Shown here piece by piece: positions 1 to 64,000 of a stretch of 64,000 bases of DNA. Within the stretch, counting starts at the first letter, position 1, and each line of letters opens with the position of its first letter. Under the pieces are notes generated by a model. The model ran no database searches. It was not told the DNA's origin and worked only from the letters and a program-made list of their open reading frames with translations. The DNA lies in IMG/VR virus record IMGVR_UViG_3300002220_000740, positions 1 to 64,000 of that record; one strand, written 5' to 3'. The position numbers and the translations under genes were made by a program. This DNA comes from a virus (lineage: Duplodnaviria; Caudoviricetes).

Positions 1-84
1 GGTGCCCTTTTGAGACACCCTCTTACGTATTTTAATATGCCGGCTCCTGGCAGCAAGCTGTCATCGCCTCCATATTAAAATACT

Positions 85-113
85 AAAGCCCCTCGCCAAA
101 GGCTCAGGGCTTT
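85..113. terminator. Hairpin with A/T tails, likely terminator downstream of the tRNA fragment
   Basis: AAAGCCC...GGGCTTT inverted repeat followed by a T-run. Confidence 0.55.
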
Positions 114-123
114 TTGTTTTTCT

Positions 124-165
124 TGCGGTGCGGACGGGACTCGAACCCGCGACCCTCGGCGTGAC
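124..165 (-). mobile_element. att core: 3' half of tRNA-Asp(GTC) (attR of a prophage, or attP)
   Basis: Reverse complement GTCACGCCGAGGGTCGCGGGTTCGAGTCCCGTCCGCACCGCA = anticodon GTC onward, T arm GCGGG-TTCGAGT-CCCGT, 3' acceptor strand. The 5' half is absent. It lies 124 bp from the integrase start. Confidence 0.9.
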
Positions 166-288
166 TTTGAAGGGTATAACCTTAAATCTCTTCCCCAATC
201 ATCAGGTTATACCATTAAAAGTTCTGAATAAGAAATTTCCAGGTACGGATCAAGTACGGGTAGCCGTACTCCATCTAAAACCTAAACA

Positions 289-1446
289 ATGCCCAGCATT
301 AAAGTCAGAAAGTATGGAAACTCAGTGTACGTGATCTACATTCACAGGAACAAAAAACTGAAAGTATTCTCCGGGGTCAAGGTTGATGACCAGCATTGGA
401 ACCTGGATGCTCCCCGTAAGAGCTGTCCCAACTACGAAAATGCCCTCGCTCAGATACAACAGATAGAAAGGAAACTTCTCGATGCATCCATGAGGGTAAG
501 ATCCATGGGCATAGATCCGGCAGTTGATCGTGTACGGGCAGAGTTCAAGTCGCAGGAGATTGTCAAGGAAGCTGAAAAGCCGTTCTGGGAGATATATAAT
601 TCATACCTTGTCATGCGTACCTTTAAAGCTTCTACCAGGCAGAAGGCTGAAGTCCATAAGCGAATGCTGGAGTATTTCTGCACCTTTGCGTGCTATGAGT
701 TCGACATAAAGACCTGGGACAAGCTCATGTTCGGCAGGCTCATCCAGTACCTCCTGTTCCAGCAAAAGATGGCAGACTCCACAATAGACAGGCTGGTAAG
801 AGGTGTGAAAGCTGTCCTGCGGTTTGCTTACCCTGCGGCGGATATCTCGTGGATGAAGTACAAACTCCTCAACACAGAGGTGGAACCGGTGGCTCTTACC
901 GAGGGTGAACTCAAATATCTCATTGACGCCGACCTGGGAGGGTACATGGAGAAGACCAGGGACCTGTTCGTGTTCCTGGCAACGACCGGCATGCGGTTCT
1001 CAGACTCTCAGTTGTTCGACCCCTCGTGGGTTACCGAGGAGCAGATCCTGGAGTTCAATCAGCTTAAGACCGGCGGGAAAGCCTATCCTCCCCTGTACGA
1101 AGCATCACGCAGGGTCCTGAGCAAGTGGGGCGGTATCCCACCGCAGATCTCCAACCAGAAGTTCAATGACTATCTAAAGGACCTGTTCGAGGAGCTGAAG
1201 CTGGATCGTCCCATCACGGATGTAGTTGTTCGCAATAAGGTTGTGTTCAGAACTGTCTCTCCCCTGTCAGCGGTAATCTCCTCGCATACCGCGCGCCGGA
1301 CGTTCATCACTCTCTGCCTGAATAAGGGAATGCCATTGCAGGATGTGATGAAGATGTCCGGGCATAGCGACTATAAGTCTATGCGTCCTTACATCAGGGT
1401 AACCAGGAAGCATTTACGGATGGTAGCAGACAAGTGGGATATTTGA
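289..1446 (+). CDS. int: Tyrosine integrase (Bacteroidetes type, N-terminal arm-binding domain)
   Basis: TGMRFSD (R), QLKT (K), SHTARRTF (HxxR), SGHSD (H), RPYIR (Y) catalytic residues. Confidence 0.95.
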   Translation: MPSIKVRKYGNSVYVIYIHRNKKLKVFSGVKVDDQHWNLDAPRKSCPNYENALAQIQQIERKLLDASMRVRSMGIDPAVDRVRAEFKSQEIVKEAEKPFWEIYNSYLVMRTFKASTRQKAEVHKRMLEYFCTFACYEFDIKTWDKLMFGRLIQYLLFQQKMADSTIDRLVRGVKAVLRFAYPAADISWMKYKLLNTEVEPVALTEGELKYLIDADLGGYMEKTRDLFVFLATTGMRFSDSQLFDPSWVTEEQILEFNQLKTGGKAYPPLYEASRRVLSKWGGIPPQISNQKFNDYLKDLFEELKLDRPITDVVVRNKVVFRTVSPLSAVISSHTARRTFITLCLNKGMPLQDVMKMSGHSDYKSMRPYIRVTRKHLRMVADKWDI

Positions 1447-1599
1447 TTGTGGAAATGTGTGTTGATAAGTCAGTACGATTTTATTAGGAATTGAGGAATT
1501 TTTTTATGTCAATGAATATTATCTATTATAAGGATATAAGTATATACTTAATACAGGAGAATAATTACTTCCCTATCTTATAGTGTACAAATGTACATC

Positions 1600-1989
1600 C
1601 TAATCTTCCTCCTCCTCTTCCTCAAGGAAATCCTCTATCTCCTTATCGGTAGGCTCCGCTGCGATGGGGAATCCCCCGGAGACTGCATCAACCCGCATAA
1701 GAAAGCTCATCATCGTCAGCGGGGAGAACAGCAGCATGGTGAACTTCAGGGAGAATTCACCGTTCTTACGTTCGACCTCATAGATCGCATCGTTCTCCAG
1801 GAATGGTCTGGGGAAGTAAGGCATGTTTGAGTGAAGCCAGTCAAGTACCTCAGTGGAAGGTTTACCATTCCTTACCAGCTGGTCTTCAAGTTGGATTGCC
1901 TGTTCTTCGGAGATATTGACAGCGATTATGAAATCCTTGTCCTTAAGGATCGTCTTCGCGTTATTCAAAACTATTCTACTTGCCTGCAT
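1600..1989 (-). CDS. Hypothetical protein with acidic C-terminal tail
   Basis: 129-aa ORF overlapping the upstream - strand gene; ends EEEEEED. Confidence 0.6.
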   Translation of the reverse strand: MQASRIVLNNAKTILKDKDFIIAVNISEEQAIQLEDQLVRNGKPSTEVLDWLHSNMPYFPRPFLENDAIYEVERKNGEFSLKFTMLLFSPLTMMSFLMRVDAVSGGFPIAAEPTDKEIEDFLEEEEEED

Positions 1990-2356
1990 CGGTTATATTG
2001 AATTTCCCGGACGACCTCTCCAGGTAGAAACGTAACTTCTTCTCAAGGTCCTCAGTCGTTAAGGAACCATAGTACTCCCGGATAATCACTGGGATCTCCG
2101 CTACTTTATAGGTTAAGTCCTCTACCAGGATGATAAGCCCCGCGCGCGTAAGGCGTGCCAGGGACCCGTCCAGCGCCCGGCGTCCCAGGCGAAGCTCTCT
2201 CTGCAGAGCCCGTTTGATTACTACCACCTGGCTGCGTTTGCTGTACTTGGTCTGAACTATCATCTTCTCAAAGACCGCGATATCATCCAGTGTCCAGCAG
2301 CCTTTTACCAGCTGCATATCGCTGAACGAGATCGACAACCCCGTGCTTTTATTCAT
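1976..2356 (-). CDS. Putative winged-helix DNA-binding protein (repressor candidate)
   Basis: RALQRELRLGRRALDGSLARLTRAGLI resembles a wHTH recognition helix plus wing; divergent from 2467. Confidence 0.55.
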   Translation of the reverse strand: MNKSTGLSISFSDMQLVKGCWTLDDIAVFEKMIVQTKYSKRSQVVVIKRALQRELRLGRRALDGSLARLTRAGLIILVEDLTYKVAEIPVIIREYYGSLTTEDLEKKLRFYLERSSGKFNITDAGK

Positions 2357-2415
2357 GGTTAAAAATCTGTATAAAGATAATAAATCAAAAATATATTCAT
2401 TTAAACAGCATTTAA

Positions 2416-2447
2416 TTTGGTTTGTATGATTTCCTTGTATATATTTG
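2416..2447 (+). promoter_or_regulatory. Bacteroidetes sigma70-type promoter (-33 TTTG / -7 TAnnTTTG)
   Basis: TTTG at 2416-2419, 20-nt spacer, TATATTTG at 2440-2447, 20 bp before the ATG at 2467. Confidence 0.65.
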
Positions 2448-2466
2448 TCCCAGATAAAATTTGTGA

Positions 2467-2703
2467 ATGGACATACCGATACAAGAAAAAAGAACCAGTC
2501 TCCTGGTGGTAAGATTTACCAAAAGTGAGATGACCAGGATTAAGGCTTTTAAAAAGTCCAATAAGCAAATTAACGTAAGTCATATTGTTCGTCAGCATCT
2601 TTTGAAACTTATTGACGAGTGTACAAATGTACACACAAATGCAGAGAATTCCACAAGAATTGCAAAATATCCTTTAACAAAATCAGAAGCATACCAGGCA
2701 TAA
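2467..2703 (+). CDS. Ribbon-helix-helix-like small DNA-binding protein
   Basis: LVVRFTKSEMTRIK...NVSHIVRQHL fits the beta-alpha-alpha RHH pattern. Confidence 0.6.
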   Translation: MDIPIQEKRTSLLVVRFTKSEMTRIKAFKKSNKQINVSHIVRQHLLKLIDECTNVHTNAENSTRIAKYPLTKSEAYQA

Positions 2704-2871
2704 AGTTGCCCGGAGTTCCTTGACATAGAGATAACTTATCATCTCCCCCAAATGCCAACAACGGTACAGGGAGATCATAGAAAAGGAAAAATAGCGTGAA
2801 GACCGCTAAAATGCCAAATGGCTGAAACCTTGTTATCGCCACCGAATTGATGAACATTAAACTATTTCGTC

Positions 2872-3141
2872 ATGAGCGACATATTGAACGTTGGAAACCG
2901 CGTGAAGATATTGATGGGGAAACCCTATTTTGACTATCACGCACCGAACATTACAAAAGACCTGAAGCCCGAACTTGTAGGGAAAAGGGGAACGATCCTG
3001 GACCGGCATCCTATGAAAGGGTACTGGGTCCTGATAGATACTCGACTGCCCATCACAGGCAAGGGTCTTTTCTGGTTCAATGAGCTCTGTATACGCCGGT
3101 TGACATTTTTTGAGAAAGTAGTTGACTGGCTTCACAATTAA
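2872..3141 (+). CDS. Hypothetical protein (SH3/KOW-like)
   Basis: LNVGNRVKI...VGKRGTIL pattern. Confidence 0.5.
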   Translation: MSDILNVGNRVKILMGKPYFDYHAPNITKDLKPELVGKRGTILDRHPMKGYWVLIDTRLPITGKGLFWFNELCIRRLTFFEKVVDWLHN

Positions 3142-3151
3142 TAAAAATAAG

Positions 3152-3397
3152 ATGCACCAAGAAACCGACGATCAATTCATGAGCCGTCTCAAACGTGAGG
3201 TACTGCTCATATTCCCTACAGTAAGGGTAAAGTTCCGCACAGCTACAACGCTGGACGGATCAAAGCAAATCAAAAGAGGCAAGTACTACGCCAAGCGAGT
3301 GATGACCGACGAGCCCTTTGCGGACCGGCTGTCCAAAGAAGAGGTGGAGTACATGCTGCAGAGCATCCCCAAATTAAATTTACTGAGACTCTCATGA
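3152..3397 (+). CDS. Hypothetical protein
   Basis: ATG after an AT-rich leader; stop overlaps next start (ATGA). Confidence 0.55.
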   Translation: MHQETDDQFMSRLKREVLLIFPTVRVKFRTATTLDGSKQIKRGKYYAKRVMTDEPFADRLSKEEVEYMLQSIPKLNLLRLS

Positions 3398-3636
3398 GCA
3401 GACCGCTGAGAATATCCGATCTCCCTATGCCCGCCTGTAAGCACGAACTTATTGGAAGGGTTTATCCATGTCCTTTCCACGACTGTGGTGCTATGGTGGA
3501 CATAGGGAGCGAAGGTATCACGCACTTCGGGCATCGTCACATGCTCCGCATTGACCTGAACGAACTCTTCACCCTAGCTACGGTAACGTATCCAAAGTGG
3601 AGAGAGATGGAACGCAAGATGCTCTTCGGAGAATAA
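3394..3636 (+). CDS. Small Cys/His-rich hypothetical protein
   Basis: CPFHDC and HFGHRH motifs; coupled to the upstream gene. Confidence 0.55.
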   Translation: MSRPLRISDLPMPACKHELIGRVYPCPFHDCGAMVDIGSEGITHFGHRHMLRIDLNELFTLATVTYPKWREMERKMLFGE

Positions 3637-3641
3637 AACAG

Positions 3642-3715
3642 AGCAGGGTCACTGGAGTGGATCCCAGCCCAGACTCATAACCTGGTACACGCGTGTTCGA
3701 TTCACGCCCCTGCCA
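3642..3715 (+). tRNA. tRNA-Met(CAT), initiator-like 1:72 mismatch
   Basis: GCAGGG/CCCTGC acceptor, CTGG/CCAG D stem, CTCATAA loop, GCGTG-TTCGATT-CACGC T arm. Confidence 0.8.
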
Positions 3716-3735
3716 CAACCTAATAATAGAATAAG

Positions 3736-4380
3736 ATGGAACAGTTAGTAAAAATTACAGACAATGATGGCAAGAAGGCTGTCAGCGCAAAAGAACTTTA
3801 TGACGCCCTTGGGCTTGATAAGACCTCTTGGGCACGGTGGTATCGTAAGAATATCATTAACAATGAGTTTGCCATTGGTGGGGAAGATTGGACATATCTC
3901 GGCATCAAGCAGAGTAAGCCTCGTAATCAGGACTTTGTATTGACAATAGACTTTGCAAAGAAACTTGCCATGCTTACTCGTACCTCACAAGGGGATACGG
4001 TAAGGAAGTACTTTATTGAAATAGAAAAGTCATTCCTGCACAGGGATAATCCTCTTACACCGCTTGACCTGTTCAGAACTCAGATCAAGGTAATGGAGGC
4101 ACAGGAAACCAGGATCAAGGCGCTTGAGTCTGCTGTTACCGATCTTGCGATCAAGACTGCAACTCGCCCTGATTACTTTTCCATAGTGGGATATGCATCC
4201 AAGAACGGAGTAAACATCACTCTCAGGATGGCACAGTCACTGGGACTGAAAGCCCGAAACCTGTGCATTAAAAACAACATGCCCATTGACTCAGTTCCTG
4301 ACCCGAGGTTTGGAAGAGTAGGGCTGTACCCTGCCCTCATGCTGCAAGAAGCATTCATAAGTTCAGGGATCACTCTTTAA
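3736..4380 (+). CDS. AntA/AntB-family antirepressor
   Basis: VSAKELYDALG...WARW...LTIDFAKKLAML...GDTVRKYFIEIEK AntA signature; C-terminal VPDPRFGRV motif. Confidence 0.85.
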   Translation: MEQLVKITDNDGKKAVSAKELYDALGLDKTSWARWYRKNIINNEFAIGGEDWTYLGIKQSKPRNQDFVLTIDFAKKLAMLTRTSQGDTVRKYFIEIEKSFLHRDNPLTPLDLFRTQIKVMEAQETRIKALESAVTDLAIKTATRPDYFSIVGYASKNGVNITLRMAQSLGLKARNLCIKNNMPIDSVPDPRFGRVGLYPALMLQEAFISSGITL

Positions 4381-4382
4381 GG

Positions 4383-4601
4383 ATGAACCTGATAAGAGTT
4401 AAGAACTGGCACGGAACCAGGATGGAAGTTACCGTAGTTCATATGCCCGAATGGGATGGTCCCCTGGAACACTACGAGAATGATCCCCACTTTGAAGTAA
4501 TTAAAGATGTACCCAATGATAAAAAGACTTTTCCATGCTCTCTTGAAGAGTATAGGTTTTGCGCCGATCCCAGTATCCCTGAACATAGAAATGCACAGTG
4601 A
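4383..4601 (+). CDS. Hypothetical protein
   Basis: Starts 2 nt after the antirepressor stop; overlaps alternative ORF 4507-4812. Confidence 0.4.
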   Translation: MNLIRVKNWHGTRMEVTVVHMPEWDGPLEHYENDPHFEVIKDVPNDKKTFPCSLEEYRFCADPSIPEHRNAQ

Positions 4602-4825
4602 GGATCTGATCCTACTGACCAGGCAATACCAGGTGTATCCTAATAAATTTACGAACGAACTTCCAATGCGGCGTGCTCTGGATTTTGAAGAGCTGGAGGC
4701 ACAGCGGTTCTTTTCCGATATGGCGCAGTTCATCACTAAGACTTCGCGTATGGAGGATGGCGTAAAGCATGTGCAGCTGCAGCTTCGCATAAGTGTACCC
4801 AAACAACATTAATACAAACGAATAA

Positions 4826-5368
4826 ATGCAAAAAGAAATTCTACTCGATATGGATGGCGTGCTGACAGACTTCCACGCAGGTGCGATGGATGTGTTCAAC
4901 CGCTACTTCCAAAAGAATTACACCCAAGAGGAGTATGCCCGGGACTATCACGACTGGGACATAGCACATTACTACAAGATCTCTGACGGTCTGTTCTGGA
5001 AGCTGATAGAACTTCAACCCCATTTCTGGTTCAACCTTAAGCCTATTCCCTGGCATAAGGAGCTGTACAAGGGACTCTCCCTGCTGGGAAGAGTAACCAT
5101 CCTGACCTCTCCGTCACTGGATCCGAACTGCGCAAAGGAGAAGCTGGAGTGGCTCAAGTATCACCTGGACATCCCCTCAAGTGCGGTGATCATGGGATCA
5201 CGTAAGGAAATCATGGCTGGTAATGGGTTCCTGATAGACGATAGCCCCACCAATGTGGAGCTGTTCAAGCAGAGGGGAGGACAGGCAGTCTGCATCCCCA
5301 GCACCTGGAACACCCCGGATCTTACCTTCTCCCAGGTCTGGCTTAAGATAAGGGAGGAAATGAAATGA
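4826..5368 (+). CDS. HAD-family 5'(3')-deoxyribonucleotidase (NT5C-like)
   Basis: LLDMDGVLTDF, ILTSP, EKLEWL, LIDDSPTN motifs. Confidence 0.9.
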   Translation: MQKEILLDMDGVLTDFHAGAMDVFNRYFQKNYTQEEYARDYHDWDIAHYYKISDGLFWKLIELQPHFWFNLKPIPWHKELYKGLSLLGRVTILTSPSLDPNCAKEKLEWLKYHLDIPSSAVIMGSRKEIMAGNGFLIDDSPTNVELFKQRGGQAVCIPSTWNTPDLTFSQVWLKIREEMK

Positions 5369-5850
5369 TCATACAGTATATGCACCATAATGTTCTGATG
5401 AGCGTGCAGGCGCACCTCAAGGGACGACATAAAGAACACTGCCTCTGTTATCAGGGATGCTTAAATTTCCATCCAGGTGAGCCTGGTCACTGCCAGATCG
5501 CACAGAAGCTGTTTGCACTTGACCAGGTGTACGGGTTGGTAACCCCGGTCTGGGAGTGCGGAACCTTCAGGCGTGAAGAACACATCATCAGTGAGGTGAA
5601 ATCCACCCTGATTCCGGAGCTTATTCGCCCGGGAAGACGCATGGGGAACACAATTCGCCAGGCTGAAGTCGCTGTGGATTGGTTATTAGAAGGTTACTCG
5701 GTACTTGTACGGGATCATTACAAGGACGGCGAGGATAGGAACGCCAATTGGACGTTACTGGCTGAAATACGGAACAGATTACGGGAACGGAATCCGACTA
5801 TAGTCTGGAATCTGAATCCTGATGAACTTATTATTAGGTTGGTCAAATAG
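5365..5850 (+). CDS. Hypothetical protein, Cys-rich N-terminus
   Basis: 161-aa ORF coupled by an ATGA overlap. Confidence 0.6.
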   Translation: MIIQYMHHNVLMSVQAHLKGRHKEHCLCYQGCLNFHPGEPGHCQIAQKLFALDQVYGLVTPVWECGTFRREEHIISEVKSTLIPELIRPGRRMGNTIRQAEVAVDWLLEGYSVLVRDHYKDGEDRNANWTLLAEIRNRLRERNPTIVWNLNPDELIIRLVK

Positions 5851-6021
5851 TTTGTTTTGTTTTTTTTCATGTTTTGGGTTAGGTTGGGAAACGCCCTCAG
5901 AGATGGGGGCGTTTTTTATCCAACACAATGTATGATACAAAATGTTTGTCACGTTATTGCCGTTAGAAACGTGACATCCGTAGTGCAAAATGTGTAATAC
6001 AAAATGCACAATTTTTGTAAA

Positions 6022-6071
6022 GTGGGTTAAACGTTATTCACTCTTTGTGGGGTGGGATAAACGTTATTCAC
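6022..6071 (+). repeat. 20-bp direct repeat x2 (iteron-like)
   Basis: GTGGGTTAAACGTTATTCAC (6022-6041) and GTGGGATAAACGTTATTCAC (6052-6071), 30-bp period. Confidence 0.8.
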
Positions 6072-6206
6072 GGGTAGTAAATGTTTTTCATAAAAATTTT
6101 TTGGGAAAATTTTCTGATCGTAGTTCTGTGTGTGGGGACCACCTCCCTCCAACCTCCCCCCCTTTTAGTTGAGAGTTGGATACCCCGCTCTCGTAAAAAC
6201 ACGACT

Positions 6207-6500
6207 ATGACACAAAGATTCTCTGTTATCCAGATCACTCCCGTCGAATTCAAAGACACGATCACGGGAGCCATCACCAAGATGGAACGTTGCATTCTCA
6301 TGACCGCTGCAGGCGAACTCGTTAAGAAGAGTTATCCCGTCGGCATACGCAAGGTCGGTGAGACGCTTATACTTGAGCCCAGCACATACAACAATGCGCC
6401 TTGCCTCAAGCACGTTGCAGTCCTCGATGACGCAACCGCAGCAGCCATGCGCAAAGCACACACCACGCTGAGCGAACTCGCTGCTTCGCTGGCATTCTAA
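6207..6500 (+). CDS. Hypothetical protein (possible OB-like fold)
   Basis: Likely start MTQRFSV after an A-rich leader; followed by a GC-rich hairpin at 6508-6547. Confidence 0.6.
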   Translation: MTQRFSVIQITPVEFKDTITGAITKMERCILMTAAGELVKKSYPVGIRKVGETLILEPSTYNNAPCLKHVAVLDDATAAAMRKAHTTLSELAASLAF

Positions 6501-7104
6501 CCACGCTATCAGACGCGGGACAAGGGCTTCGCCCTTGCCTCGCTGATGTGTGCTGACAGTGCTAACAATGATACCAGGCAGAAGCGAATAAGCATTTGTG
6601 TAACGACTTAATAACCTATCAAGATGAAAATGACCGTATTCATGGGCATCCTCATGACCCTTGCTGATGCATGGGAGTGGGATCGCTCATAATTTGAGTG
6701 TTTGAGTAACGCTCTGATACATGAAGGAGACACACTAAACTTCAGAGGTGACGGGGAGTGTGCGAGCACGAGTGCTGGGCAGGTCTGGACAACCTGTTCT
6801 CCTTCATTTTTTATTCTTCCCCAAATGTTACATATTTCTATCACCCTTTGTAACATCCGTTACATTTCATAATACATCGCTACTCACCTTGGAGCACAAC
6901 CCTATTGTAGAGTTAGGGTCGATGTATTACCTCAATTCCCACATATCACCGATAAGTAAGGTGCGACACGTTCCGGACGTAGTGAATTGACACAGTGGGG
7001 AGTCATACTCAGGTGCCAGAATATGGAATATTTCCATATAGGTTAAATACAGGCGGACGAGCCTGATGCCTGAGTTTCAATTGAAACCAAACACACATAC
7101 AGAT

Positions 7105-7389
7105 ATGAAAATGAACCTCAAACCAGCACTGGTGTACATGCTTATCATCATGATAGGATGTGCACTCACATTCTTTACCTCTTGCACATCCAAGAGTGGT
7201 CATTACGTGGCTATCCCGATTGAGAAGGTCGTTGTAATTGACATGACTCCACATCCGGAGATATCAGCAGCCGGTGAACCCATCTACAGCTACAAGGTCA
7301 AGCGTATTGAGCTTGGTGTGATGGACTACATGAGTACTGATTATCTGTTTGAAGCAGGTGATACTATCAGGTACAAATTCATTCGGTAA
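7105..7389 (+). CDS. Putative lipoprotein/membrane protein
   Basis: Basic N-terminus, hydrophobic stretch, FFTSC lipobox-like motif. Confidence 0.55.
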   Translation: MKMNLKPALVYMLIIMIGCALTFFTSCTSKSGHYVAIPIEKVVVIDMTPHPEISAAGEPIYSYKVKRIELGVMDYMSTDYLFEAGDTIRYKFIR

Positions 7390-7550
7390 TCATAAGCTCC
7401 TGGGCGACTCTAATGCGTCGCGTATAGTGATAGCCACTGTTACCCTGGAGATCTTTAAGACGGAAGTAATATAACTGGTGTAAAAACAATGTACCTTATG
7501 GAATCACGTAAGCACGCCGTCTTTTATATCAACTTAACAACCCAAAACTA

Positions 7551-7688
7551 ATGCCGACCGAAACAATCACACTCGTAACAGTATCCTTATGTGATACCTG
7601 TATCAAGAAGGGCAGATGTCCTGTACCAAGGATGAAAGACAAGGCACCATTGGTACGTGTATGTTCAGCATATACATCTTGTAAATAA
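7551..7688 (+). CDS. 45-aa Cys-rich protein (not in the ORF track)
   Basis: MPTETITLVTVSLCDTCIKKGRCPVPRMKDKAPLVRVCSAYTSCK after an AT-rich leader. Confidence 0.5.
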   Translation: MPTETITLVTVSLCDTCIKKGRCPVPRMKDKAPLVRVCSAYTSCK

Positions 7689-7818
7689 TATACTTATCTT
7701 TAATCTACAGGCGAGCGACACACCGAGTAATCAGACAGTAAGACTTCTTTTCTTCCTATACTCAGTCGCTCGCTTTCCTTTCTTGCCATTGTTTGGGATG
7801 AAAATGAATTGTTCTTAC

Positions 7819-8421
7819 TTACTTTTCTTTTCCTATATTTTTTTTGAGTTCACGAAACTGCAGCTTCGCTTGCTCAGGACTAATAGTTCCCTTGTACAGT
7901 TCTTCTATGAACTCTTTAAGTTCCGCCACAGTATGCAGTTTGGGGAAGAGTTCTAAGTCATTTCGGGCGGCATTTTGACAGTTTGCGAAAATTGGAGCAA
8001 AATCAATGACCCGTATTTTATCCCACTCACTTTTAGATGGCTTAGGACACATCGTAGATTTAGTTCCTATTTCTTTACCGCAATAACCTACCAAATGGGA
8101 TACCTTACGATATACATCTCGGGGTAAAAGTATCAAAGCTTTATGGAGTACACGATCCATTTCTGAAACCTTCCCTATGACAACCTCATGCTGTTTAACA
8201 TGTTCCAAACTTCCACATTCGATTCCATAAGCCGTATCTGCTTCGTAAACAACCTTATCACAAGAACTAAATAGCTCAATATATACTTCAAGGCAACGTT
8301 CACGACGCCACTTTCGTGTTTCGTCACTACGCTCAAGCCAATGCCCAAGCCATATACCACCCAATGTGCCCCCAACTGCGATAAGACCCACAATTATGGC
8401 TATAACCGAGGTTTCATTCAT
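7819..8421 (-). CDS. Hypothetical protein with N-terminal TM helix (cassette-like cargo)
   Basis: 200 aa, hydrophobic N-terminus; TAACTTTG promoter motif at 8559-8566 on - strand. Confidence 0.7.
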   Translation of the reverse strand: MNETSVIAIIVGLIAVGGTLGGIWLGHWLERSDETRKWRRERCLEVYIELFSSCDKVVYEADTAYGIECGSLEHVKQHEVVIGKVSEMDRVLHKALILLPRDVYRKVSHLVGYCGKEIGTKSTMCPKPSKSEWDKIRVIDFAPIFANCQNAARNDLELFPKLHTVAELKEFIEELYKGTISPEQAKLQFRELKKNIGKEK

Positions 8422-8895
8422 AAGGATTATTTTCCAATTCGTTTAAATTAGCGTTACTCGAAAAACATAACGTATTTCCTTTATATACACCCAAAAAGTG
8501 CTCATATACATGCCAAAATAAGCTGATAGAAGCATTTGTTCTTGTCTTCTCTTGTAATCAAAGTTACGAATTTCTTAAGAATAGAATTGAAATAATAAGC
8601 CCCGTAGTGTTACCGGGGACTTATCCTCGATGCATTATTTTTTGGATATTTAAAATACTATTCCGACATTTGATATGCAGCAACTCCAAATCGAAGGAGT
8701 TTTTCCTCACACGAGGTAATGCAGCGAGACGAGCCCCGGATGCTCAGACAGGTCCGGGGCTTTTTATTTAATAATGTTATATATGAACTTACAATTAACG
8801 ATTTACTATTGGTGTATAATAACTCCGTAATTGAGCAAATAAGTTTACTTTTAGTAGACATTTAAACAAGGTGCAATGATTCTTAACCACTTAAA

Positions 8896-9837
8896 ATGAA
8901 GGATAAAGCAATATTTATTTTGTCAGGGTATGATTTTGAAAAAGACATAAGTTTTACAGTTGAATCTTTCTCTTATAAAATATCAAGGATTACAATGGAT
9001 ATTGAGAAAGAAGTGGGTTCAATAAACAATGATGAAAAAACATATCTCTCAATAGAGGGAGAATCAAGCCAGGAGGATTTTCTTGAAATGGCTCAAAACA
9101 TTAAGAATCTTCTATCCCTTGCAGTAGGTAAAAGAATAATATTTAACAAGCAGTTATACTATGATAAAGCAGATATAGAATTAATTTCTAGGGAGATGAC
9201 GTCCTCAATTAATGAAGGGCAGCAAATAGTACCAAATTTCAACATTGACCAATTTTTTATGCAAGTATTTAAGAAATACTCTGCCTTTTCCAAAGAAGAT
9301 AAAGACCAGTTTTTTATATCTACAGACTACTTAAATCAAACAAAAAATGGATTCATTGAAGATAGAGTACTTCACACAGCTATTGCCTGGGAATCTTTAG
9401 CTGATCACCTAATAATTAATTCAGATCTTCCGAAACATCTATTAGAATTGAGATTATTATTGAAATCTTCCATAAGAAGCTGGAGAGAAAAGAACCCGGG
9501 TTACGATACAAATGGTGAGCTTGGATCAAGAATTCTTGCCGCAATTGATAGAGAAAAATTGATAGATAAGTTAACAAAACTAGCTTTCCAATTTAAACTT
9601 AATTATAGACTACTAGAACTTGACTTTTACAAACTGAAAGAGCTACGTGATTTGGTTGCCCATTCTGGAAGAATCAATATTATCGGTTCTAAAGCTTATG
9701 GAATTATGGAACCAGCAATAAGAGGTATGCAAATAATACTCTTGTCCTGGGTGGGGTACTCAGGTCTAATTCACTCTCATAATGATAGATGGAATACACT
9801 AGAATCAATTAATAACTTCTACATTAAAACGGATTAA
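8896..9837 (+). CDS. HEPN-domain protein (ApeA-like), probable anti-phage RNase
   Basis: C-terminal LRDLVAH = RxxxxH; AWESL helix typical of ApeA/HEPN-like proteins; next to an R-M system. Confidence 0.65.
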   Translation: MKDKAIFILSGYDFEKDISFTVESFSYKISRITMDIEKEVGSINNDEKTYLSIEGESSQEDFLEMAQNIKNLLSLAVGKRIIFNKQLYYDKADIELISREMTSSINEGQQIVPNFNIDQFFMQVFKKYSAFSKEDKDQFFISTDYLNQTKNGFIEDRVLHTAIAWESLADHLIINSDLPKHLLELRLLLKSSIRSWREKNPGYDTNGELGSRILAAIDREKLIDKLTKLAFQFKLNYRLLELDFYKLKELRDLVAHSGRINIIGSKAYGIMEPAIRGMQIILLSWVGYSGLIHSHNDRWNTLESINNFYIKTD

Positions 9838-9840
9838 AGC

Positions 9841-9895
9841 GCCTAACAGGTCGGTGCAATTGCCTTCGCAACTGCACATACGCCGAACGTTAGCG
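9841..9895 (+). repeat. attC-like cassette recombination site
   Basis: GCCTAAC (RYYYAAC) ... GTTAGCG with an internal imperfect palindrome GTGCAATTGC/GCAACTGCAC, 3 nt after a stop codon. Confidence 0.6.
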
Positions 9896-10059
9896 TTCAT
9901 TGTGAAAAGACAAATCAAACGACAGAATAATATGGAACCTTTGCTGCATAAAAACAAAAAAGAAAACGGAAACCCACCGCACATTCAGACACATTTTATA
10001 TTGAAAAACGAGATATTGAAACTTATGTATTATTTTAGCGGCTTAATTATTCTGACAAA

Positions 10060-10260
10060 ATGAACAGAATTAAGGAAGTACTTGAAGAAAAAGGAATAAA
10101 ACAAACTTGGTTGGCTGAACAACTCGGAAAGAGTTATAATATGGTGAACGGTTACGTACAAAACCGACAACAACCACGACTTGAAGTGCTTTATGAAATT
10201 GCTAAAATATTGGACGTTGAAGTTAAAGACTTACTAATTGAACAAAAAGATAAGAAATGA
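10060..10260 (+). CDS. XRE/Cro-C1 HTH regulator (controller-like) of the R-M operon
   Basis: MNRIKEVLEEKGIKQTWLAEQLGKSYNMVNGYVQNRQQPRLEVLYEIAKILDV; overlaps the mod start. Confidence 0.9.
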   Translation: MNRIKEVLEEKGIKQTWLAEQLGKSYNMVNGYVQNRQQPRLEVLYEIAKILDVEVKDLLIEQKDKK

Positions 10261-12890
10261 GCAACATATACGAACAAAGATTTTTTTCCGCCTTGAAAGA
10301 CACGTTTATTGGACACCCGATTAAAGGTAAGTCAGGCTATGTGAATTTAATGGACATCAAAGCACAGTACTTTGCTGAGATTGAACCTTACATAAAAGCA
10401 GAAATAGACAAACAGATTGAAGCAAAATTCAGAGAAGAATTATTTGAAAAGCTTTACAGCTTTTTTGATTGTTACCTTAACGAAACTGGAACTGTTTTTT
10501 TCGCCAATTCTCAAATTCACAAAAACCTTTACGAAAAAGTCTATTCAGACCGTGATGATGTTGCCTTGTTTTGGAAAACACAGAAACTCTATTACGTAAA
10601 ATCGGAAGCGAATTATGAAGATTTACAAACCGAAGTAAACGGCATTAAAATACTGTTTGATGCTTCTGAAATAAAACACGCCAAAGGCAACGAGAAAAAA
10701 GCCATTCAATTTTTTATAGTAAAAGCCACCAAGGAAGAAGTGGTCTTCAAAATTCGCTATCAGGAAAACAACAAATACGACCGTCTAAAAGAATATTTGG
10801 GTTTAGATAAAAATAATGATTTAATTGATAAATGCTTGGATGAGTATAATTCGTCACTTCATCCAAACTTGATTTTTGAAAAAACACAAATTGACCAAAC
10901 TGTACTTGACAAGAAAACCGACAGCAGAAAATGCTTGTATATTGAAAATATTGACGATACCTTAAAATCAGTAAAAGTTGAATATAGTATTAACGACTTG
11001 ACTTTGATGTTGCAATATTTACATAAGAAAGGGATTATACTTTATGAAGAAGACCTGAAAAAAATATTTAGCATCTATAAACGCCAAAACGAAATTGATT
11101 ACTTTATACACAAAGATGCCGAAGGTTTTTTAAAAGAACAGTTTGACATTTATGTGTATAATTGGCTGTTTAACGACTTGGAAACAGACTTTGATGCAGC
11201 TACGGTAAAACGAATGCAAAACATCAAAAAAATTGCGCACAAAGTAATCGAATATATTGCAAGGTTTGAAGATGAACTCAAAGCCATTTGGGAGAAACCT
11301 AAGTTTGCAAAAAATTGCAATTATGTTCTGACTCTTGACAAATTAGCCGATAAGATTGAGCTAATTGAAAAGCTGATTACCAGCCCGGGATGGAAAAATC
11401 AGGTAGATGAATGGAAAGAACTTCATAAGGAATGGCTAGATGATAAAGGCGAAATAATAAAAAAAGAATGGTCTGAATTTGCTTTTTCTAATGAAAAAGG
11501 ATTTGTAAAGGAAATCATAGTCAAAGACAAGCTAAACGTTAAATACCAGTATTTACCTATTGACACAAAATTCTTCCCTGAATATAAATTTCAGATTCTT
11601 TCTTCATTTAATAATTTACACAGTAACCTTGATGGAACCATCATTAAAACTGATAATTGGCAAGGATTAAATACAGTAAAAGAAAAATATTTAGATAGAA
11701 TAGACTTAATTTATATTGACCCTCCATTTAACACCGGTAGTGATTTTAAATATAAAGATGCTTATCAAGATAGCACTTGGCTATCCCTTATTTTTGATAG
11801 AGTACTAATAACTAATAAATTATTAAGAAAGTCAGGGACTTTTTATTTCCATATTGATTATAGAGCAAATTATCTAGGTAGAATATTACTTGATAGAGTT
11901 TATGGTAAAAACAACTTTTTAAATGAAATAATATATGGTTATAGGATTCAAGGTATAAAGCGAAATGCCTATGCAAATAAACACGATACAATATTTGCGT
12001 ATACCAAAACTAATCCTGACTTAAACATTCATAAATTTCATCCTGAAAAAGAAAAACAGATTTATAATAAACCTTTCATAGATACTCAAACAATTTCACC
12101 TGATTTTTCTAAAATTAGCCAAAAGGATAGGGATTTAATTCTGAATTCAATTAAAAATGGCACTCCATTAAATGATAAATTCAAAGAAACTTTATTTAAT
12201 CAATACTTTGCTGAAACATTTATACGTGATATATGGGACCATGATAAAACAAAGCCCTTAATATCTGGCTCCTCAGAATATTTAAAATTTCAAACACAAA
12301 AGTCAGAAGGCTTGTTGTCTAGAATCATTGAAAACTCCTCTGATAAAGGTGATACGGTTTTAGATTTTTTCTCAGGTAGTGGAACAACTATAGCAACTGC
12401 CCATAAATTGAAGAGAAAATGGCTTGCAATGGAAATGGGTGAACATTTTAATGGTACAAATATTCCGAGATTAAAATGGACTCTTATTGGAAATTGCATT
12501 GGCATATCGAATGATGCTAATTATAGAGGTGGTGGGTTTTTTAAATATTATGAATTAGAGCAGTATGAAGAGGTATTGGCGAATGCCAAATTTCAATGGC
12601 AAGGCAATTTAGGACAAATTCAAGTAGAAAAATACAGTTTTATGCAAGACCAAAAATTGCTGGATGCCATTGAAATTGATTATGCGAACAAAAACGCTAA
12701 ATTGGTTTTTGAAACTCTATACCAAGATGTTGATATAGCCGAAACCTTATCAAATATCTCAGGCAAGCACATAAAACAGATTTTTGAAGACAAAGTAGTG
12801 TTTGAAGATGGCAGCGAAGTAGTGTATGCCGAAATGACTTTCGAAAAATACCCCTGGGTTAAGCCATTGATTTGGTGGAACAGCAAATAA
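10257..12890 (+). CDS. mod: Type III R-M methyltransferase subunit (Mod)
   Basis: LIYIDPPFNTG (motif IV) preceding VLDFFSGSGTT (motif I); GGGFFKYYEL; adjacent Res. Confidence 0.9.
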   Translation: MSNIYEQRFFSALKDTFIGHPIKGKSGYVNLMDIKAQYFAEIEPYIKAEIDKQIEAKFREELFEKLYSFFDCYLNETGTVFFANSQIHKNLYEKVYSDRDDVALFWKTQKLYYVKSEANYEDLQTEVNGIKILFDASEIKHAKGNEKKAIQFFIVKATKEEVVFKIRYQENNKYDRLKEYLGLDKNNDLIDKCLDEYNSSLHPNLIFEKTQIDQTVLDKKTDSRKCLYIENIDDTLKSVKVEYSINDLTLMLQYLHKKGIILYEEDLKKIFSIYKRQNEIDYFIHKDAEGFLKEQFDIYVYNWLFNDLETDFDAATVKRMQNIKKIAHKVIEYIARFEDELKAIWEKPKFAKNCNYVLTLDKLADKIELIEKLITSPGWKNQVDEWKELHKEWLDDKGEIIKKEWSEFAFSNEKGFVKEIIVKDKLNVKYQYLPIDTKFFPEYKFQILSSFNNLHSNLDGTIIKTDNWQGLNTVKEKYLDRIDLIYIDPPFNTGSDFKYKDAYQDSTWLSLIFDRVLITNKLLRKSGTFYFHIDYRANYLGRILLDRVYGKNNFLNEIIYGYRIQGIKRNAYANKHDTIFAYTKTNPDLNIHKFHPEKEKQIYNKPFIDTQTISPDFSKISQKDRDLILNSIKNGTPLNDKFKETLFNQYFAETFIRDIWDHDKTKPLISGSSEYLKFQTQKSEGLLSRIIENSSDKGDTVLDFFSGSGTTIATAHKLKRKWLAMEMGEHFNGTNIPRLKWTLIGNCIGISNDANYRGGGFFKYYELEQYEEVLANAKFQWQGNLGQIQVEKYSFMQDQKLLDAIEIDYANKNAKLVFETLYQDVDIAETLSNISGKHIKQIFEDKVVFEDGSEVVYAEMTFEKYPWVKPLIWWNSK

Positions 12891-12901
12891 TTTGAAAAAC
12901 A

Positions 12902-15829
12902 ATGGCAAAAATAGTTTTAGAAAAATTAGTTAAAGACAATCCAACAAGTTTGCCTGAGTTCTTCAAGAACTTGGATAAAGAAACCTTTGGAATTGACTGG
13001 AAGCTACACGAATACCAACAAACGGCACTCAAACACGCTTTGAATACGCTTTACTATTTCTATAACCAGAAAGATCATTTATCTAATCATTACCAATCTC
13101 AAACCAATGAAGATTGGAAACGAGAAATGAGTTATGCCAATGACAGCACTCATTTTGGTTTGCTTGGTCAATATTTTGAAATAGAAGACAATCAAATACC
13201 TTACACACAATTTTTGAATCGTGCCTCGCTTTGGATGGCAACAGGTTCTGGAAAAACATTGGTATTGATTAAACTCATTGAGTTTTTACATCAGTTAGCC
13301 ACTTTTAATTACATACCTAAAAACGACATATTAATTCTTGCTCCTAAACCTGAAATACTCAATCAGGTTAAAGAACATATTGTAGTTTTCAATAAAAACA
13401 GTTCTGTAAAAATTAATCTCAAAGATTTAAGAGAGTTTGAGAAATCAAAACACATTCAAACCTCACTCTATGAACCTGATGGTATCACAGTTTTTTATTA
13501 CCGAAGCGACAATATTACAGATGTCGATAAAACCGAGCAATTGAGTTATAAAACGGTTTTGAATAATGGGAAATGGTATGTACTACTTGATGAAGCACAC
13601 AAAGGCGATAAAGAAGACAGTATCCGTCAGGCTTATTACTCTATTTTAGCATCTAAAGGTTTTATTTTTAGTTTTTCCGCTACTTTCACTGATACAGTTG
13701 ATATTGTAACAACAGCCTATAATTTCAACTTAAAAAAATTCATAGAATCAGGTTATGGAAAGCATATTACTGTAAGTGGTCAAGAGTATAAAAATTGGAA
13801 CAAAAACAAAGGAGAGTTTTCTGAAACCGATAAAACGGAAATGGTTGTAAAATCTTTATTGGTACTAACAGCCATTAAGAAAGAAACTGCATTTATTAAA
13901 ACGCACCATCCCGGTTTATATCACAATCCTTTATTGATTACTATTGCAAACGAAGTAAATACAGTAGATGCAGAACTAAAACTATTTTTTAAGCAATTAG
14001 CTATTGTAGCATCAGGCAAATATGATATTGAAAAAGCAATTGAAGACTTAAGTACAGATTTGTTAATAAACAAAGCCTACCAATTCAATACTGCGGAAAT
14101 TCCTTCTTCGTTTATTCAAATTATTCAGAACATAAGTAAAGAAGATATATTAAAGTATGTTTTCAATGCTTCTGCATTTGGGAAAATAGAGTACACTCGA
14201 ATTTTAAATAATACCCGTGAAGTTGCTTTCAGATTAAAAACGGCAGAAGCAGGTCAGCATTTTTGTTTGTTAGTAGCATCAGATGCAACCAAATGGAGTG
14301 AAAATGTTTTAGAGAATTACGAATACACCGAAACTCCATTAACTAAATCGTATTTCAAGACAATCAATAGTCAAGAAAGTGACCTTAACATTTTGTTGGG
14401 TTCTAGAATTTTTACCGAAGGTTGGGATAGTAACCGTCCTAACGTAGTGAACTTTATCAATATTGGTGTTGATGAAGGTACACAGAAATTTGTTTTACAA
14501 GCAATTGGTCGCGGTGTACGAATTCAACCTGTGCCAGGCATTCGTAAACGTTTAGACTATATCGTTAATACAGAAGAAAGTGAAACACTTTCAAGATACA
14601 TTGATATCAAAGCAAAGGCGGAAATATTAAAAAGAAACTTGCCTCTAGAGAGTTTGTTCCTTTTTGCCACCAAGAAAGAAGTAATTAAAAATATTACTGA
14701 AAATTTAAGTAGAGAAAAAGATGCTGACGATTGGAAAACTGTGAAACACCTTTCAAGAACTAAAATTCCACAAGAATTACTTATTCCGAAATACGAAGAA
14801 GTAATTGCTGAAATTCCTGCTTATTCAATTAATAAAGAAGAATACAATGAATTAGTTGATTTTGTTGGAGCCGAAGCAGGTTCAAAAGACAAAATTGTAT
14901 TGATGCAAGCACCTATCAATGTTTCAAAAACCTTAGTTTCAGCTTTGGAAAAAATCAGAATTGAAGGTAATTTCAATTTCACAGTTTCCCATTCTAGTCG
15001 AAAACCAATTGACAATTTATTACTTCTTAATCACCACTTTCATCAAAAACCAAAACTTTTAAAGTCATTTGAACCTCTACTAACAGAAATCAATCACTTT
15101 GATAAAATTGAAGTTGCTTATCTTCCTGATAATGAACTTGGATTGTTAGAACAGGCGATTTTATCCTCCTTGAAAGGTAACAAGTCCGTATATAATTCTG
15201 TTGGTGATATTGTTGCTGCATATAATGCTAAAAAATTAAATGACCAACAACTTCAAGAACAACTTGACCTTTTTAATAATCAAGGAAAACCAAATACCTA
15301 CACTTACAACGGATTAAAAATTGAACTCAATACTGACTTTTTAGTAGAGCATTATTACAATCCGATTTTATTGACTTCAGAAGCACATAAACAACTTTTC
15401 AAACATATTATTTGGGTTCCTTCTGAAGTTGAGTTATTAAAGAAACTACACGATAATAGAGACAAGCTTGAAAAGTTTGAATGGTGGTATTTTTCTAAAA
15501 TTGACCAAACAACTGATGATGTTTCAATTCCTTACTACGACACAAGAGAACAAGAATACAGAAATTTTTTTCCTGACTTTGTTTTTTGGTTAAAAGCGAA
15601 ATACACTGACAAGTTAATTATTAAATTTATTGACCCTAAAGGAAATGTTGTTGGAACTGGAAACGCAGAAGATAAAGCTAAAGGTTACGAGAATATTTTC
15701 AATGACCACTCTATAAAATATAATAACAAAGAAGTACAAATAGACCTTTTCTTTTATAACGAACCGACTGGGGTTAACGAATCTGTTAAAGATTATTTTA
15801 CCAAGGACTTTAAAAAAATGTTTGAATAA
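12902..15829 (+). CDS. res: Type III R-M restriction subunit (Res)
   Basis: MATGSGKT, LDEAH, FSATF, EGWD, QAIGRGVR helicase motifs; C-terminal PDF...IDPKG nuclease. Confidence 0.9.
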   Translation: MAKIVLEKLVKDNPTSLPEFFKNLDKETFGIDWKLHEYQQTALKHALNTLYYFYNQKDHLSNHYQSQTNEDWKREMSYANDSTHFGLLGQYFEIEDNQIPYTQFLNRASLWMATGSGKTLVLIKLIEFLHQLATFNYIPKNDILILAPKPEILNQVKEHIVVFNKNSSVKINLKDLREFEKSKHIQTSLYEPDGITVFYYRSDNITDVDKTEQLSYKTVLNNGKWYVLLDEAHKGDKEDSIRQAYYSILASKGFIFSFSATFTDTVDIVTTAYNFNLKKFIESGYGKHITVSGQEYKNWNKNKGEFSETDKTEMVVKSLLVLTAIKKETAFIKTHHPGLYHNPLLITIANEVNTVDAELKLFFKQLAIVASGKYDIEKAIEDLSTDLLINKAYQFNTAEIPSSFIQIIQNISKEDILKYVFNASAFGKIEYTRILNNTREVAFRLKTAEAGQHFCLLVASDATKWSENVLENYEYTETPLTKSYFKTINSQESDLNILLGSRIFTEGWDSNRPNVVNFINIGVDEGTQKFVLQAIGRGVRIQPVPGIRKRLDYIVNTEESETLSRYIDIKAKAEILKRNLPLESLFLFATKKEVIKNITENLSREKDADDWKTVKHLSRTKIPQELLIPKYEEVIAEIPAYSINKEEYNELVDFVGAEAGSKDKIVLMQAPINVSKTLVSALEKIRIEGNFNFTVSHSSRKPIDNLLLLNHHFHQKPKLLKSFEPLLTEINHFDKIEVAYLPDNELGLLEQAILSSLKGNKSVYNSVGDIVAAYNAKKLNDQQLQEQLDLFNNQGKPNTYTYNGLKIELNTDFLVEHYYNPILLTSEAHKQLFKHIIWVPSEVELLKKLHDNRDKLEKFEWWYFSKIDQTTDDVSIPYYDTREQEYRNFFPDFVFWLKAKYTDKLIIKFIDPKGNVVGTGNAEDKAKGYENIFNDHSIKYNNKEVQIDLFFYNEPTGVNESVKDYFTKDFKKMFE

Positions 15830-16265
15830 TGCCAACCCTTCACAGCCACACACATTGTCTAGTCGCTCAAAAAAGCCAACTCATGACCAAAACCAGCCAA
15901 AAAGCTTGCCTACTTAAATACTCTCCAGACAGAAAGGAAGTTGCAAATTGAAAAAAATGACGAAAATCAATGGACACCAGGCGGTAACAAGTGGTATAGT
16001 TTTAATTGCCCTCCAGCCAACGGGAAAATCTTTCAGTGGGATTGACTTAAATAAAGATTTCTTCTACATTTGGTAGGCAGCATTCCCTTATACCATTCGG
16101 GGCTTTTCGCCTCATGCAGCGAGACATAATAAGGATGTGCTGTCATTTATTTTAGTACACAAGAGAACACTCAAAAACTAATTTAAGGTTCAATCTTGCC
16201 CTTCTGATGTGATGTAAGGCTATTTTACAACATGAGAGGTATAATAAAAACCCGGTTTTTGATGG

Positions 16266-16610
16266 TCAAGAGTGATCTGCATTTAATTTTCTCAACCTTT
16301 GGATCAGTTTAAAGGGTTTAACACCGGGTGCGTGCTGTTGGTTGGAAAATCGTTCTAATATTTGTTTCTCAGCATCAGGTAGGTTGAGGTTTCTATAAAT
16401 AATAGCAAGTTGCTCATAATAGCCGGGGGCAACACCACAGCCTTCAGCCTTTGACTCTGCTTCAGTAGCATCAATGATCCTTAAAAGTAGGTCTATTGCC
16501 AAATCATACTTTTTTTCTTTTTTCAATTGAAAAGCCTTATCACAATATGCTGTGTAGTGCTTATTATCAATATATCCTGCCAGTACTACCATTGCATTAG
16601 TTATTATCAA
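16266..16610 (-). CDS. TPR-like helical hypothetical protein
   Basis: YDLAIDLL...YYEQLAIIYRNL helical-repeat pattern. Confidence 0.55.
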   Translation of the reverse strand: MIITNAMVVLAGYIDNKHYTAYCDKAFQLKKEKKYDLAIDLLLRIIDATEAESKAEGCGVAPGYYEQLAIIYRNLNLPDAEKQILERFSNQQHAPGVKPFKLIQRLRKLNADHS

Positions 16611-16612
16611 AG

Positions 16613-17242
16613 TTAAAATAACGGTTGGTCATTGTTGCTGAGACAATTAGGCTTTATGATTTTGTCCGTTTTATTATCCTTAATAAGTAAATACCGATTT
16701 TTAAACATGTAGCAAAAGAATATTTCTGACTGCAATGCCCTCTCTTCAACAACCATTCGGTAGTGTTCCCGTGCCGTCATCGCAAATATTTGCGAAAAAA
16801 GCATCAGCCCGATTATTATTGACCATGTCCAATCTAAAATAAAGAATGAAGCAATAAATGCTATCCCTACAAGACCTGATATGGAGTTTTTCAACGGAAA
16901 ATTCGGAGATGATGCCCATATTCCAAATAATCCAAGTGGAATACCGAGCAGTAGTATCCATTTTTTAAGTACAATGGCTACAACTATATCAGCAACAACA
17001 ATGATATAAGGTAAAAATGTCCATATTCCATTAATATTATGATCTAGTTTTGTTCCAATAACTCCCAAGAAATCACTATTATATTCACAACCGAATGTAA
17101 TTTCTTTTTTGTCATGTGCATGTTTAACTTGCTCGTGAGTGGTGTAAGGGAAATTAACGAAGTGGGATAAACGATATGGAGCACCCTGCTCAATTATTTG
17201 TTGCTCAACTCTCCCAAATCTCGCTTCGTCGTCTTTGCTCAT
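16613..17242 (-). CDS. Multi-pass membrane protein
   Basis: About four hydrophobic segments; TAGTTTTG promoter motif at 17265-17272 (-). Confidence 0.75.
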   Translation of the reverse strand: MSKDDEARFGRVEQQIIEQGAPYRLSHFVNFPYTTHEQVKHAHDKKEITFGCEYNSDFLGVIGTKLDHNINGIWTFLPYIIVVADIVVAIVLKKWILLLGIPLGLFGIWASSPNFPLKNSISGLVGIAFIASFFILDWTWSIIIGLMLFSQIFAMTAREHYRMVVEERALQSEIFFCYMFKNRYLLIKDNKTDKIIKPNCLSNNDQPLF

Positions 17243-17412
17243 GTTTTTCTGTGTTTTGTATAATCAAAACTACAAAATAAAAGCAGTAATAAAAAGGGCT
17301 GCCATTTCTGACAGCCTTTAGACCAGGGTACAGATCTGCTGTAACAAACGTGTGTGGTTCTTTGAACTGTGCCCTGGTTTTTTATTTGACCCAACTACTA
17401 AACTATATAACT

Positions 17413-17598
17413 ATGACACGAACTAAATCACGTAAACATGTTGCCGTTGAATACGGCGAACCCGGTAATGTTAAAAGAGTCTGGTTCTGGACCAGGCTTG
17501 TGGCATCTGCCTATGCGGCAGAAATAAACGGCACGCTCAGACTGAGTCTTGTCGGACAACCGGTAACAATCTCAAAACGTAAACTTGTAACAGCATGA
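17413..17598 (+). CDS. Small hypothetical protein
   Basis: MTRTKSRK start after an AT-rich leader; ATGA overlap with the next gene. Confidence 0.55.
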   Translation: MTRTKSRKHVAVEYGEPGNVKRVWFWTRLVASAYAAEINGTLRLSLVGQPVTISKRKLVTA

Positions 17599-17990
17599 AA
17601 AAATTACTATTTGCACTGGCATTACTAACAATAGTACTATCAGTCCAGGCACAAACAACTTATTATCAATGCTACCAGGCATGGGGATATGATCGTGAAG
17701 CAGAGGAACTCTTTCCGAGCGAAAACACCAACTTTCTGATATCCCTTAATGGACAGACATTTACATTCAAGAATGAACAACAGAGTGTTTATTTCTGCAC
17801 TTCTACAGAAAAGAAATATTCTAAGTCTGACAGCAGAGGAAAGTTTGAAGTTCTTGGTATGAACGCCACCGATGAAGAGGGTAAACCTTGTATCTTCGAG
17901 ATGCGTGTATATCAGGAAGTTAATATAACTGTCTTTGCTGCTGTTTACAGAAACTTAATGATCTTCTGGGAAACCGAACGCCTGGATTAA
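17595..17990 (+). CDS. Secreted beta-rich protein
   Basis: Signal peptide MKKLLFALALLTIVLSVQA-Q. Confidence 0.75.
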   Translation: MKKLLFALALLTIVLSVQAQTTYYQCYQAWGYDREAEELFPSENTNFLISLNGQTFTFKNEQQSVYFCTSTEKKYSKSDSRGKFEVLGMNATDEEGKPCIFEMRVYQEVNITVFAAVYRNLMIFWETERLD

Positions 17991-17996
17991 TTTTTA

Positions 17997-18079
17997 GCGG
18001 AGTAGCAGAATTGGAATCTGTCATCAGTACGATCAGCTGGTGGGCACTTCGTGTTGGGGTTCGAGACCCTGACTCCGCG
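17997..18079 (+). tRNA. tRNA-like RNA with enlarged anticodon loop and variable arm
   Basis: GCGGAGT/ACTCCGC acceptor, CAGA/TCTG D stem, CATCAG/CTGGTG stem with 9-nt loop TACGATCAG, T loop TTCGAGA. Confidence 0.65.
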
Positions 18080-18093
18080 CTAATATTTTACAA

Positions 18094-18426
18094 ATGAAGA
18101 AAGACCATTTAAGAACAACCAGGGAACTCACCCTCACAACATGGATACCCGTAGCATTGATCATCTGGGTATTCATACTCATGACATGTAGTTGTACACC
18201 AGATGCCTATGTCACCTGTAACAGGTGTTATATAACATCAACGATAATACGTTGTGATACAACACTTACCACTATTGTTGTCGAACCACTCAAGTGTGAG
18301 TGGACCCCTGATGAAATCAGCCAGTATGAGCGTAAGAACACGCTGGTAATGGATGAGAAATGCTTTTTCCTTATTCAAACATGTAACTGTATTTTAATAG
18401 ATAGCATTTATAAACCTAAATTATAG
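18094..18426 (+). CDS. Cys-rich putative lipoprotein
   Basis: Hydrophobic stretch ending MTCSC; multiple Cys residues. Confidence 0.6.
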   Translation: MKKDHLRTTRELTLTTWIPVALIIWVFILMTCSCTPDAYVTCNRCYITSTIIRCDTTLTTIVVEPLKCEWTPDEISQYERKNTLVMDEKCFFLIQTCNCILIDSIYKPKL

Positions 18427-18431
18427 CAAGG

Positions 18432-18998
18432 ATGAAAAAAGCAATTGTAACACTGAAGGGGATTTCCCCTTATTCACAAGGAAAAAATATCACAGAACCA
18501 AAATTACCAAAAGAACTCGCAGATGCTTATGAATTAAGAGTATGGCGTGAACGAATGCATGTAGATGAAAATGATAATGTCATTATCCCACCCATGCAAT
18601 TTGCAAATTCTCTTAAAGAAGCTGCAAAGTATCTATCTCTTCCTGTACCAGGAAAAGGTAAACAGCTATTTACCAAACATTTTGAATCAGGTGTAATGGT
18701 GTTGGATCCACTATCGCTTAAGATCAATAAAAAAGATGTACCATGTGAAGCTGTATTTGTACCAGCCAATGGACAAAGGGGTAGTGCCGCAAGAGTTATG
18801 AAATACTTTCCACTGTTCAAAGCAGGATGGGTTGGTGAAGTAACATATATCATTACAGATGATATTATTACTGAGGATATATTTCGTCAGGTACTTGAAG
18901 CGTGTGGAAGCTTAATAGGCATTGGAAGATTTCGTCCCAGGAACTGGGGCTATTATGGTCGTTTTGAAATAACTAAACTGAAATGGATAGAAAACTAA
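18432..18998 (+). CDS. Stand-alone RAMP (Cas7-like, Vipr-like) RNA-binding protein
   Basis: N-terminal strand VTLKGISP, IIPPMQFANSLKEAA (cf. RAMP 'IPGSSLKG' helix), C-terminal Gly-rich loop GIGRFRPRNWGYYGRF. Confidence 0.8.
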   Translation: MKKAIVTLKGISPYSQGKNITEPKLPKELADAYELRVWRERMHVDENDNVIIPPMQFANSLKEAAKYLSLPVPGKGKQLFTKHFESGVMVLDPLSLKINKKDVPCEAVFVPANGQRGSAARVMKYFPLFKAGWVGEVTYIITDDIITEDIFRQVLEACGSLIGIGRFRPRNWGYYGRFEITKLKWIEN

Positions 18999-19537
18999 AG
19001 CCAACCCTTACAATTCAAGAAGTTAGTGTTGAGACATTAACAATTGAAGCGTTCTTAAGCGAAGTAAAAGCTCCGGGATTAAAGTTATCCTACGAAGAGA
19101 TAAGCACAGCAACTGGTGTTACTCTTGATGTCAGAGGTAAAACATATCTTAGAACAGCTTTGAAAAGACTTAAAATTGAGTACCTGACTTATCGAAACTG
19201 GGGGATAGCTATGCCATCTAAGACAACAGCTATGAATGTTATTGATGATCGTATGCTTAAGACTCACAGAGCTGTGAAGAAGACACGCAGGGCTGAAGTT
19301 AATATTGGAACTGAGTTTCAAGGTAAATTCTCAAAACCAACTCAGGAAAGATTTGATAAATCAGTATACATCACATCTGAGCTTAATAAGACAATTTCCA
19401 AGCATCTTCGATCAAATAAAGCTAAAACGGTAAAACCCGTTAAATCACCCAGTCCTAAAGATTGTTTCCAATTTGAAGACACTAACAATAATTCGAAGTT
19501 CGTTGAATCGAAGCTCGTTGGAGCAGAGTTAGGTTAG
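18983..19537 (+). CDS. Basic accessory protein, wHTH-like, overlapping the RAMP gene
   Basis: LSYEEISTATG...LRTALKRL...YRNWGI resembles wHTH; Lys-rich; 3' end runs into the first pentamer tract. Confidence 0.6.
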   Translation: MDRKLKPTLTIQEVSVETLTIEAFLSEVKAPGLKLSYEEISTATGVTLDVRGKTYLRTALKRLKIEYLTYRNWGIAMPSKTTAMNVIDDRMLKTHRAVKKTRRAEVNIGTEFQGKFSKPTQERFDKSVYITSELNKTISKHLRSNKAKTVKPVKSPSPKDCFQFEDTNNNSKFVESKLVGAELG

Positions 19538-19571
19538 ATGCGTTACAGCGCGATAAATTCAAGTGAGGCAT
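19497..19571 (+). ncRNA. Pentamer-periodic tract 1 (15 x RDY-NN), putative guide RNA
   Basis: agt-tc gtt-ga atc-ga agc-tc gtt-gg agc-ag agt-ta ggt-ta gat-gc gtt-ac agc-gc gat-aa att-ca agt-ga ggc-at, then GGA. Confidence 0.8.
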
Positions 19572-19574
19572 GGA

Positions 19575-19620
19575 GCCAGTAGCACGTCGCTTTAGTGGAG
19601 TATAGCCACAACTGGTACTA
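19575..19620 (+). ncRNA. Mini tRNA-like spacer 1 (degenerate)
   Basis: GCCAGT/ACTGGT stem, inner AGC/GCT hairpin, GTGG-7nt-CCAC T-like arm, tail ACTA. Confidence 0.55.
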
Positions 19621-19623
19621 ATA

Positions 19624-19683
19624 AACACGATTAAGTTCGGTTTCGCACGATTAGTTTCAGTGGAGTGCGGTAAATTAAGGTAA
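19624..19683 (+). ncRNA. Pentamer-periodic tract 2 (12 units), putative guide RNA
   Basis: aac-ac gat-ta agt-tc ggt-tt cgc-ac gat-ta gtt-tc agt-gg agt-gc ggt-aa att-aa ggt-aa, then GGA. Confidence 0.8.
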
Positions 19684-19690
19684 GGATTTC

Positions 19691-19742
19691 GTTCAGGAAG
19701 GCTAATGGCTTGTAATAGGTTCGATTCCTATCCTGAACACAA
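19691..19742 (+). ncRNA. Mini tRNA-like spacer 2
   Basis: 7-bp GTTCAGG/CCTGAAC acceptor stacked on ATAGG-TTCGATT-CCTAT T arm; one small AGGC/GCTT hairpin; tail ACAA. Confidence 0.85.
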
Positions 19743-19749
19743 TATAAAC

Positions 19750-19839
19750 AATGTATTATAATGCAACCTCGTGTGTCAGAATAAAGTACAGTTCGTTTTC
19801 GTTCGTTCTGGTGCGATGTAGTAAAGTTTAGTAAAGCAA
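19750..19839 (+). ncRNA. Pentamer-periodic tract 3 (18 units), putative guide RNA
   Basis: aat-gt att-at aat-gc aac-ct cgt-gt gtc-ag aat-aa agt-ac agt-tc gtt-tt cgt-tc gtt-ct ggt-gc gat-gt agt-aa agt-tt agt-aa agc-aa, then GGA. Confidence 0.8.
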
Positions 19840-19846
19840 GGATTAC

Positions 19847-19891
19847 ACCCAGGAAAGAGATCAGTAGGTTTGACTCCTACCCTGGGTACAA
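19847..19891 (+). ncRNA. Mini tRNA-like spacer 3
   Basis: 7-bp ACCCAGG/CCTGGGT acceptor, GTAGG-TTTGACT-CCTAC T arm, only a 10-nt linker, tail ACAA. Confidence 0.85.
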
Positions 19892-19898
19892 TTAAACT

Positions 19899-19963
19899 AA
19901 TCGGTTTAGTTATAGCAGAACGTGCTTCGGTTTAGTTTAGCTCGGTGAAATAAGGTAAGGTAA
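19899..19963 (+). ncRNA. Pentamer-periodic tract 4 (13 units), putative guide RNA
   Basis: aat-cg gtt-ta gtt-at agc-ag aac-gt gct-tc ggt-tt agt-tt agc-tc ggt-ga aat-aa ggt-aa ggt-aa, then a T-run. Confidence 0.8.
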
Positions 19964-19983
19964 TTTTTATTTAAAATCAAATT

Positions 19984-21129
19984 ATGATAACACTTCTTAA
20001 AATAGACAGTGCGGACAAGATCCGCGTTATCAACCTTGAGCCTACTGATAGTGGGATCAAGCGTACAGCCGGTGTATATGGTGGCAACCTGGTTGAGACA
20101 TTCACACCATGCAGCCCCAAGAACATTGGCAAATCCAACGAAACCAGGCTATCAGACCAGATAGCATCAGAGATTATCTCTACTGTAAATGAGAAATGCA
20201 ACGAAGGTTATGTTTGTATTCCTGTATCATTTGATGAAGGTGCCTCTGAAGCAGATATTCGTAAGTATATCAAGGAAAATGCTACAGCAGCTCCCCAGGC
20301 AATGCTTGCTAAGCAATATGAAGAAAAATACGCCGACTTTAAGAATGGTGTGCTTTGCAGCCCCAAGCTTGATGGACAGCGCTGTATGGCTGTTGTGCCT
20401 AAGAGTGGAGACATTATACTCTGGTCACGCGGGGGTAAGCAAATCGAGACAATGGGTCATATAGTAAGAGATCTTGAAATCCTTCGAGACAATGGATTTG
20501 TAGGTACCCTTGATGGAGAACTGTATTACCATGACAAGGGCGCTGAGAACTTCCAGGATATCATGAAAGCAATCAAGAAGTATCGTCCGGGAACGTCGGA
20601 AGACGTACAGTACTGGGTATATGATATCATCTCATTAACCGGAACTGCTCAGGACAGAGCTTTTGCATATGGTGTAGCTATCCATGGCTGTAATCTTACT
20701 CATATTCATGTAGTGCCTCAATTTATGGTACATTCAAAGAGAATAGCAGATGACTTTCACGAAGAAAATCTTGCTCAAGGCTACGAAGGAACAATGCTGA
20801 AGAACGCACTATCCCTATACCAGCCTGACAAACGGTCGTCAGATCTGCTCAAGCTAAAAGATTTTCAGGATGCAGAGTATCAAATTGTGGATATTGTGCC
20901 TATGGAACGTATGCCAGAGTGTGGAAAGGTTGTTTGCAACAGGATGTATGATGATGGTACATTCAAAACATTCACAGCTACACCCAAGGCAAGCTATGCT
21001 GATCGCAAAGAACTCCTGGATAACAAGAAAGATTACATTGGCAAGATGGCTACAATACAGTATTTCAGCCTGACTGATGATGGACTACCAAGGTTCCCAG
21101 TGATGAAAAGCATTCGTGAGGATATATAA
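19984..21129 (+). CDS. ATP-dependent DNA ligase
   Basis: SPKLDGQR (motif I), LDGELY, YEGTMLK, LLKLKDF, PRFPV. Confidence 0.95.
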   Translation: MITLLKIDSADKIRVINLEPTDSGIKRTAGVYGGNLVETFTPCSPKNIGKSNETRLSDQIASEIISTVNEKCNEGYVCIPVSFDEGASEADIRKYIKENATAAPQAMLAKQYEEKYADFKNGVLCSPKLDGQRCMAVVPKSGDIILWSRGGKQIETMGHIVRDLEILRDNGFVGTLDGELYYHDKGAENFQDIMKAIKKYRPGTSEDVQYWVYDIISLTGTAQDRAFAYGVAIHGCNLTHIHVVPQFMVHSKRIADDFHEENLAQGYEGTMLKNALSLYQPDKRSSDLLKLKDFQDAEYQIVDIVPMERMPECGKVVCNRMYDDGTFKTFTATPKASYADRKELLDNKKDYIGKMATIQYFSLTDDGLPRFPVMKSIREDI

Positions 21130-21131
21130 GC

Positions 21132-21200
21132 GGAGTGCAGCTCGCGGACGAGAGTAACTTGTGCGCACAAGTGGACGGTGGTTTGAATCCATTCACTCCA
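21132..21200 (+). tRNA. tRNA-like/pseudo-tRNA with palindromic anticodon arm
   Basis: GGAGTG/CACTCC acceptor, GGTGG-TTTGAAT-CCATT T arm; anticodon arm is the perfect palindrome ACTTGTGCGCACAAGT. Confidence 0.55.
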
Positions 21201-21207
21201 ATCAAAG

Positions 21208-21283
21208 TAGAATGTAGCTCAGTTGGTGAGAGCAAGGGGTCTTAAACTCAGAGGTCGCAGGTTCGAATCCTGTCATTCTACCA
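21208..21283 (+). tRNA. tRNA with weak anticodon stem; positional anticodon TTA
   Basis: TAGAATG/CATTCTA, GCTC/GAGC D arm, AGGTC variable loop, GCAGG-TTCGAAT-CCTGT; loop TCTTAAA. Confidence 0.75.
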
Positions 21284-21284
21284 A

Positions 21285-21622
21285 ATCATTTTCGTTGACA
21301 CAATTAGTAACGCTACTCAGGACGCGGCTTCGACGCCGCCACCTCCACCAATAGTTTCTGGACTTAAACCAGATGGTGGACCCGCTGATTGTCTTCAGAT
21401 CAGCCCCTGTGTTGAGCTCACGTTAAAAAGCTCATCTCATAAGGGGGTGTAATGGATTTGACTGGTAGTCAGTATGAATTGCCGAGAAGATGATCTGCCT
21501 ATAAACGGCAAATTTTCAATCGCATCTGAAGGAAGGGTTGTTCCGATGACCCGTCAGCAGCTGAAAGCTGTTGCCTAAAGCGTTTCCGGTAGCTCCGGAT
21601 CGGGGAGTACGACAACTCCCCT
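21285..21622 (+). ncRNA. ssrA: Circularly permuted (two-piece) tmRNA
   Basis: Acceptor piece ending CACCTCCACCA (21350) precedes the 5' piece GGGGGTGTAATGGATTTGAC (21443). G3-U70 pair present. Tag ORF at 21507-21578 after ATAAAC. Confidence 0.85.
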
Positions 21623-21706
21623 CTCATCACACCCCTTGCTTATCTCCGAATGCACGCATGCAAACGCTATGAGAAGCAAGGGGTTTTCTATGCCTATCCA
21701 TAAACT

Positions 21707-21976
21707 ATGAATACATTCAGCAAACCCAAGGAAGCCATCACGAAAATCGTGAAGGTAATTGCAAGCTGCACAACCGAGCAACAGATGCTGACAGCTTACA
21801 ACATGATCCAAAACTTCAACAGAACTGCCGCTTATAACGGCGTGATAAACACTGATGAAGTTGCCTCGTATCTACGAGGTGCTTACGATCTCCAGGAACT
21901 TAAACTCTGGAAGGTCAGCCCGCAAGTCGGGGATTTATTGTGCGAAGAAATTCAAACAGAACATTCTGTTGTATAA
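21707..21976 (+). CDS. Hypothetical protein
   Basis: 89-aa ORF with an AT-rich leader. Confidence 0.6.
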   Translation: MNTFSKPKEAITKIVKVIASCTTEQQMLTAYNMIQNFNRTAAYNGVINTDEVASYLRGAYDLQELKLWKVSPQVGDLLCEEIQTEHSVV

Positions 21977-22059
21977 CAAGAAAAAGAGTTTATCAAAAGA
22001 ATTTAATCAGCATTTAATATTGTTAAACCCAACTATTATTTTAATTTTACACTACAATC

Positions 22060-22590
22060 ATGGAAAAAAGTTTCGTAACAGTGGTCGGTATATCCGACAT
22101 GAGGCAGGACAAGAATGGTAACGATTTTCGTACCATCACAGTTCAGAATCCTGTATTTCAGACAGTCGTCGATGAAGCATCAGGCGATGTAAGAACTGAG
22201 CTTACCCCAGCTCTGAAGGGGACAAGGAGTGCATATGAGGAATCTTACCTTGACGGCACCAAAGACTGGCTTGCCAATGCACAGGTAGGTCACATCATCG
22301 CAGGCAGGGTTGAGAAACGTGCTGTTGAACAGTACGATTTCATTGGCAAGGATGGTAGTGCTCGCATTGCATCATCGTACACATGCCCTGTGTTCGGTGA
22401 CACAACCCAGGAAAGCTGGGAGAGTGTGGTGAAAACTGCATTCCGCAACAGCGGTCATCCGCTTCCGGGCGATACAACTGCAAAGAAGTCGGAAGCTACG
22501 GCTGAAGCTCCTGCAGAAGCACCTCGCGTTGACATAACCGCAGGCGTTACTGCTCCTTCATCGAAGAAAGCAGTTGTTCAGGAGTTCTAA
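22060..22590 (+). CDS. Hypothetical protein, possibly ssDNA-binding (OB-like)
   Basis: Beta-rich N-terminus, low-complexity Ala/Pro tail, followed by a terminator hairpin at 22603-22626. Confidence 0.55.
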   Translation: MEKSFVTVVGISDMRQDKNGNDFRTITVQNPVFQTVVDEASGDVRTELTPALKGTRSAYEESYLDGTKDWLANAQVGHIIAGRVEKRAVEQYDFIGKDGSARIASSYTCPVFGDTTQESWESVVKTAFRNSGHPLPGDTTAKKSEATAEAPAEAPRVDITAGVTAPSSKKAVVQEF

Positions 22591-22650
22591 CAACATAAAG
22601 TGGAGCCTGGTAACCAATCCAGGCTCTGCTTTTAATAACAAGTCAAGAAA

Positions 22651-23028
22651 ATGAATAGAGTAAGCATAGCAACTGAAGTGTGGAAGACCGAGAACGGCAG
22701 CATTGCCCTCAGCGACCGCAACAACATGACCGACGAGTACCTTCAGAACATACTTAAGTATTCTGAGCGCCGGTACATGCATTTCAACAACATGGCGGTA
22801 TCAGTATCCCTGGAACTGGAGAGACTTGAGAAAGAGTCATCAAAAGCATACGCTACCAGCGTAAAGTTCAAAGATCTGATCCATAGCATCCGCAAGGAAG
22901 CTGACCGTCGTGGTATTACAATACGCTCTCTGGCGGATGAGAACCCTGACAAGTTTGACATTCTCCGGAATGATTTCAAACTGGACCAGGTTCAGGAACA
23001 ATTAGAACTTGCATTTGAACACGCATGA
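22651..23028 (+). CDS. Hypothetical protein
   Basis: 125 aa, coupled to polA by ATGA. Confidence 0.65.
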   Translation: MNRVSIATEVWKTENGSIALSDRNNMTDEYLQNILKYSERRYMHFNNMAVSVSLELERLEKESSKAYATSVKFKDLIHSIRKEADRRGITIRSLADENPDKFDILRNDFKLDQVQEQLELAFEHA

Positions 23029-24914
23029 TCTATTTCATCTCTAACCAGGCACGCTGGCAGAGCTCATTCGCAACGGCTACCATAAACAATGTGATAGAGT
23101 TCTGCCAGTACGCCGGTAAGATTGGTGTAGACACCGAAACTACCGGCTTTGATTACATAAATGGACGCATTATTATGCTCCAGATAGGTAATGAAACAGA
23201 CCAGTTTGTCATTGATGCACGCAATGTGGATATCCTTCCGCTTAAACCCATCCTTGAATCCAAGTCTATCCTCAAATACCTGCAGAACGTCAAGTTCGAT
23301 TATAAGTTCTTACGCTCAGCAGGCATAACACTTGAGAATGTGGTGGATACCATGCTACAAGAGCAAATTTTGCTCAATGGCAAACAGTGGGAAGGGTTTG
23401 GACTGGATGATCTCGTGATTAAGTACATGAAGATTGCGCTTGACAAGTCAACCAGGGCAGAATTTAGCACATGGGGCAATCGTGAGTTTACCGATAAGCA
23501 AATTATATATGCCGCAGACGATGTCAAATACCTGATTCCTATATCTGACCTGCAAGAGTTTGAGGCAGCGAGACATAACCTCGGACTTATATTCAATTTG
23601 GAGAACTCCGCAGCCCTGGCAATAGCCGATATATCATTTAATGGTATAGCAATTAACCGCAATGCCTGGCTGAATATAGCCGCTACTGCAAAAGAGGAAA
23701 CACGCAAGATTGAACTGGAACTTGATCAGCTGGTAATGGCTGAGCCTGCGATGTTCGAAGCACTTCAGCCTGAAGCACTACAGCAGGATCTCTTCATCCC
23801 TACCAGCGAACTGCGTAAGATCGAAGTTAAATGGTCTTCACCTGCTCAGGCACTGGAGGTAATGCAAATGATTATCCCCAAATTGGAGAATGTGAATGCC
23901 GATGAGCTTGCACCATTCCGGTTTGAATCTCCTATCATAGACAAATACATCACTTATAAGGAGTTTGCCAAGCGGTCAACATCATACGGTGAGGGTTTTC
24001 TGGACAATGTCAAATCAGACGGCAGGATTCACACCAATTTCAGACAACTGCTGGTAACCGGCAGACTCAGCTCTTCAGAGCCGAACATGCAACAGATCCC
24101 AAGCAGCAACCTTTATCGTAACTGCTTTGAGCCTGGGTATCCCGGATGGGTGTTTGTAAGTGGTGACTATGCGTCACAGGAATTGGCTCTGATTGCTTAT
24201 GCCAGCGGAGATCCTGTATGGCTTGGTGCACTGGAAACGGGTAAGGACCTGCACAGCGTATGTGCCGAGATGGTATTCAAGGACGAATGGCTTGCAGCAG
24301 CTGAACCTGATTGTGCATTTTACAAGAACCAGGCGAAAGCCAAATGTGAATGTAAGCGGCATAAGAAACTCAGGCAGTCTGTCAAAGAGATCAATTTTGG
24401 TCTTGCTTACGGAATGACAGAAATGAAACTATCAAGCAAACTGCGCATTGAGGTCAACCAGGCAGCCAAACTGATCCGTGATTACTTTAAGATATTCCCC
24501 AACATCAAGCAATACCTTGATAACAGTGGGTTATTCGGAGTACAGCGCGGCTACATCAGAACCCTCGCACCCTGGGGACGTATCCGCTGGTTTGACAGGT
24601 GGCGTGCAGAAGGCATGGAATGGTCTGACCAAGGAAGCATAGAGCGTGAGTCAAAAAACACTCCTATACAAGGAGCTGGTGCTGACATGGTCAAGTATGC
24701 CCTGATACAGATCCGTAACTACATTCGCTACAGTCAGGCGCCGGTGCAGATCGTGATGCAGGTACATGATCAGATTGATACGATCTGTCCTGCGGACTAC
24801 GCTCCTCAGTGGAGAGTGAAACTCAAAGAGCTGATGGAAGACGCAGCTTTGAAAACAATCCCTTCAGGGCTACTGAAGGCTGAAGTTAACATCTCACTCG
24901 TGTGGGAGAAATAA
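23025..24914 (+). CDS. polA: Family A DNA polymerase with 3'-5' exonuclease
   Basis: DTETTG, YAADDV exo motifs; TGRLSSSEPNMQQIP; DYASQEL (A); KEINFGLAYG (B); QVHDQI (C). Confidence 0.95.
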   Translation: MIYFISNQARWQSSFATATINNVIEFCQYAGKIGVDTETTGFDYINGRIIMLQIGNETDQFVIDARNVDILPLKPILESKSILKYLQNVKFDYKFLRSAGITLENVVDTMLQEQILLNGKQWEGFGLDDLVIKYMKIALDKSTRAEFSTWGNREFTDKQIIYAADDVKYLIPISDLQEFEAARHNLGLIFNLENSAALAIADISFNGIAINRNAWLNIAATAKEETRKIELELDQLVMAEPAMFEALQPEALQQDLFIPTSELRKIEVKWSSPAQALEVMQMIIPKLENVNADELAPFRFESPIIDKYITYKEFAKRSTSYGEGFLDNVKSDGRIHTNFRQLLVTGRLSSSEPNMQQIPSSNLYRNCFEPGYPGWVFVSGDYASQELALIAYASGDPVWLGALETGKDLHSVCAEMVFKDEWLAAAEPDCAFYKNQAKAKCECKRHKKLRQSVKEINFGLAYGMTEMKLSSKLRIEVNQAAKLIRDYFKIFPNIKQYLDNSGLFGVQRGYIRTLAPWGRIRWFDRWRAEGMEWSDQGSIERESKNTPIQGAGADMVKYALIQIRNYIRYSQAPVQIVMQVHDQIDTICPADYAPQWRVKLKELMEDAALKTIPSGLLKAEVNISLVWEK

Positions 24915-24924
24915 TATAAATCAA

Positions 24925-25782
24925 ATGAAAAGACAGTACAAATTTGCTGAAGAAGCAGACCTTATTGATGTAGCAGTACCGGCTAACACCGATACCTACA
25001 TTGCAGTATCCAACGAAGTCGCTCTGGTAGGCATCCGCTCAGGACTTACCAGCATGGGACTTAAGGTGCAGCAGGAAGAGTACAAGCTCTCCAACAACAA
25101 ACAGATCGCAACCGGTCGCCTATACGTAGGAGATCTGGAAAACGGTCTTCAGCGTTGTATCGGCTGGATCAACTCCTATGACAAGAGCAAAGCTCTGGGC
25201 ATAGCCTGTGGTGCAAATGTGTTCATCTGCGCCAATGGGATGTTTACCTCTGAGATCGTGACCCTGCGCAAGCATACCAAGAATGTCCTCGATGACATGA
25301 ACGGCATGATTGCAAAAGCGCTCCGCTATCTTGAGGTGAGCTTCAACAACGCCAAGCAGTCCAAGACCTACTTTGAAAAGGTGATCCTGGACAAGAGTGC
25401 AGTTAACGAGATCATCGGACAGCTCTACCTGGAGGAAGAACTCATAAAGAACTACCAGCTCTCGATCATCAAGGATGGTCTGGAGAAGGATACCAAGTTC
25501 GATATGCGTGCTCATCCCACCATGTGGAACCTGTACAACCTGCTGACCGAGACCTTCAAGCGCTCACATCCGTCTACTTACCTGGAAGACCATGTCAACC
25601 TGCACAAGTACATGATGGGTAAAGTCAAAGAGTGGAACCTGTTGGGCATTCCGACCCCGTACACTCTGGTTGAAGATGTGCCGGCTCCCAAGCTGATCCT
25701 GCCAATCGAGGCAAGTATCGTGGTGCCGGAAATCATCGTACCCGAGCCAGTGCTTGCAGAAGACCTTAATCTCCAGTTCTGA
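24925..25782 (+). CDS. DUF932-like protein
   Basis: INSYDKS...G..VFICANGM signature; MWNLYNLLTE. Confidence 0.75.
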   Translation: MKRQYKFAEEADLIDVAVPANTDTYIAVSNEVALVGIRSGLTSMGLKVQQEEYKLSNNKQIATGRLYVGDLENGLQRCIGWINSYDKSKALGIACGANVFICANGMFTSEIVTLRKHTKNVLDDMNGMIAKALRYLEVSFNNAKQSKTYFEKVILDKSAVNEIIGQLYLEEELIKNYQLSIIKDGLEKDTKFDMRAHPTMWNLYNLLTETFKRSHPSTYLEDHVNLHKYMMGKVKEWNLLGIPTPYTLVEDVPAPKLILPIEASIVVPEIIVPEPVLAEDLNLQF

Positions 25783-26015
25783 TGGAGCCGCAGTTACTCA
25801 TAAGACCCAGACCGGAGGAGCAAAGCGCTCCTTCGGCTCCTGAGCCTGAGAAACTCTACACGGTGCCTGTAGCCAGGATCTGTAACAAGACCTACATGAT
25901 TGCAGCGCGCAGTAAGAAAGAAGCTGAGGACAAAGCTTTCGAAAAGGCTATCAACGACAACTGGAGCGATGAGACTCCTGATTTTGAGGTGTATTCATAC
26001 ATAACCAATGGCTGA
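25782..26015 (+). CDS. Small hypothetical protein
   Basis: Coupled ORF; IAARSKKEAEDKA motif. Confidence 0.55.
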   Translation: MEPQLLIRPRPEEQSAPSAPEPEKLYTVPVARICNKTYMIAARSKKEAEDKAFEKAINDNWSDETPDFEVYSYITNG

Positions 26016-26262
26016 AGAATCAAAAGACTTCATAAAGTTCAAGGACATTAAACATGTGCTCGTGCTTGTGGGGCTTGAGGACGGTACTCACCAAGTACTC
26101 ACTAATCGTAAGACGGAACTTACCATCTTAAAGATTATTGAGAACCTGAGTACCAACCTCAAGCTGAACCTCATTGAAACTCCCCTGGAGGGCTTGGATA
26201 TGGAATACCCTGATGACGTACAGTCATTCCAGGATTACCTGAAAGAACTTAGCAAACGATAA
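26008..26262 (+). CDS. Small hypothetical protein
   Basis: Coupled ORF in the operon. Confidence 0.55.
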   Translation: MAEESKDFIKFKDIKHVLVLVGLEDGTHQVLTNRKTELTILKIIENLSTNLKLNLIETPLEGLDMEYPDDVQSFQDYLKELSKR

Positions 26263-26263
26263 G

Positions 26264-26566
26264 ATGGCTGACATTCTCTACTGTGACGCACAGGCACGTA
26301 AGCTCAAGGAAACGATTTTCGATTTTATGGAAGACAACATGTTTGCTGTCGTCCGGGTAGAGTCAGAGACCGTAATCTTTTACAACGGACTGAAGATATC
26401 CAAGAACCGAAACGTGTACTCGATTAAAGACACTTGCGAATACCATGAAATAGACAATTTATTCCTACTAAGGATTATACTAAACCACATCTATAATGCA
26501 GTTAAATCAGAAGAAGCTCGACAAACAGTTGAGTATCATCAAACTATGGGTGGAGAACGGGTATAA
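26264..26566 (+). CDS. Hypothetical protein
   Basis: Coupled ORF, overlaps the helicase start. Confidence 0.5.
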   Translation: MADILYCDAQARKLKETIFDFMEDNMFAVVRVESETVIFYNGLKISKNRNVYSIKDTCEYHEIDNLFLLRIILNHIYNAVKSEEARQTVEYHQTMGGERV

Positions 26567-27791
26567 AGGTACTGTGGAAGCAGTGACCGGCTTTGGCAAA
26601 AGTTATATAGGTGTTTTGATTATCAGACAGATCAATCAGAAATCACCCGACCAGAGGACGATCATTGTAGTACCGACTTTATACCTGCAAGAGCAGTGGA
26701 TGACCCATATCCGGGAACATCAGCTGATTAACACTCAGGTGTTAGTAATCAATTCTGCAGTTAAAATCCATCACACATGTGAATTGTTGATCCTTGACGA
26801 AGTGCACAGGTATGCGGCAGACGTTTTTGGCACCGTGTTCTCCCAGATAAGCTACTCGGCTATCCTGGGACTTACGGCTACCATAAAACGCCAGGACCAA
26901 AGGCATTTGGAAATCCTTGAGTTCGCGCCTATTATCTGTACAGTAGGTATGAGGGAAGCACTGGACGAAGAGTACATCTCACCGTTCCTGGTATACAACC
27001 TGGGACTAAAGATGCAGGATGAAGATCATAAGGCGTACGACATTATTTCAAAAAAGTACAACTACAACTTCAGCTTCTTCGACCAAAACTTCAACACAGT
27101 TCAGACAGCTCTGAAAGACATGAATCTGCGCCGGGCAATCGGCGGACGTTTTGACAAGTCAGAGCAGGAGATCCTGGTCAAAGCAGTAAACTACATGCGG
27201 GCAATGCAGGAGAGACGCAGGTTTCTCTACAATGCACCGGTGAAGATCAAGACAGCCGTGAAGGTGCTTGAGCTTTTTCCCGTACGTACGATATGCTTTG
27301 CCGAGACCAAAGAGTTCGCCGATCAGATGACTGACCAGATCAACCTGGGAAAACCATCGCCAATTGCTGTATCCTACCACTCTGGTATGAGCGCGAAGAA
27401 ACGTAAAGCAGCAATGGCTTTGTTCAAAGACCCCGACAATGAGGTCAGGATCATCTCGACAGCTCGTGCCCTGGATGAAGGGTTTGACATTGAAGGTATA
27501 GAACTTGCCCTGATAACATCGGGTACTTCTACCGAACGCCAGTTCACACAGCGTGTAGGCAGGAGCATCCGGTTTGTGCCAGACAAGGTTGCCTTGATCG
27601 TCAATCTATTCATTCGGGATACGCAAGATCAACGGTGGGCTCGGCAGCGTCAAACTACCATGCCCAATGTACAATGGATTGAATCTATAAATGAGATTAC
27701 TTATGAAACACCCGAGGGTAAATCTAATTTCGAGGGATCAAAGGTTCCCCGATTTGAACTTACCGGATTTGCCGTCGCCCCAGGCGTATGA
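26496..27791 (+). CDS. Superfamily 2 DEAH/DEVH helicase
   Basis: AVTGFGKS, LDEVH, LGLTAT, LDEGFDI, QRVGRSIR. Confidence 0.93.
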   Translation: MQLNQKKLDKQLSIIKLWVENGYKGTVEAVTGFGKSYIGVLIIRQINQKSPDQRTIIVVPTLYLQEQWMTHIREHQLINTQVLVINSAVKIHHTCELLILDEVHRYAADVFGTVFSQISYSAILGLTATIKRQDQRHLEILEFAPIICTVGMREALDEEYISPFLVYNLGLKMQDEDHKAYDIISKKYNYNFSFFDQNFNTVQTALKDMNLRRAIGGRFDKSEQEILVKAVNYMRAMQERRRFLYNAPVKIKTAVKVLELFPVRTICFAETKEFADQMTDQINLGKPSPIAVSYHSGMSAKKRKAAMALFKDPDNEVRIISTARALDEGFDIEGIELALITSGTSTERQFTQRVGRSIRFVPDKVALIVNLFIRDTQDQRWARQRQTTMPNVQWIESINEITYETPEGKSNFEGSKVPRFELTGFAVAPGV

Positions 27792-27853
27792 AACGTATGG
27801 AGCGGTGGCAGCGGATTGTCTGAATACAGGCTTAGAATTTAATACCAATAATT

Positions 27854-28417
27854 ATGACTGTTTTCGACAGACCAATTCAATTTGTGGATTTTCTTGCCAA
27901 ACACAGGATCACCAGTGACCAGTTCCTTTTCATGTTCCTTATCTACCGGGAGGATTACACTTCCCTGTACAAGTATACGGAACAGGTAAAGGGACTTCAC
28001 CCTGATGAAATCCTGGACCTCGTTCGACGGGGTTACATGGTCAATGAAAATGTAAGCAACCAGTACTTTGCAGACTCGTTTCATATCACTGAGAAATTTA
28101 CCTCAGAGGTATTCGAATTTGCAAGGGATGCAGCTGCTGAGTTCTGGGAAGCCTACCCCGCATTCATTTTTGTCCAAGGAAAAAGATTTTCAACCAAGAA
28201 CGTAAACAAAGAGGACTTCTATGATGACTACACCAAGAAGGTAGGACACTCACTCCGGCTGCACAAGAAGGTTATGGCAGCCCTGAAGTATGGCATAGAA
28301 GTGAGTGCCATCAACATGGGGATAGGAAAGTGGTTCGATAGCCAGCAATGGACCGAACTCGAAAAAGAAATGAACACACGCGTAAGAATCGAACAGTATG
28401 GAGACAAGGAGTTTTGA
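27854..28417 (+). CDS. Conserved phage replication protein (initiator/helicase-loader-like)
   Basis: wHTH-like N-terminus and AEFWEAYP motif; directly upstream of dnaB. Confidence 0.55.
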   Translation: MTVFDRPIQFVDFLAKHRITSDQFLFMFLIYREDYTSLYKYTEQVKGLHPDEILDLVRRGYMVNENVSNQYFADSFHITEKFTSEVFEFARDAAAEFWEAYPAFIFVQGKRFSTKNVNKEDFYDDYTKKVGHSLRLHKKVMAALKYGIEVSAINMGIGKWFDSQQWTELEKEMNTRVRIEQYGDKEF

Positions 28418-29369
28418 AAATACTCTGCTCTGCCGCCATAGCCACATGGCTATACAGGATGCAAAGAAAGAGATTGAAGATGGGATGAATGGCGAACAGC
28501 TTTACCTGTTCTGCCGTTACCCCAAGCTCAATAAGATGATGCTCGGGGGATTCCGCCTGAACAATTTCGTCTTGTTTGCAGGAGAAAGCGGCAGTGGCAA
28601 GAGTATGTTTCTTAATATCCTTCATCGTGATTTTATGAACCTCAAGCTTAACAGCGGTTTCAAGTACCCGTTTCGCATCCTGCATTTCAACTTTGAGATG
28701 TCGGCTGCAGACGAGATGCTGAGAGCCGTCTCCGGACTGACCGAGACAAGCTATGGGGACCTGCTGAGTTCCGAGAAGCCTCTGACAACAGAGCAGTACA
28801 CCAACATCATTGAAAAGCTCGATACGCTTGAAAATGATATGCTGTACTATGTGGATCATTCGGGCAACCGGCAGGAGATACGGAACACCATATATAAATT
28901 TCATGCGATGTTCCCCGACGAGAAAATGGTAATCACACTTGACCATTCTCTCCTGACCAAATACCTGGACGAGAAAGACGAAGTGGAACTGATATCCGAG
29001 CTTGCCAAGATGTTTATCGAGGTACGCAAGGATCTTGGTGCACTGATCATCATGGTCGGTCAGCTCAATGATAAGATCGAAGATCCCCGCCGGCGTGAGC
29101 CGTCAATGCACTATCCGACAAAAACGGATATCCATGGATCAAAGCAAGTCTATCACGCAGCTGATGTGGTCATGGTGCTTCATCGCCCGGAGCTACTCAA
29201 CATCACAGCCTACGGACCGAAGATGTATGATACAAATGGGAAACTGTTCCTGCATTGTTTAAAGCAACGAAAGGGAGATGTAGGCATCATACGGTTCCAG
29301 GAAGACTTTGCCCGTGGAAATATCCACCAGGCACCGGATATAATGGAAGAAAACGTTTATGGACTTTAA
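28398..29369 (+). CDS. DnaB-like replicative helicase (C-terminal domain)
   Basis: AGESGSGKS, FNFEMS, TLDH, GQLN, AADVVMVLHRP, KQRKG. Confidence 0.9.
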   Translation: METRSFENTLLCRHSHMAIQDAKKEIEDGMNGEQLYLFCRYPKLNKMMLGGFRLNNFVLFAGESGSGKSMFLNILHRDFMNLKLNSGFKYPFRILHFNFEMSAADEMLRAVSGLTETSYGDLLSSEKPLTTEQYTNIIEKLDTLENDMLYYVDHSGNRQEIRNTIYKFHAMFPDEKMVITLDHSLLTKYLDEKDEVELISELAKMFIEVRKDLGALIIMVGQLNDKIEDPRRREPSMHYPTKTDIHGSKQVYHAADVVMVLHRPELLNITAYGPKMYDTNGKLFLHCLKQRKGDVGIIRFQEDFARGNIHQAPDIMEENVYGL

Positions 29370-29389
29370 CAACTAATAATAATGAAACG

Positions 29390-30133
29390 ATGAAGTTATC
29401 AACAATGCCATCAGGACCGTCAAGACGCGATCCAAAAATGCTGATCGTGTTCGGTCAGACCAAGGTCGGGAAGACTACAATGATGTCCCGGCTTCCGCAG
29501 GGGAAGTATCTGGTCGTTGACCTGGAACAGGGATCAGATTTCCTGTCTGTCAACCGCGTACAGGCTAACAGCCTTGCCGAACTTGCCGCAGTTCTCGCTG
29601 AACTCAGAACCGGCAATTACCCATTTGAGTTCATTGTCCTGGATACGGTCGACAAGATCGTAGACTGGTCAGAAGCATACGTGCTGGCGTCCAACAACGC
29701 AACGATGCTTAAGGACATTCCCTTTGGCGGGGGATATTCACTGGTCAGAGAGCAGGTCATGAACATTCTTAACGCCTTTAACAGCCTTGGAAAACGCCTG
29801 ATTGTCGTAGGTCATCGCAAGAAGACAACGACCGACGGTGATGCCAAGGATGAGTTTTCAATCAGTACGCTGGACATTTCCGGCAAGCTGAAGAATTTCA
29901 TCTGCGCTGATGCAGATGCAATTGGATACACCTACCGCGGGGAAGATTCATCGCTGATGATCACCTTTAAGCCTTCGGACTTCATTGAAGCCGGAGCACG
30001 TCCGGAACACCTTCGTGGGATGACCATCCCGTTCGAGTGGGAAGGTATTTACATCGACTACTATGGAATTGCCAAACCGCCTATTAAAGAGGTGGTGACA
30101 GACCCCAGAGCAGTCAAGGCACAGGTTGTTTAA
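29390..30133 (+). CDS. AAA_24/Sak4-like ATPase
   Basis: FGQTKVGKTT, VDLEQGS, IVLDTVD, VVGH. Confidence 0.85.
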   Translation: MKLSTMPSGPSRRDPKMLIVFGQTKVGKTTMMSRLPQGKYLVVDLEQGSDFLSVNRVQANSLAELAAVLAELRTGNYPFEFIVLDTVDKIVDWSEAYVLASNNATMLKDIPFGGGYSLVREQVMNILNAFNSLGKRLIVVGHRKKTTTDGDAKDEFSISTLDISGKLKNFICADADAIGYTYRGEDSSLMITFKPSDFIEAGARPEHLRGMTIPFEWEGIYIDYYGIAKPPIKEVVTDPRAVKAQVV

Positions 30134-30265
30134 ACCAGGCTACGGAATTTTTTATAAAAAATAAGTTATTCAGTATAATATCCCGAATAAGTTCCGTATC
30201 TTGTAACTCCTTTCCCTTAAACAGAATTATCTATCGTTACTCATTTAAACTCAAATTTTATCAGT

Positions 30266-30913
30266 ATGTACAACATTGATTCAAAAACCGAAAGCACATT
30301 TGTACCCTTTACACCGGGTATCAACGAGAACTGCGAACTTACAGCAGTAAAGTATGAACCTGCAGACAAAGAAGGTCTGAAGGAAAAAGTGCTCCGTTTC
30401 GTATTCAAAGGTCCCAAGGGTGAACTTCACACCGAGACTATTTTCCCGATCAACAAGGAGAATACAATCCGTGCAGCTCAGAGCTGGAACCGCAAACCCG
30501 AAGAAGTGCTCAAGGAAGAGATTGAAGCACTCACCGGCAAGGTCATGCACATCATGACAACCTACCTTCCCAAAGAGCAGACATTCATGACTGCCACCAG
30601 CTGGGAAGAGTTCTGCACCCAGGTAATCAGCAAACTCGGCAACGCGTTTGTAGGAGTACCGGTCAGGCTTAAGTTCGTACTCAATGCCAAGGAGTACCTG
30701 CAGCTGCCGAAGAAGGCAAAAGCACCGTTCATCCAGAAGATGAGCGAAGCAAGTAAACTCAGCATCAATCCCAAGTACGACAACGTAACGTACAAGGCGA
30801 AGGCTGACGTTCTTCCTGATCCGTTCGCAGTCATGTCAGCTCCCGTTGGAGCTCCTGCTGCTCAGGATCTCGGACCTGCTGGTCCCGGCACACCGAAGCC
30901 GTTCGTATTTTAA
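30266..30913 (+). CDS. Probable single-stranded DNA-binding protein
   Basis: Lies between Sak4-like ATPase and primase; low-complexity tail ending PFVF. Confidence 0.55.
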   Translation: MYNIDSKTESTFVPFTPGINENCELTAVKYEPADKEGLKEKVLRFVFKGPKGELHTETIFPINKENTIRAAQSWNRKPEEVLKEEIEALTGKVMHIMTTYLPKEQTFMTATSWEEFCTQVISKLGNAFVGVPVRLKFVLNAKEYLQLPKKAKAPFIQKMSEASKLSINPKYDNVTYKAKADVLPDPFAVMSAPVGAPAAQDLGPAGPGTPKPFVF

Positions 30914-30963
30914 AGGTTTTAATCGGGGAAGGGGGTAACTCCTTCCCCTTTTATTCTTTGCTC

Positions 30964-31974
30964 ATGTATACTATCCAACCAAAAATCTCAAAAGATTCAA
31001 TCTTCAAATCAATTCCACAGGAGCAAGTTTTTGAAAAGTACCTTAATATCAGAGTCCAGCTTGATGGATTAATATGTTCTCCTCTGCGTAGGGATAAGCG
31101 CCCTACATGCGGCTTTAAGTATTCCCGTTCGGGAGTGCTGTACTTCCGTGATTTCGGCGGACACTTCTGGGGCAACTGCGTTGACCTGGTGATGCACCTA
31201 TATAATGTGCAATACACCCGGGCACTGGAGATCATCGCCCATGACTTCAGTCTTCGCCAGATAGAACTCGGTGAGCTTCCCGCGCTGGTCTCCAGGTTTA
31301 CCCCTGAAGACATCAAGCACGAAAGAGCACGCTTTGAGATCAGCTGGCGCAAGTACGAACGCCTTGACATGCTATACTGGAACAAGTTTCATATCACCGA
31401 GCAGGATCTGTACGATCTTAAGGTAGCACCGGTAAAAGCATTATGGATTAACGGACATCTTAACTACGGTTACAACTCATATGACCCTGCTTACGCCATA
31501 GTTCTCGCACCAGGCGAATACAAGGTCTACTTCCCTTACAGCCAGCAGCGCAGGTTTCTCTGCAACACATCGCTGGTAATGGGGATGGAACAGCTTCCCG
31601 AAAGCGGACCGCTTGTAATCATAACCAAAAGTTTCAAAGATATTCTTGTACTGAGGAAATTCAACGTACCTGCCGTATCATGGCAGGGTGAGACTATTGT
31701 CCCCGACTGGGACAGTATCAAAGCACTGCGCGACAGGTTTGAGCGCGTGTACAGCCTGTATGATTTCGATCTGGCAGGCATACGCACCGCAAACAAAATG
31801 CGCAAGCGGTATGGCATTCACCCCCTGTTCTTTACAAACGGCAGGTTCGGATACCATGACTGCCAGGCAAAAGACGCCGCCGAGTACATCGAAAAACACG
31901 GCATTGAGGGTGGCAAACAGTTATACAACAACTTTTTTAAAGTAATGATAGATGACCAAACAAGTCCTTTTTGA
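30964..31974 (+). CDS. DnaG-like primase
   Basis: CSPLRRDKRPTC...FRDFG Zn-binding-like domain; ITKSFKD, YDFDLAG, KDAAE TOPRIM motifs. Confidence 0.88.
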   Translation: MYTIQPKISKDSIFKSIPQEQVFEKYLNIRVQLDGLICSPLRRDKRPTCGFKYSRSGVLYFRDFGGHFWGNCVDLVMHLYNVQYTRALEIIAHDFSLRQIELGELPALVSRFTPEDIKHERARFEISWRKYERLDMLYWNKFHITEQDLYDLKVAPVKALWINGHLNYGYNSYDPAYAIVLAPGEYKVYFPYSQQRRFLCNTSLVMGMEQLPESGPLVIITKSFKDILVLRKFNVPAVSWQGETIVPDWDSIKALRDRFERVYSLYDFDLAGIRTANKMRKRYGIHPLFFTNGRFGYHDCQAKDAAEYIEKHGIEGGKQLYNNFFKVMIDDQTSPF

Positions 31975-32545
31975 GGTAAACATACCCGACTACATAACCC
32001 ATGTGCAGCTCTCCGAGCACAGGCGAACTAAGTATTATGCATTAGGAGATAAGATCCCTGCCAAGTACCCCAATGGGACATTTGACAAGAAGGGACGGCT
32101 GGTAGATACCAACGGTATCCCGGTAGTGAAGAACCCCAGGGTAGCCGGAACACCTTCATGGAAGAAGATCAACGGACAGGAGTTCTACAAGGGAACGACC
32201 AACCCGATCATACGCTCCAAGGTAATCGGTGCGATGAAAGATTTCTTCCGTCCATACTTCAACGACATTCCGCCTATAGCAGCCAATCAGATGCCAATAA
32301 CCGTGGAGCTTGAGCTTCATGACAATCCTGTTGATGAGTTCGACATTGACAACCTGGCATGGGTTTACACCAAGGTCATCCTTGATGTGATGGCAGAAAA
32401 GAGAATCATCCCCGATGACAACGTGAACTACGTTGCCAAAAGCGGAGGATGCCAGTTCGTCCGCACCAAGCCCGGAGAGATGCGGCAGCTTACAGTGATC
32501 ATAAGCAAGAATGTATACCAACCGGTATCATACCAAACAGTATAA
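31952..32545 (+). CDS. RusA-like Holliday junction resolvase
   Basis: DIDN...KVILD...IIPDDN catalytic pattern. Confidence 0.75.
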   Translation: MTKQVLFEVNIPDYITHVQLSEHRRTKYYALGDKIPAKYPNGTFDKKGRLVDTNGIPVVKNPRVAGTPSWKKINGQEFYKGTTNPIIRSKVIGAMKDFFRPYFNDIPPIAANQMPITVELELHDNPVDEFDIDNLAWVYTKVILDVMAEKRIIPDDNVNYVAKSGGCQFVRTKPGEMRQLTVIISKNVYQPVSYQTV

Positions 32546-32557
32546 TCTACAAATAAC

Positions 32558-34798
32558 ATGGAATTAAAGAATTTCACTGACGTCGAAACCGACGTTACTG
32601 AGGTTGATGAATCTATTGACTTTTCTATTGACCAGGAGAGCCTGGGAGTGCTGTTCAAAGGATTTTCCGACGGGCTGTATTCCAACAAGATAGGCTCTAT
32701 TGTCAGGGAGATAACATCAAACTGCTTCGATTCACACATCGAAGCCGGCATCACCCGACCGGTGTCAATCGAGATGCTTGCTCCGGATCCCTATACAGGA
32801 ACCCCGGGGAACATCAGCTTCATAGATTTTGGGGTAGGACTCTCCCCCGACAGGATTAAGAACGTTTACTCAAAGTATTTTGCATCCACCAAGCGTGCAA
32901 CCAATGCCCAGATAGGCGGGTTTGGCATAGGAGCAAAGAGTCCTCTTTCATATACCGACAGCTTCATGGCGATCACACGCTTTGAGGGAATTGAGTATGT
33001 GTACATTATTCACCGCGGGGTGAAGGTACCCCAGATAGAACTCATAGAGAAGAACCCTACAGACAAACATAACGGAACAGAAGTTAAGATACCTATAAAG
33101 AACGTTAACGATTTCAATACCTTTAAAAAGGAGATTAAAACCCAGCTCACATTCTTTGATAACATCAACTTTATCAACTGTGGGATGGACAACAACTACA
33201 AGCTCTACCAGGGCAAGCATTTCATTGTGCGCTGGGACAAATCCTTCGACAAGAACTCCGAGCGGAATGAGCCAAGCATTTGCCTGGGCAAGGTGAAGTA
33301 TCCCATCGACTGGAGTCAAATAGGCTTACAGCGTTACAACTACGACTCGCCCATAGCATTGCGCTTTGATGTAGGAGATTTAACGGTCACCATGAACAGG
33401 GAGACCATTGAGTACACCCCTGCAGTCATTTCAAGGATCCAGTTAAAGTTCAGCGAGGCAGCTCTTGAACTCCAGATGCTGGCAGACAATTCCCGAGAAA
33501 CCGTCTCAGATTTTGAAACATACATGGAACTGGTAAAGTCTACCACTCCGATGATCAAGATTGATAAGGATGTGTTTGTGCCGGTTGAAGGATTTGCCCA
33601 TGTGGAGCCTGTTAAGTTTGCAGGATTTGATGGTTTTCCCGCAAAGTTTAAATTTCCGTCATCAGACCCATTCTTCCAATTCGAAGTAACTGGCTTGATA
33701 GATGGTAATGGAACCCTGAGAGGATTACAAAGTAAGAGAAGGTACGTTAAAGACAACCTGCAATCTCTTATTAAGGACAAAGCAACTATCTACCGGGTGA
33801 ACGGATCGCTGGGCAAGCGCAAGAATCTGTATCTGCATTCTCAGTATGGAGATTTCTATGTAATAAGAAAGAACCCTGATGAACCGTATGCTCCAAGGGT
33901 AATTGGTATTCACAATGAATCTGATCCAGACAAGTATGCAGAAATTTACTCCCAGGTCATCCTGAAATATCTCCTGGAGCATACCAGCAGCTACGACCGT
34001 GCCGAAGTAGATGAAACATGGATGAAAACCTATATTGCTGATCTTAAAAGCGGCAATGTTATTCGGGACAAGAGTGAGCTTTATTACCGCGAACTCCGCA
34101 TGAATGAATATACTTCTGATGCCGAGTTTAAAGCTGATAAAGAACAGTTCTCAGACTTCGTGAAATCCCTCAAGCAAGGACAGATGATTGTCTATGGATT
34201 CATAGAAGATCATGAGAAGCTTGGTACCCTGGGATTTGTACTCAGTAATCTCAAGTCTATGTCATCCAGAAATGGCACAGAACTAAATTCCCATGCAGTA
34301 AGAATATTGAAAATAAGCCGTGAGAACGCCAAACTGGTCAGTCAGATCCCGGGAGCCATTTATGTCAATGATGCTTTCTCGAAAATGCATAAACATCTTA
34401 GTGCCATTCATTTGAAAAATAAGTTCAACAACCTGATGGAGAACGGTAAAGCATTTACAGCCTACCACGAAGTGTTGAAACGGGCTTTTCCGAGAATATC
34501 CGCATTATATCTTGCCGTAGAGGAAGGTTGTACCAGTAATGTATATGCTTCCAGTGCACATGGTGATAAATGCCGCAGTGCGGTAAAGCAATTCATCGAG
34601 ACAGAGGGATATCATTACACGATGCAGCACGTTGCAGACAATCTGACAAAGCTACAACAGTGGATGGACCGGATGTCTATCCTGCAGACTCTTGACTATA
34701 ATGCCGTGCATAGCATGTCAAAAACCAAACAGATATTCCTGTTTGAGTCCCTCAAGAAACTTGCAAAATTAAATTCAAAATCCATTCTAAATTATTAA
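32558..34798 (+). CDS. rIIA: rIIA-like protein (GHKL ATPase domain)
   Basis: LYSNKIGSIVREITSNCFDSH, DFGVGLS, STK, GGFGIGAKSP. Confidence 0.88.
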   Translation: MELKNFTDVETDVTEVDESIDFSIDQESLGVLFKGFSDGLYSNKIGSIVREITSNCFDSHIEAGITRPVSIEMLAPDPYTGTPGNISFIDFGVGLSPDRIKNVYSKYFASTKRATNAQIGGFGIGAKSPLSYTDSFMAITRFEGIEYVYIIHRGVKVPQIELIEKNPTDKHNGTEVKIPIKNVNDFNTFKKEIKTQLTFFDNINFINCGMDNNYKLYQGKHFIVRWDKSFDKNSERNEPSICLGKVKYPIDWSQIGLQRYNYDSPIALRFDVGDLTVTMNRETIEYTPAVISRIQLKFSEAALELQMLADNSRETVSDFETYMELVKSTTPMIKIDKDVFVPVEGFAHVEPVKFAGFDGFPAKFKFPSSDPFFQFEVTGLIDGNGTLRGLQSKRRYVKDNLQSLIKDKATIYRVNGSLGKRKNLYLHSQYGDFYVIRKNPDEPYAPRVIGIHNESDPDKYAEIYSQVILKYLLEHTSSYDRAEVDETWMKTYIADLKSGNVIRDKSELYYRELRMNEYTSDAEFKADKEQFSDFVKSLKQGQMIVYGFIEDHEKLGTLGFVLSNLKSMSSRNGTELNSHAVRILKISRENAKLVSQIPGAIYVNDAFSKMHKHLSAIHLKNKFNNLMENGKAFTAYHEVLKRAFPRISALYLAVEEGCTSNVYASSAHGDKCRSAVKQFIETEGYHYTMQHVADNLTKLQQWMDRMSILQTLDYNAVHSMSKTKQIFLFESLKKLAKLNSKSILNY

Positions 34799-34800
34799 CA

Positions 34801-36210
34801 ATGAATAGAGTATTTGCACTTAGGAGCGGTAAAAGCGTCACGCTCAATGTAAACGGCGCTTATAACCAAATGGTACTGGATACCGAGGAAGAAGCCATCG
34901 AGATGTTCAAGAGGGCTCTGGAGGTCAAGAACGACCCCACCGACGAGAAGGTAGCCGAGTTTCTGAATTACACCAACCCATCATTCAGGGTTATGGAGAG
35001 TGGTATCCTGGAGAAAGACAGGATAGGCAACTTCTTCCTGAAGGGTTACAACATTCCCATGCCTGTTTCACTTGTGCAGCGGATACGGGAATACGCTAAA
35101 GAGGGGTATCCTCTTACAGCACTGGAGAATTTCTGGAAGCTGTGTATGCTCAATCCCGACGATAGGGCACGCAACGACCTGTTCACCTTCGCCGATCAGT
35201 TCAGCTTCCCAATCACGGACAGCGGTTATTTCATCGCTTACAAGTCTGTAGCGGGCATCAATATGCAGCATAAGAGTTATGCTGTATTTGTTGCACAGCA
35301 GTACATCGAGATGAAGGCTGCCATGCATGAGAACCCGGCAGATTTCTCGGTCATCCGTACCGGCAGGGATCCTGAAGACTGGACGTTTGATGTGGTGAAA
35401 ACCGCCGAGATCGACCAGTTTATAGCTGCCGGAGTTGAAGACATGGAGGATTCCGTATCAGACACTGCAGCTGAATGGATGTACGAGAACCACAAGATCG
35501 AATGGCTTCCGCTTATTGGTCATCTCAGCGCTGACGAGATTATCGCACTTGCAAAGTCAAAGGGCTTTGAAGAGCAACATCCCGAAGACGTATGGATGGA
35601 GATTAACTACTTCAACAACCTGGGAACCCTGACAGAGCTCTTTAACCAGCTCAATGATCTGTTCGAGCAGGAGGAGCTTTCATTCACCGACTGGCATACC
35701 AAGAAGATGAGCATCAAGCTCGGTCAAGTAGTCAGGATGGAACGAAAAGAGTGTGACACCGATCCTCACCAGACCTGTTCTTATGGTCTGCATGTAGGTG
35801 CACCGGCGTATGTCACTGATTTCAACAGGCGCGATGACCAGTTTGTCATTGCCGTTTTGGTCAACCCGGCTCATGTCATTGCAGTTCCCGTGGATCATTC
35901 ATTCCAGAAGATGCGTGTATGCGAGTACTACCCGTACGCCATATGCGAGGTCACTGACAGTGGATATCTCAAGGAGCTTGAGACGCCATATTTCGAAGCC
36001 AACTATTGTGGCTACGAGAAAGAGCAGCTCGAAGCACAGTTGCGCGAGACGCAGAGGGTGCTGAACGAGAGCCTGGATCTCTCTCCTGAAGAGCAGGAAA
36101 GACTTCAAGAAGAAACTCAGCTGATTGTGAACAGGCTGTTCCTCATTGGCGATGCAGCAATTGCACCCGTCGTTGAGACCAAGCCGCTTGCAGAAGGCGA
36201 GACATTCTAA
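34801..36210 (+). CDS. rIIB: rIIB-like protein
   Basis: PITDSGYFIAYKSV, CSYGLHVG, VNPAHVIAVP, KMRVCEY; follows rIIA. Confidence 0.88.
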   Translation: MNRVFALRSGKSVTLNVNGAYNQMVLDTEEEAIEMFKRALEVKNDPTDEKVAEFLNYTNPSFRVMESGILEKDRIGNFFLKGYNIPMPVSLVQRIREYAKEGYPLTALENFWKLCMLNPDDRARNDLFTFADQFSFPITDSGYFIAYKSVAGINMQHKSYAVFVAQQYIEMKAAMHENPADFSVIRTGRDPEDWTFDVVKTAEIDQFIAAGVEDMEDSVSDTAAEWMYENHKIEWLPLIGHLSADEIIALAKSKGFEEQHPEDVWMEINYFNNLGTLTELFNQLNDLFEQEELSFTDWHTKKMSIKLGQVVRMERKECDTDPHQTCSYGLHVGAPAYVTDFNRRDDQFVIAVLVNPAHVIAVPVDHSFQKMRVCEYYPYAICEVTDSGYLKELETPYFEANYCGYEKEQLEAQLRETQRVLNESLDLSPEEQERLQEETQLIVNRLFLIGDAAIAPVVETKPLAEGETF

Positions 36211-36254
36211 TTTATAATGGGAGAGGGGACGACCCTCTCCCTTATATTTTACCT

Positions 36255-36599
36255 ATGAAAGTAGAAGTAAGCCAGGGACGGCTTGCGATGCTTGATGCAT
36301 CCATCAACAAGATGCTGATGACCCCGTCCAGAGAGATGATCGCCCTTAAAGGGTATGGCATGATACAACAGAAAGTAAGAGTAGGGTGGTTCAAGCGCCG
36401 GACAGTAACAAAGACCTATATCACCGGGGTAACCATCATTGGTTACAACAGAGATGGAAGGTTCATGGGTGTTTTAACAAAATCATCCTGCCGCAAATAC
36501 CTGACATACGTCAACCTGTACCAGCTTAGAGGAAACTGGATTGATCTCACTGAAGAATTAAGAGCATTTGGATTTAAACTTGAACACATTGAATCATGA
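36255..36599 (+). CDS. Hypothetical protein
   Basis: 114 aa, coupled to the kinase by ATGA. Confidence 0.55.
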   Translation: MKVEVSQGRLAMLDASINKMLMTPSREMIALKGYGMIQQKVRVGWFKRRTVTKTYITGVTIIGYNRDGRFMGVLTKSSCRKYLTYVNLYQLRGNWIDLTEELRAFGFKLEHIES

Positions 36600-37288
36600 T
36601 AATAGGAATAAGCGGACACGCCAGAAGCGGTAAGGATACCGTGGGCACAATGATTGCCACTGCGGCAGTCCATGACGACACTTACCCCAAGTTCGAGCAC
36701 AAGAAGTTTGCCGGCTATGTCAAGCAGGTAGCTTCATTGTTAACAGGCATTCCACTGCATTACTTCGAAGTAGACCATATCAAACGGTCTTACCTTCCCA
36801 AGGAGTGGAACGACCAGAACCTTATCAGGCTGGTAGGAGATGTGGACGATGCGCGGATGACCATACGGGAAATGCTTCAGAAGATCGGTACAGACTGTAT
36901 CCGGGAGAACCTTCACCCCAATGCGTGGGTGAATGCCCTGATGAAGGATTATAAGAAGCCAGCGACCGAAGCTATTGAAAAAACTGGAGGATACACCAAT
37001 CATCCTCACCCAATGAATTTCCCCAACTGGATCATCACCGATGTCAGATTCCCTAACGAGTTTGATGCTATAAAAGAACGTGGTGGTATACTCATTCGTG
37101 TCAACCGGGACAACCTGGCTGAAGACGTACACATCTCTGAAGTTGCGCTGGATAAAGAGAAGCGGTGGGACTATGTCATTGATAACAATGGCACATTGGA
37201 ACAACTAAGCACAAAAGTAGGAGAAATATGGAAAGATATAAGGAACGTCCAGACGGAGTTGAGCGTTGGCTCACCCCTGGCGAGTTAA
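36596..37288 (+). CDS. Deoxynucleoside monophosphate kinase
   Basis: IGISGHARSGKDT, REMLQKIGTD, ITDVRFPNE, HISE. Confidence 0.9.
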   Translation: MIIGISGHARSGKDTVGTMIATAAVHDDTYPKFEHKKFAGYVKQVASLLTGIPLHYFEVDHIKRSYLPKEWNDQNLIRLVGDVDDARMTIREMLQKIGTDCIRENLHPNAWVNALMKDYKKPATEAIEKTGGYTNHPHPMNFPNWIITDVRFPNEFDAIKERGGILIRVNRDNLAEDVHISEVALDKEKRWDYVIDNNGTLEQLSTKVGEIWKDIRNVQTELSVGSPLAS

Positions 37289-38643
37289 AAGCCATTTGCT
37301 TCAGTATCTGTAATCTCACTGATGAGACTTGCAAAGGAAAGAAAGGAGAGATTATATATGGTAAACAGTTTACTGTATACGCTCTCAAGTCCTTCTTTCC
37401 CAAACTCTCTCTCCAGACCCTGGCGGGAGCTGTTCACCTTACAAGCCATGCAACAGCATTGCATAATAGTAAGGTAATAGCAAACCAACTGGAACTGGAG
37501 AAGGATCGCAGGATGCAACGGTACACCGTAACGTGGCATAAGATCTATGAGATGGCAGAGAACCTGATCAAAGCAAAAGAACGGGCACAAGTAGACATTA
37601 TTAACCGGCTTTCAGAAGCCTTATCTGTAAAAGAAATGGAGAATTATTATCTTAACCCCGCTATCAGCAACTCATCACTGAGCTTAATAGATCCGGAGTC
37701 TGGCGGAGCACCGGCTAAGTTCAAAGATTACATCGACGGTAAATTTGACGACGAGAAGACCCCCTCCCTGGAGAAGGGTGATTACATTCACAAGTTCATC
37801 CTGACTCCGGCGGAGTTCTCGGTGCTGACCTGTGAGATGCCTTCAGAAACGATCCAATTCCTGGTCAAGAGCATATTCACCGCTGCAGCTCACAAGAAGA
37901 CCGCAGAGGAGCAGAAAGCACTCGAACTTACCAATTACAAGACCGAGCTGCTGACTGCCGCAAATGCCATGGGATACCAGAAGAACTGGAAAGATGATAC
38001 CCGCGTGAACAAGCTCGTTGAAATGGGTACTCCCTATTTCAATGCACTCAAACAGGCAGGTGACAGGACCATTCTGGACGGTGATTTGTATGAGAATGTG
38101 AAGAAGTGTGCCGAGAGCGTTAAGAGGAACGCAGCTGCAAATCTGCTGCTGATTAACTCTCCGGGGCAGGAAGTGTTCAATGAGATCGAGATTTTCTGGA
38201 CCGAAGAGTGGAATGGACTTAACCTAAGTTTCAAGGCAAAGCTTGACCGCCTTGTCATTGACCATACGGCTAAAACTTTTTCCATTGTGGATTTTAAAAC
38301 CACCAGCAAGTTCATTGTCAATTTCCCGGATGCAGTGGAGTATTATCATTACTACCGGCAGATTGCATTCTATGAGCACGCAGTACGCCAGTGGCTGGAA
38401 GGCAAAGGGTTAACCGGATATCAGGCAGACGATCATTACATCGTTGCAGTCGAGACCACCCGAGGAAACCTGTGCAGGACATATGTTATCAGCGAGCCGT
38501 ATCTTCGCAAAGGAAGGAAGGAAACGGCAGAGCTGTTAAACAGAATTGTGTATCATTTCAGCACCGGGGACTGGATCAACCCCAAGGAAGAGCAGGAAAC
38601 GGTGAATAAGACGTATATGCTTATGCCAAAGGAACATGAGTAG
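37228..38643 (+). CDS. PD-(D/E)XK exonuclease (RecE/DUF3799-like) with N-terminal HTH extension
   Basis: ISNSSL, GDYIH, KAKLDRL...VDFKTT, YYRQIAFY. Confidence 0.8.
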   Translation: MERYKERPDGVERWLTPGELKAICFSICNLTDETCKGKKGEIIYGKQFTVYALKSFFPKLSLQTLAGAVHLTSHATALHNSKVIANQLELEKDRRMQRYTVTWHKIYEMAENLIKAKERAQVDIINRLSEALSVKEMENYYLNPAISNSSLSLIDPESGGAPAKFKDYIDGKFDDEKTPSLEKGDYIHKFILTPAEFSVLTCEMPSETIQFLVKSIFTAAAHKKTAEEQKALELTNYKTELLTAANAMGYQKNWKDDTRVNKLVEMGTPYFNALKQAGDRTILDGDLYENVKKCAESVKRNAAANLLLINSPGQEVFNEIEIFWTEEWNGLNLSFKAKLDRLVIDHTAKTFSIVDFKTTSKFIVNFPDAVEYYHYYRQIAFYEHAVRQWLEGKGLTGYQADDHYIVAVETTRGNLCRTYVISEPYLRKGRKETAELLNRIVYHFSTGDWINPKEEQETVNKTYMLMPKEHE

Positions 38644-38743
38644 CGGTTAACAAAATTATTGTAAAAAAAATAAAGTTTTGTTTACATTGCAACGCCTTTA
38701 GTCAACAATTAATCTACTGCTAATCTTCATTAAAATATAGTCG

Positions 38744-38956
38744 ATGTCCAAACAATTTTCTCCTGTTTGCAGTGTGTGTGGTTATGAGAGTCCGGCGCTT
38801 GTTCAAGCAACCGGACATTGCGCAAACTGTGGCAACGATCTTCCATTAGTAACTTTAAGTAATGAACCTCGAAAAAATACAGCAACTAATACAGAAAGAG
38901 GACTCCAAAGGAAACTACATCCAGTTGGAACGTCCAAGTCTAAGCGTACTGCTTAG
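38744..38956 (+). CDS. Small zinc-ribbon protein
   Basis: CSVCG...CANCG. Confidence 0.5.
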   Translation: MSKQFSPVCSVCGYESPALVQATGHCANCGNDLPLVTLSNEPRKNTATNTERGLQRKLHPVGTSKSKRTA

Positions 38957-39914
38957 GGATAACGGCAACAAAGAACGCCGAATAGGCAACATCATTGAAC
39001 GAGAAGGTAGCGTGATCTACCACAAGCACGAAAGTGAAGCCGAAATCCACCGTAAATCTAAATCCTGGTCAATCAATAGGAACGTGCTCGATGCAGTAGA
39101 CATGGTCGAGTATGAAACAGACAGAGCCGTTTACACGATAGAAGCAAGGAAAGCCCGTTCAGTCGGGCTTTCTTTTAAATGGGACAACAAGTCCTTTGTG
39201 GATCGTAAATGCTTTGTACCTATTAAGCACTGGGATATAGTCTGGAAGGATAGCAACACCGGTCCAATCATCAACCTGTTCGGTTATGAATGGTACTCCG
39301 AGATTGCAACCATCGTTTACCAAGACTATGTAACAGCTCTCACAAAAACCCTGGCATCTGAATATCGGACGCATACGATGTACCCGGCAAAGGAGGATAT
39401 CTTCCTTCCATACCGGCTCACCTCGTTTATGGATACCAAGGTCATTATTGTAGCCCCGTACGTTTTCCCGACAAAGGGATCGAACGGGTTGGCATTCGGC
39501 TTCGAAGGCGAAGGTTCCGTTCCCCAGGCAACCAAAGAGTTGCTCAAGGAAATTGAATGGGACATTTACCAGGGATGCCTAATGCTCTCATCCGACGCAA
39601 GCATGCGAACTTATGCTGATCAGGGCGTGTTGCTGCTGAATTACCTGGCAACATCCAACGAACAGTTTCCGCATATGAATATCGGATGGGAGAAATTTAC
39701 TGCAGATATCGTGTCTGCTTTGAGTGAAAAAAGAGAACATCTTGTGTTCATGTTCTACGGTTTTGCGACTGAATTAAGTCAGTATGTTGATAACTCAAAG
39801 CACTATGTGATCAATAATGGGGCACTTTATACCCCTGATTATGTGAGGGATAAGTACTTTACTAAGTGCAATAACTTCCTGATATCGCGTAAGTTAACCC
39901 CAATCAGCTGGTAA
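38862..39914 (+). CDS. Uracil-DNA glycosylase (family 1)-like protein, degenerate active site, N-terminal extra domain
   Basis: YPAKEDIF, TKVII, GLAF, QGVLLLN, H..IGWEKFT, F.KCNNFL...PISW all conserved, but GQDPY and HPSP are missing. Confidence 0.8.
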   Translation: MNLEKIQQLIQKEDSKGNYIQLERPSLSVLLRDNGNKERRIGNIIEREGSVIYHKHESEAEIHRKSKSWSINRNVLDAVDMVEYETDRAVYTIEARKARSVGLSFKWDNKSFVDRKCFVPIKHWDIVWKDSNTGPIINLFGYEWYSEIATIVYQDYVTALTKTLASEYRTHTMYPAKEDIFLPYRLTSFMDTKVIIVAPYVFPTKGSNGLAFGFEGEGSVPQATKELLKEIEWDIYQGCLMLSSDASMRTYADQGVLLLNYLATSNEQFPHMNIGWEKFTADIVSALSEKREHLVFMFYGFATELSQYVDNSKHYVINNGALYTPDYVRDKYFTKCNNFLISRKLTPISW

Positions 39915-40022
39915 CAGAACAAATTTAATTCTGTTAAATGCAACTATTTTACTATAAATGTGCGTATATACGAAATTAAATTATATTTGTATAGTGGATT
40001 CGTAGTATTTAACTTGAACAAA

Positions 40023-40520
40023 ATGAAAAAGCGTGAAGTCGATCGAATAGATATTCAAATACTGAATATCCTTCAGGAGAACGCCTACATTAACAACAAG
40101 GACCTTGCTGAGAAGATAGGACTCTCCCCAAGCCCAACACTGGTTCGAATCCAGAACCTGCAGGAAAAAGGCATAATAGCCCATTATACGATTGAGCCGA
40201 ACTATGGATACTTTGGATACACAAGCCTATTGCTCGCTAACATAAAGGTTCTTCGGGATAAATCAAGGATTTTTGAAGAAAGAGTGATCAATGCCGATTG
40301 TGTTACGAAGTGCCTGCGCCTGGATCAAGGTGGGAAGTCACTGGCAGTAAATGAATATTGGATTCATATCATGGGTAAATCAGATGCAGACTGCAAGGAA
40401 TGCATTGACAACCTTACAAACCAGAATGGCGTGCCCATGGCGGTATTCATAGAATCCACACTGGTAAAGACTGTTGTTAAAAACAGCAAGCTGAAGCTGG
40501 GTCCCGATGACGTTAAATAA
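40023..40520 (+). CDS. Lrp/AsnC family transcriptional regulator
   Basis: DRIDIQILNILQENA...LAEKIGLSPSPTLVRIQNLQEKGII; TATATTTG promoter motif at 39982. Confidence 0.9.
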   Translation: MKKREVDRIDIQILNILQENAYINNKDLAEKIGLSPSPTLVRIQNLQEKGIIAHYTIEPNYGYFGYTSLLLANIKVLRDKSRIFEERVINADCVTKCLRLDQGGKSLAVNEYWIHIMGKSDADCKECIDNLTNQNGVPMAVFIESTLVKTVVKNSKLKLGPDDVK

Positions 40521-40560
40521 AGAAGAAGGGCTGTCCGATTGGGCAGCCCTTTCTTTTTTT
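40521..40560. terminator. Bidirectional intrinsic terminator between convergent modules
   Basis: AAGGGCTGTCC-GATT-GGGCAGCCCTT with A-rich and T-rich flanks. Confidence 0.8.
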
Positions 40561-43500
40561 AGAACCGTGATGCTCCAAGCTGATAAGGATTTTTCTTATC
40601 CTGAGCATAGATCTCAATGAATTTACGAAGCTGGTTTACACCAGGCACCCACTGTGAGGAGTAATATCCCCATGGAGTGATATCCCTGGCAGAGTTCTCT
40701 CCGAATATCAGATCCCGCATTTCATCTCCGGTGTTGGTAAGGGTTTTCATAGCCGTACCGAGTATGCCGAATGCCGGGAATGGTGAAGATGTCAACCGGA
40801 TAAACTCGGTGGGGTTATAGGTAAACATGAGTTCCGAAAGAGCACGGCTCAGCGCCTTGTTCATTGTTCTCCCAGCCCAGGTATCATAGTACCACGGGTT
40901 CTCATCATCATCCCCTTTGCTCCCCATCAGGGTAATGACCCCAAGGAGTGCAAGGATTATACGCAACTCGTTGACCATTGCTTTGATCTGGCGATGCTTC
41001 ATATCCAGGAACTGGTCATAGATCATCTTGTTGGCTTCTCCACTGTGTGAGGAAATCCACTCTTTGAATGAGATTTTGGGATTGCCGTTAAGGTTCTTCC
41101 ACGTACGAAAGGCTGCCCTGTACCAGGTATCCAGTTTGTCGGTGTTCTCTTCAGCCATTCTCCACCGGTTAAAATGTGCCTTGGCGCGAGCCTCATTGAC
41201 CCGCTTGATGCCCAGCTTGGTGGAAATACCGAATGTCCCCATGTCCAGGATTAACTTGCCCATATTTGGCACGACAACCTTACCAATGTACTCAGCCCAG
41301 GATGCCCCCTGTATATGATCGTATTCAGACATGTACGCCCGGAACCTGCCGTAGTTGACAGCGTCCAGCGTCTTGTTGTAGCTGAGCTTACCGAAGCGTT
41401 CTTCCAATACGCCCGGGATCCATGTCTTGAACTGCATTGCCATTGACATCGCCATGTTCAGACTGTGCTGGGCAATGTCCTGATCATTCATCGTACCTTT
41501 AATACGGATTGAGGCTTCCCTGACTGCATTCTTAAATTGGATGTAGCCACGCTCTCCCAGGTCCAGCTGGAACTTACCGTCCTTGTCCATGCTTGCCATA
41601 TCCAGTACACTCTTGGTACCTTTGGGCAAATTCATCAACCTGGCGAGGTTCCCATCGACATCCAGACCATAATTCTGAGCCATGGCAATCAATATGGTAT
41701 CATCCACGGATTCGTCGGCAAGACGTATCGGAAAGAATGCCGTCCGCGAAGAGAACATCTTCGTAGCCTTTGCACCAGCAAGCTTATGAGCCCGCTTCTG
41801 AGTAAAGTCCTCGGCGTATATGTTAAAGAACTCGCATATTCCACGCATTCTCCTGGTGTCAGTAGCGGCTAACTTGAACACATTCCTCCACTGTTTCATA
41901 TCAAATGCTATGCCCTTTTTTGCCTCTACGATCGCATTGACATGACCCTGCGCACCTGCCGCAAACCCCGGGAAGAATCCGAAGCCGAGTTTGCTGAGTG
42001 AGATGTAGCCTTTGAGGTTAAGCAGGGTCTTCTTGGTAGAGATGCCCTTCTTGGAGGTCTTGTCCAGCATACCACCTTCACCGTACTTTACTCCGTACAC
42101 ATGAAAGTTGTTTATCTTTTCAAAAGCATCCAGTGTGTCCGAAACAGCCCCGAACTGTTTGGTCGCAAGACCACCGGCACGGTTGATCAGCTTCTTCCCT
42201 TTACCAGTAGTCTGATATTCATTATAATATTTGCTTGAGAGATATTCCTTAAGCCCCAGCGCCTGATCCTCAATCTCGGACATGTACTTATAGTTGTACG
42301 CCACGTTTGCCCACTGCAGCATGACGTTGCTCAAATCGAAACTCTTCTTGTCAATCCTCTTGACCCCATCTTCGTCCAGGATCGGGTTGTGGAAAATGAT
42401 CGGTATATGCCGACGCATCTTACCCGTGTTCAGATCCTGTCCCTTGATATAGATATCCTCCTCACGAACCTTAAGATTGTCCATCAGCTCTCGTATGGAA
42501 CTTCCAAACTGCTTGACCCCGCCCTGCACCAGGATATCCAGTGAGTCCTTACGCACCCATGGAATAAAGTTCGAGGGAAGCTCATTGTAGTTGAATCCCA
42601 TCATCTTACGAAACTCATCATTGAACTTCTGATACATATCATAGTAGCCCTTGAGTGCCGGGTTGTTCTCAATGAACCGGTACTCCTGGGACTTATACTT
42701 CTCCAGAACTTCTTTCTTAATCCTCAGCTGGTAAAGGTTAGACTCCCGCGTCCAGGCTTCATTGCTCGTCTCCAGGTTATTCTCCTTTATCCAGTTGGCT
42801 ATATTATTGTCAATGATTGATTTATAATAAGACCCGGTACGTACAACCTCCCCGTTCATCACAAGATCCTGACCGTTATTATGATCACGATACTGCTTGG
42901 AGGTATATGCCTTCAGCCGGCGCGCATAGCGTTCCTTGGACCGCTCATCAATATCGTAATGAGCTTTCATCCACTTATGATCCCGGGACTCCAGTGCTTC
43001 CTTCTGCTCATCCCAGAACTTCTGAACGAGCATCGGATGCAGGTTACCCGTGGACATATTAACAAGCTTCATGAAAGCCTGCTTGTGTGACATGCCATTA
43101 TCGGATGCCCACTTGAACAGGGCTTTCTGCGCTTCTTCCACCTCGGCATAGACCCTGCGGACCGCCTGATCCTTGCGATAGTATGCCTGGTCATATAGCT
43201 CTTTGGACTTTTGAAAGATAGCATTCTCCACCTGAGAGTGACGTCCGACAGTCTTATCAATGAGATCCAGTTCCTGCTGGGTCTTCAGCTGTCCGTTGTC
43301 CAGCTTGGCAGCCTCGTCCATGATCTCCATGGTTCTCTTGCAGAGCAGTTCATCCAACAGACCCAGAGACCGGTTAGCCATGTTCTGAGCATACGATATT
43401 TTATCAAACAGAGTCTTGAATTTCTGTGTGAACTGTACCGCATCCTCCTCTTCGGCTGTCTCAAGTGATGTGCTGAGATCCTCGATCATCGTGCTGTAAA

Positions 43501-44770
43501 GCACCAGCTGGTTCTTGTAATCAAGAAGCTCCTTGATATCCAGGTACTCCGGGTTCAGGTCTCCGCTTGCAAGCTCCCGCGGTATCTTCATACCGGAATT
43601 GATTTGCTGGGTCAGCTCATACACATCCACCATGAGTGAGCCGATGTCATGTTTGATCATGAGCTGGTTGAGCCCCTTGGTGATCGTGGTAATACGTTTG
43701 TAAATCCCCTCACGTTCACTGGCGGGAGCTGTCTTTACCTGCTCACGCAGACGTTCGACGATGTTGATCTGTCCCTTGATGAGCTTATCCAGCCCCGGGA
43801 TACCGGTCTTTTCATTTATGGCAATCTGCTCCAGGTACTCGGAAACCTCTGATCCCATCTGGATGATACCAATCTTGTTGTTCAACCGGCTATCCTCTGT
43901 CCGTCCCGTTTTTTCCTTTAAGGTGTTCTGGACCATAATGGGTATAATGCGGCTCTCGCGGATGTCCTTCACCCCGTACTTCTGGGTGAGTATCCTCTGG
44001 TATTCCCCCAGCTGCATGGTGAAACCCTCGTACTTGTACATGGGTACAAGGTCTTTTATCAGCTGTACGTTCCCATCAACCAGGAGCAAGTCCTGACTGT
44101 GGGCACGCATGGTCTTATAGTCGTATATGGAAGCGGTGTTATCCGAGAAGAGTGCAACGATGTCCATGGTTCCCCCGATGCTGCGCTCGGCATCCATTAC
44201 CAGGTGTTCAAGGTAGATCTTCACCTCACCTTTGGTACCTGTCTGCAGGTTTATCTGATCCTGAATCGCCTGGATCTGATCATAGATATGCTGTGCCCCA
44301 TTGCGAAGCATTTCAAAGTCTTCGGCACTTACCCCGTAGATCGAGTCCCGGGCTGCAAAACGAATCTTGTTCATGACCGTCTCACTGCCACCGGCGATGA
44401 TGTTCGTCATGATCTCCTGGAGCACACTGTGGACATAGGTCCCAGTGTCACGCTTGACCACGTTATCAGGCAGGTTTGAAATCCGGTCAGCTTCGATCTT
44501 GCCCTTGTGTGCACGGAACGTACGAGCCTGCTCGTCGGTCACGCGATGCTCCAGCGCCTGTTCCCCGGTTGCAGCATATGTGTACACATTCTGCTTTTCC
44601 CCTTTGGCATTCATAACCTCGCCGATCTTCACCCGCTTGGGTGTATCTTCAAGGTATTCTGCCGTGATACTTTGTGACTGATCCGGGTACAGAGTATAAA
44701 CCTGCTCAAAGTTAGAGAGCATGTTCCGGAACTCCTGGTCGGTGAATGTTACTTGCTTACAATTTGCCAT
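40559..44770 (-). CDS. Large virion/ejected protein with N-terminal PD-(D/E)XK nuclease domain
   Basis: GTYVHSVL, GTMDIV...IYDYKT, QLGEY motifs; 1403 aa; immediately downstream of the RNAP gene. Confidence 0.7.
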   Translation of the reverse strand: MANCKQVTFTDQEFRNMLSNFEQVYTLYPDQSQSITAEYLEDTPKRVKIGEVMNAKGEKQNVYTYAATGEQALEHRVTDEQARTFRAHKGKIEADRISNLPDNVVKRDTGTYVHSVLQEIMTNIIAGGSETVMNKIRFAARDSIYGVSAEDFEMLRNGAQHIYDQIQAIQDQINLQTGTKGEVKIYLEHLVMDAERSIGGTMDIVALFSDNTASIYDYKTMRAHSQDLLLVDGNVQLIKDLVPMYKYEGFTMQLGEYQRILTQKYGVKDIRESRIIPIMVQNTLKEKTGRTEDSRLNNKIGIIQMGSEVSEYLEQIAINEKTGIPGLDKLIKGQINIVERLREQVKTAPASEREGIYKRITTITKGLNQLMIKHDIGSLMVDVYELTQQINSGMKIPRELASGDLNPEYLDIKELLDYKNQLVLYSTMIEDLSTSLETAEEEDAVQFTQKFKTLFDKISYAQNMANRSLGLLDELLCKRTMEIMDEAAKLDNGQLKTQQELDLIDKTVGRHSQVENAIFQKSKELYDQAYYRKDQAVRRVYAEVEEAQKALFKWASDNGMSHKQAFMKLVNMSTGNLHPMLVQKFWDEQKEALESRDHKWMKAHYDIDERSKERYARRLKAYTSKQYRDHNNGQDLVMNGEVVRTGSYYKSIIDNNIANWIKENNLETSNEAWTRESNLYQLRIKKEVLEKYKSQEYRFIENNPALKGYYDMYQKFNDEFRKMMGFNYNELPSNFIPWVRKDSLDILVQGGVKQFGSSIRELMDNLKVREEDIYIKGQDLNTGKMRRHIPIIFHNPILDEDGVKRIDKKSFDLSNVMLQWANVAYNYKYMSEIEDQALGLKEYLSSKYYNEYQTTGKGKKLINRAGGLATKQFGAVSDTLDAFEKINNFHVYGVKYGEGGMLDKTSKKGISTKKTLLNLKGYISLSKLGFGFFPGFAAGAQGHVNAIVEAKKGIAFDMKQWRNVFKLAATDTRRMRGICEFFNIYAEDFTQKRAHKLAGAKATKMFSSRTAFFPIRLADESVDDTILIAMAQNYGLDVDGNLARLMNLPKGTKSVLDMASMDKDGKFQLDLGERGYIQFKNAVREASIRIKGTMNDQDIAQHSLNMAMSMAMQFKTWIPGVLEERFGKLSYNKTLDAVNYGRFRAYMSEYDHIQGASWAEYIGKVVVPNMGKLILDMGTFGISTKLGIKRVNEARAKAHFNRWRMAEENTDKLDTWYRAAFRTWKNLNGNPKISFKEWISSHSGEANKMIYDQFLDMKHRQIKAMVNELRIILALLGVITLMGSKGDDDENPWYYDTWAGRTMNKALSRALSELMFTYNPTEFIRLTSSPFPAFGILGTAMKTLTNTGDEMRDLIFGENSARDITPWGYYSSQWVPGVNQLRKFIEIYAQDKKNPYQLGASRF

Positions 44771-44771
44771 C

Positions 44772-47700
44772 TTAACAGTATATTTCTATTTGTCCTTCAC
44801 TCATCATCTTTACGAATGCTGTGCGCTCTTCGTTGCTAAAATCAGCGTAGTCAGGGAAATACTTTTCGAAGTTGTTCAGTATCTCCATGGCAGCCGCATC
44901 TACAGAGTCTTTACTCTCCTCGGCATGCTTGTTAACCTCCTGAACGGTGGTTACCTTGTTGTTCTTACGATCTTCGGCTTCCTTGAGCCTGCGCTCACGG
45001 ATGCTTGCTTCCAGCGACGCCTGGTATGCATCCGACCGGCGCTGATTGGTTGCCTTGGAGTAGAATGCATCCGTTGACTCTACGGCTTCCGGAGCCACGG
45101 TCAGTTCATTGATCTTATTAATAAGAATCTGGTGCGCAGCTGCTGCGTAAGGATCATTACGGAACCCGCGGAACAGACGTACCAGCTTGTTCCAGATAGC
45201 TTTCCACCAGCTCTGGATCTTGGCATCGGTGTACTCACCGACCATGTATTTTGCAATGAGTTTGCCAACCGCCTCTTTCCGTAATTTCATATCATCTGCG
45301 TTATACACCTTTGCGTAATCGCTCTCAACCACATCCCGGTACTCCTTGTACCCGGTAATATCCCTCATCATCTTCTGATAGACAGGATTATCCGCCCCCA
45401 GCAGCTCGACGTACCAATGCGCGGCTTCCTCCGGGAGTTCAGCTATGCCTATCTTGCCTTCGACGAACTTAACCGTACGGGTTGCCAGGTCAGCCACTGC
45501 GATGTAATCGGTGGACATTCCCTTCTCGTCCAGGATCTGCATGACCGGTTCCAGCGGGATACCCAGACCGGCTAAGAATGTTTTGACAGCCGTGTTTAAT
45601 TCGGAATCTGATTCCCGATTATCACTGCGGTGAAGGGCGTACTGGGGAGCGTACTTAAACTCCTCCTCAATATCGGTTTTAGCTGCAGGTTTGACAATTT
45701 TCGGCATTCCACCATTTGACGCCAGGACGGATCCGTGCTCTTCAGCGTAGAATTCCTTCAGATAAATACCTTCACCCTTGCCATCCGAAACCGCCCGATA
45801 GATAAAGTAGGTGTTGAAGCCATACTTCTCAGGGACCGGGTCTTTCTTGTAGATCACGATCTTGCGGGGAACCGGCTTACCAGCTTTCTGCAAAGCAGCT
45901 TTGGTCGTCAAGTCAACTGCATCAACCTCGTAGGTCAGGTAGTCAAAGGCTGTTAAAGTGGAAGTGGTAGCGATCTTGCCATAGTGGTAATGCTTGTTGC
46001 GGTAGATCTCCTCGGGCACACTATCGGACATCTGGTAGAAGTTCATCCGCGGGACGATCCTCTTGTCACGGTAGTTCACCATCAAAAAAGAGTTGAACAC
46101 ATGGTCCTTCTCTGCTGCCCATGCTGCCTGGCTCATGCCGGCAACCTCAGACTGGTACTTGGCGATGATAGCCCGGAAGATTGGCTGTATAAGAGTATTG
46201 GGGATGATGTCCGTAAAGTTCAACGGTGTCCTGGTGAACCCGTTTTGAACGATAGCCAGCTCGGCAAGATCAACAGCGAACTGCTTGACCGCCGGGTCCT
46301 GACTGTCAAAGAGCTCATTGAACCCGTTGACCAACTGGTTTACCTCCTGTGCAGTGTACTTGCGCATGAACAGCTTGATGTTTTCGGTCTCAGTGCGCTC
46401 GTCGCGGCGTCCCAGCTTGGCGTTGAAGATCTCGTACAACTCCTTCATCAGGTAGTTGTCTCCGACCTGTGCACGCATGCCAGGCATCCGGGATGCTACT
46501 GAGCTTTCTCCCATTACAAGTCGCTCGTACTCCTCATTCAGAGGACGCGGGAAGAAAGGCTCAGCCGACAGCTCGGTGCGAGTGTGGATGATGTAATTTA
46601 CAAAGTCATTCTCGAAACGGTCCAGAACGTACTCAACGTCCATTCCAAACTGATCGTCATAGACCTTGATGACATGGTCAACCAGCTCACTCATTGCTCC
46701 GTTGCCGGTAAGGAAGAAGCTGCCGTAAAGATTGGTGTTGTTCTCCCATGCATCATGGAAAGGCTTCAGCTCAGTGTCATTGAGGAACCTGTCAATATCT
46801 TCGGTTGCAAAGAACCCTACTTTGCGAACCTGCTGCAGTTTATGCCGGTGGTACACGGCACCACCCATGGTCTTGGGATAGCTACCGTCGGGACGGGTCA
46901 CCTGATGGAACGCATCCAGCTGCTTGCCGAACTCACGGTACACCAGGAACTGATCGAGTATCCCGATGCCAAGCGTATCCTTCAGTTGTTTTACATTCAA
47001 CATAGGATAGTCCAGCGCTGCCTTAAGTTCGTTAATCTCTGTAAGCAACGTCTCACGCTTCTTTGAACCCTTGACCGCGTTGTAGTAGTCCCGATAAAGC
47101 TTAGCCAGAGAGTTCTCATACTTGGGTCCGTTACCAAACTCCTTGGAGAGCGCGTTGTAAATCTTCTCGATGCTCTCATCCATCTCGACCGACATGTCCT
47201 CACGGTTCTTGGCTGTTTTCATCAGCATCGAACGTGACTTCTCGTACTCAGTCATGAACCTGGTGATGATAGGCTGGGTCATGAATGCGGAGATTGTCTC
47301 CATGTCCACCGGAGCGGTTACGGAAAATCTGTTAAGGAATGAGAACACGGGGAACCCGACCTTGTTGGCATTCAGGAAGAAGACGAACGGCTTCTTGGCT
47401 ACGTCAACATAGGCTGAAAGAAACTCGGCAAAGTTCTCGGAGATAGTCCTACCACTCTTATCCGTTATATGTCCCATGGTAATGCTTTCGCCTTCAGGGA
47501 TCTCCTGACCTTCAAACCAAAACTGCACTGCAGGATCTTCAATCCGGACCGGTGCACGCTGGGAGATCGCATGACTCACGTTGTGGATAGCGGCAAGGGA
47601 TATCATTTCCCTACCAGCCCAGAACGCCCGGGATATTTTCATGTTGGTGCTCCAGAGGACCAGCTCAGTAGCGGTATACGCTGTCTGCTTGTCAGCCCCA

Positions 47701-50700
47701 CCGTATTTGTCGGCATATGCCTCAAGGGTTGCCGCGGTGTTAGGAGTGATCAGCAGCCTGAAATTCTGCGGAATGAGCAGCAGCTCCATGGATACCTCGT
47801 TCAGCCTGTTCTCCAGTGCTTTGGAGGACTGCTCCCCGGTGGTAACCTTTGAGTTCATCTCGATGTACCGAGGAGTAGCTCCCTTCATCTCATAGTTGGG
47901 AAGATAGCAGGTGAGTTTGTCAACATCAAAGTCAGATCCTGACTTGACCACGATAGCCGCCGGAAGAACGATCCGGGAACCAGCGTAGAACGGAAGGAAT
48001 TTCTTCACGCGGAACACCTCCAGGGAATTGAGACCCTGAGACGGTATGCGGTTGGCGCTGAACTCCAGCAGACGGGGATCTATGCCGGCTTGCCTGTACT
48101 TGCGTGCGGCTATCAGCGCGTTGAAGGCATCCAGACCGCCTGCCTGTTCAACCAGAGGGATCCAGTCCTTGGGAAGCGAGATCATGACCTCTGCCTTAGA
48201 GATGCGCCTCATTCCCTTTTTATACTGGTAAAATGCAAGTTCTTCATCATAACCGATAGAGCTCTCCTGGATCATCATATCCCCGTTTGTCTTCAAAGAG
48301 ATAACCCGGTTTCTCACAAGGGAGTTAAGTACCTGCTGGATCTTACCCTTTATGAAGAGTGTATCGAACAGGACCTGGTCGCTGCTTGTAACCACATCAA
48401 TACCGTCAATGGCATTATCAGGCATCAGCCTGCGTTCGAATTCAGCCTTAAGGAGCTTACGGAACTTAGCCACCGACTCGGCATTGGTAGTATCAAGTAT
48501 ATAGCCATCCTCTGTCTTTGTAAGTCCAAGCTCTGTTACCAACCTTGTCCATTGCCTTTGTGAAAGTTCAGTAGTAAGTGCTATCTGCTCATCTTTGAGA
48601 GTACCCACATAAGGTTTGTCATTCTCGTCTTTAACAGCCTGTCCAACACTGTATAGGTTGGTTGCCTCCAACTTACGTTTCTGAGTTGAATTGGTAACGT
48701 TGTCATGTACTTCAGGCTCTATGTCCTGCTGGATACCTATGTAATCATAAGACACCTCTGTGATCCGGCTCTCATCGGTGACCCGGGTCATGTTGCCCTC
48801 GCCGTCGTAGAAATCTTCCAGAACCAGTGTTTCCATCTTGGCTGCCGAACCGAACACGACCATGTCAGTATTCCTGTTAAGCATGCTCAAATAGTATATC
48901 AGCATCGGGCTGTTATCCTTCAGCATTGACGGGAAGATAGGAGCTACCGAAGTCTTAAGGTTAAACTTGGTGGTTATAAAGCTACCTTCGTCGTTTGCAA
49001 GGGGACCGTATCCCTGGGGTTTGAGAATGGGTATGATCCCAAGTTCGACATAGTTAATTGGTTTACCCTTATACATCGGTACTGAGGGAACCTCACCGTT
49101 TGTATGCTGAGCAAAGACCGTTGAAAATAAACCCTTAAGTTGATTTTCAGTTATGGCTTCAAGTTTACGAAGTCTAAGTGCCAGCAACTGGTGCTCCCAC
49201 TGGTATGTTTTCTCCTGAGCCTCTGACCAGGAGTTCTCCTGAAGCAGTATCTGGCGATGGAAATCAAGCGTACTCTTGCTCTGACCATCAGCAATGTCAA
49301 AGCCTACTTCGTATGCATTACCCTCACCGAGAACATCGTTGTAGTCCTTGGTACTCCTCATTGAGAGTGGGATAGAGCTGTCAGCAACAACGTGCATACG
49401 CACATTCTCACTGTAGGCACCGGACCACCGTGGGTGACTCTCCGAGAGAGCCGCCAGGTTATCGGGATCAACGCGCTGACCTTTCTTCGAAGATGAAGCC
49501 GCCTTGGCACGCTTGGGCACATCAGATGATTTGGCATAACCTGCGATGTCCCCGACAAATACCTGGGTCTGCTCGATAGCACCCTGCAGATAGCGGAATG
49601 CACCAAACTCAATGACCTTGCTCAGCTGGGACTCGTCCAACTCGGTAATCCGATTTCCGAGTATCTTTGCAATGGACTCCATGTTGATACCCACCGGCTG
49701 GAATTTACCAGACTGGGTCTCCACGATCACGCCCGCATCCAGAAGCATCTGCTTACTTGCAGCAGTCTCCTCCTTGAGCATAGTGTCAAAGAGTTGAGCC
49801 ACCTTAGCCCGGTTGGCTACAACAAACCCTTTTGCCATAGCCAGGAAAGAGCCGGCTATATCCTTACCAAACTCGGAGTTATCGGTAACCGTCTGCTTCT
49901 GGTAATATTCCTGGAGATCAGCATCGGTTATGAAATCACCGAAGTCAAATATGCGAAGCTTACCTCCGTTTTTGGAGAAGTTTTTAAGATCCTTTCCCAG
50001 CCCGTACTTATGAGCGAACACCGTGGCAACCTCATTGATCAGGTGCTGCGACAGTATTGCGTACATGCCCTTGCGGTCCAGACGATACATTGCATCGCGC
50101 TCTTCCTTGGTGAGCAGCATATCAAGCGCATACTCCATCGTTCTGTCACCAGCACGCATGAAGGGAAAGTACCCGTTCAGGATAGCCCCGAAGCTGGTAG
50201 TGATAAGGTCTGTGAAGTTCAGTGCAGCTGTAGACTCGTTGTCGCTGGTCTCGGTCTTGGTTGCACTCAGCAGCACCACCCTTGTCTTTCTTCCATCCAT
50301 TGCAGAATTAACAATGGTGTTTCCCACTGTAGAGATGTTCTTGCCACCTCTATCAGCCGGAATCAGCTCAGAGGGAATATTGTCTTCATTTAACAGGTCA
50401 ACGAGCTGGCTCACGTACGACCGGAGTGCGATGCTGTACTGGGTTTTGTTATCCGCGTTCAAAAACTGCAGATCCTGCACATCGGTAGATTGCTCTACTG
50501 CGATTTCAAGAACGTCAGTTATCTCCTTGTTGATTGCCATAACGTCTTTGCTGTAGAGATCATCCAGGGAAGTCTCTGCGGTAACGTCGTTAATTATCTT
50601 ATGTACAAGGGCTGACAGCTTGGCATTATCCACCAGTGGATTCTCCTTCTGGGTAACGTTCATTCCGAATGAACGAAGGAAGGAGAGGTTCTGCCCGGCG

Positions 50701-53700
50701 GTAAGTCCAACCTTAAGTTTGGCGTTTGACTTCAGCTGAGTGAGTGTATATGACTTCTCCTTGTCTAACGTTATGAGTTGTTCCAGGTCGATAATTAACT
50801 CATCCCTGGAATTGCGTTTAAAAGCCGATTTAGGCGTACCTGCCTCCTGGCGGACATTGTTTCTCCATTCGTTGCTGATCCTCTCAGAGATCGCTCCCAC
50901 GACAGCGTCAAGGAACACTATGTCCCCGCTGGATCTCAGGAATGTAATAATGGGTGTTTCCTTGGTCTTGCAGAACTGTACAAAGAAGGCTGTCTGAAGG
51001 GCACGCTGATCGGGGGTAGGAGTGTAGTTCTCGAACCATGAGCGCAGCCTGCTGATCAGCACACCTATCTCAGGATGATTCTGATTTTCAAGAGACTTAA
51101 GCTTCTGTACCATTCTCGGATAAGAGCTGATCCCTGCCAGGTTACTGTGAAGATAATTCACCATCTTGGTGTATTGCTCCATGCGGTAGTATGTGAACCC
51201 GTCCACCTGGGAGCCTCTGGGCACATAGTCGACGTCCTCACCTTGTACCAGCCTGTCGGATACCGGCAGACTCATGAGCAAAAGCTTGACGGGAGTGGGC
51301 ATGAGGAGCTTCACATCGGTAAGATGCGGATCGGCTATCCCCAGACTATCTTTGCTCTCTATCTTTGTTTCAGCAGTCTCCTCGACCTCGTCCACCTTTT
51401 CGGTGTTCTCGATCTTCTTGATAGGAGTAACCTCAATACCATTCTGATGAAGGAACTTGATGTGCTGAGCCTGAAGAGTATCCCAGTTGTTGAGCGTATG
51501 CTCCACCAGGTCATACTCATTGGCATTCTCCGCAGTACGTACCGTGCTGTTCTTATATTCGAGCATTGACAATGCAATGTTCGTATAGGTATCCTTCAGC
51601 TGATCAGGATTGGCAACCAGATCAGAGTAGTTTACGTCTTCGTTTCCGAAGACCGAGTCGAAGAACTCAAAGTGCAGGTTCTCCAGAAGAGCATTGGATG
51701 CTGCTTCTGAAAGACCCCCAAGCTTCTTCTTAAAGGTACCCTCAACCTTGCTCTTGCGATCCTTGCTCAGGTAGGGCTTTGCATCCAGCGTACTGAACGT
51801 ATCCTCGATCGAGGTGAACAGTCTGAGCTTTTGCATCAGCCTGGTAAGAAGTGAGACCAGTTTCTCAAACCAGTTCTGTTTCTGACGCTGACCCGTGCCG
51901 AACGTATAGCTGCCACCAGACAGTTTGTAAAGTCTGAACTCCTCAGCCAGGAACTCTTCAGCCTCGACATCTGTCATGGTGGTCTTCCCGGTGCGCATCC
52001 GGAGTTCATTATACAATTTATTGCGTTGTCTGGGAGTCATGAACGCCAGGGAGACAACGTGGTAAGCTTCGTGATACTGAGTACCCTCTGCAGCGCGGGG
52101 AGCGAGCAGGAGCTGCATGGAGTCAATCACCATGCCACCGGTGTTACCCTCAAGCGGAGTGATTGCCATGTCAAACTCAGGAAACAGTTCCTCCAGATAC
52201 TTCAGATCCATATCTACCAGAGGTTCGGATGACAAGTTGGTACGCATGCGCTTAGTGCTCGTACGCCTGCTCGGCACATTAACCCCGGGGTTAAGTATAG
52301 AGCGTAAGATGATCTTGAACAGGTCCTTGGTAGCCCCAGGATTTTGCTTGAGAGCAATCATAGCTCCGTCCATCATCTGCTGAGAGATTACCTTACCGGT
52401 CTCTGTCTGTATCTCCTGAACCGCGGCATCAATGTCCGCCTTGGAGAGAGTAGTCGCTGTTTGAGGCTTGGAGATCTCAACACGCAGGATATCGAACTTG
52501 GCATTATGCTCGCCAAAGGCTGCCTGTGCTTTTGCAAGCGATGGTTCAGGCACAGAGAACACTCTGTTCAGATTAGATTTAGCAGATGCCACTGCATCTT
52601 CGGCTCCTTCATAGGTAAACTTATTTGTCTGGTTATTCCAAGTAAGCTTGACGCCGTCAAAGTTACCCTTTGACCCGTCTTCCCTTGTTATGCTTAACAC
52701 ATAGGGAACACCATGTTCGAATATTCCAAATTTCTTAACAATGGGTTGTGGAGCGGGAGCTTCCACTGGCTTGGCTACGGGTTTAGCTGCGGGCTTATCC
52801 ATAACAGGCTCTGCAACCACTCTCTTGCCATAAGGCTTGAGACCAACCTTGCCACTGAGATACTGGGGAGTTTTTGCATTCTCCACCGGATCCTGGCTGA
52901 GCTTTGAACGTACCTTACAGGTCAGCTTGGCTGCACGGTCACCTTTAGTGCTGAACAGGAATGCCTTATATCCGCCCTGAGCTCTGTCCCATGTGATTAC
53001 TTCCACGCCATTTTCGGTGAATGCAAACTCCTTGAAATCCTCGTCTATCTTCAGCTCAGCGTACTTAACACCAAACCGTTTGTCAGAAAGGAACTCACGG
53101 AACGCAGCCATCTTTGGACCATTCTCAAGGATATCTTCGTAGGTAAGCTCTTCAGCTCCAAACTTGACATGGCGGAACTCGCCGGTTGTAAAGCCTGTGC
53201 TAACATCATACCTGTACTGCCCTTCCTTGGAATTGAAGGGGGTCATGATATTCAGGAATTGGACAATCTGCATACGATCCATTGCATTGATCTTACGCGT
53301 CTGCCCGTCCCGAGTAATCATCACATCTTCCTTCAGCGCCTTGAGCAGACCTATGTAGGTCTCGATCTCCTGGGCATTCATGTTACGGTAGTCCAGCTCT
53401 TCCAGCGTACCAGCCGTGGCATTCCATATATGTACCTTGCCCGATGTGAGCAGGAAATCCCTTCCCTCAATGTTGATAGGGTAGGTACCTTTACCCTTGC
53501 TGGTGTACTCCAGGCGTGCGGTCGGTATCTGCTCCTCGGTGATTATGGAACCTACAATATCATTGGTATTCTGTCCTGTAGGAAGTGCAACACGTTTGCC
53601 GGGATGCTTCACCGAGATGTAGTAAGTCTGGGACGTAGTCTTGTACGCTTCCCTGCGCTGCTTATGGGTGGCTATCGCCTGTTCCTTCTTCTCCTTTAAC

Positions 53701-56700
53701 AGCCTGTCCACCTCTTTGCGCACCTGCAGTTCTTCTTCTGAACCCTTAACAGGCTCGCGTCCACTCAGCAGTTTGGCTTTCACATCCTCCTTCAGAATAC
53801 TCTCAATGGTCTTAGTGCTGAACCTCTGAACTCCCCTGTCAGTTGCCCAACTGGCTGTCGGAAGCGAGTTCCATACCAGCCTGGAGTCCATGGTGTAGGG
53901 GACAAAGGATTCTTTTCCCTCACTGACGACCCGGGTTTGAACCACGAGTTTAATGTCTTCTTCTGCAGTTGCCTGCACTTCAGGCGTATGATATGCTAGT
54001 TCTTCTACAGTCAGGCTGAGCTTAAGTGACGGAACCCAGAACCTGAGCTGTTCTCTGATAGGATCGTTGACGAGTAATGCTTTGACCTGCCGAAGGGACA
54101 TTGTGGTCAGTACCTGTTCAGGCTTCTCAGATACTTTATAAGCATCCTGAAAAGCGAACCAGCGGAGAGCATCGTGTGCTTCTCCCTTTTTAACCGCACT
54201 GGCAGTAGGATCATTGATGACTGCAACCACGGCTTCAAGATTGCCTGTGGTTGTCTCAAACGAAGTATCATCAAAGAACGGTGTGTGAGGGTCTTTCTCA
54301 TCAAACACAATAGGAGCAGGACCTTCCTTCAGCACCTGCTGTATCCTCTTCAGTTTGGAGGTGATCATCGGGGCTTCCCCGGATTTGTCCAGCTGGTAAG
54401 AAATGGAACCATCAGGTCTGAGGAACACCCGGTGACCCGAGTCAACGTTCTCAAAGACCAGGCTGCCGCGGGAGCGTCCCGCGATCTTGTACTTATTGGT
54501 AAGTGGCTTCTTGCCCAGCTCCGGCTTATCCTCGTCAAGGAGCACCTCGTTAGTGACAACCTCACCCTTCTCGTCGAGCATGTCTATTTCCAGCTCATCA
54601 CTCTCGGTTCCGATCTTCTCCTCGTTGTTGACTATAGTCACACTCTTTCGTGTGTGGTTCTTGAGCAGAGCATCAATCTCCTCTGAGGACTGGTCTTCAG
54701 GTTTGGGAGCATTAGCCATGTCATCCTGGAGTTTGGTCTTCTTATCAACCTCAGCTTCAAACGTTGCCTGCTGCTGCTTCTTGTTATAGATCAGCTTCTG
54801 GTTCTTAATGGCTATGTCCCGGAGCTTCTTCATCCCCTCGATTTGCTTTTCGAGTTTGGCGTTTACACGCTCTAAATTCTCTGCGTTGATGGACTTGTTC
54901 TCAAGTATCTCCATCTCACGCTTGGCAATCTGAGTGTCAAAGAAGAACTCCCTGGATGCTTCTATAATAGCGTTGTTATGCAGCCTGTGGATGAACTGGT
55001 TGCGCATAGACTTCTCTTCAGCAGTCTTAGCGTCTATTTTGTAGAAGTCATTGTCGTACGTTGCAATTTTATCATACACCTTCTGCAGTTTGGCAGATCG
55101 CGATTTCCACTCACGTTTAAACTCCTCGATCTCCTTTCCACCTTCCAGCTGGGCAACCTGAGCTGCAATCGAAGGATCAAGCTCAGCGAGCTTTGCCTCC
55201 ATGGCTTCAAGTCCGCCTTCCTGGTGAAGGTAGGGAAGAGCAAACCGGGTGAGAACATCGTTTGCCATAGCATAATACTCATCTGCCCGTCCCTCTTTTG
55301 CATAATAATCCAGCATGTAAGAGGTCATCTCTTCGCCGAGATTGTTCTTGGCATTGTTGACAAACTTGTCATAGTTGGCAACCGGCATTCCCTCGACCAG
55401 TTTAAGAGAGCCATCCTCCTCGGTTTCATATGATGACATAAAAGCTGCAAGAGTACCCTCAAAGTTCTGGTTAAGAAGATCCGACAGGTTTGAGACGTTC
55501 CTGGTCTTGGCATGTTGTTCTCTGATACCACCGACCACACCGCCAACACCACCAAGGATTGAACCAAGCAGTACACTCTTCTGACCGTCTGTGGTGGTCA
55601 TCATTTCAGCATACTCATCCATCAATTCTCCGATCAGGTCGTCAGTGGCTACCTTAGTGCCTTTAGCCCGGTTAGTGAACAAGTTCGTAGTAGCTGTCTG
55701 CATACCTTCTTCAAAGAACCCTTCAGAAGCAATGGATGCCATAAGACGTTTCATCGCTATACCGCGGGTACCCTTTACGGCAACCCCGGCTTCCTTGGCG
55801 GCAGCCTGTCCAATGATATTCTGCGCTTCCTTTTTACCTATGCCAAATGCCCCGATGACATTCTTGTTCATCAGGTAGTTCGGTCCCATCAGCAGGACGG
55901 TGTTTGTCAGGAAAGCATTCTGTCCAGCAATACCGATTGCCTCTGTGGCATCCTTCTCAGTATAAACTCTGCCGGTTGCAGGATTGGTAAGTCCCTCGGC
56001 AATTGCCATACTGTAAAATTTCTTGAGATCCTGCACTACACCACCGGCTTCAGCTGCGGCTTCAAGTACAGTATTTGTAACGGTAGCCAGTCCAAGATCA
56101 ATCTTGGCTGCTGTTTTGGCTGTAGCTTTCAGCCCCCGTGCGATCTTTGTTCCAATACCAATGCTCTTAAGTGCAGCACCGGGCATAAGATATGCGGCAA
56201 GGAACCCAAGTCCGTCAGCAGCATCTGTAGCCCAGAACTCCGGGGAGATAAGCTGTCTCCAGACATTACCTTCCTCAACAACGCGTCTTGTATGAACAGG
56301 GAGCAAACTTTTAATACTCTCATCAACACTCTCCATTGCCTGAGTCCAGCCATTGTCAACCATCATGCCGATGTTGTCGGAATCAGCGCCATCTGCTATC
56401 CAGTTCGCTGCACCGCCAACGTAACCCGGCATCTTGGCAATCTCGGTGAGTGTTTTACCCAGGACCCGGGGAACAAACATTGCAAGCTTGGCTCCTTTGG
56501 TCTGTACCTGAGCTCTGCTCTCGTTCATGACCTCCGGGTCATTTATGAATGTACCGCCGGATTTGCCCAGGTATTTGCTGAACTCATCCAGGTCTACATT
56601 GTACTCATCAGATTGTACAGCAGGTCCTTCACCTTGCTTAAAATAAACCGGCGTATGAGCCGGTGTAGAAGAAGGAGTAGCAACTTCAGGATTCTTAGGC

Positions 56701-56735
56701 AGTTTAAAATATACCTTATCAATGTTTTCATTCAT
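44772..56735 (-). CDS. Giant virion RNA polymerase polyprotein (crAss-like)
   Basis: NRIPSQGLNS and GSDFDVDKL (~47913-47939) catalytic motif, DGQ motif, AYVDVAK; zincin HEAYH (~52059-52073). Confidence 0.92.
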   Translation of the reverse strand: MNENIDKVYFKLPKNPEVATPSSTPAHTPVYFKQGEGPAVQSDEYNVDLDEFSKYLGKSGGTFINDPEVMNESRAQVQTKGAKLAMFVPRVLGKTLTEIAKMPGYVGGAANWIADGADSDNIGMMVDNGWTQAMESVDESIKSLLPVHTRRVVEEGNVWRQLISPEFWATDAADGLGFLAAYLMPGAALKSIGIGTKIARGLKATAKTAAKIDLGLATVTNTVLEAAAEAGGVVQDLKKFYSMAIAEGLTNPATGRVYTEKDATEAIGIAGQNAFLTNTVLLMGPNYLMNKNVIGAFGIGKKEAQNIIGQAAAKEAGVAVKGTRGIAMKRLMASIASEGFFEEGMQTATTNLFTNRAKGTKVATDDLIGELMDEYAEMMTTTDGQKSVLLGSILGGVGGVVGGIREQHAKTRNVSNLSDLLNQNFEGTLAAFMSSYETEEDGSLKLVEGMPVANYDKFVNNAKNNLGEEMTSYMLDYYAKEGRADEYYAMANDVLTRFALPYLHQEGGLEAMEAKLAELDPSIAAQVAQLEGGKEIEEFKREWKSRSAKLQKVYDKIATYDNDFYKIDAKTAEEKSMRNQFIHRLHNNAIIEASREFFFDTQIAKREMEILENKSINAENLERVNAKLEKQIEGMKKLRDIAIKNQKLIYNKKQQQATFEAEVDKKTKLQDDMANAPKPEDQSSEEIDALLKNHTRKSVTIVNNEEKIGTESDELEIDMLDEKGEVVTNEVLLDEDKPELGKKPLTNKYKIAGRSRGSLVFENVDSGHRVFLRPDGSISYQLDKSGEAPMITSKLKRIQQVLKEGPAPIVFDEKDPHTPFFDDTSFETTTGNLEAVVAVINDPTASAVKKGEAHDALRWFAFQDAYKVSEKPEQVLTTMSLRQVKALLVNDPIREQLRFWVPSLKLSLTVEELAYHTPEVQATAEEDIKLVVQTRVVSEGKESFVPYTMDSRLVWNSLPTASWATDRGVQRFSTKTIESILKEDVKAKLLSGREPVKGSEEELQVRKEVDRLLKEKKEQAIATHKQRREAYKTTSQTYYISVKHPGKRVALPTGQNTNDIVGSIITEEQIPTARLEYTSKGKGTYPINIEGRDFLLTSGKVHIWNATAGTLEELDYRNMNAQEIETYIGLLKALKEDVMITRDGQTRKINAMDRMQIVQFLNIMTPFNSKEGQYRYDVSTGFTTGEFRHVKFGAEELTYEDILENGPKMAAFREFLSDKRFGVKYAELKIDEDFKEFAFTENGVEVITWDRAQGGYKAFLFSTKGDRAAKLTCKVRSKLSQDPVENAKTPQYLSGKVGLKPYGKRVVAEPVMDKPAAKPVAKPVEAPAPQPIVKKFGIFEHGVPYVLSITREDGSKGNFDGVKLTWNNQTNKFTYEGAEDAVASAKSNLNRVFSVPEPSLAKAQAAFGEHNAKFDILRVEISKPQTATTLSKADIDAAVQEIQTETGKVISQQMMDGAMIALKQNPGATKDLFKIILRSILNPGVNVPSRRTSTKRMRTNLSSEPLVDMDLKYLEELFPEFDMAITPLEGNTGGMVIDSMQLLLAPRAAEGTQYHEAYHVVSLAFMTPRQRNKLYNELRMRTGKTTMTDVEAEEFLAEEFRLYKLSGGSYTFGTGQRQKQNWFEKLVSLLTRLMQKLRLFTSIEDTFSTLDAKPYLSKDRKSKVEGTFKKKLGGLSEAASNALLENLHFEFFDSVFGNEDVNYSDLVANPDQLKDTYTNIALSMLEYKNSTVRTAENANEYDLVEHTLNNWDTLQAQHIKFLHQNGIEVTPIKKIENTEKVDEVEETAETKIESKDSLGIADPHLTDVKLLMPTPVKLLLMSLPVSDRLVQGEDVDYVPRGSQVDGFTYYRMEQYTKMVNYLHSNLAGISSYPRMVQKLKSLENQNHPEIGVLISRLRSWFENYTPTPDQRALQTAFFVQFCKTKETPIITFLRSSGDIVFLDAVVGAISERISNEWRNNVRQEAGTPKSAFKRNSRDELIIDLEQLITLDKEKSYTLTQLKSNAKLKVGLTAGQNLSFLRSFGMNVTQKENPLVDNAKLSALVHKIINDVTAETSLDDLYSKDVMAINKEITDVLEIAVEQSTDVQDLQFLNADNKTQYSIALRSYVSQLVDLLNEDNIPSELIPADRGGKNISTVGNTIVNSAMDGRKTRVVLLSATKTETSDNESTAALNFTDLITTSFGAILNGYFPFMRAGDRTMEYALDMLLTKEERDAMYRLDRKGMYAILSQHLINEVATVFAHKYGLGKDLKNFSKNGGKLRIFDFGDFITDADLQEYYQKQTVTDNSEFGKDIAGSFLAMAKGFVVANRAKVAQLFDTMLKEETAASKQMLLDAGVIVETQSGKFQPVGINMESIAKILGNRITELDESQLSKVIEFGAFRYLQGAIEQTQVFVGDIAGYAKSSDVPKRAKAASSSKKGQRVDPDNLAALSESHPRWSGAYSENVRMHVVADSSIPLSMRSTKDYNDVLGEGNAYEVGFDIADGQSKSTLDFHRQILLQENSWSEAQEKTYQWEHQLLALRLRKLEAITENQLKGLFSTVFAQHTNGEVPSVPMYKGKPINYVELGIIPILKPQGYGPLANDEGSFITTKFNLKTSVAPIFPSMLKDNSPMLIYYLSMLNRNTDMVVFGSAAKMETLVLEDFYDGEGNMTRVTDESRITEVSYDYIGIQQDIEPEVHDNVTNSTQKRKLEATNLYSVGQAVKDENDKPYVGTLKDEQIALTTELSQRQWTRLVTELGLTKTEDGYILDTTNAESVAKFRKLLKAEFERRLMPDNAIDGIDVVTSSDQVLFDTLFIKGKIQQVLNSLVRNRVISLKTNGDMMIQESSIGYDEELAFYQYKKGMRRISKAEVMISLPKDWIPLVEQAGGLDAFNALIAARKYRQAGIDPRLLEFSANRIPSQGLNSLEVFRVKKFLPFYAGSRIVLPAAIVVKSGSDFDVDKLTCYLPNYEMKGATPRYIEMNSKVTTGEQSSKALENRLNEVSMELLLIPQNFRLLITPNTAATLEAYADKYGGADKQTAYTATELVLWSTNMKISRAFWAGREMISLAAIHNVSHAISQRAPVRIEDPAVQFWFEGQEIPEGESITMGHITDKSGRTISENFAEFLSAYVDVAKKPFVFFLNANKVGFPVFSFLNRFSVTAPVDMETISAFMTQPIITRFMTEYEKSRSMLMKTAKNREDMSVEMDESIEKIYNALSKEFGNGPKYENSLAKLYRDYYNAVKGSKKRETLLTEINELKAALDYPMLNVKQLKDTLGIGILDQFLVYREFGKQLDAFHQVTRPDGSYPKTMGGAVYHRHKLQQVRKVGFFATEDIDRFLNDTELKPFHDAWENNTNLYGSFFLTGNGAMSELVDHVIKVYDDQFGMDVEYVLDRFENDFVNYIIHTRTELSAEPFFPRPLNEEYERLVMGESSVASRMPGMRAQVGDNYLMKELYEIFNAKLGRRDERTETENIKLFMRKYTAQEVNQLVNGFNELFDSQDPAVKQFAVDLAELAIVQNGFTRTPLNFTDIIPNTLIQPIFRAIIAKYQSEVAGMSQAAWAAEKDHVFNSFLMVNYRDKRIVPRMNFYQMSDSVPEEIYRNKHYHYGKIATTSTLTAFDYLTYEVDAVDLTTKAALQKAGKPVPRKIVIYKKDPVPEKYGFNTYFIYRAVSDGKGEGIYLKEFYAEEHGSVLASNGGMPKIVKPAAKTDIEEEFKYAPQYALHRSDNRESDSELNTAVKTFLAGLGIPLEPVMQILDEKGMSTDYIAVADLATRTVKFVEGKIGIAELPEEAAHWYVELLGADNPVYQKMMRDITGYKEYRDVVESDYAKVYNADDMKLRKEAVGKLIAKYMVGEYTDAKIQSWWKAIWNKLVRLFRGFRNDPYAAAAHQILINKINELTVAPEAVESTDAFYSKATNQRRSDAYQASLEASIRERRLKEAEDRKNNKVTTVQEVNKHAEESKDSVDAAAMEILNNFEKYFPDYADFSNEERTAFVKMMSEGQIEIYC

Positions 56736-56752
56736 AACTCTGGTAGATTTAA

Positions 56753-58732
56753 CTATTCTGCAGAGTCCATCTGCATCTGCGACAATATACGTGCAAACCC
56801 TGCTGCACTGGAGAACTGGATCGGCTGACCTTCCTTACCCATCAATGGAGTATAGGTAGCATTGCCGCCTTCATTACCAAGCTTGAATAGCCCGTAGATC
56901 CCATCAGACAGTTTCTTATAGACAACAGCACTGTTGCTCGGATCTTCCGGGTTCGTAAAGAGACCAGGCACCTTGCCTTCGCTTCTCTCCCTGAATTTTG
57001 TTGCCTGTACAATTGGCATTGAGAAAGCAGCATCCAGGTACTTATAGCCCATCTCCATAATGGCAGGTCTGCCGGTGGATACCATTTCCATACCAGCGTC
57101 CACGAGTTGTTCGCGATATACATCTTGATTCTTGGGAGCCAGAGAAATCTGTTTAACGGGTTTACCATTTTCGTCAAACGTGTGAAGAATAACTGTATAC
57201 TTGCCGTCAGACATCTTATCTGATAATGTAACCGTATCATGTTCCGGATCACGAGCTTTCATTGCCTTTGAATTAAGCTCTACATCCAACTGCACTCCAT
57301 CATCCACTGCCTCATAATTGGAGATTGTGGTCTGAAAGTCTGTAGTAAGATGCTTATTCAAAAGTCCGACCCTTGTATCTTCCTTCTCAGTACCCTCTGA
57401 TCCGGTAACAAAAGAGCTTTCAGCTGCCATTTCAACATCACCAGATTTAATTGCTTTTACAACAGCTTGTACACCATCCATAATATATTGATTTTCACTC
57501 CTGAATGTGGCAATTTCTCCTCGTCTTATCTGATCAAACGCTTGTCCAAACCTTGTTTTACCGGTAGGATCTTCCATAAATGAAGCCTGTACCATTCGAT
57601 CAAAGTCATCCATGCTTATAGGATCTTTCTTTCCTACAGGAGACTCCAGGTACTTCTGATAGATATTGCCAAGCTTAGCCTTCAGCTCAGGCGATTTAGC
57701 CATCTCGTAAAGATCCCTTATATTGTTTTCCTCAGCCTGGCGCTCATACTGAGCATCAGCATCGTCGGGATTTTGTTTAGCCTTAATACGTGCAGCCTCC
57801 AGCCTCTCTTGTGACTCTTTAAGTTTAACTGTAGGAACCACGGTGCCTGTAGTAGTACCCACGTTCCATGTTCTTCCAGCATCTCCTCCTTTTCTGCTAC
57901 CACTATCCGTGTCTTTATCCGGCTTAATGTAATTGGTGAACGCAGTCTCCTGAACAGCCAGTTCGATGGCAGGATTAATAACATCCCTTTCGAAATTCTG
58001 TTCTTCTTCCTTCATTCTGAAGTCCATCTCATCCTGGGTCAGTTCTCCCTTACGGACCATAGCTGCATAGCGGTTACGGGCAATGTTCATCTTGCTATCG
58101 CGGTATGCTATCAGCTGAGGACTGTTCTTCAAAGCTTCAGGCAATGCATCTCTGACCTCTTTTTCGGTGATACCCAGGTTGGATGCTTTCCATGGCTTGA
58201 CATAGTCCAGGGCAAGCGCAGCAACGTCAACGGTGCTGGCATAACTGCCCGGTTTATAGCTGGTCTTTATAGGAACAAGATCCTTATCGTATTTCACACC
58301 GGTATACCTGCGATCAATATCTTCCATTGCAGCTACCTTATCCTGCTCGGTCATATCATTGCGTCGGCGTATCTGCTCCTTTTCGGCTTCAAGCTTTGCC
58401 TTCTCCTCGACAGCAGGTCTTACACGCATGGCATACTCAGAAGCATACTTGTTGATTTTTTTTGTCATGTTATGATAGTCCCCGGACTTAGCCATCGCTT
58501 CCAGTTCTCCACGCATGGTTTCGTTGAATGAATCAATGGCTTCCCTGTCCTGATCTGCAACACTCAGTGCTATCGTTGACATAGAGCTCTGAAGATCATC
58601 AGCAGCTGCCTTATTGACGTCCCACCGATCCTGAAAAGTATCTCCGGTCTTTTTCATCTCATCCAACGGCAATGCCGTCCGAAGAGAGACATACGGTGAG
58701 TCTTGTATATTAGCAAATGGATTTACAGCCAT
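56753..58732 (-). CDS. Probable ejected/internal virion protein
   Basis: 659 aa helical; PYVS..LPLD N-terminus; upstream of the RNAP gene. Confidence 0.6.
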   Translation of the reverse strand: MAVNPFANIQDSPYVSLRTALPLDEMKKTGDTFQDRWDVNKAAADDLQSSMSTIALSVADQDREAIDSFNETMRGELEAMAKSGDYHNMTKKINKYASEYAMRVRPAVEEKAKLEAEKEQIRRRNDMTEQDKVAAMEDIDRRYTGVKYDKDLVPIKTSYKPGSYASTVDVAALALDYVKPWKASNLGITEKEVRDALPEALKNSPQLIAYRDSKMNIARNRYAAMVRKGELTQDEMDFRMKEEEQNFERDVINPAIELAVQETAFTNYIKPDKDTDSGSRKGGDAGRTWNVGTTTGTVVPTVKLKESQERLEAARIKAKQNPDDADAQYERQAEENNIRDLYEMAKSPELKAKLGNIYQKYLESPVGKKDPISMDDFDRMVQASFMEDPTGKTRFGQAFDQIRRGEIATFRSENQYIMDGVQAVVKAIKSGDVEMAAESSFVTGSEGTEKEDTRVGLLNKHLTTDFQTTISNYEAVDDGVQLDVELNSKAMKARDPEHDTVTLSDKMSDGKYTVILHTFDENGKPVKQISLAPKNQDVYREQLVDAGMEMVSTGRPAIMEMGYKYLDAAFSMPIVQATKFRERSEGKVPGLFTNPEDPSNSAVVYKKLSDGIYGLFKLGNEGGNATYTPLMGKEGQPIQFSSAAGFARILSQMQMDSAE

Positions 58733-58735
58733 GAT

Positions 58736-59731
58736 TTATCTTTTTATAGAAAGCAGTTTCTCAATATCTTTTAATACTGTAGGATCATACTTGGCAGCTT
58801 CCAAAGCCCACTTCATCATATCCTCACGGGAATCAACCTGATCCCGCATTACCATCGAGGTGTCGCCCAGCAGATCACTCATTGCATTTTGCCTGGCACC
58901 GATCCTGTTATTATTAAACCCGGTAAGTTCGTCGGCATACTGGTTGAACTGCATGATGTTACGCGCACGAGTGCTGTGATTCATATAGTTCTCCTGGTTG
59001 CCCATCTGGGTAGCATAATTCTGCTCCTTGCTATGAACACGACTCATATTATTGAGATAGTCCACACCAGCCTTCTGCTTGAGTGCAGTACTGGTCTGCA
59101 TACCCGGGATCCTGTCTGCAATTCTTTCGTTGCTGATTCGATTGCGAGAAATGTCGTTGCGCTCTGCGCCGGTATCAAGTGTTTTGTTAAGAGCTATCTG
59201 GGGAGCGTCAATTGGTTTGGGGGGTGCCTGCATCTTGCGGATAGCACTCATCTTGGAAAAATAATCAATGCCGTTAAGCACGGTATTGCCAGCAGCTGCC
59301 ATCTTGTTACCCTTTGCCCAATCGGCAAATCCTGCAACGCCCGGAGATTCCGTAGAGCTTGGTGTGAACCCGCTCAGATCTGTCGGACCCAGGCTGAGAG
59401 GAGTATTGTGCTGACTATCCTTGAGCAGATTACCGCTAAACCCTATCTCATTGGCATTGTTCATATTAGAATCCTTCAGAAGATCTCCTGAAAATCCATT
59501 GACCCCATACTTCTTAAAGTCAATACCCCCACCATGCTGGGGCAGTCCTTCAGCCCCGGGTTCGGGTGTCTTCTGTCCTTCCTGAGCATCGAATAGCAGA
59601 TTCTCTGCATTGACCGCACGGGCGTGCATCATCATAGCCGCAGTACGATCCGCCATATTGGAGGAGTTCATCAGTTTTTCGTACTTGGCTTTGCGCCTGG
59701 CTATCTTAAGCTGAGTTTCAGCGAATGTCAT
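58736..59731 (-). CDS. Probable ejected/internal virion protein
   Basis: 331 aa Ala/Asn/Gln-rich; internal duplication GFSG(D/N)LLKDS. Confidence 0.6.
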   Translation of the reverse strand: MTFAETQLKIARRKAKYEKLMNSSNMADRTAAMMMHARAVNAENLLFDAQEGQKTPEPGAEGLPQHGGGIDFKKYGVNGFSGDLLKDSNMNNANEIGFSGNLLKDSQHNTPLSLGPTDLSGFTPSSTESPGVAGFADWAKGNKMAAAGNTVLNGIDYFSKMSAIRKMQAPPKPIDAPQIALNKTLDTGAERNDISRNRISNERIADRIPGMQTSTALKQKAGVDYLNNMSRVHSKEQNYATQMGNQENYMNHSTRARNIMQFNQYADELTGFNNNRIGARQNAMSDLLGDTSMVMRDQVDSREDMMKWALEAAKYDPTVLKDIEKLLSIKR

Positions 59732-59733
59732 GA

Positions 59734-61023
59734 TTACAATTTTTTAAGCATTTTTGAGAAATCCTTCGGAACCTTCAGACGGGGATCGTCAGAGAATATC
59801 CTGCCGCCACCTGTCATACCGACTCCCTGTGAGGCATCGCTGTGCTTGGCACCTTTGATCAGGCTGGTAGAGGCGTTAATGCGATTGAGCTTGCCTGAGC
59901 TATCGGTAGCGGGTTCTTCACCTGGATTGAACTGGATGGTTTCTCCGCCCTCTGCAAGGTACTCTGCTGCCTGCCCTGGTATCTTCTTACCGGTAGGAGG
60001 GAGGTTGCCTCCAAGCGCCTTTACGGTGTAGTCCTTGGTAAGCTTGTCCGTGAACCTGAATGCGTTCTCCTTGTCTTCGGGGTTATACTCGGCAGAGATC
60101 TCCCCTTCGGAATATCTTGAACCCTGCTTATTGTCATATACATAGGAGCGGGCAGCTGCGGGCACATTCCATGAGTTGCGAAGACCCCAGGCAGTATCCT
60201 CTGCTGAAACATCCCCTTCTCTTGCACCGGCAACATCACCGACCCCGGCGACCTTGTCCTCATTGGCAAAGTACTTACGTAGCTCATTGGTACGCTTGTA
60301 ATATTCCGGCTGCATCTTCTCCATCTCCTCAAGGGTCAGCTTCTCAGCGTATTCACCCTTGTTGTAAATAGAATCCGCAGCAGCGGTCAGATGATCAATG
60401 CGCTTAGATGCCGGCTTAGCGGCAATAGCTTTCTTATAGGCTTCAGGGTTTTTGCTTTCGAGAGCTTTATCCCAGTAGTTCTTATAGTAGTTGAGTTCGG
60501 CAAGGTTGCGCAAGCGCTCGTTCTTCTGGCTTTCCTTTGTCCAGACGCTGTGGTAGCCCTTGGTGTCTATTTCACCACCACCTTCAAGCATTTTCACCAC
60601 TCCACCTTTACCAGCCCGGGGACGGTCAATGCCTGCGGTATTGAAGTTGCGCATGATCTGCCATGAAGCATCATTGTTGGCAGCAGTCACACCCTCAATG
60701 CGCTTGGCTTCCGCCTCGGCGGCTGCCTTCTCGGCTGCACGCTCCTGGGCTTTCTGGGTGAACAGGCTGGTCACACCGCCTATGACCGCACCTGCGGCAG
60801 CACCCCATGGTCCGAATGCCATACCGGAGCCGGCTCCCTTGAGAGCTCCACTGAGTGCACCTAACCCCGCATTATCATTTACATTGAGTGCATCAACAGC
60901 TCCACCGGCGATACCGGCACCCATTCCTACACCACCCTGGTTCTTATCGAGCCACTCTCCAAACCCCTTCTTAGGCAGGTTCAAAGGATGATTTGCGTTG
61001 TTGAATTTGCGTTTAGGAGTCAT
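59734..61023 (-). CDS. Gly/Ala-rich ejection (pilot-like) protein
   Basis: GAGSGMAFGPWGAAAGAVIGG hydrophobic glycine segment; AEGGETI and GAKH motifs. Confidence 0.65.
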   Translation of the reverse strand: MTPKRKFNNANHPLNLPKKGFGEWLDKNQGGVGMGAGIAGGAVDALNVNDNAGLGALSGALKGAGSGMAFGPWGAAAGAVIGGVTSLFTQKAQERAAEKAAAEAEAKRIEGVTAANNDASWQIMRNFNTAGIDRPRAGKGGVVKMLEGGGEIDTKGYHSVWTKESQKNERLRNLAELNYYKNYWDKALESKNPEAYKKAIAAKPASKRIDHLTAAADSIYNKGEYAEKLTLEEMEKMQPEYYKRTNELRKYFANEDKVAGVGDVAGAREGDVSAEDTAWGLRNSWNVPAAARSYVYDNKQGSRYSEGEISAEYNPEDKENAFRFTDKLTKDYTVKALGGNLPPTGKKIPGQAAEYLAEGGETIQFNPGEEPATDSSGKLNRINASTSLIKGAKHSDASQGVGMTGGGRIFSDDPRLKVPKDFSKMLKKL

Positions 61024-61076
61024 AGTATATAAGAATTTGATATGAGGACTGTGCAGTGCTATATAAACTCTTTATA

Positions 61077-64000
61077 CTATCTAACTACTGGACGTCCTGA
61101 TGTTTCCAGATCATATAAATATACTATCCCGGGGTTGGTATTTGTGTGTTCGAGACGAATGATGCAGTAGGTGTCTATAAACCTTTTGCGCAGGTTCCAG
61201 GACTTGCCGGTGTCAATGTTTACCGGGTTACCGCTGATATCAACCAGAAGTTCATGATCTCTCTGGACAGGATTGTTGACCGGAGGAGCAGACCCCACGG
61301 TAGATGTCATGTCACGAAAGTCGTTAAAATGCCAGCGACCGCCGGTAAAGCGAGAATTCCTCCCAGTACCGGCAGAGTCAATTGATCTCCATCCGCTGCA
61401 CTGGTGGGTGTTATAGATCAGCATGCGATCCCATGTGCGGTAGAAATCAGGACTGCCATTGGCATCAAGCACCGCACTTGTCCAGCTGATAGAGGATGTG
61501 ATGGAATGCTGTCCAGCCTTATCGGGGAACGTTGCATCAATCCATGAGGGTTTGACTGCAATGCCCATGTAATTACCGTTCTGGTAATCCTCGTTGAACC
61601 GGTAGAAGTTTGCAGCCACCGAGTTGATAGGAGTTATTGCTCCGTAGAAATGGCGCTTGCTTGAGCACATGAACGTCGGCAGGTAGCTATGGAAGCTTGC
61701 CCACTTCTGGGTGACCATGTCGTAGCTCAGTGTAAAAGAGTTGTCCTCAAGGTAACCGGCAGTAACCAGTGACGCCAGGGTTACTCTTGAAGATCCACTC
61801 TTTGTACATATTGCTCCGCCGCGCATCTTATAGCTTATGTCCAGCAGAGAGCCGGTACCCGGACTTACCACACGGAAGTCACGCTTGGTCACTATCAGCC
61901 GGAGATAACGGTCGTCAAAGGTGACGATGTAGCCCACTCCAAACGGAGAGAATGCATTATCGTTATAGAGTTCCCCCTGGTCGTCCCATGTATTGAGGTA
62001 CGTACGCAGGTCCTTCAAAAGCTGGAACTGCAGGTTCTCCTCGAAGAAGTTTCTCAGTCCCACGTTGGAGACTTCGTCCATACTCTCGCGCAGGATGAAC
62101 ATCTTGGCTGCCCGCTCGTCGATGAAAAAGTATCCTGCCTTGGAAACATTTGCTGCAAAGGGATGACGGCAGCCGGCGTATCCGCCCGGGATCGTTATGA
62201 TCTCCGTGGGTTCTATGCCAAAAATGTTGCCTGATCCGATAACAACGGCTTCCTGGTCGGACTGCAGCTGCACCTTTCCGGTGGTCTTGTACAGTGAGTC
62301 CTCCATGTGAATAAGCAGCATACCGTTGTAACCTTCCAGGTTCGTAATGGGACCCCGGTTCTTGGGCATCTCGTAATAATCCAGTGGCAGGAACTTGCGC
62401 AGTGACCCACCGGTGTCCTCTGCCTGTATGGGCTGTGAAGAGATTATCCGATTAGGGAAGCTGCTGATGTTGTTATCCCCATAGACGTAAGGATACACCA
62501 TGTTTAGCTCATTGGACTTGGAGTAATCGTCATAAACTTTAATATAATTGTCCACCTTAAATTCAGCATCAGGCAGCAGATCCGAAGGAGCAGTACCATA
62601 ATCAATACCGGTCAGACTCGGATATGTTCCCAGCGCATCCATGGAAAGAAACTTCTCTCCGTACTCAGTTCCTTCGACTCTCAGTCCAAGATTAGAATGA
62701 CTCCAGTATGGCATCACATAATGCTTACGCTGTTTGGAAGTACCACCGGATGCGTAAATATTGGTGTAATGCGAGAACCTGCTGGTGTAAATATCCCCGC
62801 CGTAAATGCCATCGGAGTACCCCACGGTTGCCCACAGGCAGTTCACACCGTTTACCAGAGCGGGATCCATAGACGCCGAGTCGCGGGTAAAGAACTGCTT
62901 GCCTGTATTTATCAGCTGCTGGTAGAAAAGTCCCGTGTAAACGTTTGTCCTGAATGCATTAATGGTGATTGGAACCATCATGTACTCACTGGGGTTGACC
63001 CCCTGGAAATTATATATCCATGAATTAGCCTGATCACAAGTAACCTTCAGACCGGATTCCTGATATTTATCGGGTGTAAACGGAACATACTCATGTTGGT
63101 TTACTGACATAATATTTTTCTGCAAGTCAGCTCCTCTTAAGAAGTTCAGAGAGGCATCAGGAAGACCAATGGGGTATGAATAATAGGGGCTCTGTATGGT
63201 AATCTCTTCTTCAAGCCGGATATAATCAGCGGCTATAGCCGGGTACTCTTCATTCTTTTGCAGATCCGGGCAGAAAAGTCTGGCTACTATAGAATACCCA
63301 TATGGGTCTAATGGAAATGTGGTAGAAGGCGGAGAAGTTAAATATGCGCCCTCCAGCATCAGATAAGTCATTGCGCTAACAAGGGAGTTGTTATAGGTAC
63401 GCTTGACGTAGAATATCTCAAACCCCTGGACAAGACCTGCAATGCTTGCAGGGACAGGAACGTTATGAAGCTTCAGACCAAGCGTAAGAGCCGTAGATCC
63501 ACCCCCGGCAAGCATAGGTATTGAGTGTCCCCCACCGTACGAAGTTGAGATCTTTGCAAAAGTGGGAAACCGGTGATGTCTGATATTGGCATTAGCAAGA
63601 ACAGCGCCTGTATAACTGTTCGGGAAGTTCGCCGGGTACTTTTCTTCATTCTCCCAGTAACTCATCTCACCTGAGACAGTAGAGCCATCACGGGTGTGAA
63701 AATATTTGGCATTCGGATTAACAATCAAATCCATTTCAAGATCAGCGACCGAATATCCGTAAGTACCATTATCCAGAACATCTATGCGAATGTCCTCTGA
63801 GAAAGCGGATCCACCATTGGTCAGATTGGTCTTCAACCTTCCGGGTATATGAAATGCCTGGGAGTAAGACCCGTCGTTAAGCAGCCACGCGATGTACAGA
63901 GAGTAAACCTCGCCCGGCATGAATCCCTTGTCGTAAACACACACGCTTCCATCCTTGAAGGACTCAGTTACAGGAGTGTCGATTGGGGTATACTTTGAGG
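61077..64000 (-). CDS. Tail stabilization/muzzle-type structural protein (5' end outside the window)
   Basis: GFMPGEVYS, IRHHRFP, GGDIY, GPITNL, TLSY...WASFHSY motifs; the frame stays open from 63944 to the window edge. Confidence 0.75.
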   Translation of the reverse strand, partial: SKYTPIDTPVTESFKDGSVCVYDKGFMPGEVYSLYIAWLLNDGSYSQAFHIPGRLKTNLTNGGSAFSEDIRIDVLDNGTYGYSVADLEMDLIVNPNAKYFHTRDGSTVSGEMSYWENEEKYPANFPNSYTGAVLANANIRHHRFPTFAKISTSYGGGHSIPMLAGGGSTALTLGLKLHNVPVPASIAGLVQGFEIFYVKRTYNNSLVSAMTYLMLEGAYLTSPPSTTFPLDPYGYSIVARLFCPDLQKNEEYPAIAADYIRLEEEITIQSPYYSYPIGLPDASLNFLRGADLQKNIMSVNQHEYVPFTPDKYQESGLKVTCDQANSWIYNFQGVNPSEYMMVPITINAFRTNVYTGLFYQQLINTGKQFFTRDSASMDPALVNGVNCLWATVGYSDGIYGGDIYTSRFSHYTNIYASGGTSKQRKHYVMPYWSHSNLGLRVEGTEYGEKFLSMDALGTYPSLTGIDYGTAPSDLLPDAEFKVDNYIKVYDDYSKSNELNMVYPYVYGDNNISSFPNRIISSQPIQAEDTGGSLRKFLPLDYYEMPKNRGPITNLEGYNGMLLIHMEDSLYKTTGKVQLQSDQEAVVIGSGNIFGIEPTEIITIPGGYAGCRHPFAANVSKAGYFFIDERAAKMFILRESMDEVSNVGLRNFFEENLQFQLLKDLRTYLNTWDDQGELYNDNAFSPFGVGYIVTFDDRYLRLIVTKRDFRVVSPGTGSLLDISYKMRGGAICTKSGSSRVTLASLVTAGYLEDNSFTLSYDMVTQKWASFHSYLPTFMCSSKRHFYGAITPINSVAANFYRFNEDYQNGNYMGIAVKPSWIDATFPDKAGQHSITSSISWTSAVLDANGSPDFYRTWDRMLIYNTHQCSGWRSIDSAGTGRNSRFTGGRWHFNDFRDMTSTVGSAPPVNNPVQRDHELLVDISGNPVNIDTGKSWNLRKRFIDTYCIIRLEHTNTNPGIVYLYDLETSGRPVVR

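Follow-up and report, generated by a model that had tools for sequence, protein, structure and literature searches.

The contig IMGVR_UViG_3300002220_000740 very probably carries a complete crAss-like phage of about 92 kb, integrated into the tRNA-Asp gene of a Rikenellaceae bacterium by Campbell-type recombination through a tyrosine integrase. The window, the whole stretch of DNA that was analyzed, comprises positions 1-64000 of this 92,245-bp contig; the full record is designated G000. From left to right the record would consist of host DNA, attL, the complete phage genome (G000 166-92048), attR and again host DNA. Four forms of the attachment site support the prophage: attL and attR in the record, the empty attB in related hosts and attP in a related free phage. 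The hallmark reading frames for integrase, PolA, virion RNA polymerase (vRNAP), MCP, portal and TerL are full length under code 11. All features are compiled in Table 1.

Table 1. Features of the integrated phage and its surroundings. Positions refer to the window unless they are preceded by G000 or lie beyond 64000, in which case they refer to the full record.
Feature	Position	Strand	Remarks
Host flank, left	1..124		Rikenellaceae DNA downstream of tRNA-Asp
attL core	125..165	-	tRNA-Asp 3' part, from anticodon G34 (GTC) to the tRNA 3' end
P' arm	166..288	+	phage side of att; CCGTAC/GTACGG three times
Tyrosine integrase, 385 aa	289..1446	+	PF00589, 42 bits (cut-off 27.1)
Candidate winged-helix DNA-binding regulator, 126 aa	1976..2356	-	Atlas neighbours of MarR/TrmB/RepL type
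AntA-domain protein (antirepressor family)	3736..4380	+	PF08346 AntA, 1.2e-14
Low-GC accessory island	7800..17300		GC 31-35% versus 45-50% elsewhere
Type III R-M Mod	10257-12890		N6_N4_Mtase, 1e-35
Type III R-M Res	12902-15829		ResIII, 1.6e-15
Replication/early module	19984..40520	+	ATP-dependent DNA ligase, PolA, SNF2/DEAD helicase, RIIA/RIIB-like, exonuclease (Pfam, PHROG)
Giant virion RNA polymerase (predicted), 3987 aa	44772..56735	-	DFDVD motif at residue 2935
Late (virion) module, start	56753..64000	-	runs on past the window to the P arm and attR
MCP	G000 82163-83617		PHROG major head protein, 1e-97
Portal	G000 84810-87176		PHROG portal, 2e-121
TerL	G000 87244-89289		PHROG TerL, 2e-134
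attR core	G000 92049-92089		second repeat copy, within intact tRNA-Asp
Intact tRNA-Asp(gtc)	c[92049..92124]	-	ARAGORN
Host flank, right	G000 92125-92245		121 bp

An earlier note, made from the window, had seen a tRNA-Asp 3' half that begins at the anticodon and lies next to an intact tyrosine integrase, and both features were confirmed. It had also predicted an intact tRNA-Asp, sharing this core, past the right edge of the window, and such a gene is present at the right end of the full record. The core length of 42 bp given in the note had to be corrected to 41 bp: positions 125-165 and 92049-92089 are identical at 41 of 41 positions and form a direct repeat, one copy of which is located inside the intact tRNA-Asp. 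The terminator hairpin of the host tRNA (approximately 86-113, minus strand) stays with the dead fragment at attL, where a terminator-like site is found at 105-86.

The sequences outside the two cores are of bacterial origin. A 29-mer that extends from the tRNA 5' end into the right flank was found as an exact match in 11 species-representative genomes, all of which are Bacteroidales MAGs; the names among them include Rikenellaceae five times and Rikenella once. We then assembled a model of the empty site (321 bp) by placing the intact tRNA between the left flank (1-124) and the right flank. This model aligned to a Rikenellaceae MAG (L003, 245-kb contig) in a single ungapped HSP of 297 bp with 93.9% identity, starting from base 25, and identities to two further Rikenellaceae MAGs were 92.3% (L006, 892-kb contig) and 82.9% (L008). 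Since these uninfected relatives have both flanks next to each other, with one tRNA-Asp between them, the locus represents the empty attB. Beyond the flanks, the host loci run on into bacterial DNA, and the two ends of the record do not adjoin there. The flanks match Rikenellaceae/Bacteroidales MAGs only, which points to a host from the Bacteroidota. The expectation of host DNA on both sides was thus borne out, with the two flanks bordering the same tRNA-Asp in uninfected MAGs of Rikenellaceae. For the left end, the proposal of the earlier note stood in part: the DNA is host DNA, with homology starting at about base 23-26, but the IS/REP-like motif proposed for bases 1-24 has no counterpart in any of the fetched host loci.

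These data also bear on whether the site could be an attP in a circular or episomal phage, which would carry its own full tRNA-Asp together with a duplicated fragment and would not be integrated at all. We regard this as extremely improbable, even though the record is classed as a virus record, phage-encoded tRNAs are common and the present phage has another one: the 92,245-bp contig has no terminal repeat, the sequences outside the repeats match bacterial chromosomes around one tRNA-Asp and continue into bacterial DNA, and the related free phage described below has only a 33-nt fragment and lacks a full tRNA-Asp. The earlier note had named a circular attP form as the other way to read the site; the missing terminal repeat and the ends that are not adjacent in host genomes speak against it. 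A phage-plasmid lifestyle, as in Carjivirus communis, was considered as well and rejected, since the element is integrated and the sole link is a faint RepL-like Atlas neighbour of the reading frame at 1976-2356.

The record ends about 120 bp outside each att site, and its ends consist of 124 bp (left) and 121 bp (right) of host DNA. A simple de Bruijn branch point at the usual k-mer size was considered as the cause of these contig ends, and the arithmetic does not fit. Trimming by a provirus caller is a possible cause.

Searches with the phage MCP yielded no match in five flank-matching host genomes and no match among 349 genomes of the host family. Likewise, no host genome bearing this very prophage was present among 349 family and 401 order representatives. 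Prophages of this kind therefore seem to be rare among species representatives, as none of the 349 host-family genomes gave a match.

The closest relative in IMG/VR, IMGVR_UViG_3300037486_000490, is a contig of 92,500 bp and encodes an integrase, MCP and TerL that are 80%, 91% and 84% identical to those of the present phage. Its integrase gene is located in the middle of the contig. The DNA of this relative is colinear with G000 82159-92082 and then directly with 125-1440, so that the two prophage ends are fused across one core. It contains a single copy of this core, in which the tRNA fragment comprises 33 nt only, and no full tRNA-Asp. The ends of its contig fall on neighbouring map points (43.8-45.0 and 45.6-47.0 kb) inside the RNAP gene. 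Because these ends lie at neighbouring points and the att site is joined, the free genome is a circular permutation of the prophage, which is opened at att, as demanded by the Campbell model. In the metagenome collection, neither the predicted attP of this exact phage nor the pattern of core and P' arm gave a match, and the latter pattern retrieved only the known relative from the viral collection and not this exact phage. The main proposal of the earlier note, a true crAss-like prophage at a tRNA-Asp, is supported, and the related phage in addition carries the matching attP.

An integrated relative was found when the MCP was used to search 401 genomes of the host's order, which gave one strong match of about 65-66% identity. 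The matching contig of a Bacteroidales MAG (G716:C25, 96,369 bp) contains an exact repeat of 36 bp (8091-8126 = 90511-90546) that corresponds to the 3' portion of an intact tRNA-Pro(ggg), and an integrase gene is located at its attL (8196-9434). Between the repeats lies a genome that is colinear with the present phage, with identities of 56% for TerL, 50% for portal and 44% for PolA. The repeats are flanked by 8 kb and 5.8 kb of bacterial DNA with housekeeping and T9SS genes, which code for a DbpA-type helicase, a pyridine-nucleotide disulphide oxidoreductase, a GNAT protein and a T9SS-sorted protein. Judged from repeats, gene order and flanks, G716:C25 is an independent, well-flanked integrated crAss-like prophage.

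This second prophage helps to judge whether the present record might be an assembly chimera, in which a free phage (attP) and an uninfected host (attB) were wrongly threaded through their common 41-bp core. The very short host flanks of 124 and 121 bp and the existence of a free attP form in a close relative would agree with such an artefact. However, metagenome assemblers in current use end with k-mers above 41, and each junction would therefore need to be present in real reads. Furthermore, the product is arranged exactly as Campbell integration demands, including the side on which the intact tRNA is found, and the same-clade relative G716:C25 is likewise integrated and carries long bacterial flanks, showing that integration is real in this lineage. 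Because this relative was integrated independently, an artefact is unlikely for the present prophage, and we consider a chimera very unlikely overall.

The integrase contains all six catalytic residues of tyrosine recombinases when aligned to XerA (4A8E): R (GMRFSD), K (TGGKA), H-x-x-R (HTAR), H (GHSD) and Y (RPY). Its closest named homologues, with 24-32% identity, are encoded by Porphyromonas gingivalis prophages, LoVEphage and Phocaeicola/Bacteroides TP1 phages; unlike the present phage, these temperate Bacteroidota phages are not crAss-like. No homologue was found in any crAss-like record of a collection of 50,697 phage records at E<=1e-5. Since the nearest named relatives are non-crAss phages and crAss-like homologues were not found, the data fit an integrase that was gained from other Bacteroidota mobile elements.

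Both arms of the attachment site contain the motif CCGTAC/GTACGG, which occurs at 243, 254 and 264 in the P' arm and at G000 91985 and 91996 in the P arm. Of the 12 CCGTACT heptamers in the genome, four are located in a stretch of about 235 bp that surrounds the core, against an expectation of 0.03. In the attP of the relative the arm motifs are perfectly kept amid DNA that is otherwise 76-77% identical. We infer that the CCGTAC motifs on both arms are candidate arm-type binding sites of the integrase. In the P arm, a hairpin followed by a T run was recognized by eye after the rebuilt tRNA (approximately G000 91962-91990); the relative keeps this hairpin with altered stem bases. The core of the relative matches the tRNA over 33 nt (T arm and 3' strand of the acceptor) and then differs in 7 nt of the would-be anticodon loop. 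The block of core identity thus reaches the anticodon in the present phage and only the anticodon stem in this relative with its 80% identical integrase. Strand exchange probably takes place within the 33 nt common to both phages and the tRNA and not in the anticodon loop, provided that the two integrases, which are 80% identical, share one cleavage position.

According to the model, attB is the host tRNA-Asp gene, and the integrase would recombine it with the phage attP, which bears the tRNA-Asp 3' part. As attP carries the 3' part of the gene, the tRNA gene would be rebuilt on integration. On the right, integration would leave the intact tRNA-Asp at attR, followed by the apparent terminator hairpin in the phage arm. 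On the left, it would leave a dead tRNA fragment of 41 bp at attL, adjoining the integrase gene and the old terminator of the host.

TerL was used to determine the relationship to known phages. In a tblastn search 160 of 50,697 phage records matched, and 159 of these 160 were crAss-like or FpV4-type phages; the lone exception was a weak partial match to Cellulophaga phi4:1, which is not crAss-like. TerL shares 38.5% identity with the Flavobacterium FpV4-type, 33-36% with Suoliviridae and 25-29% with Crevaviridae, Intestiviridae and Steigviridae. When a quick tree was built from TerL, the phage and 12 IMG/VR relatives grouped in a clade of their own (SH-aLRT 86; single marker with the long-branch outgroup Cellulophaga phi4:1). 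This clade is part of a three-way polytomy with a group of Crevaviridae and Intestiviridae and a group of FpV4, Suoliviridae and Steigviridae, in a tree based on one marker and a long-branch root. The crAss-like placement proposed in the earlier note thus agrees with this single-marker tree and its long-branch outgroup, where the phage falls among the Crassvirales families and not outside them. By these comparisons, the phage is a member of the crAss-like lineages and appears to belong to none of the four ICTV families. Its first 25 kb gave no megablast match against the 50,697 phage records.

The reading frame of 3987 amino acids is, by homology and its DxDxD motif, a predicted giant virion RNA polymerase. 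Residues 2500-3400 matched 95 phage records in tblastn, all of them crAss-like and many annotated as "putative RNA polymerase" (best match 5e-23); the whole protein had no match in the PDB sequence search and in the PHROG scan. Together with the Pfam and PHROG matches in the replication genes, the RNAP matches confirmed that the att site is contiguous with crAss-type replication genes and a virion RNAP, as stated in the earlier note. The replication module is colinear with that of the G716:C25 prophage, and amino-acid identities range from 30 to 53%. The stretch at 6.9-20.2 kb, which includes the accessory island, is swapped for about 3.7 kb in IMGVR_UViG_3300037486_000490. A further tRNA of the phage is located at 21208.

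Neither a repressor nor an excisionase was recognized by Pfam and PHROGs, including the small ORFs that adjoin the integrase gene. The reading frame at 1976-2356 has no Pfam or PHROG match; its Atlas neighbour score is 0.94 with 150-160 shared features, and it is conserved in IMGVR_UViG_3300037486_000490. It is possibly a lysogeny regulator or repressor and is offered here as a lead. Lysogeny would be kept by a repressor, possibly this winged-helix protein, and the AntA protein would act in induction.

The missing repressor and excisionase would also be in line with a defective (cryptic) prophage, that is, a truly integrated element which is no longer able to excise or to form virions, and so would the fact that an attP of this exact phage was found neither in the metagenome nor in the viral collections. 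We consider a defective element unlikely, since the att repeats are still identical at all 41 positions, the catalytic set of the integrase is intact, and the open reading frames for TerL, portal, MCP, PolA and the 3987-aa RNAP have their full length. In addition, the gene order is colinear with that of a free relative whose genome is equally large (92.5 kb). A complete prophage is therefore preferred, and it is presumably still inducible.

Further integrase-bearing relatives are L061 and L037, whose MCPs are 70-72% identical and whose integrases are only 36% identical to the present one. In L061 the integrase gene adjoins a 45-nt tRNA-Asp 3' fragment with flanking repeats of its own. Four cases are thus found in one TerL clade, namely the integrated and free pair at tRNA-Asp, the L061/L037 lineage and the tRNA-Pro lineage (G716:C25). 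Whether integrative lysogeny is a recurrent trait of this family-level clade of environmental crAss-like phages, and not a one-off, is in our view evenly balanced. If true, crAss-like phages would have repeatedly acquired, or long kept, tRNA-targeting integrases, and crAss-like prophages would equip their hosts with defence islands, of which the Type III R-M system found here is an example.

Among the abundant phages of Bacteroidota, those of the crAss-like group are the best known. Described crAss-like phages are reported to lack integration genes and to persist by a carrier state, phase variation or as phage-plasmids (PMC8375218, PMC7511551, PMC10983915). According to two of these papers, cultured crAss-like phages have no lysogeny genes and crAss-like prophages were undetected in RefSeq Bacteroidales (PMC7511551, PMC8375218). 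The prototype crAssphage is described as a phage-plasmid that does not integrate, and lysogeny as rare in Crassvirales overall (PMC10983915). Hints in the other direction are contained in further work: Parabacteroides "incomplete prophage" relatives of the epsilon crAss-like group (PMC11054128), crAss-like prophages predicted by pipelines in pig and infant gut (PMC12454387, PMC11923282), lysogeny modules that, according to PMC7511551, Yutin 2018 predicted in silico, and a speculative remark on crAss-like lysogeny (PMC7886860). Like the present case, these hints suggest temperate members among the crAss-like phages. A resolved set of attL, attR, attB and attP with a complete crAss-like genome was not found in the searched passages of these lysogeny-hint papers. 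In contrast to the earlier hints, all four att forms are resolved here, and the host is an environmental Rikenellaceae bacterium and not a gut Bacteroides. The present prophage is a rare, fully worked-out instance in which a phage from a group usually called non-integrating is truly lysogenic. Classical integrative lysogeny thus also occurs in the crAss-like group, at least in environmental lineages, and a crAss-like prophage is shown to carry defence cargo. The integrase, the 41-bp core and the candidate arm sites are supplied as concrete reagents.

With crAss001, Carjivirus communis, phi14:2 and the FpV4-type phages of Flavobacterium, which are unassigned, the present phage has TerL, portal, MCP and the giant virion RNAP in common. 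It also resembles Crassvirales in its genome of about 92 kb, its opposed replication and virion modules and its Bacteroidota host. Unlike the described Crassvirales, it has an integrase and is integrated, and its TerL clade consists of environmental IMG/VR contigs only. Prophages and islands that target tRNA genes provide the second comparison; Williams reportedly defined sublocation classes of tRNA-targeting integrases in 2002. As in the classical elements of this type, the integrase gene is located beside attL, the direct repeat measures a few tens of bp and arm-type repeats are present on both sides. The mechanism is the classical one known from textbooks, and the unusual part is the phage lineage: in contrast to the classical tRNA prophages, the vehicle here is a 92-kb crAss-like genome of podovirus type with a virion RNAP.

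A second integrated crAss-like prophage was found in a contig of a Bacteroidales MAG (G716:C25). Its target is tRNA-Pro(ggg), with an att repeat of 36 bp, and bacterial genes flank the prophage on either side. It encodes an integrase of 412 aa, followed by an ORF of 259 aa that is likewise integrase-like according to tblastn.

Two more distant phage relatives, L061 and L037, carry integrase sequence in a cassette located on the far side of the late module, with an orientation opposite to it. In L061 the integrase adjoins a 45 nt fragment of the tRNA-Asp 3' part with AATCTGCTTTAAAGCTGCT-type repeats on both sides of the fragment; this integrase is only 36% identical to that of the window. The contig end of L037 carries the C-terminal part of an integrase copy that is 91% identical to the one from L061.

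In these Rikenellaceae/Bacteroidales MAGs, tRNA-Asp appears to be a hot spot for insertions. Locus L011 contains an integrase C-terminal remnant of 44 aa (1287-1418), which is 66% identical to the integrase of the window and located 1.4 kb from tRNA-Asp. A second 24-nt copy covering the tRNA-Asp 3' end plus four flanking bases is present in L012 (4710-4733), 3.9 kb away, and another, unrelated sequence common to L007, L012 and L013 abuts tRNA-Asp on its left. The record itself terminates 124 bp (window position 1) and 121 bp (position 92245 of the whole record) outside its two att sites. A provirus caller may have trimmed the record to these termini; a simple de Bruijn branch point does not fit arithmetically at the usual k-mer sizes.

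Coordinates of features in the window and in related phages
Feature	Location	Details
Low-GC island	window 7800-17300	inside prophage early region; GC 31-35% vs 45-50%
Type III restriction-modification pair	window, Mod 10257-12890, Res 12902-15829	encoded by low-GC island
tRNA	window 21208-21281	Rfam RF00005, 53.6 bits
Permuted tmRNA	window 21290-21565	Rfam RF04321, 66.9 bits vs gathering score 47
RIIA-like + RIIB-like pair	window 32558-36210	within replication module; RIIA-like 746 aa, 7e-62; RIIB-like 469 aa, 8e-38
tRNA fragment + integrase cassette (in L037, C-terminal part of the integrase)	L061 1405-2760; L037 2-700	
Second integrated crAss-like prophage	G716:C25 8091-90546 (loci L117-L121)	~82 kb; host Bacteroidales MAG

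The low-GC island with its restriction-modification pair is, by sequence comparison, cargo gained recently by the prophage, because the closest free relative has ~3.7 kb in place of the 6.9-20.2 kb stretch of the window.

The tRNA of the window has the anticodon TTA according to ARAGORN and is thus of the ochre-suppressor type; the permuted tmRNA follows it immediately. Read with code 11, every large ORF stays open, so no sign of TAA recoding was seen. A suppressor-type tRNA is also present in the relative (L014, 14169-14237), together with a tRNA-Met, and the RIIA-like/RIIB-like pair is likewise kept in the tRNA-Pro prophage.

Follow-up and report, generated by a model that had tools for sequence, protein, structure and literature searches.

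A probable VIPR system with a loose pentamer scaffold and tRNA-like folds between its predicted guides in a temperate crAss-like phage

VIPR is a CRISPR-related, RNA-guided DNA silencer in which one protomer occupies each repeat of the guide RNA, the triplet GGY is sequestered, the dinucleotide NN is displayed, one nucleotide is skipped, and transcription is silenced (10.64898/2026.04.26.720920, 10.64898/2026.04.26.720927). The system is months old in the literature and has been proposed to be older than CRISPR. Seven types (I-VII) and 670 Vipr proteins have been published. Type II is known from Escherichia phage SUSP1 and a Pseudomonas fulva prophage (10.64898/2026.04.26.720920), with a cryo-EM structure (10.64898/2026.04.26.720927; PDB 36pp). 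Non-canonical repeats have been described as NNNGG, YNNNG, and NNNNG (10.64898/2026.04.26.720920) and as GAC/NN, CAC/NN, WGT/NN, and TGH/NN (10.64898/2026.10.21.760802). Some arrays of VIPR guide RNAs (vrRNAs) are interspersed with hammerhead ribozymes (fig. S19 of 10.64898/2026.04.26.720920). Cutting of vrRNA arrays is known only for these ribozyme-bearing arrays and for "staggered" arrays.

The window analyzed here is the whole 64,000-nt stretch at positions 1 to 64,000 of viral record IMGVR_UViG_3300002220_000740. The record represents a 92-kb phage; it carries an integrase gene, a Crass_capsid gene, and an ORF of 3987 aa. In larger contigs, of 111 kb and of 165 kb, the sequence runs on into SusC/SusD host genes. 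The phage is crAss-like and temperate and its host is a Bacteroidota bacterium, in agreement with the crAss-like prophage setting assumed in a first-pass annotation made from the sequence alone. A search of the 8.6-kb host flank against 401 Bacteroidia genomes gave no match at an E-value of 1e-20. The closest relative phage (G001; DNA polymerase 77% identical) has no vipr gene and carries a KilA-N-like gene at the same spot, showing that the locus is an accessory cassette. The first-pass annotation had also compared the locus with VIPR, described as a pairing of a RAMP-fold protein with GGY/NN RNAs. That comparison was correct, and the core finding at this locus is already known, VIPR having been published in 2026 on bioRxiv. 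The features of the locus are as follows.

18432-18998, plus strand: vipr, encoding a 188-aa minimal RAMP (Cas7-like) protein, a putative filament-forming binder of guide RNA (from homology and fold).
18983-19537, plus strand: vap-like accessory gene, encoding a predicted winged-helix domain and a long helical hairpin (from conservation and AF2).
19497-19571, plus strand: repeat tract of predicted vrRNA 1, 15 RDY-NN units (pentamer parse).
19572-19623, plus strand: spacer 1, a degenerate stem-and-hairpin with a 6-bp outer stem (GCCAGT/ACTGGT) enclosing a 4-bp hairpin, and an ATAAAC leader after it (from folding).
19624-19683, plus strand: repeat tract of predicted vrRNA 2, 12 units, followed by a terminal GGATT unit at 19684-19688 (pentamer parse).
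19691-19739, plus strand: tRNA-like minihelix 2, with a 7-bp acceptor stem (GTTCAGG/CCTGAAC), a 5-bp T stem, the T loop TTCGATT, and discriminator A (Rfam and strict scan).
19750-19839, plus strand: repeat tract of predicted vrRNA 3, 18 units, followed by GGATT at 19840-19844 (pentamer parse).
19847-19888, plus strand: tRNA-like minihelix 3, with a 7-bp acceptor stem (ACCCAGG/CCTGGGT), a 5-bp T stem, the loop TTTGACT, and discriminator A (strict scan).
19899-19963, plus strand: repeat tract of predicted vrRNA 4, 13 units (pentamer parse).
19964-19983, plus strand: T-rich end of the array (TTTTTATTT), directly before the ligase start codon, the counterpart in sequence of the U-run that ends vrRNAs in relatives.

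The 188-aa ORF had been read as a RAMP/Cas7-like protein, and both homology and fold prediction support this. A phmmer search matched it to SUSP1 Vipr (PDB 36pp_D) with an E-value of 1.9e-6, and a profile of its clade matched the same chain with an E-value of 8.3e-9. The match is distant and is confined to the C-terminal half. The AF2 model (pLDDT 86.9) had type VII Cas7 and Csm3 as its top Foldseek matches, with E-values down to 1.3e-8. The ORF matches phrog_4652 (E 2.4e-14), a Pfam search matched no family, and more than 1100 homologues were found. Each of the motifs picked out in the first reading is present, namely ISP, the IIPP helix, and GIGRFRPRNWGYYGRF. The G-loop GIGRFRPR aligns with GVGDWRPR of SUSP1, and the intact ORF keeps 35 of 35 residues that are invariant in the clade. 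Judged by homology and modeling, the ORF is a Vipr with a Cas7/Csm3-like fold.

Because structure searches ranked CRISPR Cas7 proteins of types VII and III highest, the ORF might instead be taken for an orphan Cas7/Csm3 fragment unconnected to the tracts. We consider this extremely improbable, since at the sequence level the ORF is directly homologous to Vipr and not to any Cas7, and since at least one tract of at least 10 units lies beside vipr, on the vipr strand, in 100 of 117 homologous loci. The hallmarks of class 1 CRISPR-Cas are also lacking. No Cas1 was found in the 92-kb genome, the window contains no CRISPR-like direct-repeat array, no Rfam CRISPR repeat scored above threshold, and the period of the tracts is 5 nt, not 6 nt. 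The absence of cas genes and CRISPR repeats reported at first sight thus holds as to Cas1 and the repeats, and the locus is a minimal one of vipr and a single vap-like gene.

The RAMP gene had been called stand-alone, which is not quite so. It is followed directly by a conserved partner ORF (18983-19537), which separates it from the tracts and whose last 41 nt lie within tract 1. The final ∼35 residues of this partner, which run on into tract 1, are non-conserved and disordered, and the C terminus of the AF2 model is of low confidence. Of 118 loci, 18 have a homologue of the ORF beside vipr, and conservation spans residues 10-123. The model (pLDDT 81.6) has a winged-helix topology at residues 16-76, together with helices at residues 83-111 and 118-149. 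Fold matches were weak, the best being to winged-helix regulators of the MarR/GntR/MntR type (E 4.6e-3). The homology and fold of Vipr, the pentamer tracts of the homologous loci, the Vap-like partner, and the lack of Cas1 and a CRISPR array together argue for membership of the published VIPR family. On this sequence and model evidence the locus is very probably a VIPR system.

Parsing into pentamers confirmed the positions and unit numbers first given for the four tracts, each of which, at 12-18 units, far exceeds the four tandem 5-nt repeats expected at the least of a vrRNA. Over the 58 units, position 1 is A in 30, G in 25, and C in 3 (purine in 55/58), position 2 is G in 31, T in 13, A in 13, and C in 1, and position 3 is T in 45 and C in 13 (pyrimidine in 58/58). 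Positions 4 and 5 are near-uniform, with entropies of 1.83 and 1.88 bits. These counts reproduce the regularities reported initially: an invariant pyrimidine, a nearly invariant purine, a single C at position 2, and two free bases. The autocorrelation check proposed at that stage was also run. At lag 5 the purine/pyrimidine autocorrelation of 19480-19970 was 0.263, against −0.002 ± 0.045 and a maximum of 0.137 in 1000 shuffles, so that the signal lies ∼5.8 S.D. above shuffled sequence, with echoes at lags 10 and 15. Unbroken R..Y runs reach 15 and 13 units, compared with a longest run of 10 units in 30 whole-window shuffles.

The scaffold is therefore best written R-D-Y. Its commonest triplet, AGT, accounts for 21% of units and none is dominant. 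Canonical GGY is found in 10 of 58 units (GGT in 9 and GGC in 1), and the tracts cannot be said to have a GGY scaffold. The relaxed RDY scaffold of the first-pass annotation is real. The shortfall in GGY does not bar the locus from VIPR membership, because the VIPR papers accept "a related consensus" as well as non-canonical motifs.

With a winged-helix gene directly upstream, the tracts might be thought to act as DNA, serving as winged-helix binding arrays or as replication or recombination sites and not as guides. An array of DNA-binding sites would hardly have a 5-bp period and leave two bases of each unit free, however, and the signal is strand-asymmetric, with C nearly absent from position 2, and is always on the vipr strand. 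Homologous systems make and bind such RNAs, as seen by small-RNA sequencing and pull-down, and the tRNA-like folds between the tracts make sense as RNA only. We attach almost no probability to a role of the tracts as DNA.

The looseness of the scaffold can be compared with the residues that hold the triplet in SUSP1 Vipr, where R179 forms a cation-π stack on Y3, R138 contacts G2, and D177 contacts G1. In the alignment, R179 corresponds to R168 here, which is invariant in the clade. R138 corresponds to F126, again invariant in the clade, and D177 corresponds to R166. A strict pyrimidine at position 3 with relaxed positions 1 and 2 fits the retention of the stacking arginine together with replacement of both guanine-contacting residues.

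The scaffold shifts continuously over the Vipr clade. Most sampled relatives have one dominant triplet (GGC, GTC, GTT, GAC, AGC, or AAC) that makes up 50-95% of units, and mixed R-D-Y scaffolds similar to the present one occur in L049, L091, L001, and L083, relatives with AT-poor scaffolds. The Burkholderia pseudomallei prophages L003-L008 share 91.5-100% identity in vipr, yet NN changes all along their upstream arrays, with scaffold and tails kept. The comparison of homologous loci suggested in the first-pass annotation has therefore given the pattern it anticipated, with tracts beside most vipr genes and, in these close relatives, conserved scaffolds and variable NN.

The same loose scaffold, with few GGY units and no dominant triplet where relatives have one, would be expected of a decaying or inactive VIPR remnant in which arrays no longer bound by protein had drifted. 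The target searches, which found none, are also in keeping with a remnant. In the 92-kb genome, self-targets of the four guides under rules skipping 0-3 nt did not rise above permuted guides, and the matches under the 3-nt rule were the guides themselves. In the whole G001 phage the best matches under the 1-nt-skip rule equaled those of permuted guides, and no target was found in 1.07 Mb of other loci. Gapped seeds of 10-11 units from all four guides had 0 matches in IMG/VR, in a search for exact matches whose tolerance is exceeded by the roughly 20% mismatch that the papers allow. The 13-unit core of guide 1, with up to 3 mismatches, had 0 matches in 40 related crAss-like phage records. We nevertheless regard a remnant as very unlikely. 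Drift would first erode precisely the features that are preserved here, the pyrimidine at position 3, the purine at position 1, and the avoidance of C at position 2. The vipr gene is intact with all its clade-invariant residues, assemblies from independent samples carry the locus unchanged (alignment 100% identical, no array variation), and relatives share the mixed scaffold.

Guides 1-3 are each followed by a fold, whereas guide 4 has none and ends in a T-run. The spacers had been described as tRNA mimics, and this stands for two of the three. The 92-kb genome was scanned strictly for a 5-bp stem with a T-loop-like loop of 7 nt, enclosed by a Watson-Crick stem of 7 bp. Just two sites fit, each of them in the array, and 40 shuffles gave 0. 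When any loop was allowed, the sole added match was the tRNA-like domain of tmRNA. Between minihelices 2 and 3, four stem pairs are changed on both sides and all are still paired, a compensatory pattern. Minihelix 2 matched the Rfam tRNA model with 25.3 bits (E 0.0063 in a 651-nt search) as a tRNA with D and anticodon arms deleted; it has neither arm. There was no Rfam tRNA match for minihelix 3 alone. Fold z-scores were −2.1 for minihelix 2 and −2.05 for minihelix 3. Spacer 1 is laid out like the other spacers, but it lacks the acceptor stem and T arm that they have, folds no better than shuffles (z −0.46), and had no Rfam match, so that the description as a tRNA mimic is not convincing there. 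All the spacers fall short of a full tRNA, having no cloverleaf and, for the best of them, a score below the Rfam gathering threshold of 29. ARAGORN found no tRNA within the array. The guides are thus separated by two clear tRNA-like minihelices and one degenerate copy.

The minihelices lie directly 3' of the guide end AAGGATT, at the place of U-runs in relatives. They appear confined to this phage among the loci sampled: a relaxed minihelix scan of ∼90 loci (616 kb) found none beside a tract except in two identical copies of the phage, ARAGORN on 107 loci found a tRNA adjoining the array in L080 only, and no Rfam family was found that would explain the spacers of L025 and seven other loci. 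The preprints on VIPR arrays that were consulted do not mention tRNA-like elements. The phage's own suppressor tRNA was considered as the source of the minihelices, but on inspection its stems proved different and the idea was rejected.

By homology with SUSP1 VIPR, Vipr protomers would polymerize along each vrRNA, one per pentamer, each hiding the first three bases and displaying the last two. Jointly the NN pairs would recognize double-stranded DNA, passing over a single target base between one pair and the next, and binding would silence transcription of a competing mobile element. The hidden triplet would be loose here (purine, not-C, pyrimidine), with the pyrimidine alone strict. A putative single transcript of the array may be cut by host tRNA-processing enzymes. 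RNase P would cut on the 5' side of the acceptor stems, leaving the clade-typical guide end ...AAGGAUU, and RNase Z or a similar enzyme would cut 3' of the discriminator. For this locus we infer all of transcription, filament formation, DNA silencing, cleavage sites, and targets.

The folds might alternatively be retained, like the SUSP1 pseudoknot, as a structured 3' tail that caps the filament and protects the 3' end, perhaps by imitating the end of a tRNA so as to receive CCA or resist nucleases, with each guide transcribed from the motif upstream of it. Published vrRNAs do consist of a repeat tract and a conserved structured ∼40-nt 3' tail that caps the filament, a tail that guides cut by RNase P as proposed would lose, and other structured tails, in the form of hairpins, occur in L003-L008, L025, and L089. 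An ATAAAC-like motif precedes every guide, both here and in relatives without tRNA-like elements. A separate promoter for each guide is therefore conceivable and would make a single transcript less likely. A σ70 promoter scan gave 5 sites against 5.8 expected, a result that is uninformative for a Bacteroidota host. On the other side, guide 4 has no fold at all. The clade shares only the guide end AAGG[AT]TT, and the U-runs, C-runs, and different hairpins beyond it are not conserved. Minihelices of acceptor stem and T arm are, moreover, classical substrates of RNase P, and cutting would be expected unless they were protected. We consider retention of the folds as tails unlikely, though it is the likeliest of the alternatives. 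Given a VIPR system, the chance that the folds are cleavage signals seems to us somewhat better than even, and we favor as probable the overall reading of a VIPR system whose tRNA-like folds are cleavage signals for a putative single array transcript. The more specific combination, in which host RNase P and RNase Z mature the vrRNAs at these folds and Vipr needs only R-D-Y, is put forward tentatively, at rather less than an even chance.

If this combination is true, the phage can do without a Cas6-like nuclease and without a ribozyme. Natural punctuation of an array by tRNA-like folds would add a third processing route, based on host enzymes, and would parallel the tRNA-gRNA arrays engineered for multiplexing CRISPR guides. 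The minimal VIPR code would be redefined, with the pyrimidine as the single strict position of the hidden triplet. The loose R-D-Y scaffold with its perfect pyrimidine can be viewed as a natural experiment on which scaffold positions are needed, relevant to the design of synthetic vrRNAs. With this locus, VIPR is also seen in a temperate crAss-like phage of Bacteroidota, beside a type III restriction-modification block, a setting in keeping with use against competing mobile elements.

The relationship to class 1 CRISPR Cas7 filaments (type III Csm3, type VII Cas7) is seen in the RAMP fold, the G-loop and thumb, and a fixed number of nucleotides per subunit. Those filaments have a 6-nt period with one base flipped, whereas here the period is 5 nt and three bases would be hidden, and the repeat-spacer array, adaptation genes, and large and small subunits of class 1 systems have no counterpart.

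The likeness to SUSP1 VIPR is much closer. Both have a minimal single-RRM RAMP with a G-loop, in a two-gene module with an accessory gene of DNA-binding type. Both have pentamer-repeat RNAs of ∼60-90 nt (predicted here) with a fixed triplet and a variable dinucleotide, and both are borne by a phage or prophage without cas genes (Cas1 being the one searched for here) or a CRISPR array. The scaffold is GGY in SUSP1 and R-D-Y here, where R166 and F126 replace the G1 and G2 contacts D177 and R138. SUSP1 has a conserved pseudoknot tail; here guide 1 is followed instead by a degenerate fold, guides 2 and 3 by tRNA-like minihelices, and guide 4 by a T-run. The whole set of guides is downstream of vap, and the setting is a crAss-like phage of a Bacteroidota host.

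With the VIPR arrays that have non-canonical repeats, the locus shares the pentamer period, a Vipr-like protein beside the array, and a non-GGY scaffold. The published variants are described as having another fixed triplet or one degenerate position. All three positions are degenerate here, where the scaffold retains only the purine or pyrimidine class of a base and avoids C at position 2. The suggestion of an undescribed variant must be tempered on this account, since the family is published and non-canonical scaffolds are known (10.64898/2026.10.21.760802); the separators and the looser R-D-Y remain unusual.

As in the hammerhead-interspersed arrays, structured RNA stands between guides that it is presumed to release from one transcript. 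A hammerhead search of 19400-20050 gave no match at E-values up to 10. The hammerhead arrays are self-cleaving, whereas the separators here resemble the acceptor stem and T arm of tRNA, so that the putative cutting would rely on host enzymes. Functional RNAs can be cut apart by RNase P and RNase Z where a tRNA or tRNA-like fold between them recruits these enzymes, as in the punctuation of mitochondrial transcripts by tRNAs, the tRNA-like 3' end of MALAT1/mascRNA, and engineered polycistronic tRNA-gRNA arrays. Compared with those systems, the present folds are natural, consist of acceptor stem and T arm only, lie in a VIPR array, and are predicted to be cleaved. It is this use of tRNA-like separators between guides, together with the loose scaffold code, that is unusual in the locus.

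The 188-residue product of the ORF at 18432-18998 (+) belongs to no Pfam family, its sole family match being a PHROG of unknown function. Among proteins of solved structure a sequence search gave one match, the 'SUSP1 Vipr protein' (PDB 36pp), over residues 80-181, with an E-value of 1.9e-6 for the single sequence and of 8.3e-9 with a 28-homologue profile. The AlphaFold model derived from the homologue alignment was confident (pLDDT 86.9), and its top structural matches, from 155 at E ≤ 0.001, were Cas7 subunits from CRISPR complexes of types VII and III, with E-values down to 1.3e-8. The RRM/RAMP fold assigned in the first-pass annotation is thus borne out by the model. That annotation had also read the locus as a system of the VIPR type, correctly: VIPR is a real system, published in two April 2026 preprints (bioRxiv 10.64898/2026.04.26.720920; 10.64898/2026.04.26.720927). 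Its guide RNAs (vrRNAs) alternate GGY with NN and bind one Vipr protomer per repeat; GGY is sequestered and NN displayed, double-stranded DNA is read with one base skipped, and competing phages and satellites are silenced (10.64898/2026.04.26.720920; 10.64898/2026.04.26.720927).

Four pentamer tracts lie downstream of vipr. Parsing returned exactly the coordinates and unit counts originally annotated.

19497-19571, + strand: guide tract 1, 15 pentamers
19624-19683, + strand: guide tract 2, 12 pentamers
19750-19839, + strand: guide tract 3, 18 pentamers
19899-19963, + strand: guide tract 4, 13 pentamers

Over the 58 units, position 1 was A in 30, G in 25 and C in 3; position 2 was G in 31, T in 13, A in 13 and C in 1; and position 3 was T in 45 and C in 13. 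Base use at positions 4 and 5, with entropies of 1.83 and 1.88 bits, was near uniform. The proposed five-nucleotide period stands well above shuffled controls, with a lag-5 purine/pyrimidine autocorrelation of 0.263 versus -0.002 ± 0.045 in 1000 shuffles and echoes at lags 10 and 15. Perfect R..Y runs reached 15 and 13 units, whereas shuffling the whole window gave none longer than 10. GGY accounts for 10 of the 58 units, and the commonest triplet is AGT (21%). Decay of the locus is an improbable reading, since drift ought first to have blurred the constraints on positions 1 to 3.

In an alignment with SUSP1 Vipr, Arg-179, which holds Y3, corresponds to the clade-invariant Arg-168 of the phage protein, and Trp-178, which stacks on G2, to the invariant Phe-167. 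Arg-138, which forms a salt bridge to G2, is replaced by an invariant phenylalanine (Phe-126), and Asp-177, which reads G1, by Arg-166. These alignment-based correspondences would fit a strict pyrimidine and relaxed positions 1 and 2. The looseness of the scaffold is not explained by the protein alone, since GGC is still used by relatives that have these residues.

More than 1100 Vipr homologues were found at 55-68% identity. IMG/VR contains 273 stretches that encode such proteins, and 28 more occur in species genomes of Proteobacteria, Dehalococcoidales, cyanobacteria, Saccharibacteria, Flavobacteriaceae and one archaeon. Tracts of at least 10 pentamers directly adjoin vipr on the same strand in 100 of the 117 loci examined; that the gene is an orphan Cas7, or that the tracts act at the level of DNA, is unlikely. 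One triplet usually dominates a locus. Most have GGC; the closest relatives, which are AT-richer (L001, L002, L013, L083 and L090), have GTC or GTT, and others GAC, AGC or AAC. C at position 2 is rare throughout the clade. The present locus lies at the loose end of a continuum, alongside L049 and L091. Tracts of the clade start after an ATAAA[CT]A-like leader and end in ...AA-GG[AT]-TT. Each guide of the present locus follows an ATAAA[CT]-like motif (19614-19623, 19740-19749 and 19889-19897), possibly a promoter element or 5' handle; the motif also occurs in L002, L013 and L083, AT-rich relatives lacking the tRNA-like elements described below.

The vipr genes are 91.5-100% identical among Burkholderia pseudomallei prophages (L003-L008, 3640-4000), and their upstream arrays differ in NN letters throughout and in guide number while keeping scaffold and tails. 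This comparison had been proposed in the first-pass annotation, and its outcome is the one expected of programmable guides. The pattern resembles turnover of guides as cassettes. A downstream 25-unit guide is identical in all of them. In another relative (L025, 4560-5460), conserved spacers of ~70 nt, each with two hairpins, lie between six GTC-type guides; the spacers matched no Rfam family and no hammerhead, and are another undescribed spacer type.

Homologues of the ORF at 18983-19537 (+) adjoin vipr in 18 of 118 loci, with conservation over residues 10-123. Its model (pLDDT 81.6) comprises a winged-helix domain, a long helical hairpin and a disordered C terminus, and its best fold matches, although weak, are all winged-helix regulators. 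This agrees with the Vap proteins of some VIPR types, described as winged-helix or HTH-like DNA binders (10.64898/2026.04.26.720920). In the relatives the partner gene ends at the ATAAAC leader of the guide that follows, whereas the frame in this phage has no stop there and extends 41 nt into tract 1.

Two tRNA-like elements lie between guides of the array.

19691-19739, + strand: element 2, after guide 2 and directly behind its terminal GGATT; T-arm loop TTCGATT
19847-19888, + strand: element 3, after guide 3 and directly behind its terminal GGATT; T-arm loop TTTGACT

In both, a 7-bp Watson-Crick outer stem encloses a short linker and then a 5-bp stem, closed by a 7-nt loop, which abuts the 3' strand of the outer stem; an unpaired A comes last. 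The layout is that of a tRNA reduced to its acceptor stem and T arm. Element 2 scored 25.3 bits with the Rfam tRNA model, below the gathering score (29), in a match that deletes the D and anticodon arms (E 0.0063, 651 nt searched). Neither element 3 nor spacer 1 (19572-19623), searched singly, gave an Rfam tRNA match, and ARAGORN called nothing across the array. A strict structural scan of both strands of the 92-kb genome found only elements 2 and 3, and nothing in 40 shuffles; allowing any loop added one site, the tRNA-like domain of the phage tmRNA, which serves as a positive control. Four stem pairs differ between the two elements, always on both sides and with pairing kept; their unpaired parts hardly differ. 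The fold of spacer 1 is similar but degenerate, and no better than shuffles. Guide 4 terminates in a T-run.

The folds could direct RNase P and RNase Z to cut the guides free. They occupy the site of the relatives' U-run, after the conserved guide end, and are missing only from the last guide, which argues for cleavage. The main rival is that the folds would remain on the guide as a capping tail, by analogy with the SUSP1 pseudoknot. Published vrRNA layouts comprise pseudoknot tails, staggered arrays and hammerhead-separated arrays (10.64898/2026.04.26.720920). Provided that this is a VIPR system, we lean modestly towards RNase P/RNase Z cleavage. We found no minihelix beside a tract in ~90 related loci, where the sole tRNA near an array is a true gene in L080 (region 2796-3017), 59 nt past the last guide. 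This tRNA-Met (Rfam 56.3 bits), on the same strand as the GGC/GAC-type array, could be there by chance, as an att site or as a processing aid.

Under the published rule (NN, one base skipped, NN...), the four guides matched the phage's own genome no better than permuted guides; the preprints report no self-targeting either (10.64898/2026.04.26.720920; 10.64898/2026.04.26.720927). No target was found in the closest relative phage, in 1.07 Mb of fetched loci or, by exact seeds, in IMG/VR, and 40 records of related phages gave none for guide 1 when up to 3 mismatches were allowed. These negatives weigh little, because the searches were much less tolerant than the preprints' 80% criterion and the host's relatives lay outside their scope.

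The window comes from a virus record of 92,245 bp that encodes a tyrosine integrase, a type III-like methyltransferase/helicase pair, a replication module, rIIA/rIIB, a 3987-residue ORF and a Crass_capsid gene. The same phage occurs on 111-kb and 165-kb contigs from methanogenic hydrocarbon-degrading cultures, which run past a tRNA gene into SusC/SusD genes and so identify it as a crAss-like prophage integrated in a Bacteroidota host. The host flank past the tRNA at the right end of the prophage (L212, 1-8650) carries SusC/SusD and a xanthine-dehydrogenase-like cluster. The closest relative in IMG/VR (IMGVR_UViG_3300037486_000490; polymerase 77% identical) lacks vipr and has a 269-residue KilA-N/Bro-like ORF in the same slot upstream of the ligase (L202, 5493-7620), which marks the VIPR cassette (~18427-19983) as an accessory module and the slot as an exchange hotspot. 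The cassette lies a few kb downstream of the restriction-modification pair (10257-15829; an 877-residue methyltransferase and a 975-residue ResIII/DEAD helicase), so the early region holds several conflict modules. Just downstream of the ligase, ARAGORN and Rfam placed an ochre-suppressor tRNA (anticodon TTA, 21208-21281) and a circularly permuted tmRNA (21290-21565); in a crAss-like phage a TAA suppressor may point to recoding of stop codons in late genes. The only direct-repeat family in the window at the settings used is a tandem 30-nt repeat, 80% identical, at 6009-6068.

We consider it very probable that the locus is a VIPR system. The suggestion of an undescribed variant needs qualification: systems of this kind are already published, and it is the scaffold, the separators and the crAss-like setting that stand out. 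Non-canonical scaffolds already reported include NNNGG, YNNNG and NNNNG (10.64898/2026.04.26.720920) and GAC, CAC, WGT and TGH (10.64898/2026.10.21.760802). In the accessible text of the VIPR literature we found no description of a scaffold degenerate at all three positions, and the word 'tRNA' is absent from the main text of the preprints describing VIPR arrays. The locus therefore belongs to the VIPR family and departs from its published members in two features: an R-D-Y scaffold in which each of the three positions is degenerate, and separators that resemble tRNA. A temperate crAss-like phage is a new setting for VIPR.

Follow-up and report, generated by a model that had tools for sequence, protein, structure and literature searches.

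In a phage VIPR locus, tracts of five-base guide units are separated by small elements with the anatomy of the acceptor/T-arm half of a tRNA, and elements of the same design stand directly behind guide tracts in other, distant Vipr loci. We infer that the guides are transcribed as polycistronic precursors and that RNase P and RNase Z cut these precursors at the minihelices, the cutting having a probability that we put at roughly 55%. VIPR, a silencing system related to CRISPR, was described only in 2026. The locus lies in the window, the 64,000-nucleotide stretch analysed here, with which a complete IMG/VR phage record of 92,245 bp begins.

A VIPR locus with four guide tracts

VIPR systems are composed of a Vipr RAMP protein, a vap partner and vrRNAs in which a fixed trinucleotide alternates with two variable bases, NN (10.64898/2026.04.26.720920). 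The vrRNAs read double-stranded DNA by a one-base-skip rule and silence competing mobile elements, and VIPR has been proposed to be ancestral to the CRISPR RAMPs (10.64898/2026.04.26.720920). Motifs other than GGY are found among vrRNAs, such as GAC/NN and WGT/NN (10.64898/2026.10.21.760802).

The vipr gene of the window (18432–18998, + strand) encodes a 188-aa, single-RRM RAMP protein with the C-terminal G-loop GIGRFRPRNWGYYGRF. Its 1113 homologues are 55–68% identical, and the C-terminal motif GIGRFRPRN.GYYGRF is invariant among them; no Pfam domain was found in the product of 18432–18998. The AF2 model (pLDDT 89.6) displays an RRM-type fold whose last helix and last strand have a glycine-rich loop between them, and the top Foldseek matches of this model are Cas7 of type VII and Csm3 of type III (E 2e-8 to 1e-5). 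By tblastn it is 25.8% identical to the gene that occupies the Vipr position in a SUSP1-like Ounavirinae phage. The protein fits the definition of a Vipr, a Cas7-related, single-RRM RAMP with a G-loop and a thumb.

Beside vipr lies the gene that corresponds to vap (18983–19537, +). This vap-like accessory gene encodes 184 aa, and its last codons overlap the start of the first guide tract. Its syntenic counterpart, at 37% identity, is the gene that follows vipr in another sampled locus (L083). The window's gene has no Pfam match, and a single-protein query of IMG/VR returned no relatives. Further upstream, 12902–15829 (+) encodes a 975-aa protein of the ResIII/DEAD helicase type.

Between the end of the 184-aa gene (19537) and the start of an ATP-dependent DNA ligase gene (19984) are 446 nt without an open reading frame, and a blastn search with positions 19500–20000 found no match among GenBank phages. 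Most of the guide array lies here, on the same strand as the adjoining vipr gene, as tandem pentamers of a fixed trinucleotide and variable NN. Tract 1 (19498–19569, +), which was compared with the arrays of related loci, has about 14 pentamers and ends in AAGTGAGGC; its first eight pentamers (19498–19537) overlap the last codons of the vap-like gene. Tract 2 (19633–19685, +) is preceded by the leader TAATAAAC (19619–19626) and ends in AAGGTAAGG, and tract 3 (19789–19841, +) ends in AAAGCAAGG. Tract 4 (19900–19967, +), with the leader AATTAAAC (19890–19897), ends in AAGGTAAGG followed by a T-run, and no separator stands between it and the ligase gene. In a T...G phase count, the pentamer tracts gave the strongest T...G period-5 signal across the whole 92-kb genome.

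The locus is thus a VIPR system, in which a Vipr RAMP protein and its vap partner are accompanied by four vrRNAs of five-base units. The initial annotation had described a guide array. The array is real, its tracts being VIPR vrRNAs, but neither it nor its gapped dinucleotide code is new: both had already been published in the 2026 preprints.

Minihelices between the tracts

Three elements, E1, E2 and E3, lie between the four tracts, in agreement with the original proposal that elements of 45–52 nt separate them. E2 (19691–19742, +) reads GTTCAGG, a 17-nt linker, ATAGG TTCGATT CCTAT and CCTGAAC; its pairing extends to 19738, the discriminator A is at 19739 and the ACAA tail reaches 19742. E3 (19847–19891, +) reads ACCCAGG, a 10-nt linker, GTAGG TTTGACT CCTAC and CCTGGGT, with pairing to 19887, the discriminator A at 19888 and the tail to 19891. 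In both, an acceptor stem of 7 perfect base pairs is stacked on a 5-bp T stem that closes a 7-nt T loop, and an A-CAA tail follows. The 12 stacked base pairs include the G53:C61 pair, the T loop follows the consensus U54 U55 Y56 R57 A58, and the discriminator is unpaired; these are the features that define minihelices and t-elements. Direct reading and a pattern scan therefore bear out the anatomy first described for both elements, including the T loops TTCGATT and TTTGACT and the ACAA tail. The description of the D and anticodon arms as replaced also holds, by the 17-nt linker in E2, which can fold as a short hairpin of 4–5 bp, and by the 10-nt linker in E3.

E2 and E3 are 78% identical. They had been said to differ in sequence yet keep their pairing, and we find four compensatory pairs between them, at acceptor pairs 1–3 and at one pair of the T stem. 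The pattern scan for stacked 7-bp and 5-bp helices with a 7-nt loop gave 7 matches in 128 kb (both strands), among which only E2 and E3 carry the T-loop consensus together with a shared ACAAT tail. A chance origin of the two elements was rejected. Compared with shuffled sequences, E2 has a z-score of −3.8 and E3 of −2.2, and in both the tRNA-like fold lies about 1 kcal/mol above the minimum free energy (MFE). With the Rfam tRNA model, E2 reaches 25.3 bits (E 0.039), short of the gathering score of 29, in an alignment that covers the full length of the element but deletes the D and anticodon regions.

Several other identities were considered for E2 and E3. Canonical tRNAs were rejected, as the cloverleaf is absent, ARAGORN makes no call on either element and the Rfam score is below threshold. 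Ala-type minihelices were rejected for want of a G3:U70 pair. Hammerheads were likewise rejected, since Rfam (E up to 10, 18500–22500) detected no ribozyme and no self-cleaving core between the tracts. None of the elements in the window encodes CCA, and the base at position −1 is C in both E2 and E3. An exact 21-mer of E2 has no match in IMG/VR, and two contigs that encode an identical Vipr (L162 and L163) are identical across the region and add no variation.

E1 (19575–19620, +) is degenerate. It has a 6-bp acceptor stem with one G-U pair, a 3-bp hairpin, and a 4-bp stem with a 1-nt bulge and the non-canonical 7-nt loop AGTATAG, and in loop, stem and bulge it departs from the minihelix pattern. 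Both covariance models missed it. E1 aligns colinearly with E2 and E3, and the alignment continues into the flanks, with an AAG.NAGG handle upstream and AAT.AAAC downstream. The initial annotation had assigned it the same layout as the other two, and the colinearity supports this, although the fold is not significant when taken alone, being no better than those of shuffled sequences (z −1.06). The alignment suggests that E1 is probably a decayed paralogue of E2 and E3.

Other structured RNAs lie in the vicinity. Positions 17997–18079 (+), 15 nt upstream of the 110-aa ORF before vipr, fold into a cloverleaf (z −2.3) that has a T arm, an extra variable arm and an anticodon stem of 7 bp; it is called by neither ARAGORN nor Rfam (E up to 1). 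A tRNA with the anticodon tta, which would read TAA, occupies 21208–21281 (+; 53.6 bits) and has the trailer C-CAA. It is followed immediately by a permuted two-piece tmRNA (21290–21565, +; 66.9 bits).

Recurrence in other Vipr loci

Our sample comprised 187 loci that encode a Vipr homologue, drawn from IMG/VR, JGI metagenomes and GTDB genomes, or 188 with the window's own. A lag-5 periodicity scan found five-base arrays in 169 of the 188, the window's included, and perfect GTCNN, GACNN, GTTNN and GGCNN arrays flank vipr on the same strand in sampled loci. The family arrays each end in ..AAG..AAGG, often followed by a T-run, and most family vrRNAs have an unstructured end of AAGG and a U-run.

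A covariance model built from E2 and E3 only was run over the Vipr loci together with a pattern scan. A covariance model from homologous loci had been proposed as a check, and the model from E2 and E3 recovered array-linked elements in three other loci. The best non-self matches of the E2+E3 model are L252:2350–2391 (18 bits), L216:1869–1919 (16 bits) and L328:3785–3825 (15 bits). The L216 element is identical in L217, and L252, a Polyangiales MAG, has a second, weaker copy at 2496–2537. L328, whose Vipr is 50% identical to that of the window, was the only one to pass a filter for an upstream array among the IMG/VR pattern matches listed, which were mostly ordinary tRNAs. The elements of L216, L252 and L328 each begin 4–8 nt 3' of the AAGG or AAGC end of a tract and lie ahead of a further tract or of vipr. 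In three of the elements from other loci, the MFE structure is the tRNA-like fold itself. Weak matches of the second covariance model in L196/L100, L259 and L261 lie off arrays or antisense and were set aside as chance. The Rfam tRNA model gave no match to the L216 and L252 elements (E up to 1) or to the L328 element (E up to 5).

In the model-based alignment of five sequences, 10 of the 12 pairs change on both sides, all cells pair and G53:C61 is invariant, a count that is partly circular, as the elements were found by searches that reward pairing. None of 500 shuffles reached these values, and slid controls pair at about 40%. Model-based alignments were used throughout, MAFFT having misaligned the L216 element. 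The position of the elements relative to the tracts is evidence independent of pairing. Perfect T-arm motifs number 19 in the 1.74 Mb of the 188 Vipr loci (both strands), and six of these 19 lie directly 3' of tracts, while ARAGORN finds only two tRNAs across all 188 loci.

In a tree of 159 distinct Viprs, the four Viprs that carry minihelices are not neighbours: their distances are 1.19–1.68, the median being 1.09. The loci of their closest relatives have separators of other kinds. This placement suggests that the minihelix was gained repeatedly. The design is rare, occurring in 3 of the 188 sampled family loci and, by pattern, in L328. Eighty ligase-based loci were uninformative for the element.

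The same evidence bears on whether the minihelices could be remnants of tRNA genes, either internally deleted or left as recombination scars, with no role in vrRNA biogenesis. Such an origin would draw on the tta tRNA, the permuted tmRNA and the cloverleaf found near the array, on the decayed appearance of E1, and on a complete tRNA-Met beside the vrRNAs of L147. In that locus the tRNA-Met (L147:4812–4890) stands just downstream of the last vrRNA, behind a promoter-like TTGACA. Remnants are hard to reconcile with helices that are perfect in both E2 and E3 and kept so by compensatory changes, or with the same precise truncation, the loss of the D and anticodon arms, in four loci distant from one another, each time 4–8 nt after a tract. 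E2 and E3 also do not match the arms of the phage's own tRNA. We therefore regard a remnant origin as very unlikely.

Separators of other kinds were also seen. The order after successive tracts is hairpin, minihelix, hairpin, none in L328, and hairpin, minihelix in L216. The hairpin tails of L328 (3670–3700 and 3893–3925) have the conserved loops UGUGAAAG and UGUGAAAA, and those of L164 (555–600 and 685–720) share the loop GGUCAAAC within the locus. In L186 (880–1300 and 2620–2689), tracts are separated by GC-rich elements of about 55–60 nt with UUCAC...CCGUGA(C/G)GG motifs; these match no Rfam family and may be an undescribed structured separator or ribozyme. In L110, an identical, unstructured 19-nt spacer, TTCTTACACAATACGATCT, joins adjacent tracts three times (2530–2548, 3270–3288 and 3945–3963) and may be a nuclease site. 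Searches of L186, L328, L110 and L123 with Rfam gave no ribozyme.

These tails raise the question of whether the minihelices stay on the mature vrRNA as structural 3' tails, acting as an exonuclease cap or as an end mark for the Vipr filament, as the type II tail may do. Type II vrRNAs have a conserved structured tail of about 40 nt 3' of the repeats that co-purifies with Vipr (10.64898/2026.04.26.720920), and the type II tail is seen in a SUSP1-like phage (L271). The plain hairpins in the equivalent place in L328, L216 and L164 imply that the position may need only a structure of some kind, and the similarity of E2 to E3 also favors retention. Capping alone, however, would require neither a T-loop consensus, nor an invariant G53:C61 pair, nor an exact, covarying 7+5-bp stack in four lineages, and with a 5' leader such a stack should be cut by RNase P in the cell anyway. 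Moreover, the last tract of each array is uncapped, and the unstructured ends of most family vrRNAs speak against a required tail. Together, these points make retention, the main alternative to cutting, rather unlikely.

Proposed processing and relation to known systems

The acceptor/T-arm stack is the part of a tRNA that is recognised by RNase P, RNase Z and the CCA-adding enzyme, and acceptor/T-arm minihelices are classical substrates of the bacterial forms of these enzymes. In the reading that we favor, E2, E3 and probably the decayed E1 would act as mimics of the top half of a tRNA for the tRNA-maturation enzymes of the host. E1 is separated from tract 2, and E3 from tract 4, by only 11–15 nt. 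This leaves no room for a promoter in either gap, so at least tracts 1 and 2, and tracts 3 and 4, must share a transcript. A promoter-like site at 19734–19762 (+; TGAACA, 17 nt, TATAAT; 10/12, a consensus match only) lies across the end of E2, from where a second transcript could begin ahead of tract 3; the count of promoter-like sites in the region is not above that in shuffled sequence. The vrRNAs would thus probably be made as one or two polycistronic precursors, the first by read-through from vipr–vap.

The predicted RNase P cuts fall at the 5' ends of the minihelices, 19690|19691 for E2 and 19846|19847 for E3, and would leave the upstream vrRNA with its AAGG handle and 4–5 nt. RNase Z, or RNase E together with exonucleases, would cut after the discriminator, predicted at 19739 in E2 and 19888 in E3, and free the AAAC-containing leader of the next vrRNA. 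Across the carrier loci, the predicted RNase P cut would leave AAGG and 4–8 mostly U-rich nucleotides, which resembles the ordinary ends of family vrRNAs. The genuine tRNA of the phage (21208–21281) has the same N-CAA trailer as E2 and E3. The context fits processing by tRNA enzymes, given a VIPR system without Cas6, the precedent of hammerheads, the short gaps and the recurrence in three Vipr lineages that are unrelated. The self-cleaving hammerheads that hold the equivalent position in other VIPR types show that guides do need to be cut apart.

Several observations count against cutting. In E2 and E3 the tRNA-like fold is not the MFE structure, CCA is not encoded and base −1 is C. E1 holds an equivalent position without the T-loop consensus, as do plain hairpins after other tracts in L328 and L216. 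The design is rare, and the Rfam tRNA model is sub-threshold on E2 and silent on the elements of L216, L252 and L328. Considering the family as a whole, we see an even chance that some VIPR guide maturation has been handed to the host tRNA machinery through acceptor/T-arm mimics of several independent origins.

Minihelices are also substrates of the CCA-adding enzyme and of some synthetases, and the released mini-tRNAs might have a function of their own, as decoys for tRNA-directed host enzymes or defences or as CCA-tagged or charged minihelices, with the array serving as a convenient means of expression. Phages often carry tRNA-like RNAs, and the present phage invests in translation-related RNAs. 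The elements of the four loci nevertheless have no anticodon arm, no G3:U70 and no identity element in common, and their sole constant is the position after a vrRNA tract, which makes an independent function highly improbable.

If host tRNA enzymes do cut the array, guide biogenesis would need no dedicated nuclease such as Cas6 and would rely on universal enzymes of the host. The locus would then represent a polycistronic tRNA-guide array of natural origin, adding a third way of processing to the staggered and the ribozyme-interspersed arrays, and evolution would have arrived at the same design as engineers who express multiplexed guides. A separator of 41–51 nt would also be compact enough for synthetic VIPR or CRISPR arrays. 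Minihelices mark the boundaries of vrRNAs, which can aid the annotation of arrays.

In engineered polycistronic tRNA-gRNA arrays, endogenous RNase P and RNase Z free the guides from one transcript, and in Haloferax, Cas6-independent crRNAs flanked by t-elements are reportedly released by the same two enzymes. Those constructs are man-made and mostly use full tRNAs, whereas the elements described here are natural, minimal mimics of the top half. Natural tRNA-like processing signals are also known, among them the t-elements of plant mitochondria, MALAT1 mascRNA, the tRNA-miRNA RNAs of MHV68 and the tRNA punctuation of mitochondrial transcripts. They share with the present elements an acceptor/T-arm mimic that sets the 3' end of the upstream RNA through RNase P, but they come from eukaryotes or organelles, and none is known to serve an RNA-guided RAMP system.

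Among VIPR systems, the closest parallel is provided by the hammerhead-interspersed vrRNA arrays of types I and V (fig. S19, 10.64898/2026.04.26.720920), in which a structured cleavage module likewise stands between adjacent vrRNAs of a polycistronic array. The module there cleaves itself, while the one proposed here would recruit host RNase P and RNase Z. The type II vrRNA tail of the SUSP1 clade, a hairpin with a pseudoknot, is similarly a structure of about 40–50 nt directly 3' of a tract. Its sequence and fold, compared in the SUSP1-like phage vB_SflM_004 (L271), are unrelated to those of E2 and E3, and the tails of L271 (GGGTAGTTAGTCTCAGCTAC... type) have no counterpart in the window. The type II tail is invariant and retained, whereas helices of the E2/E3 type covary and keep the hallmarks of tRNA.

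The locus as a whole resembles published VIPR systems in its lone G-loop RAMP, the adjacent small vap gene, same-strand five-base arrays of about 10–16 units per tract, the conserved 3' end of each tract and its residence in a phage. It differs in that the repeats are degenerate YNNRG or GT(T)NN and not GGY/NN. The designs described so far comprise type II pseudoknot-tailed arrays, staggered overlapping arrays, hammerhead-interspersed arrays and single vrRNAs (10.64898/2026.04.26.720920). The terms "tRNA" and RNase P are absent from the full text of the VIPR preprint, the cryo-EM companion and the satellite-competition paper, and "tRNA-like" from that of the VIPR language-model survey. Tracts separated by tRNA-like minihelices are an architecture that the VIPR papers do not list, and as separators of vrRNA arrays such elements appear to be new.
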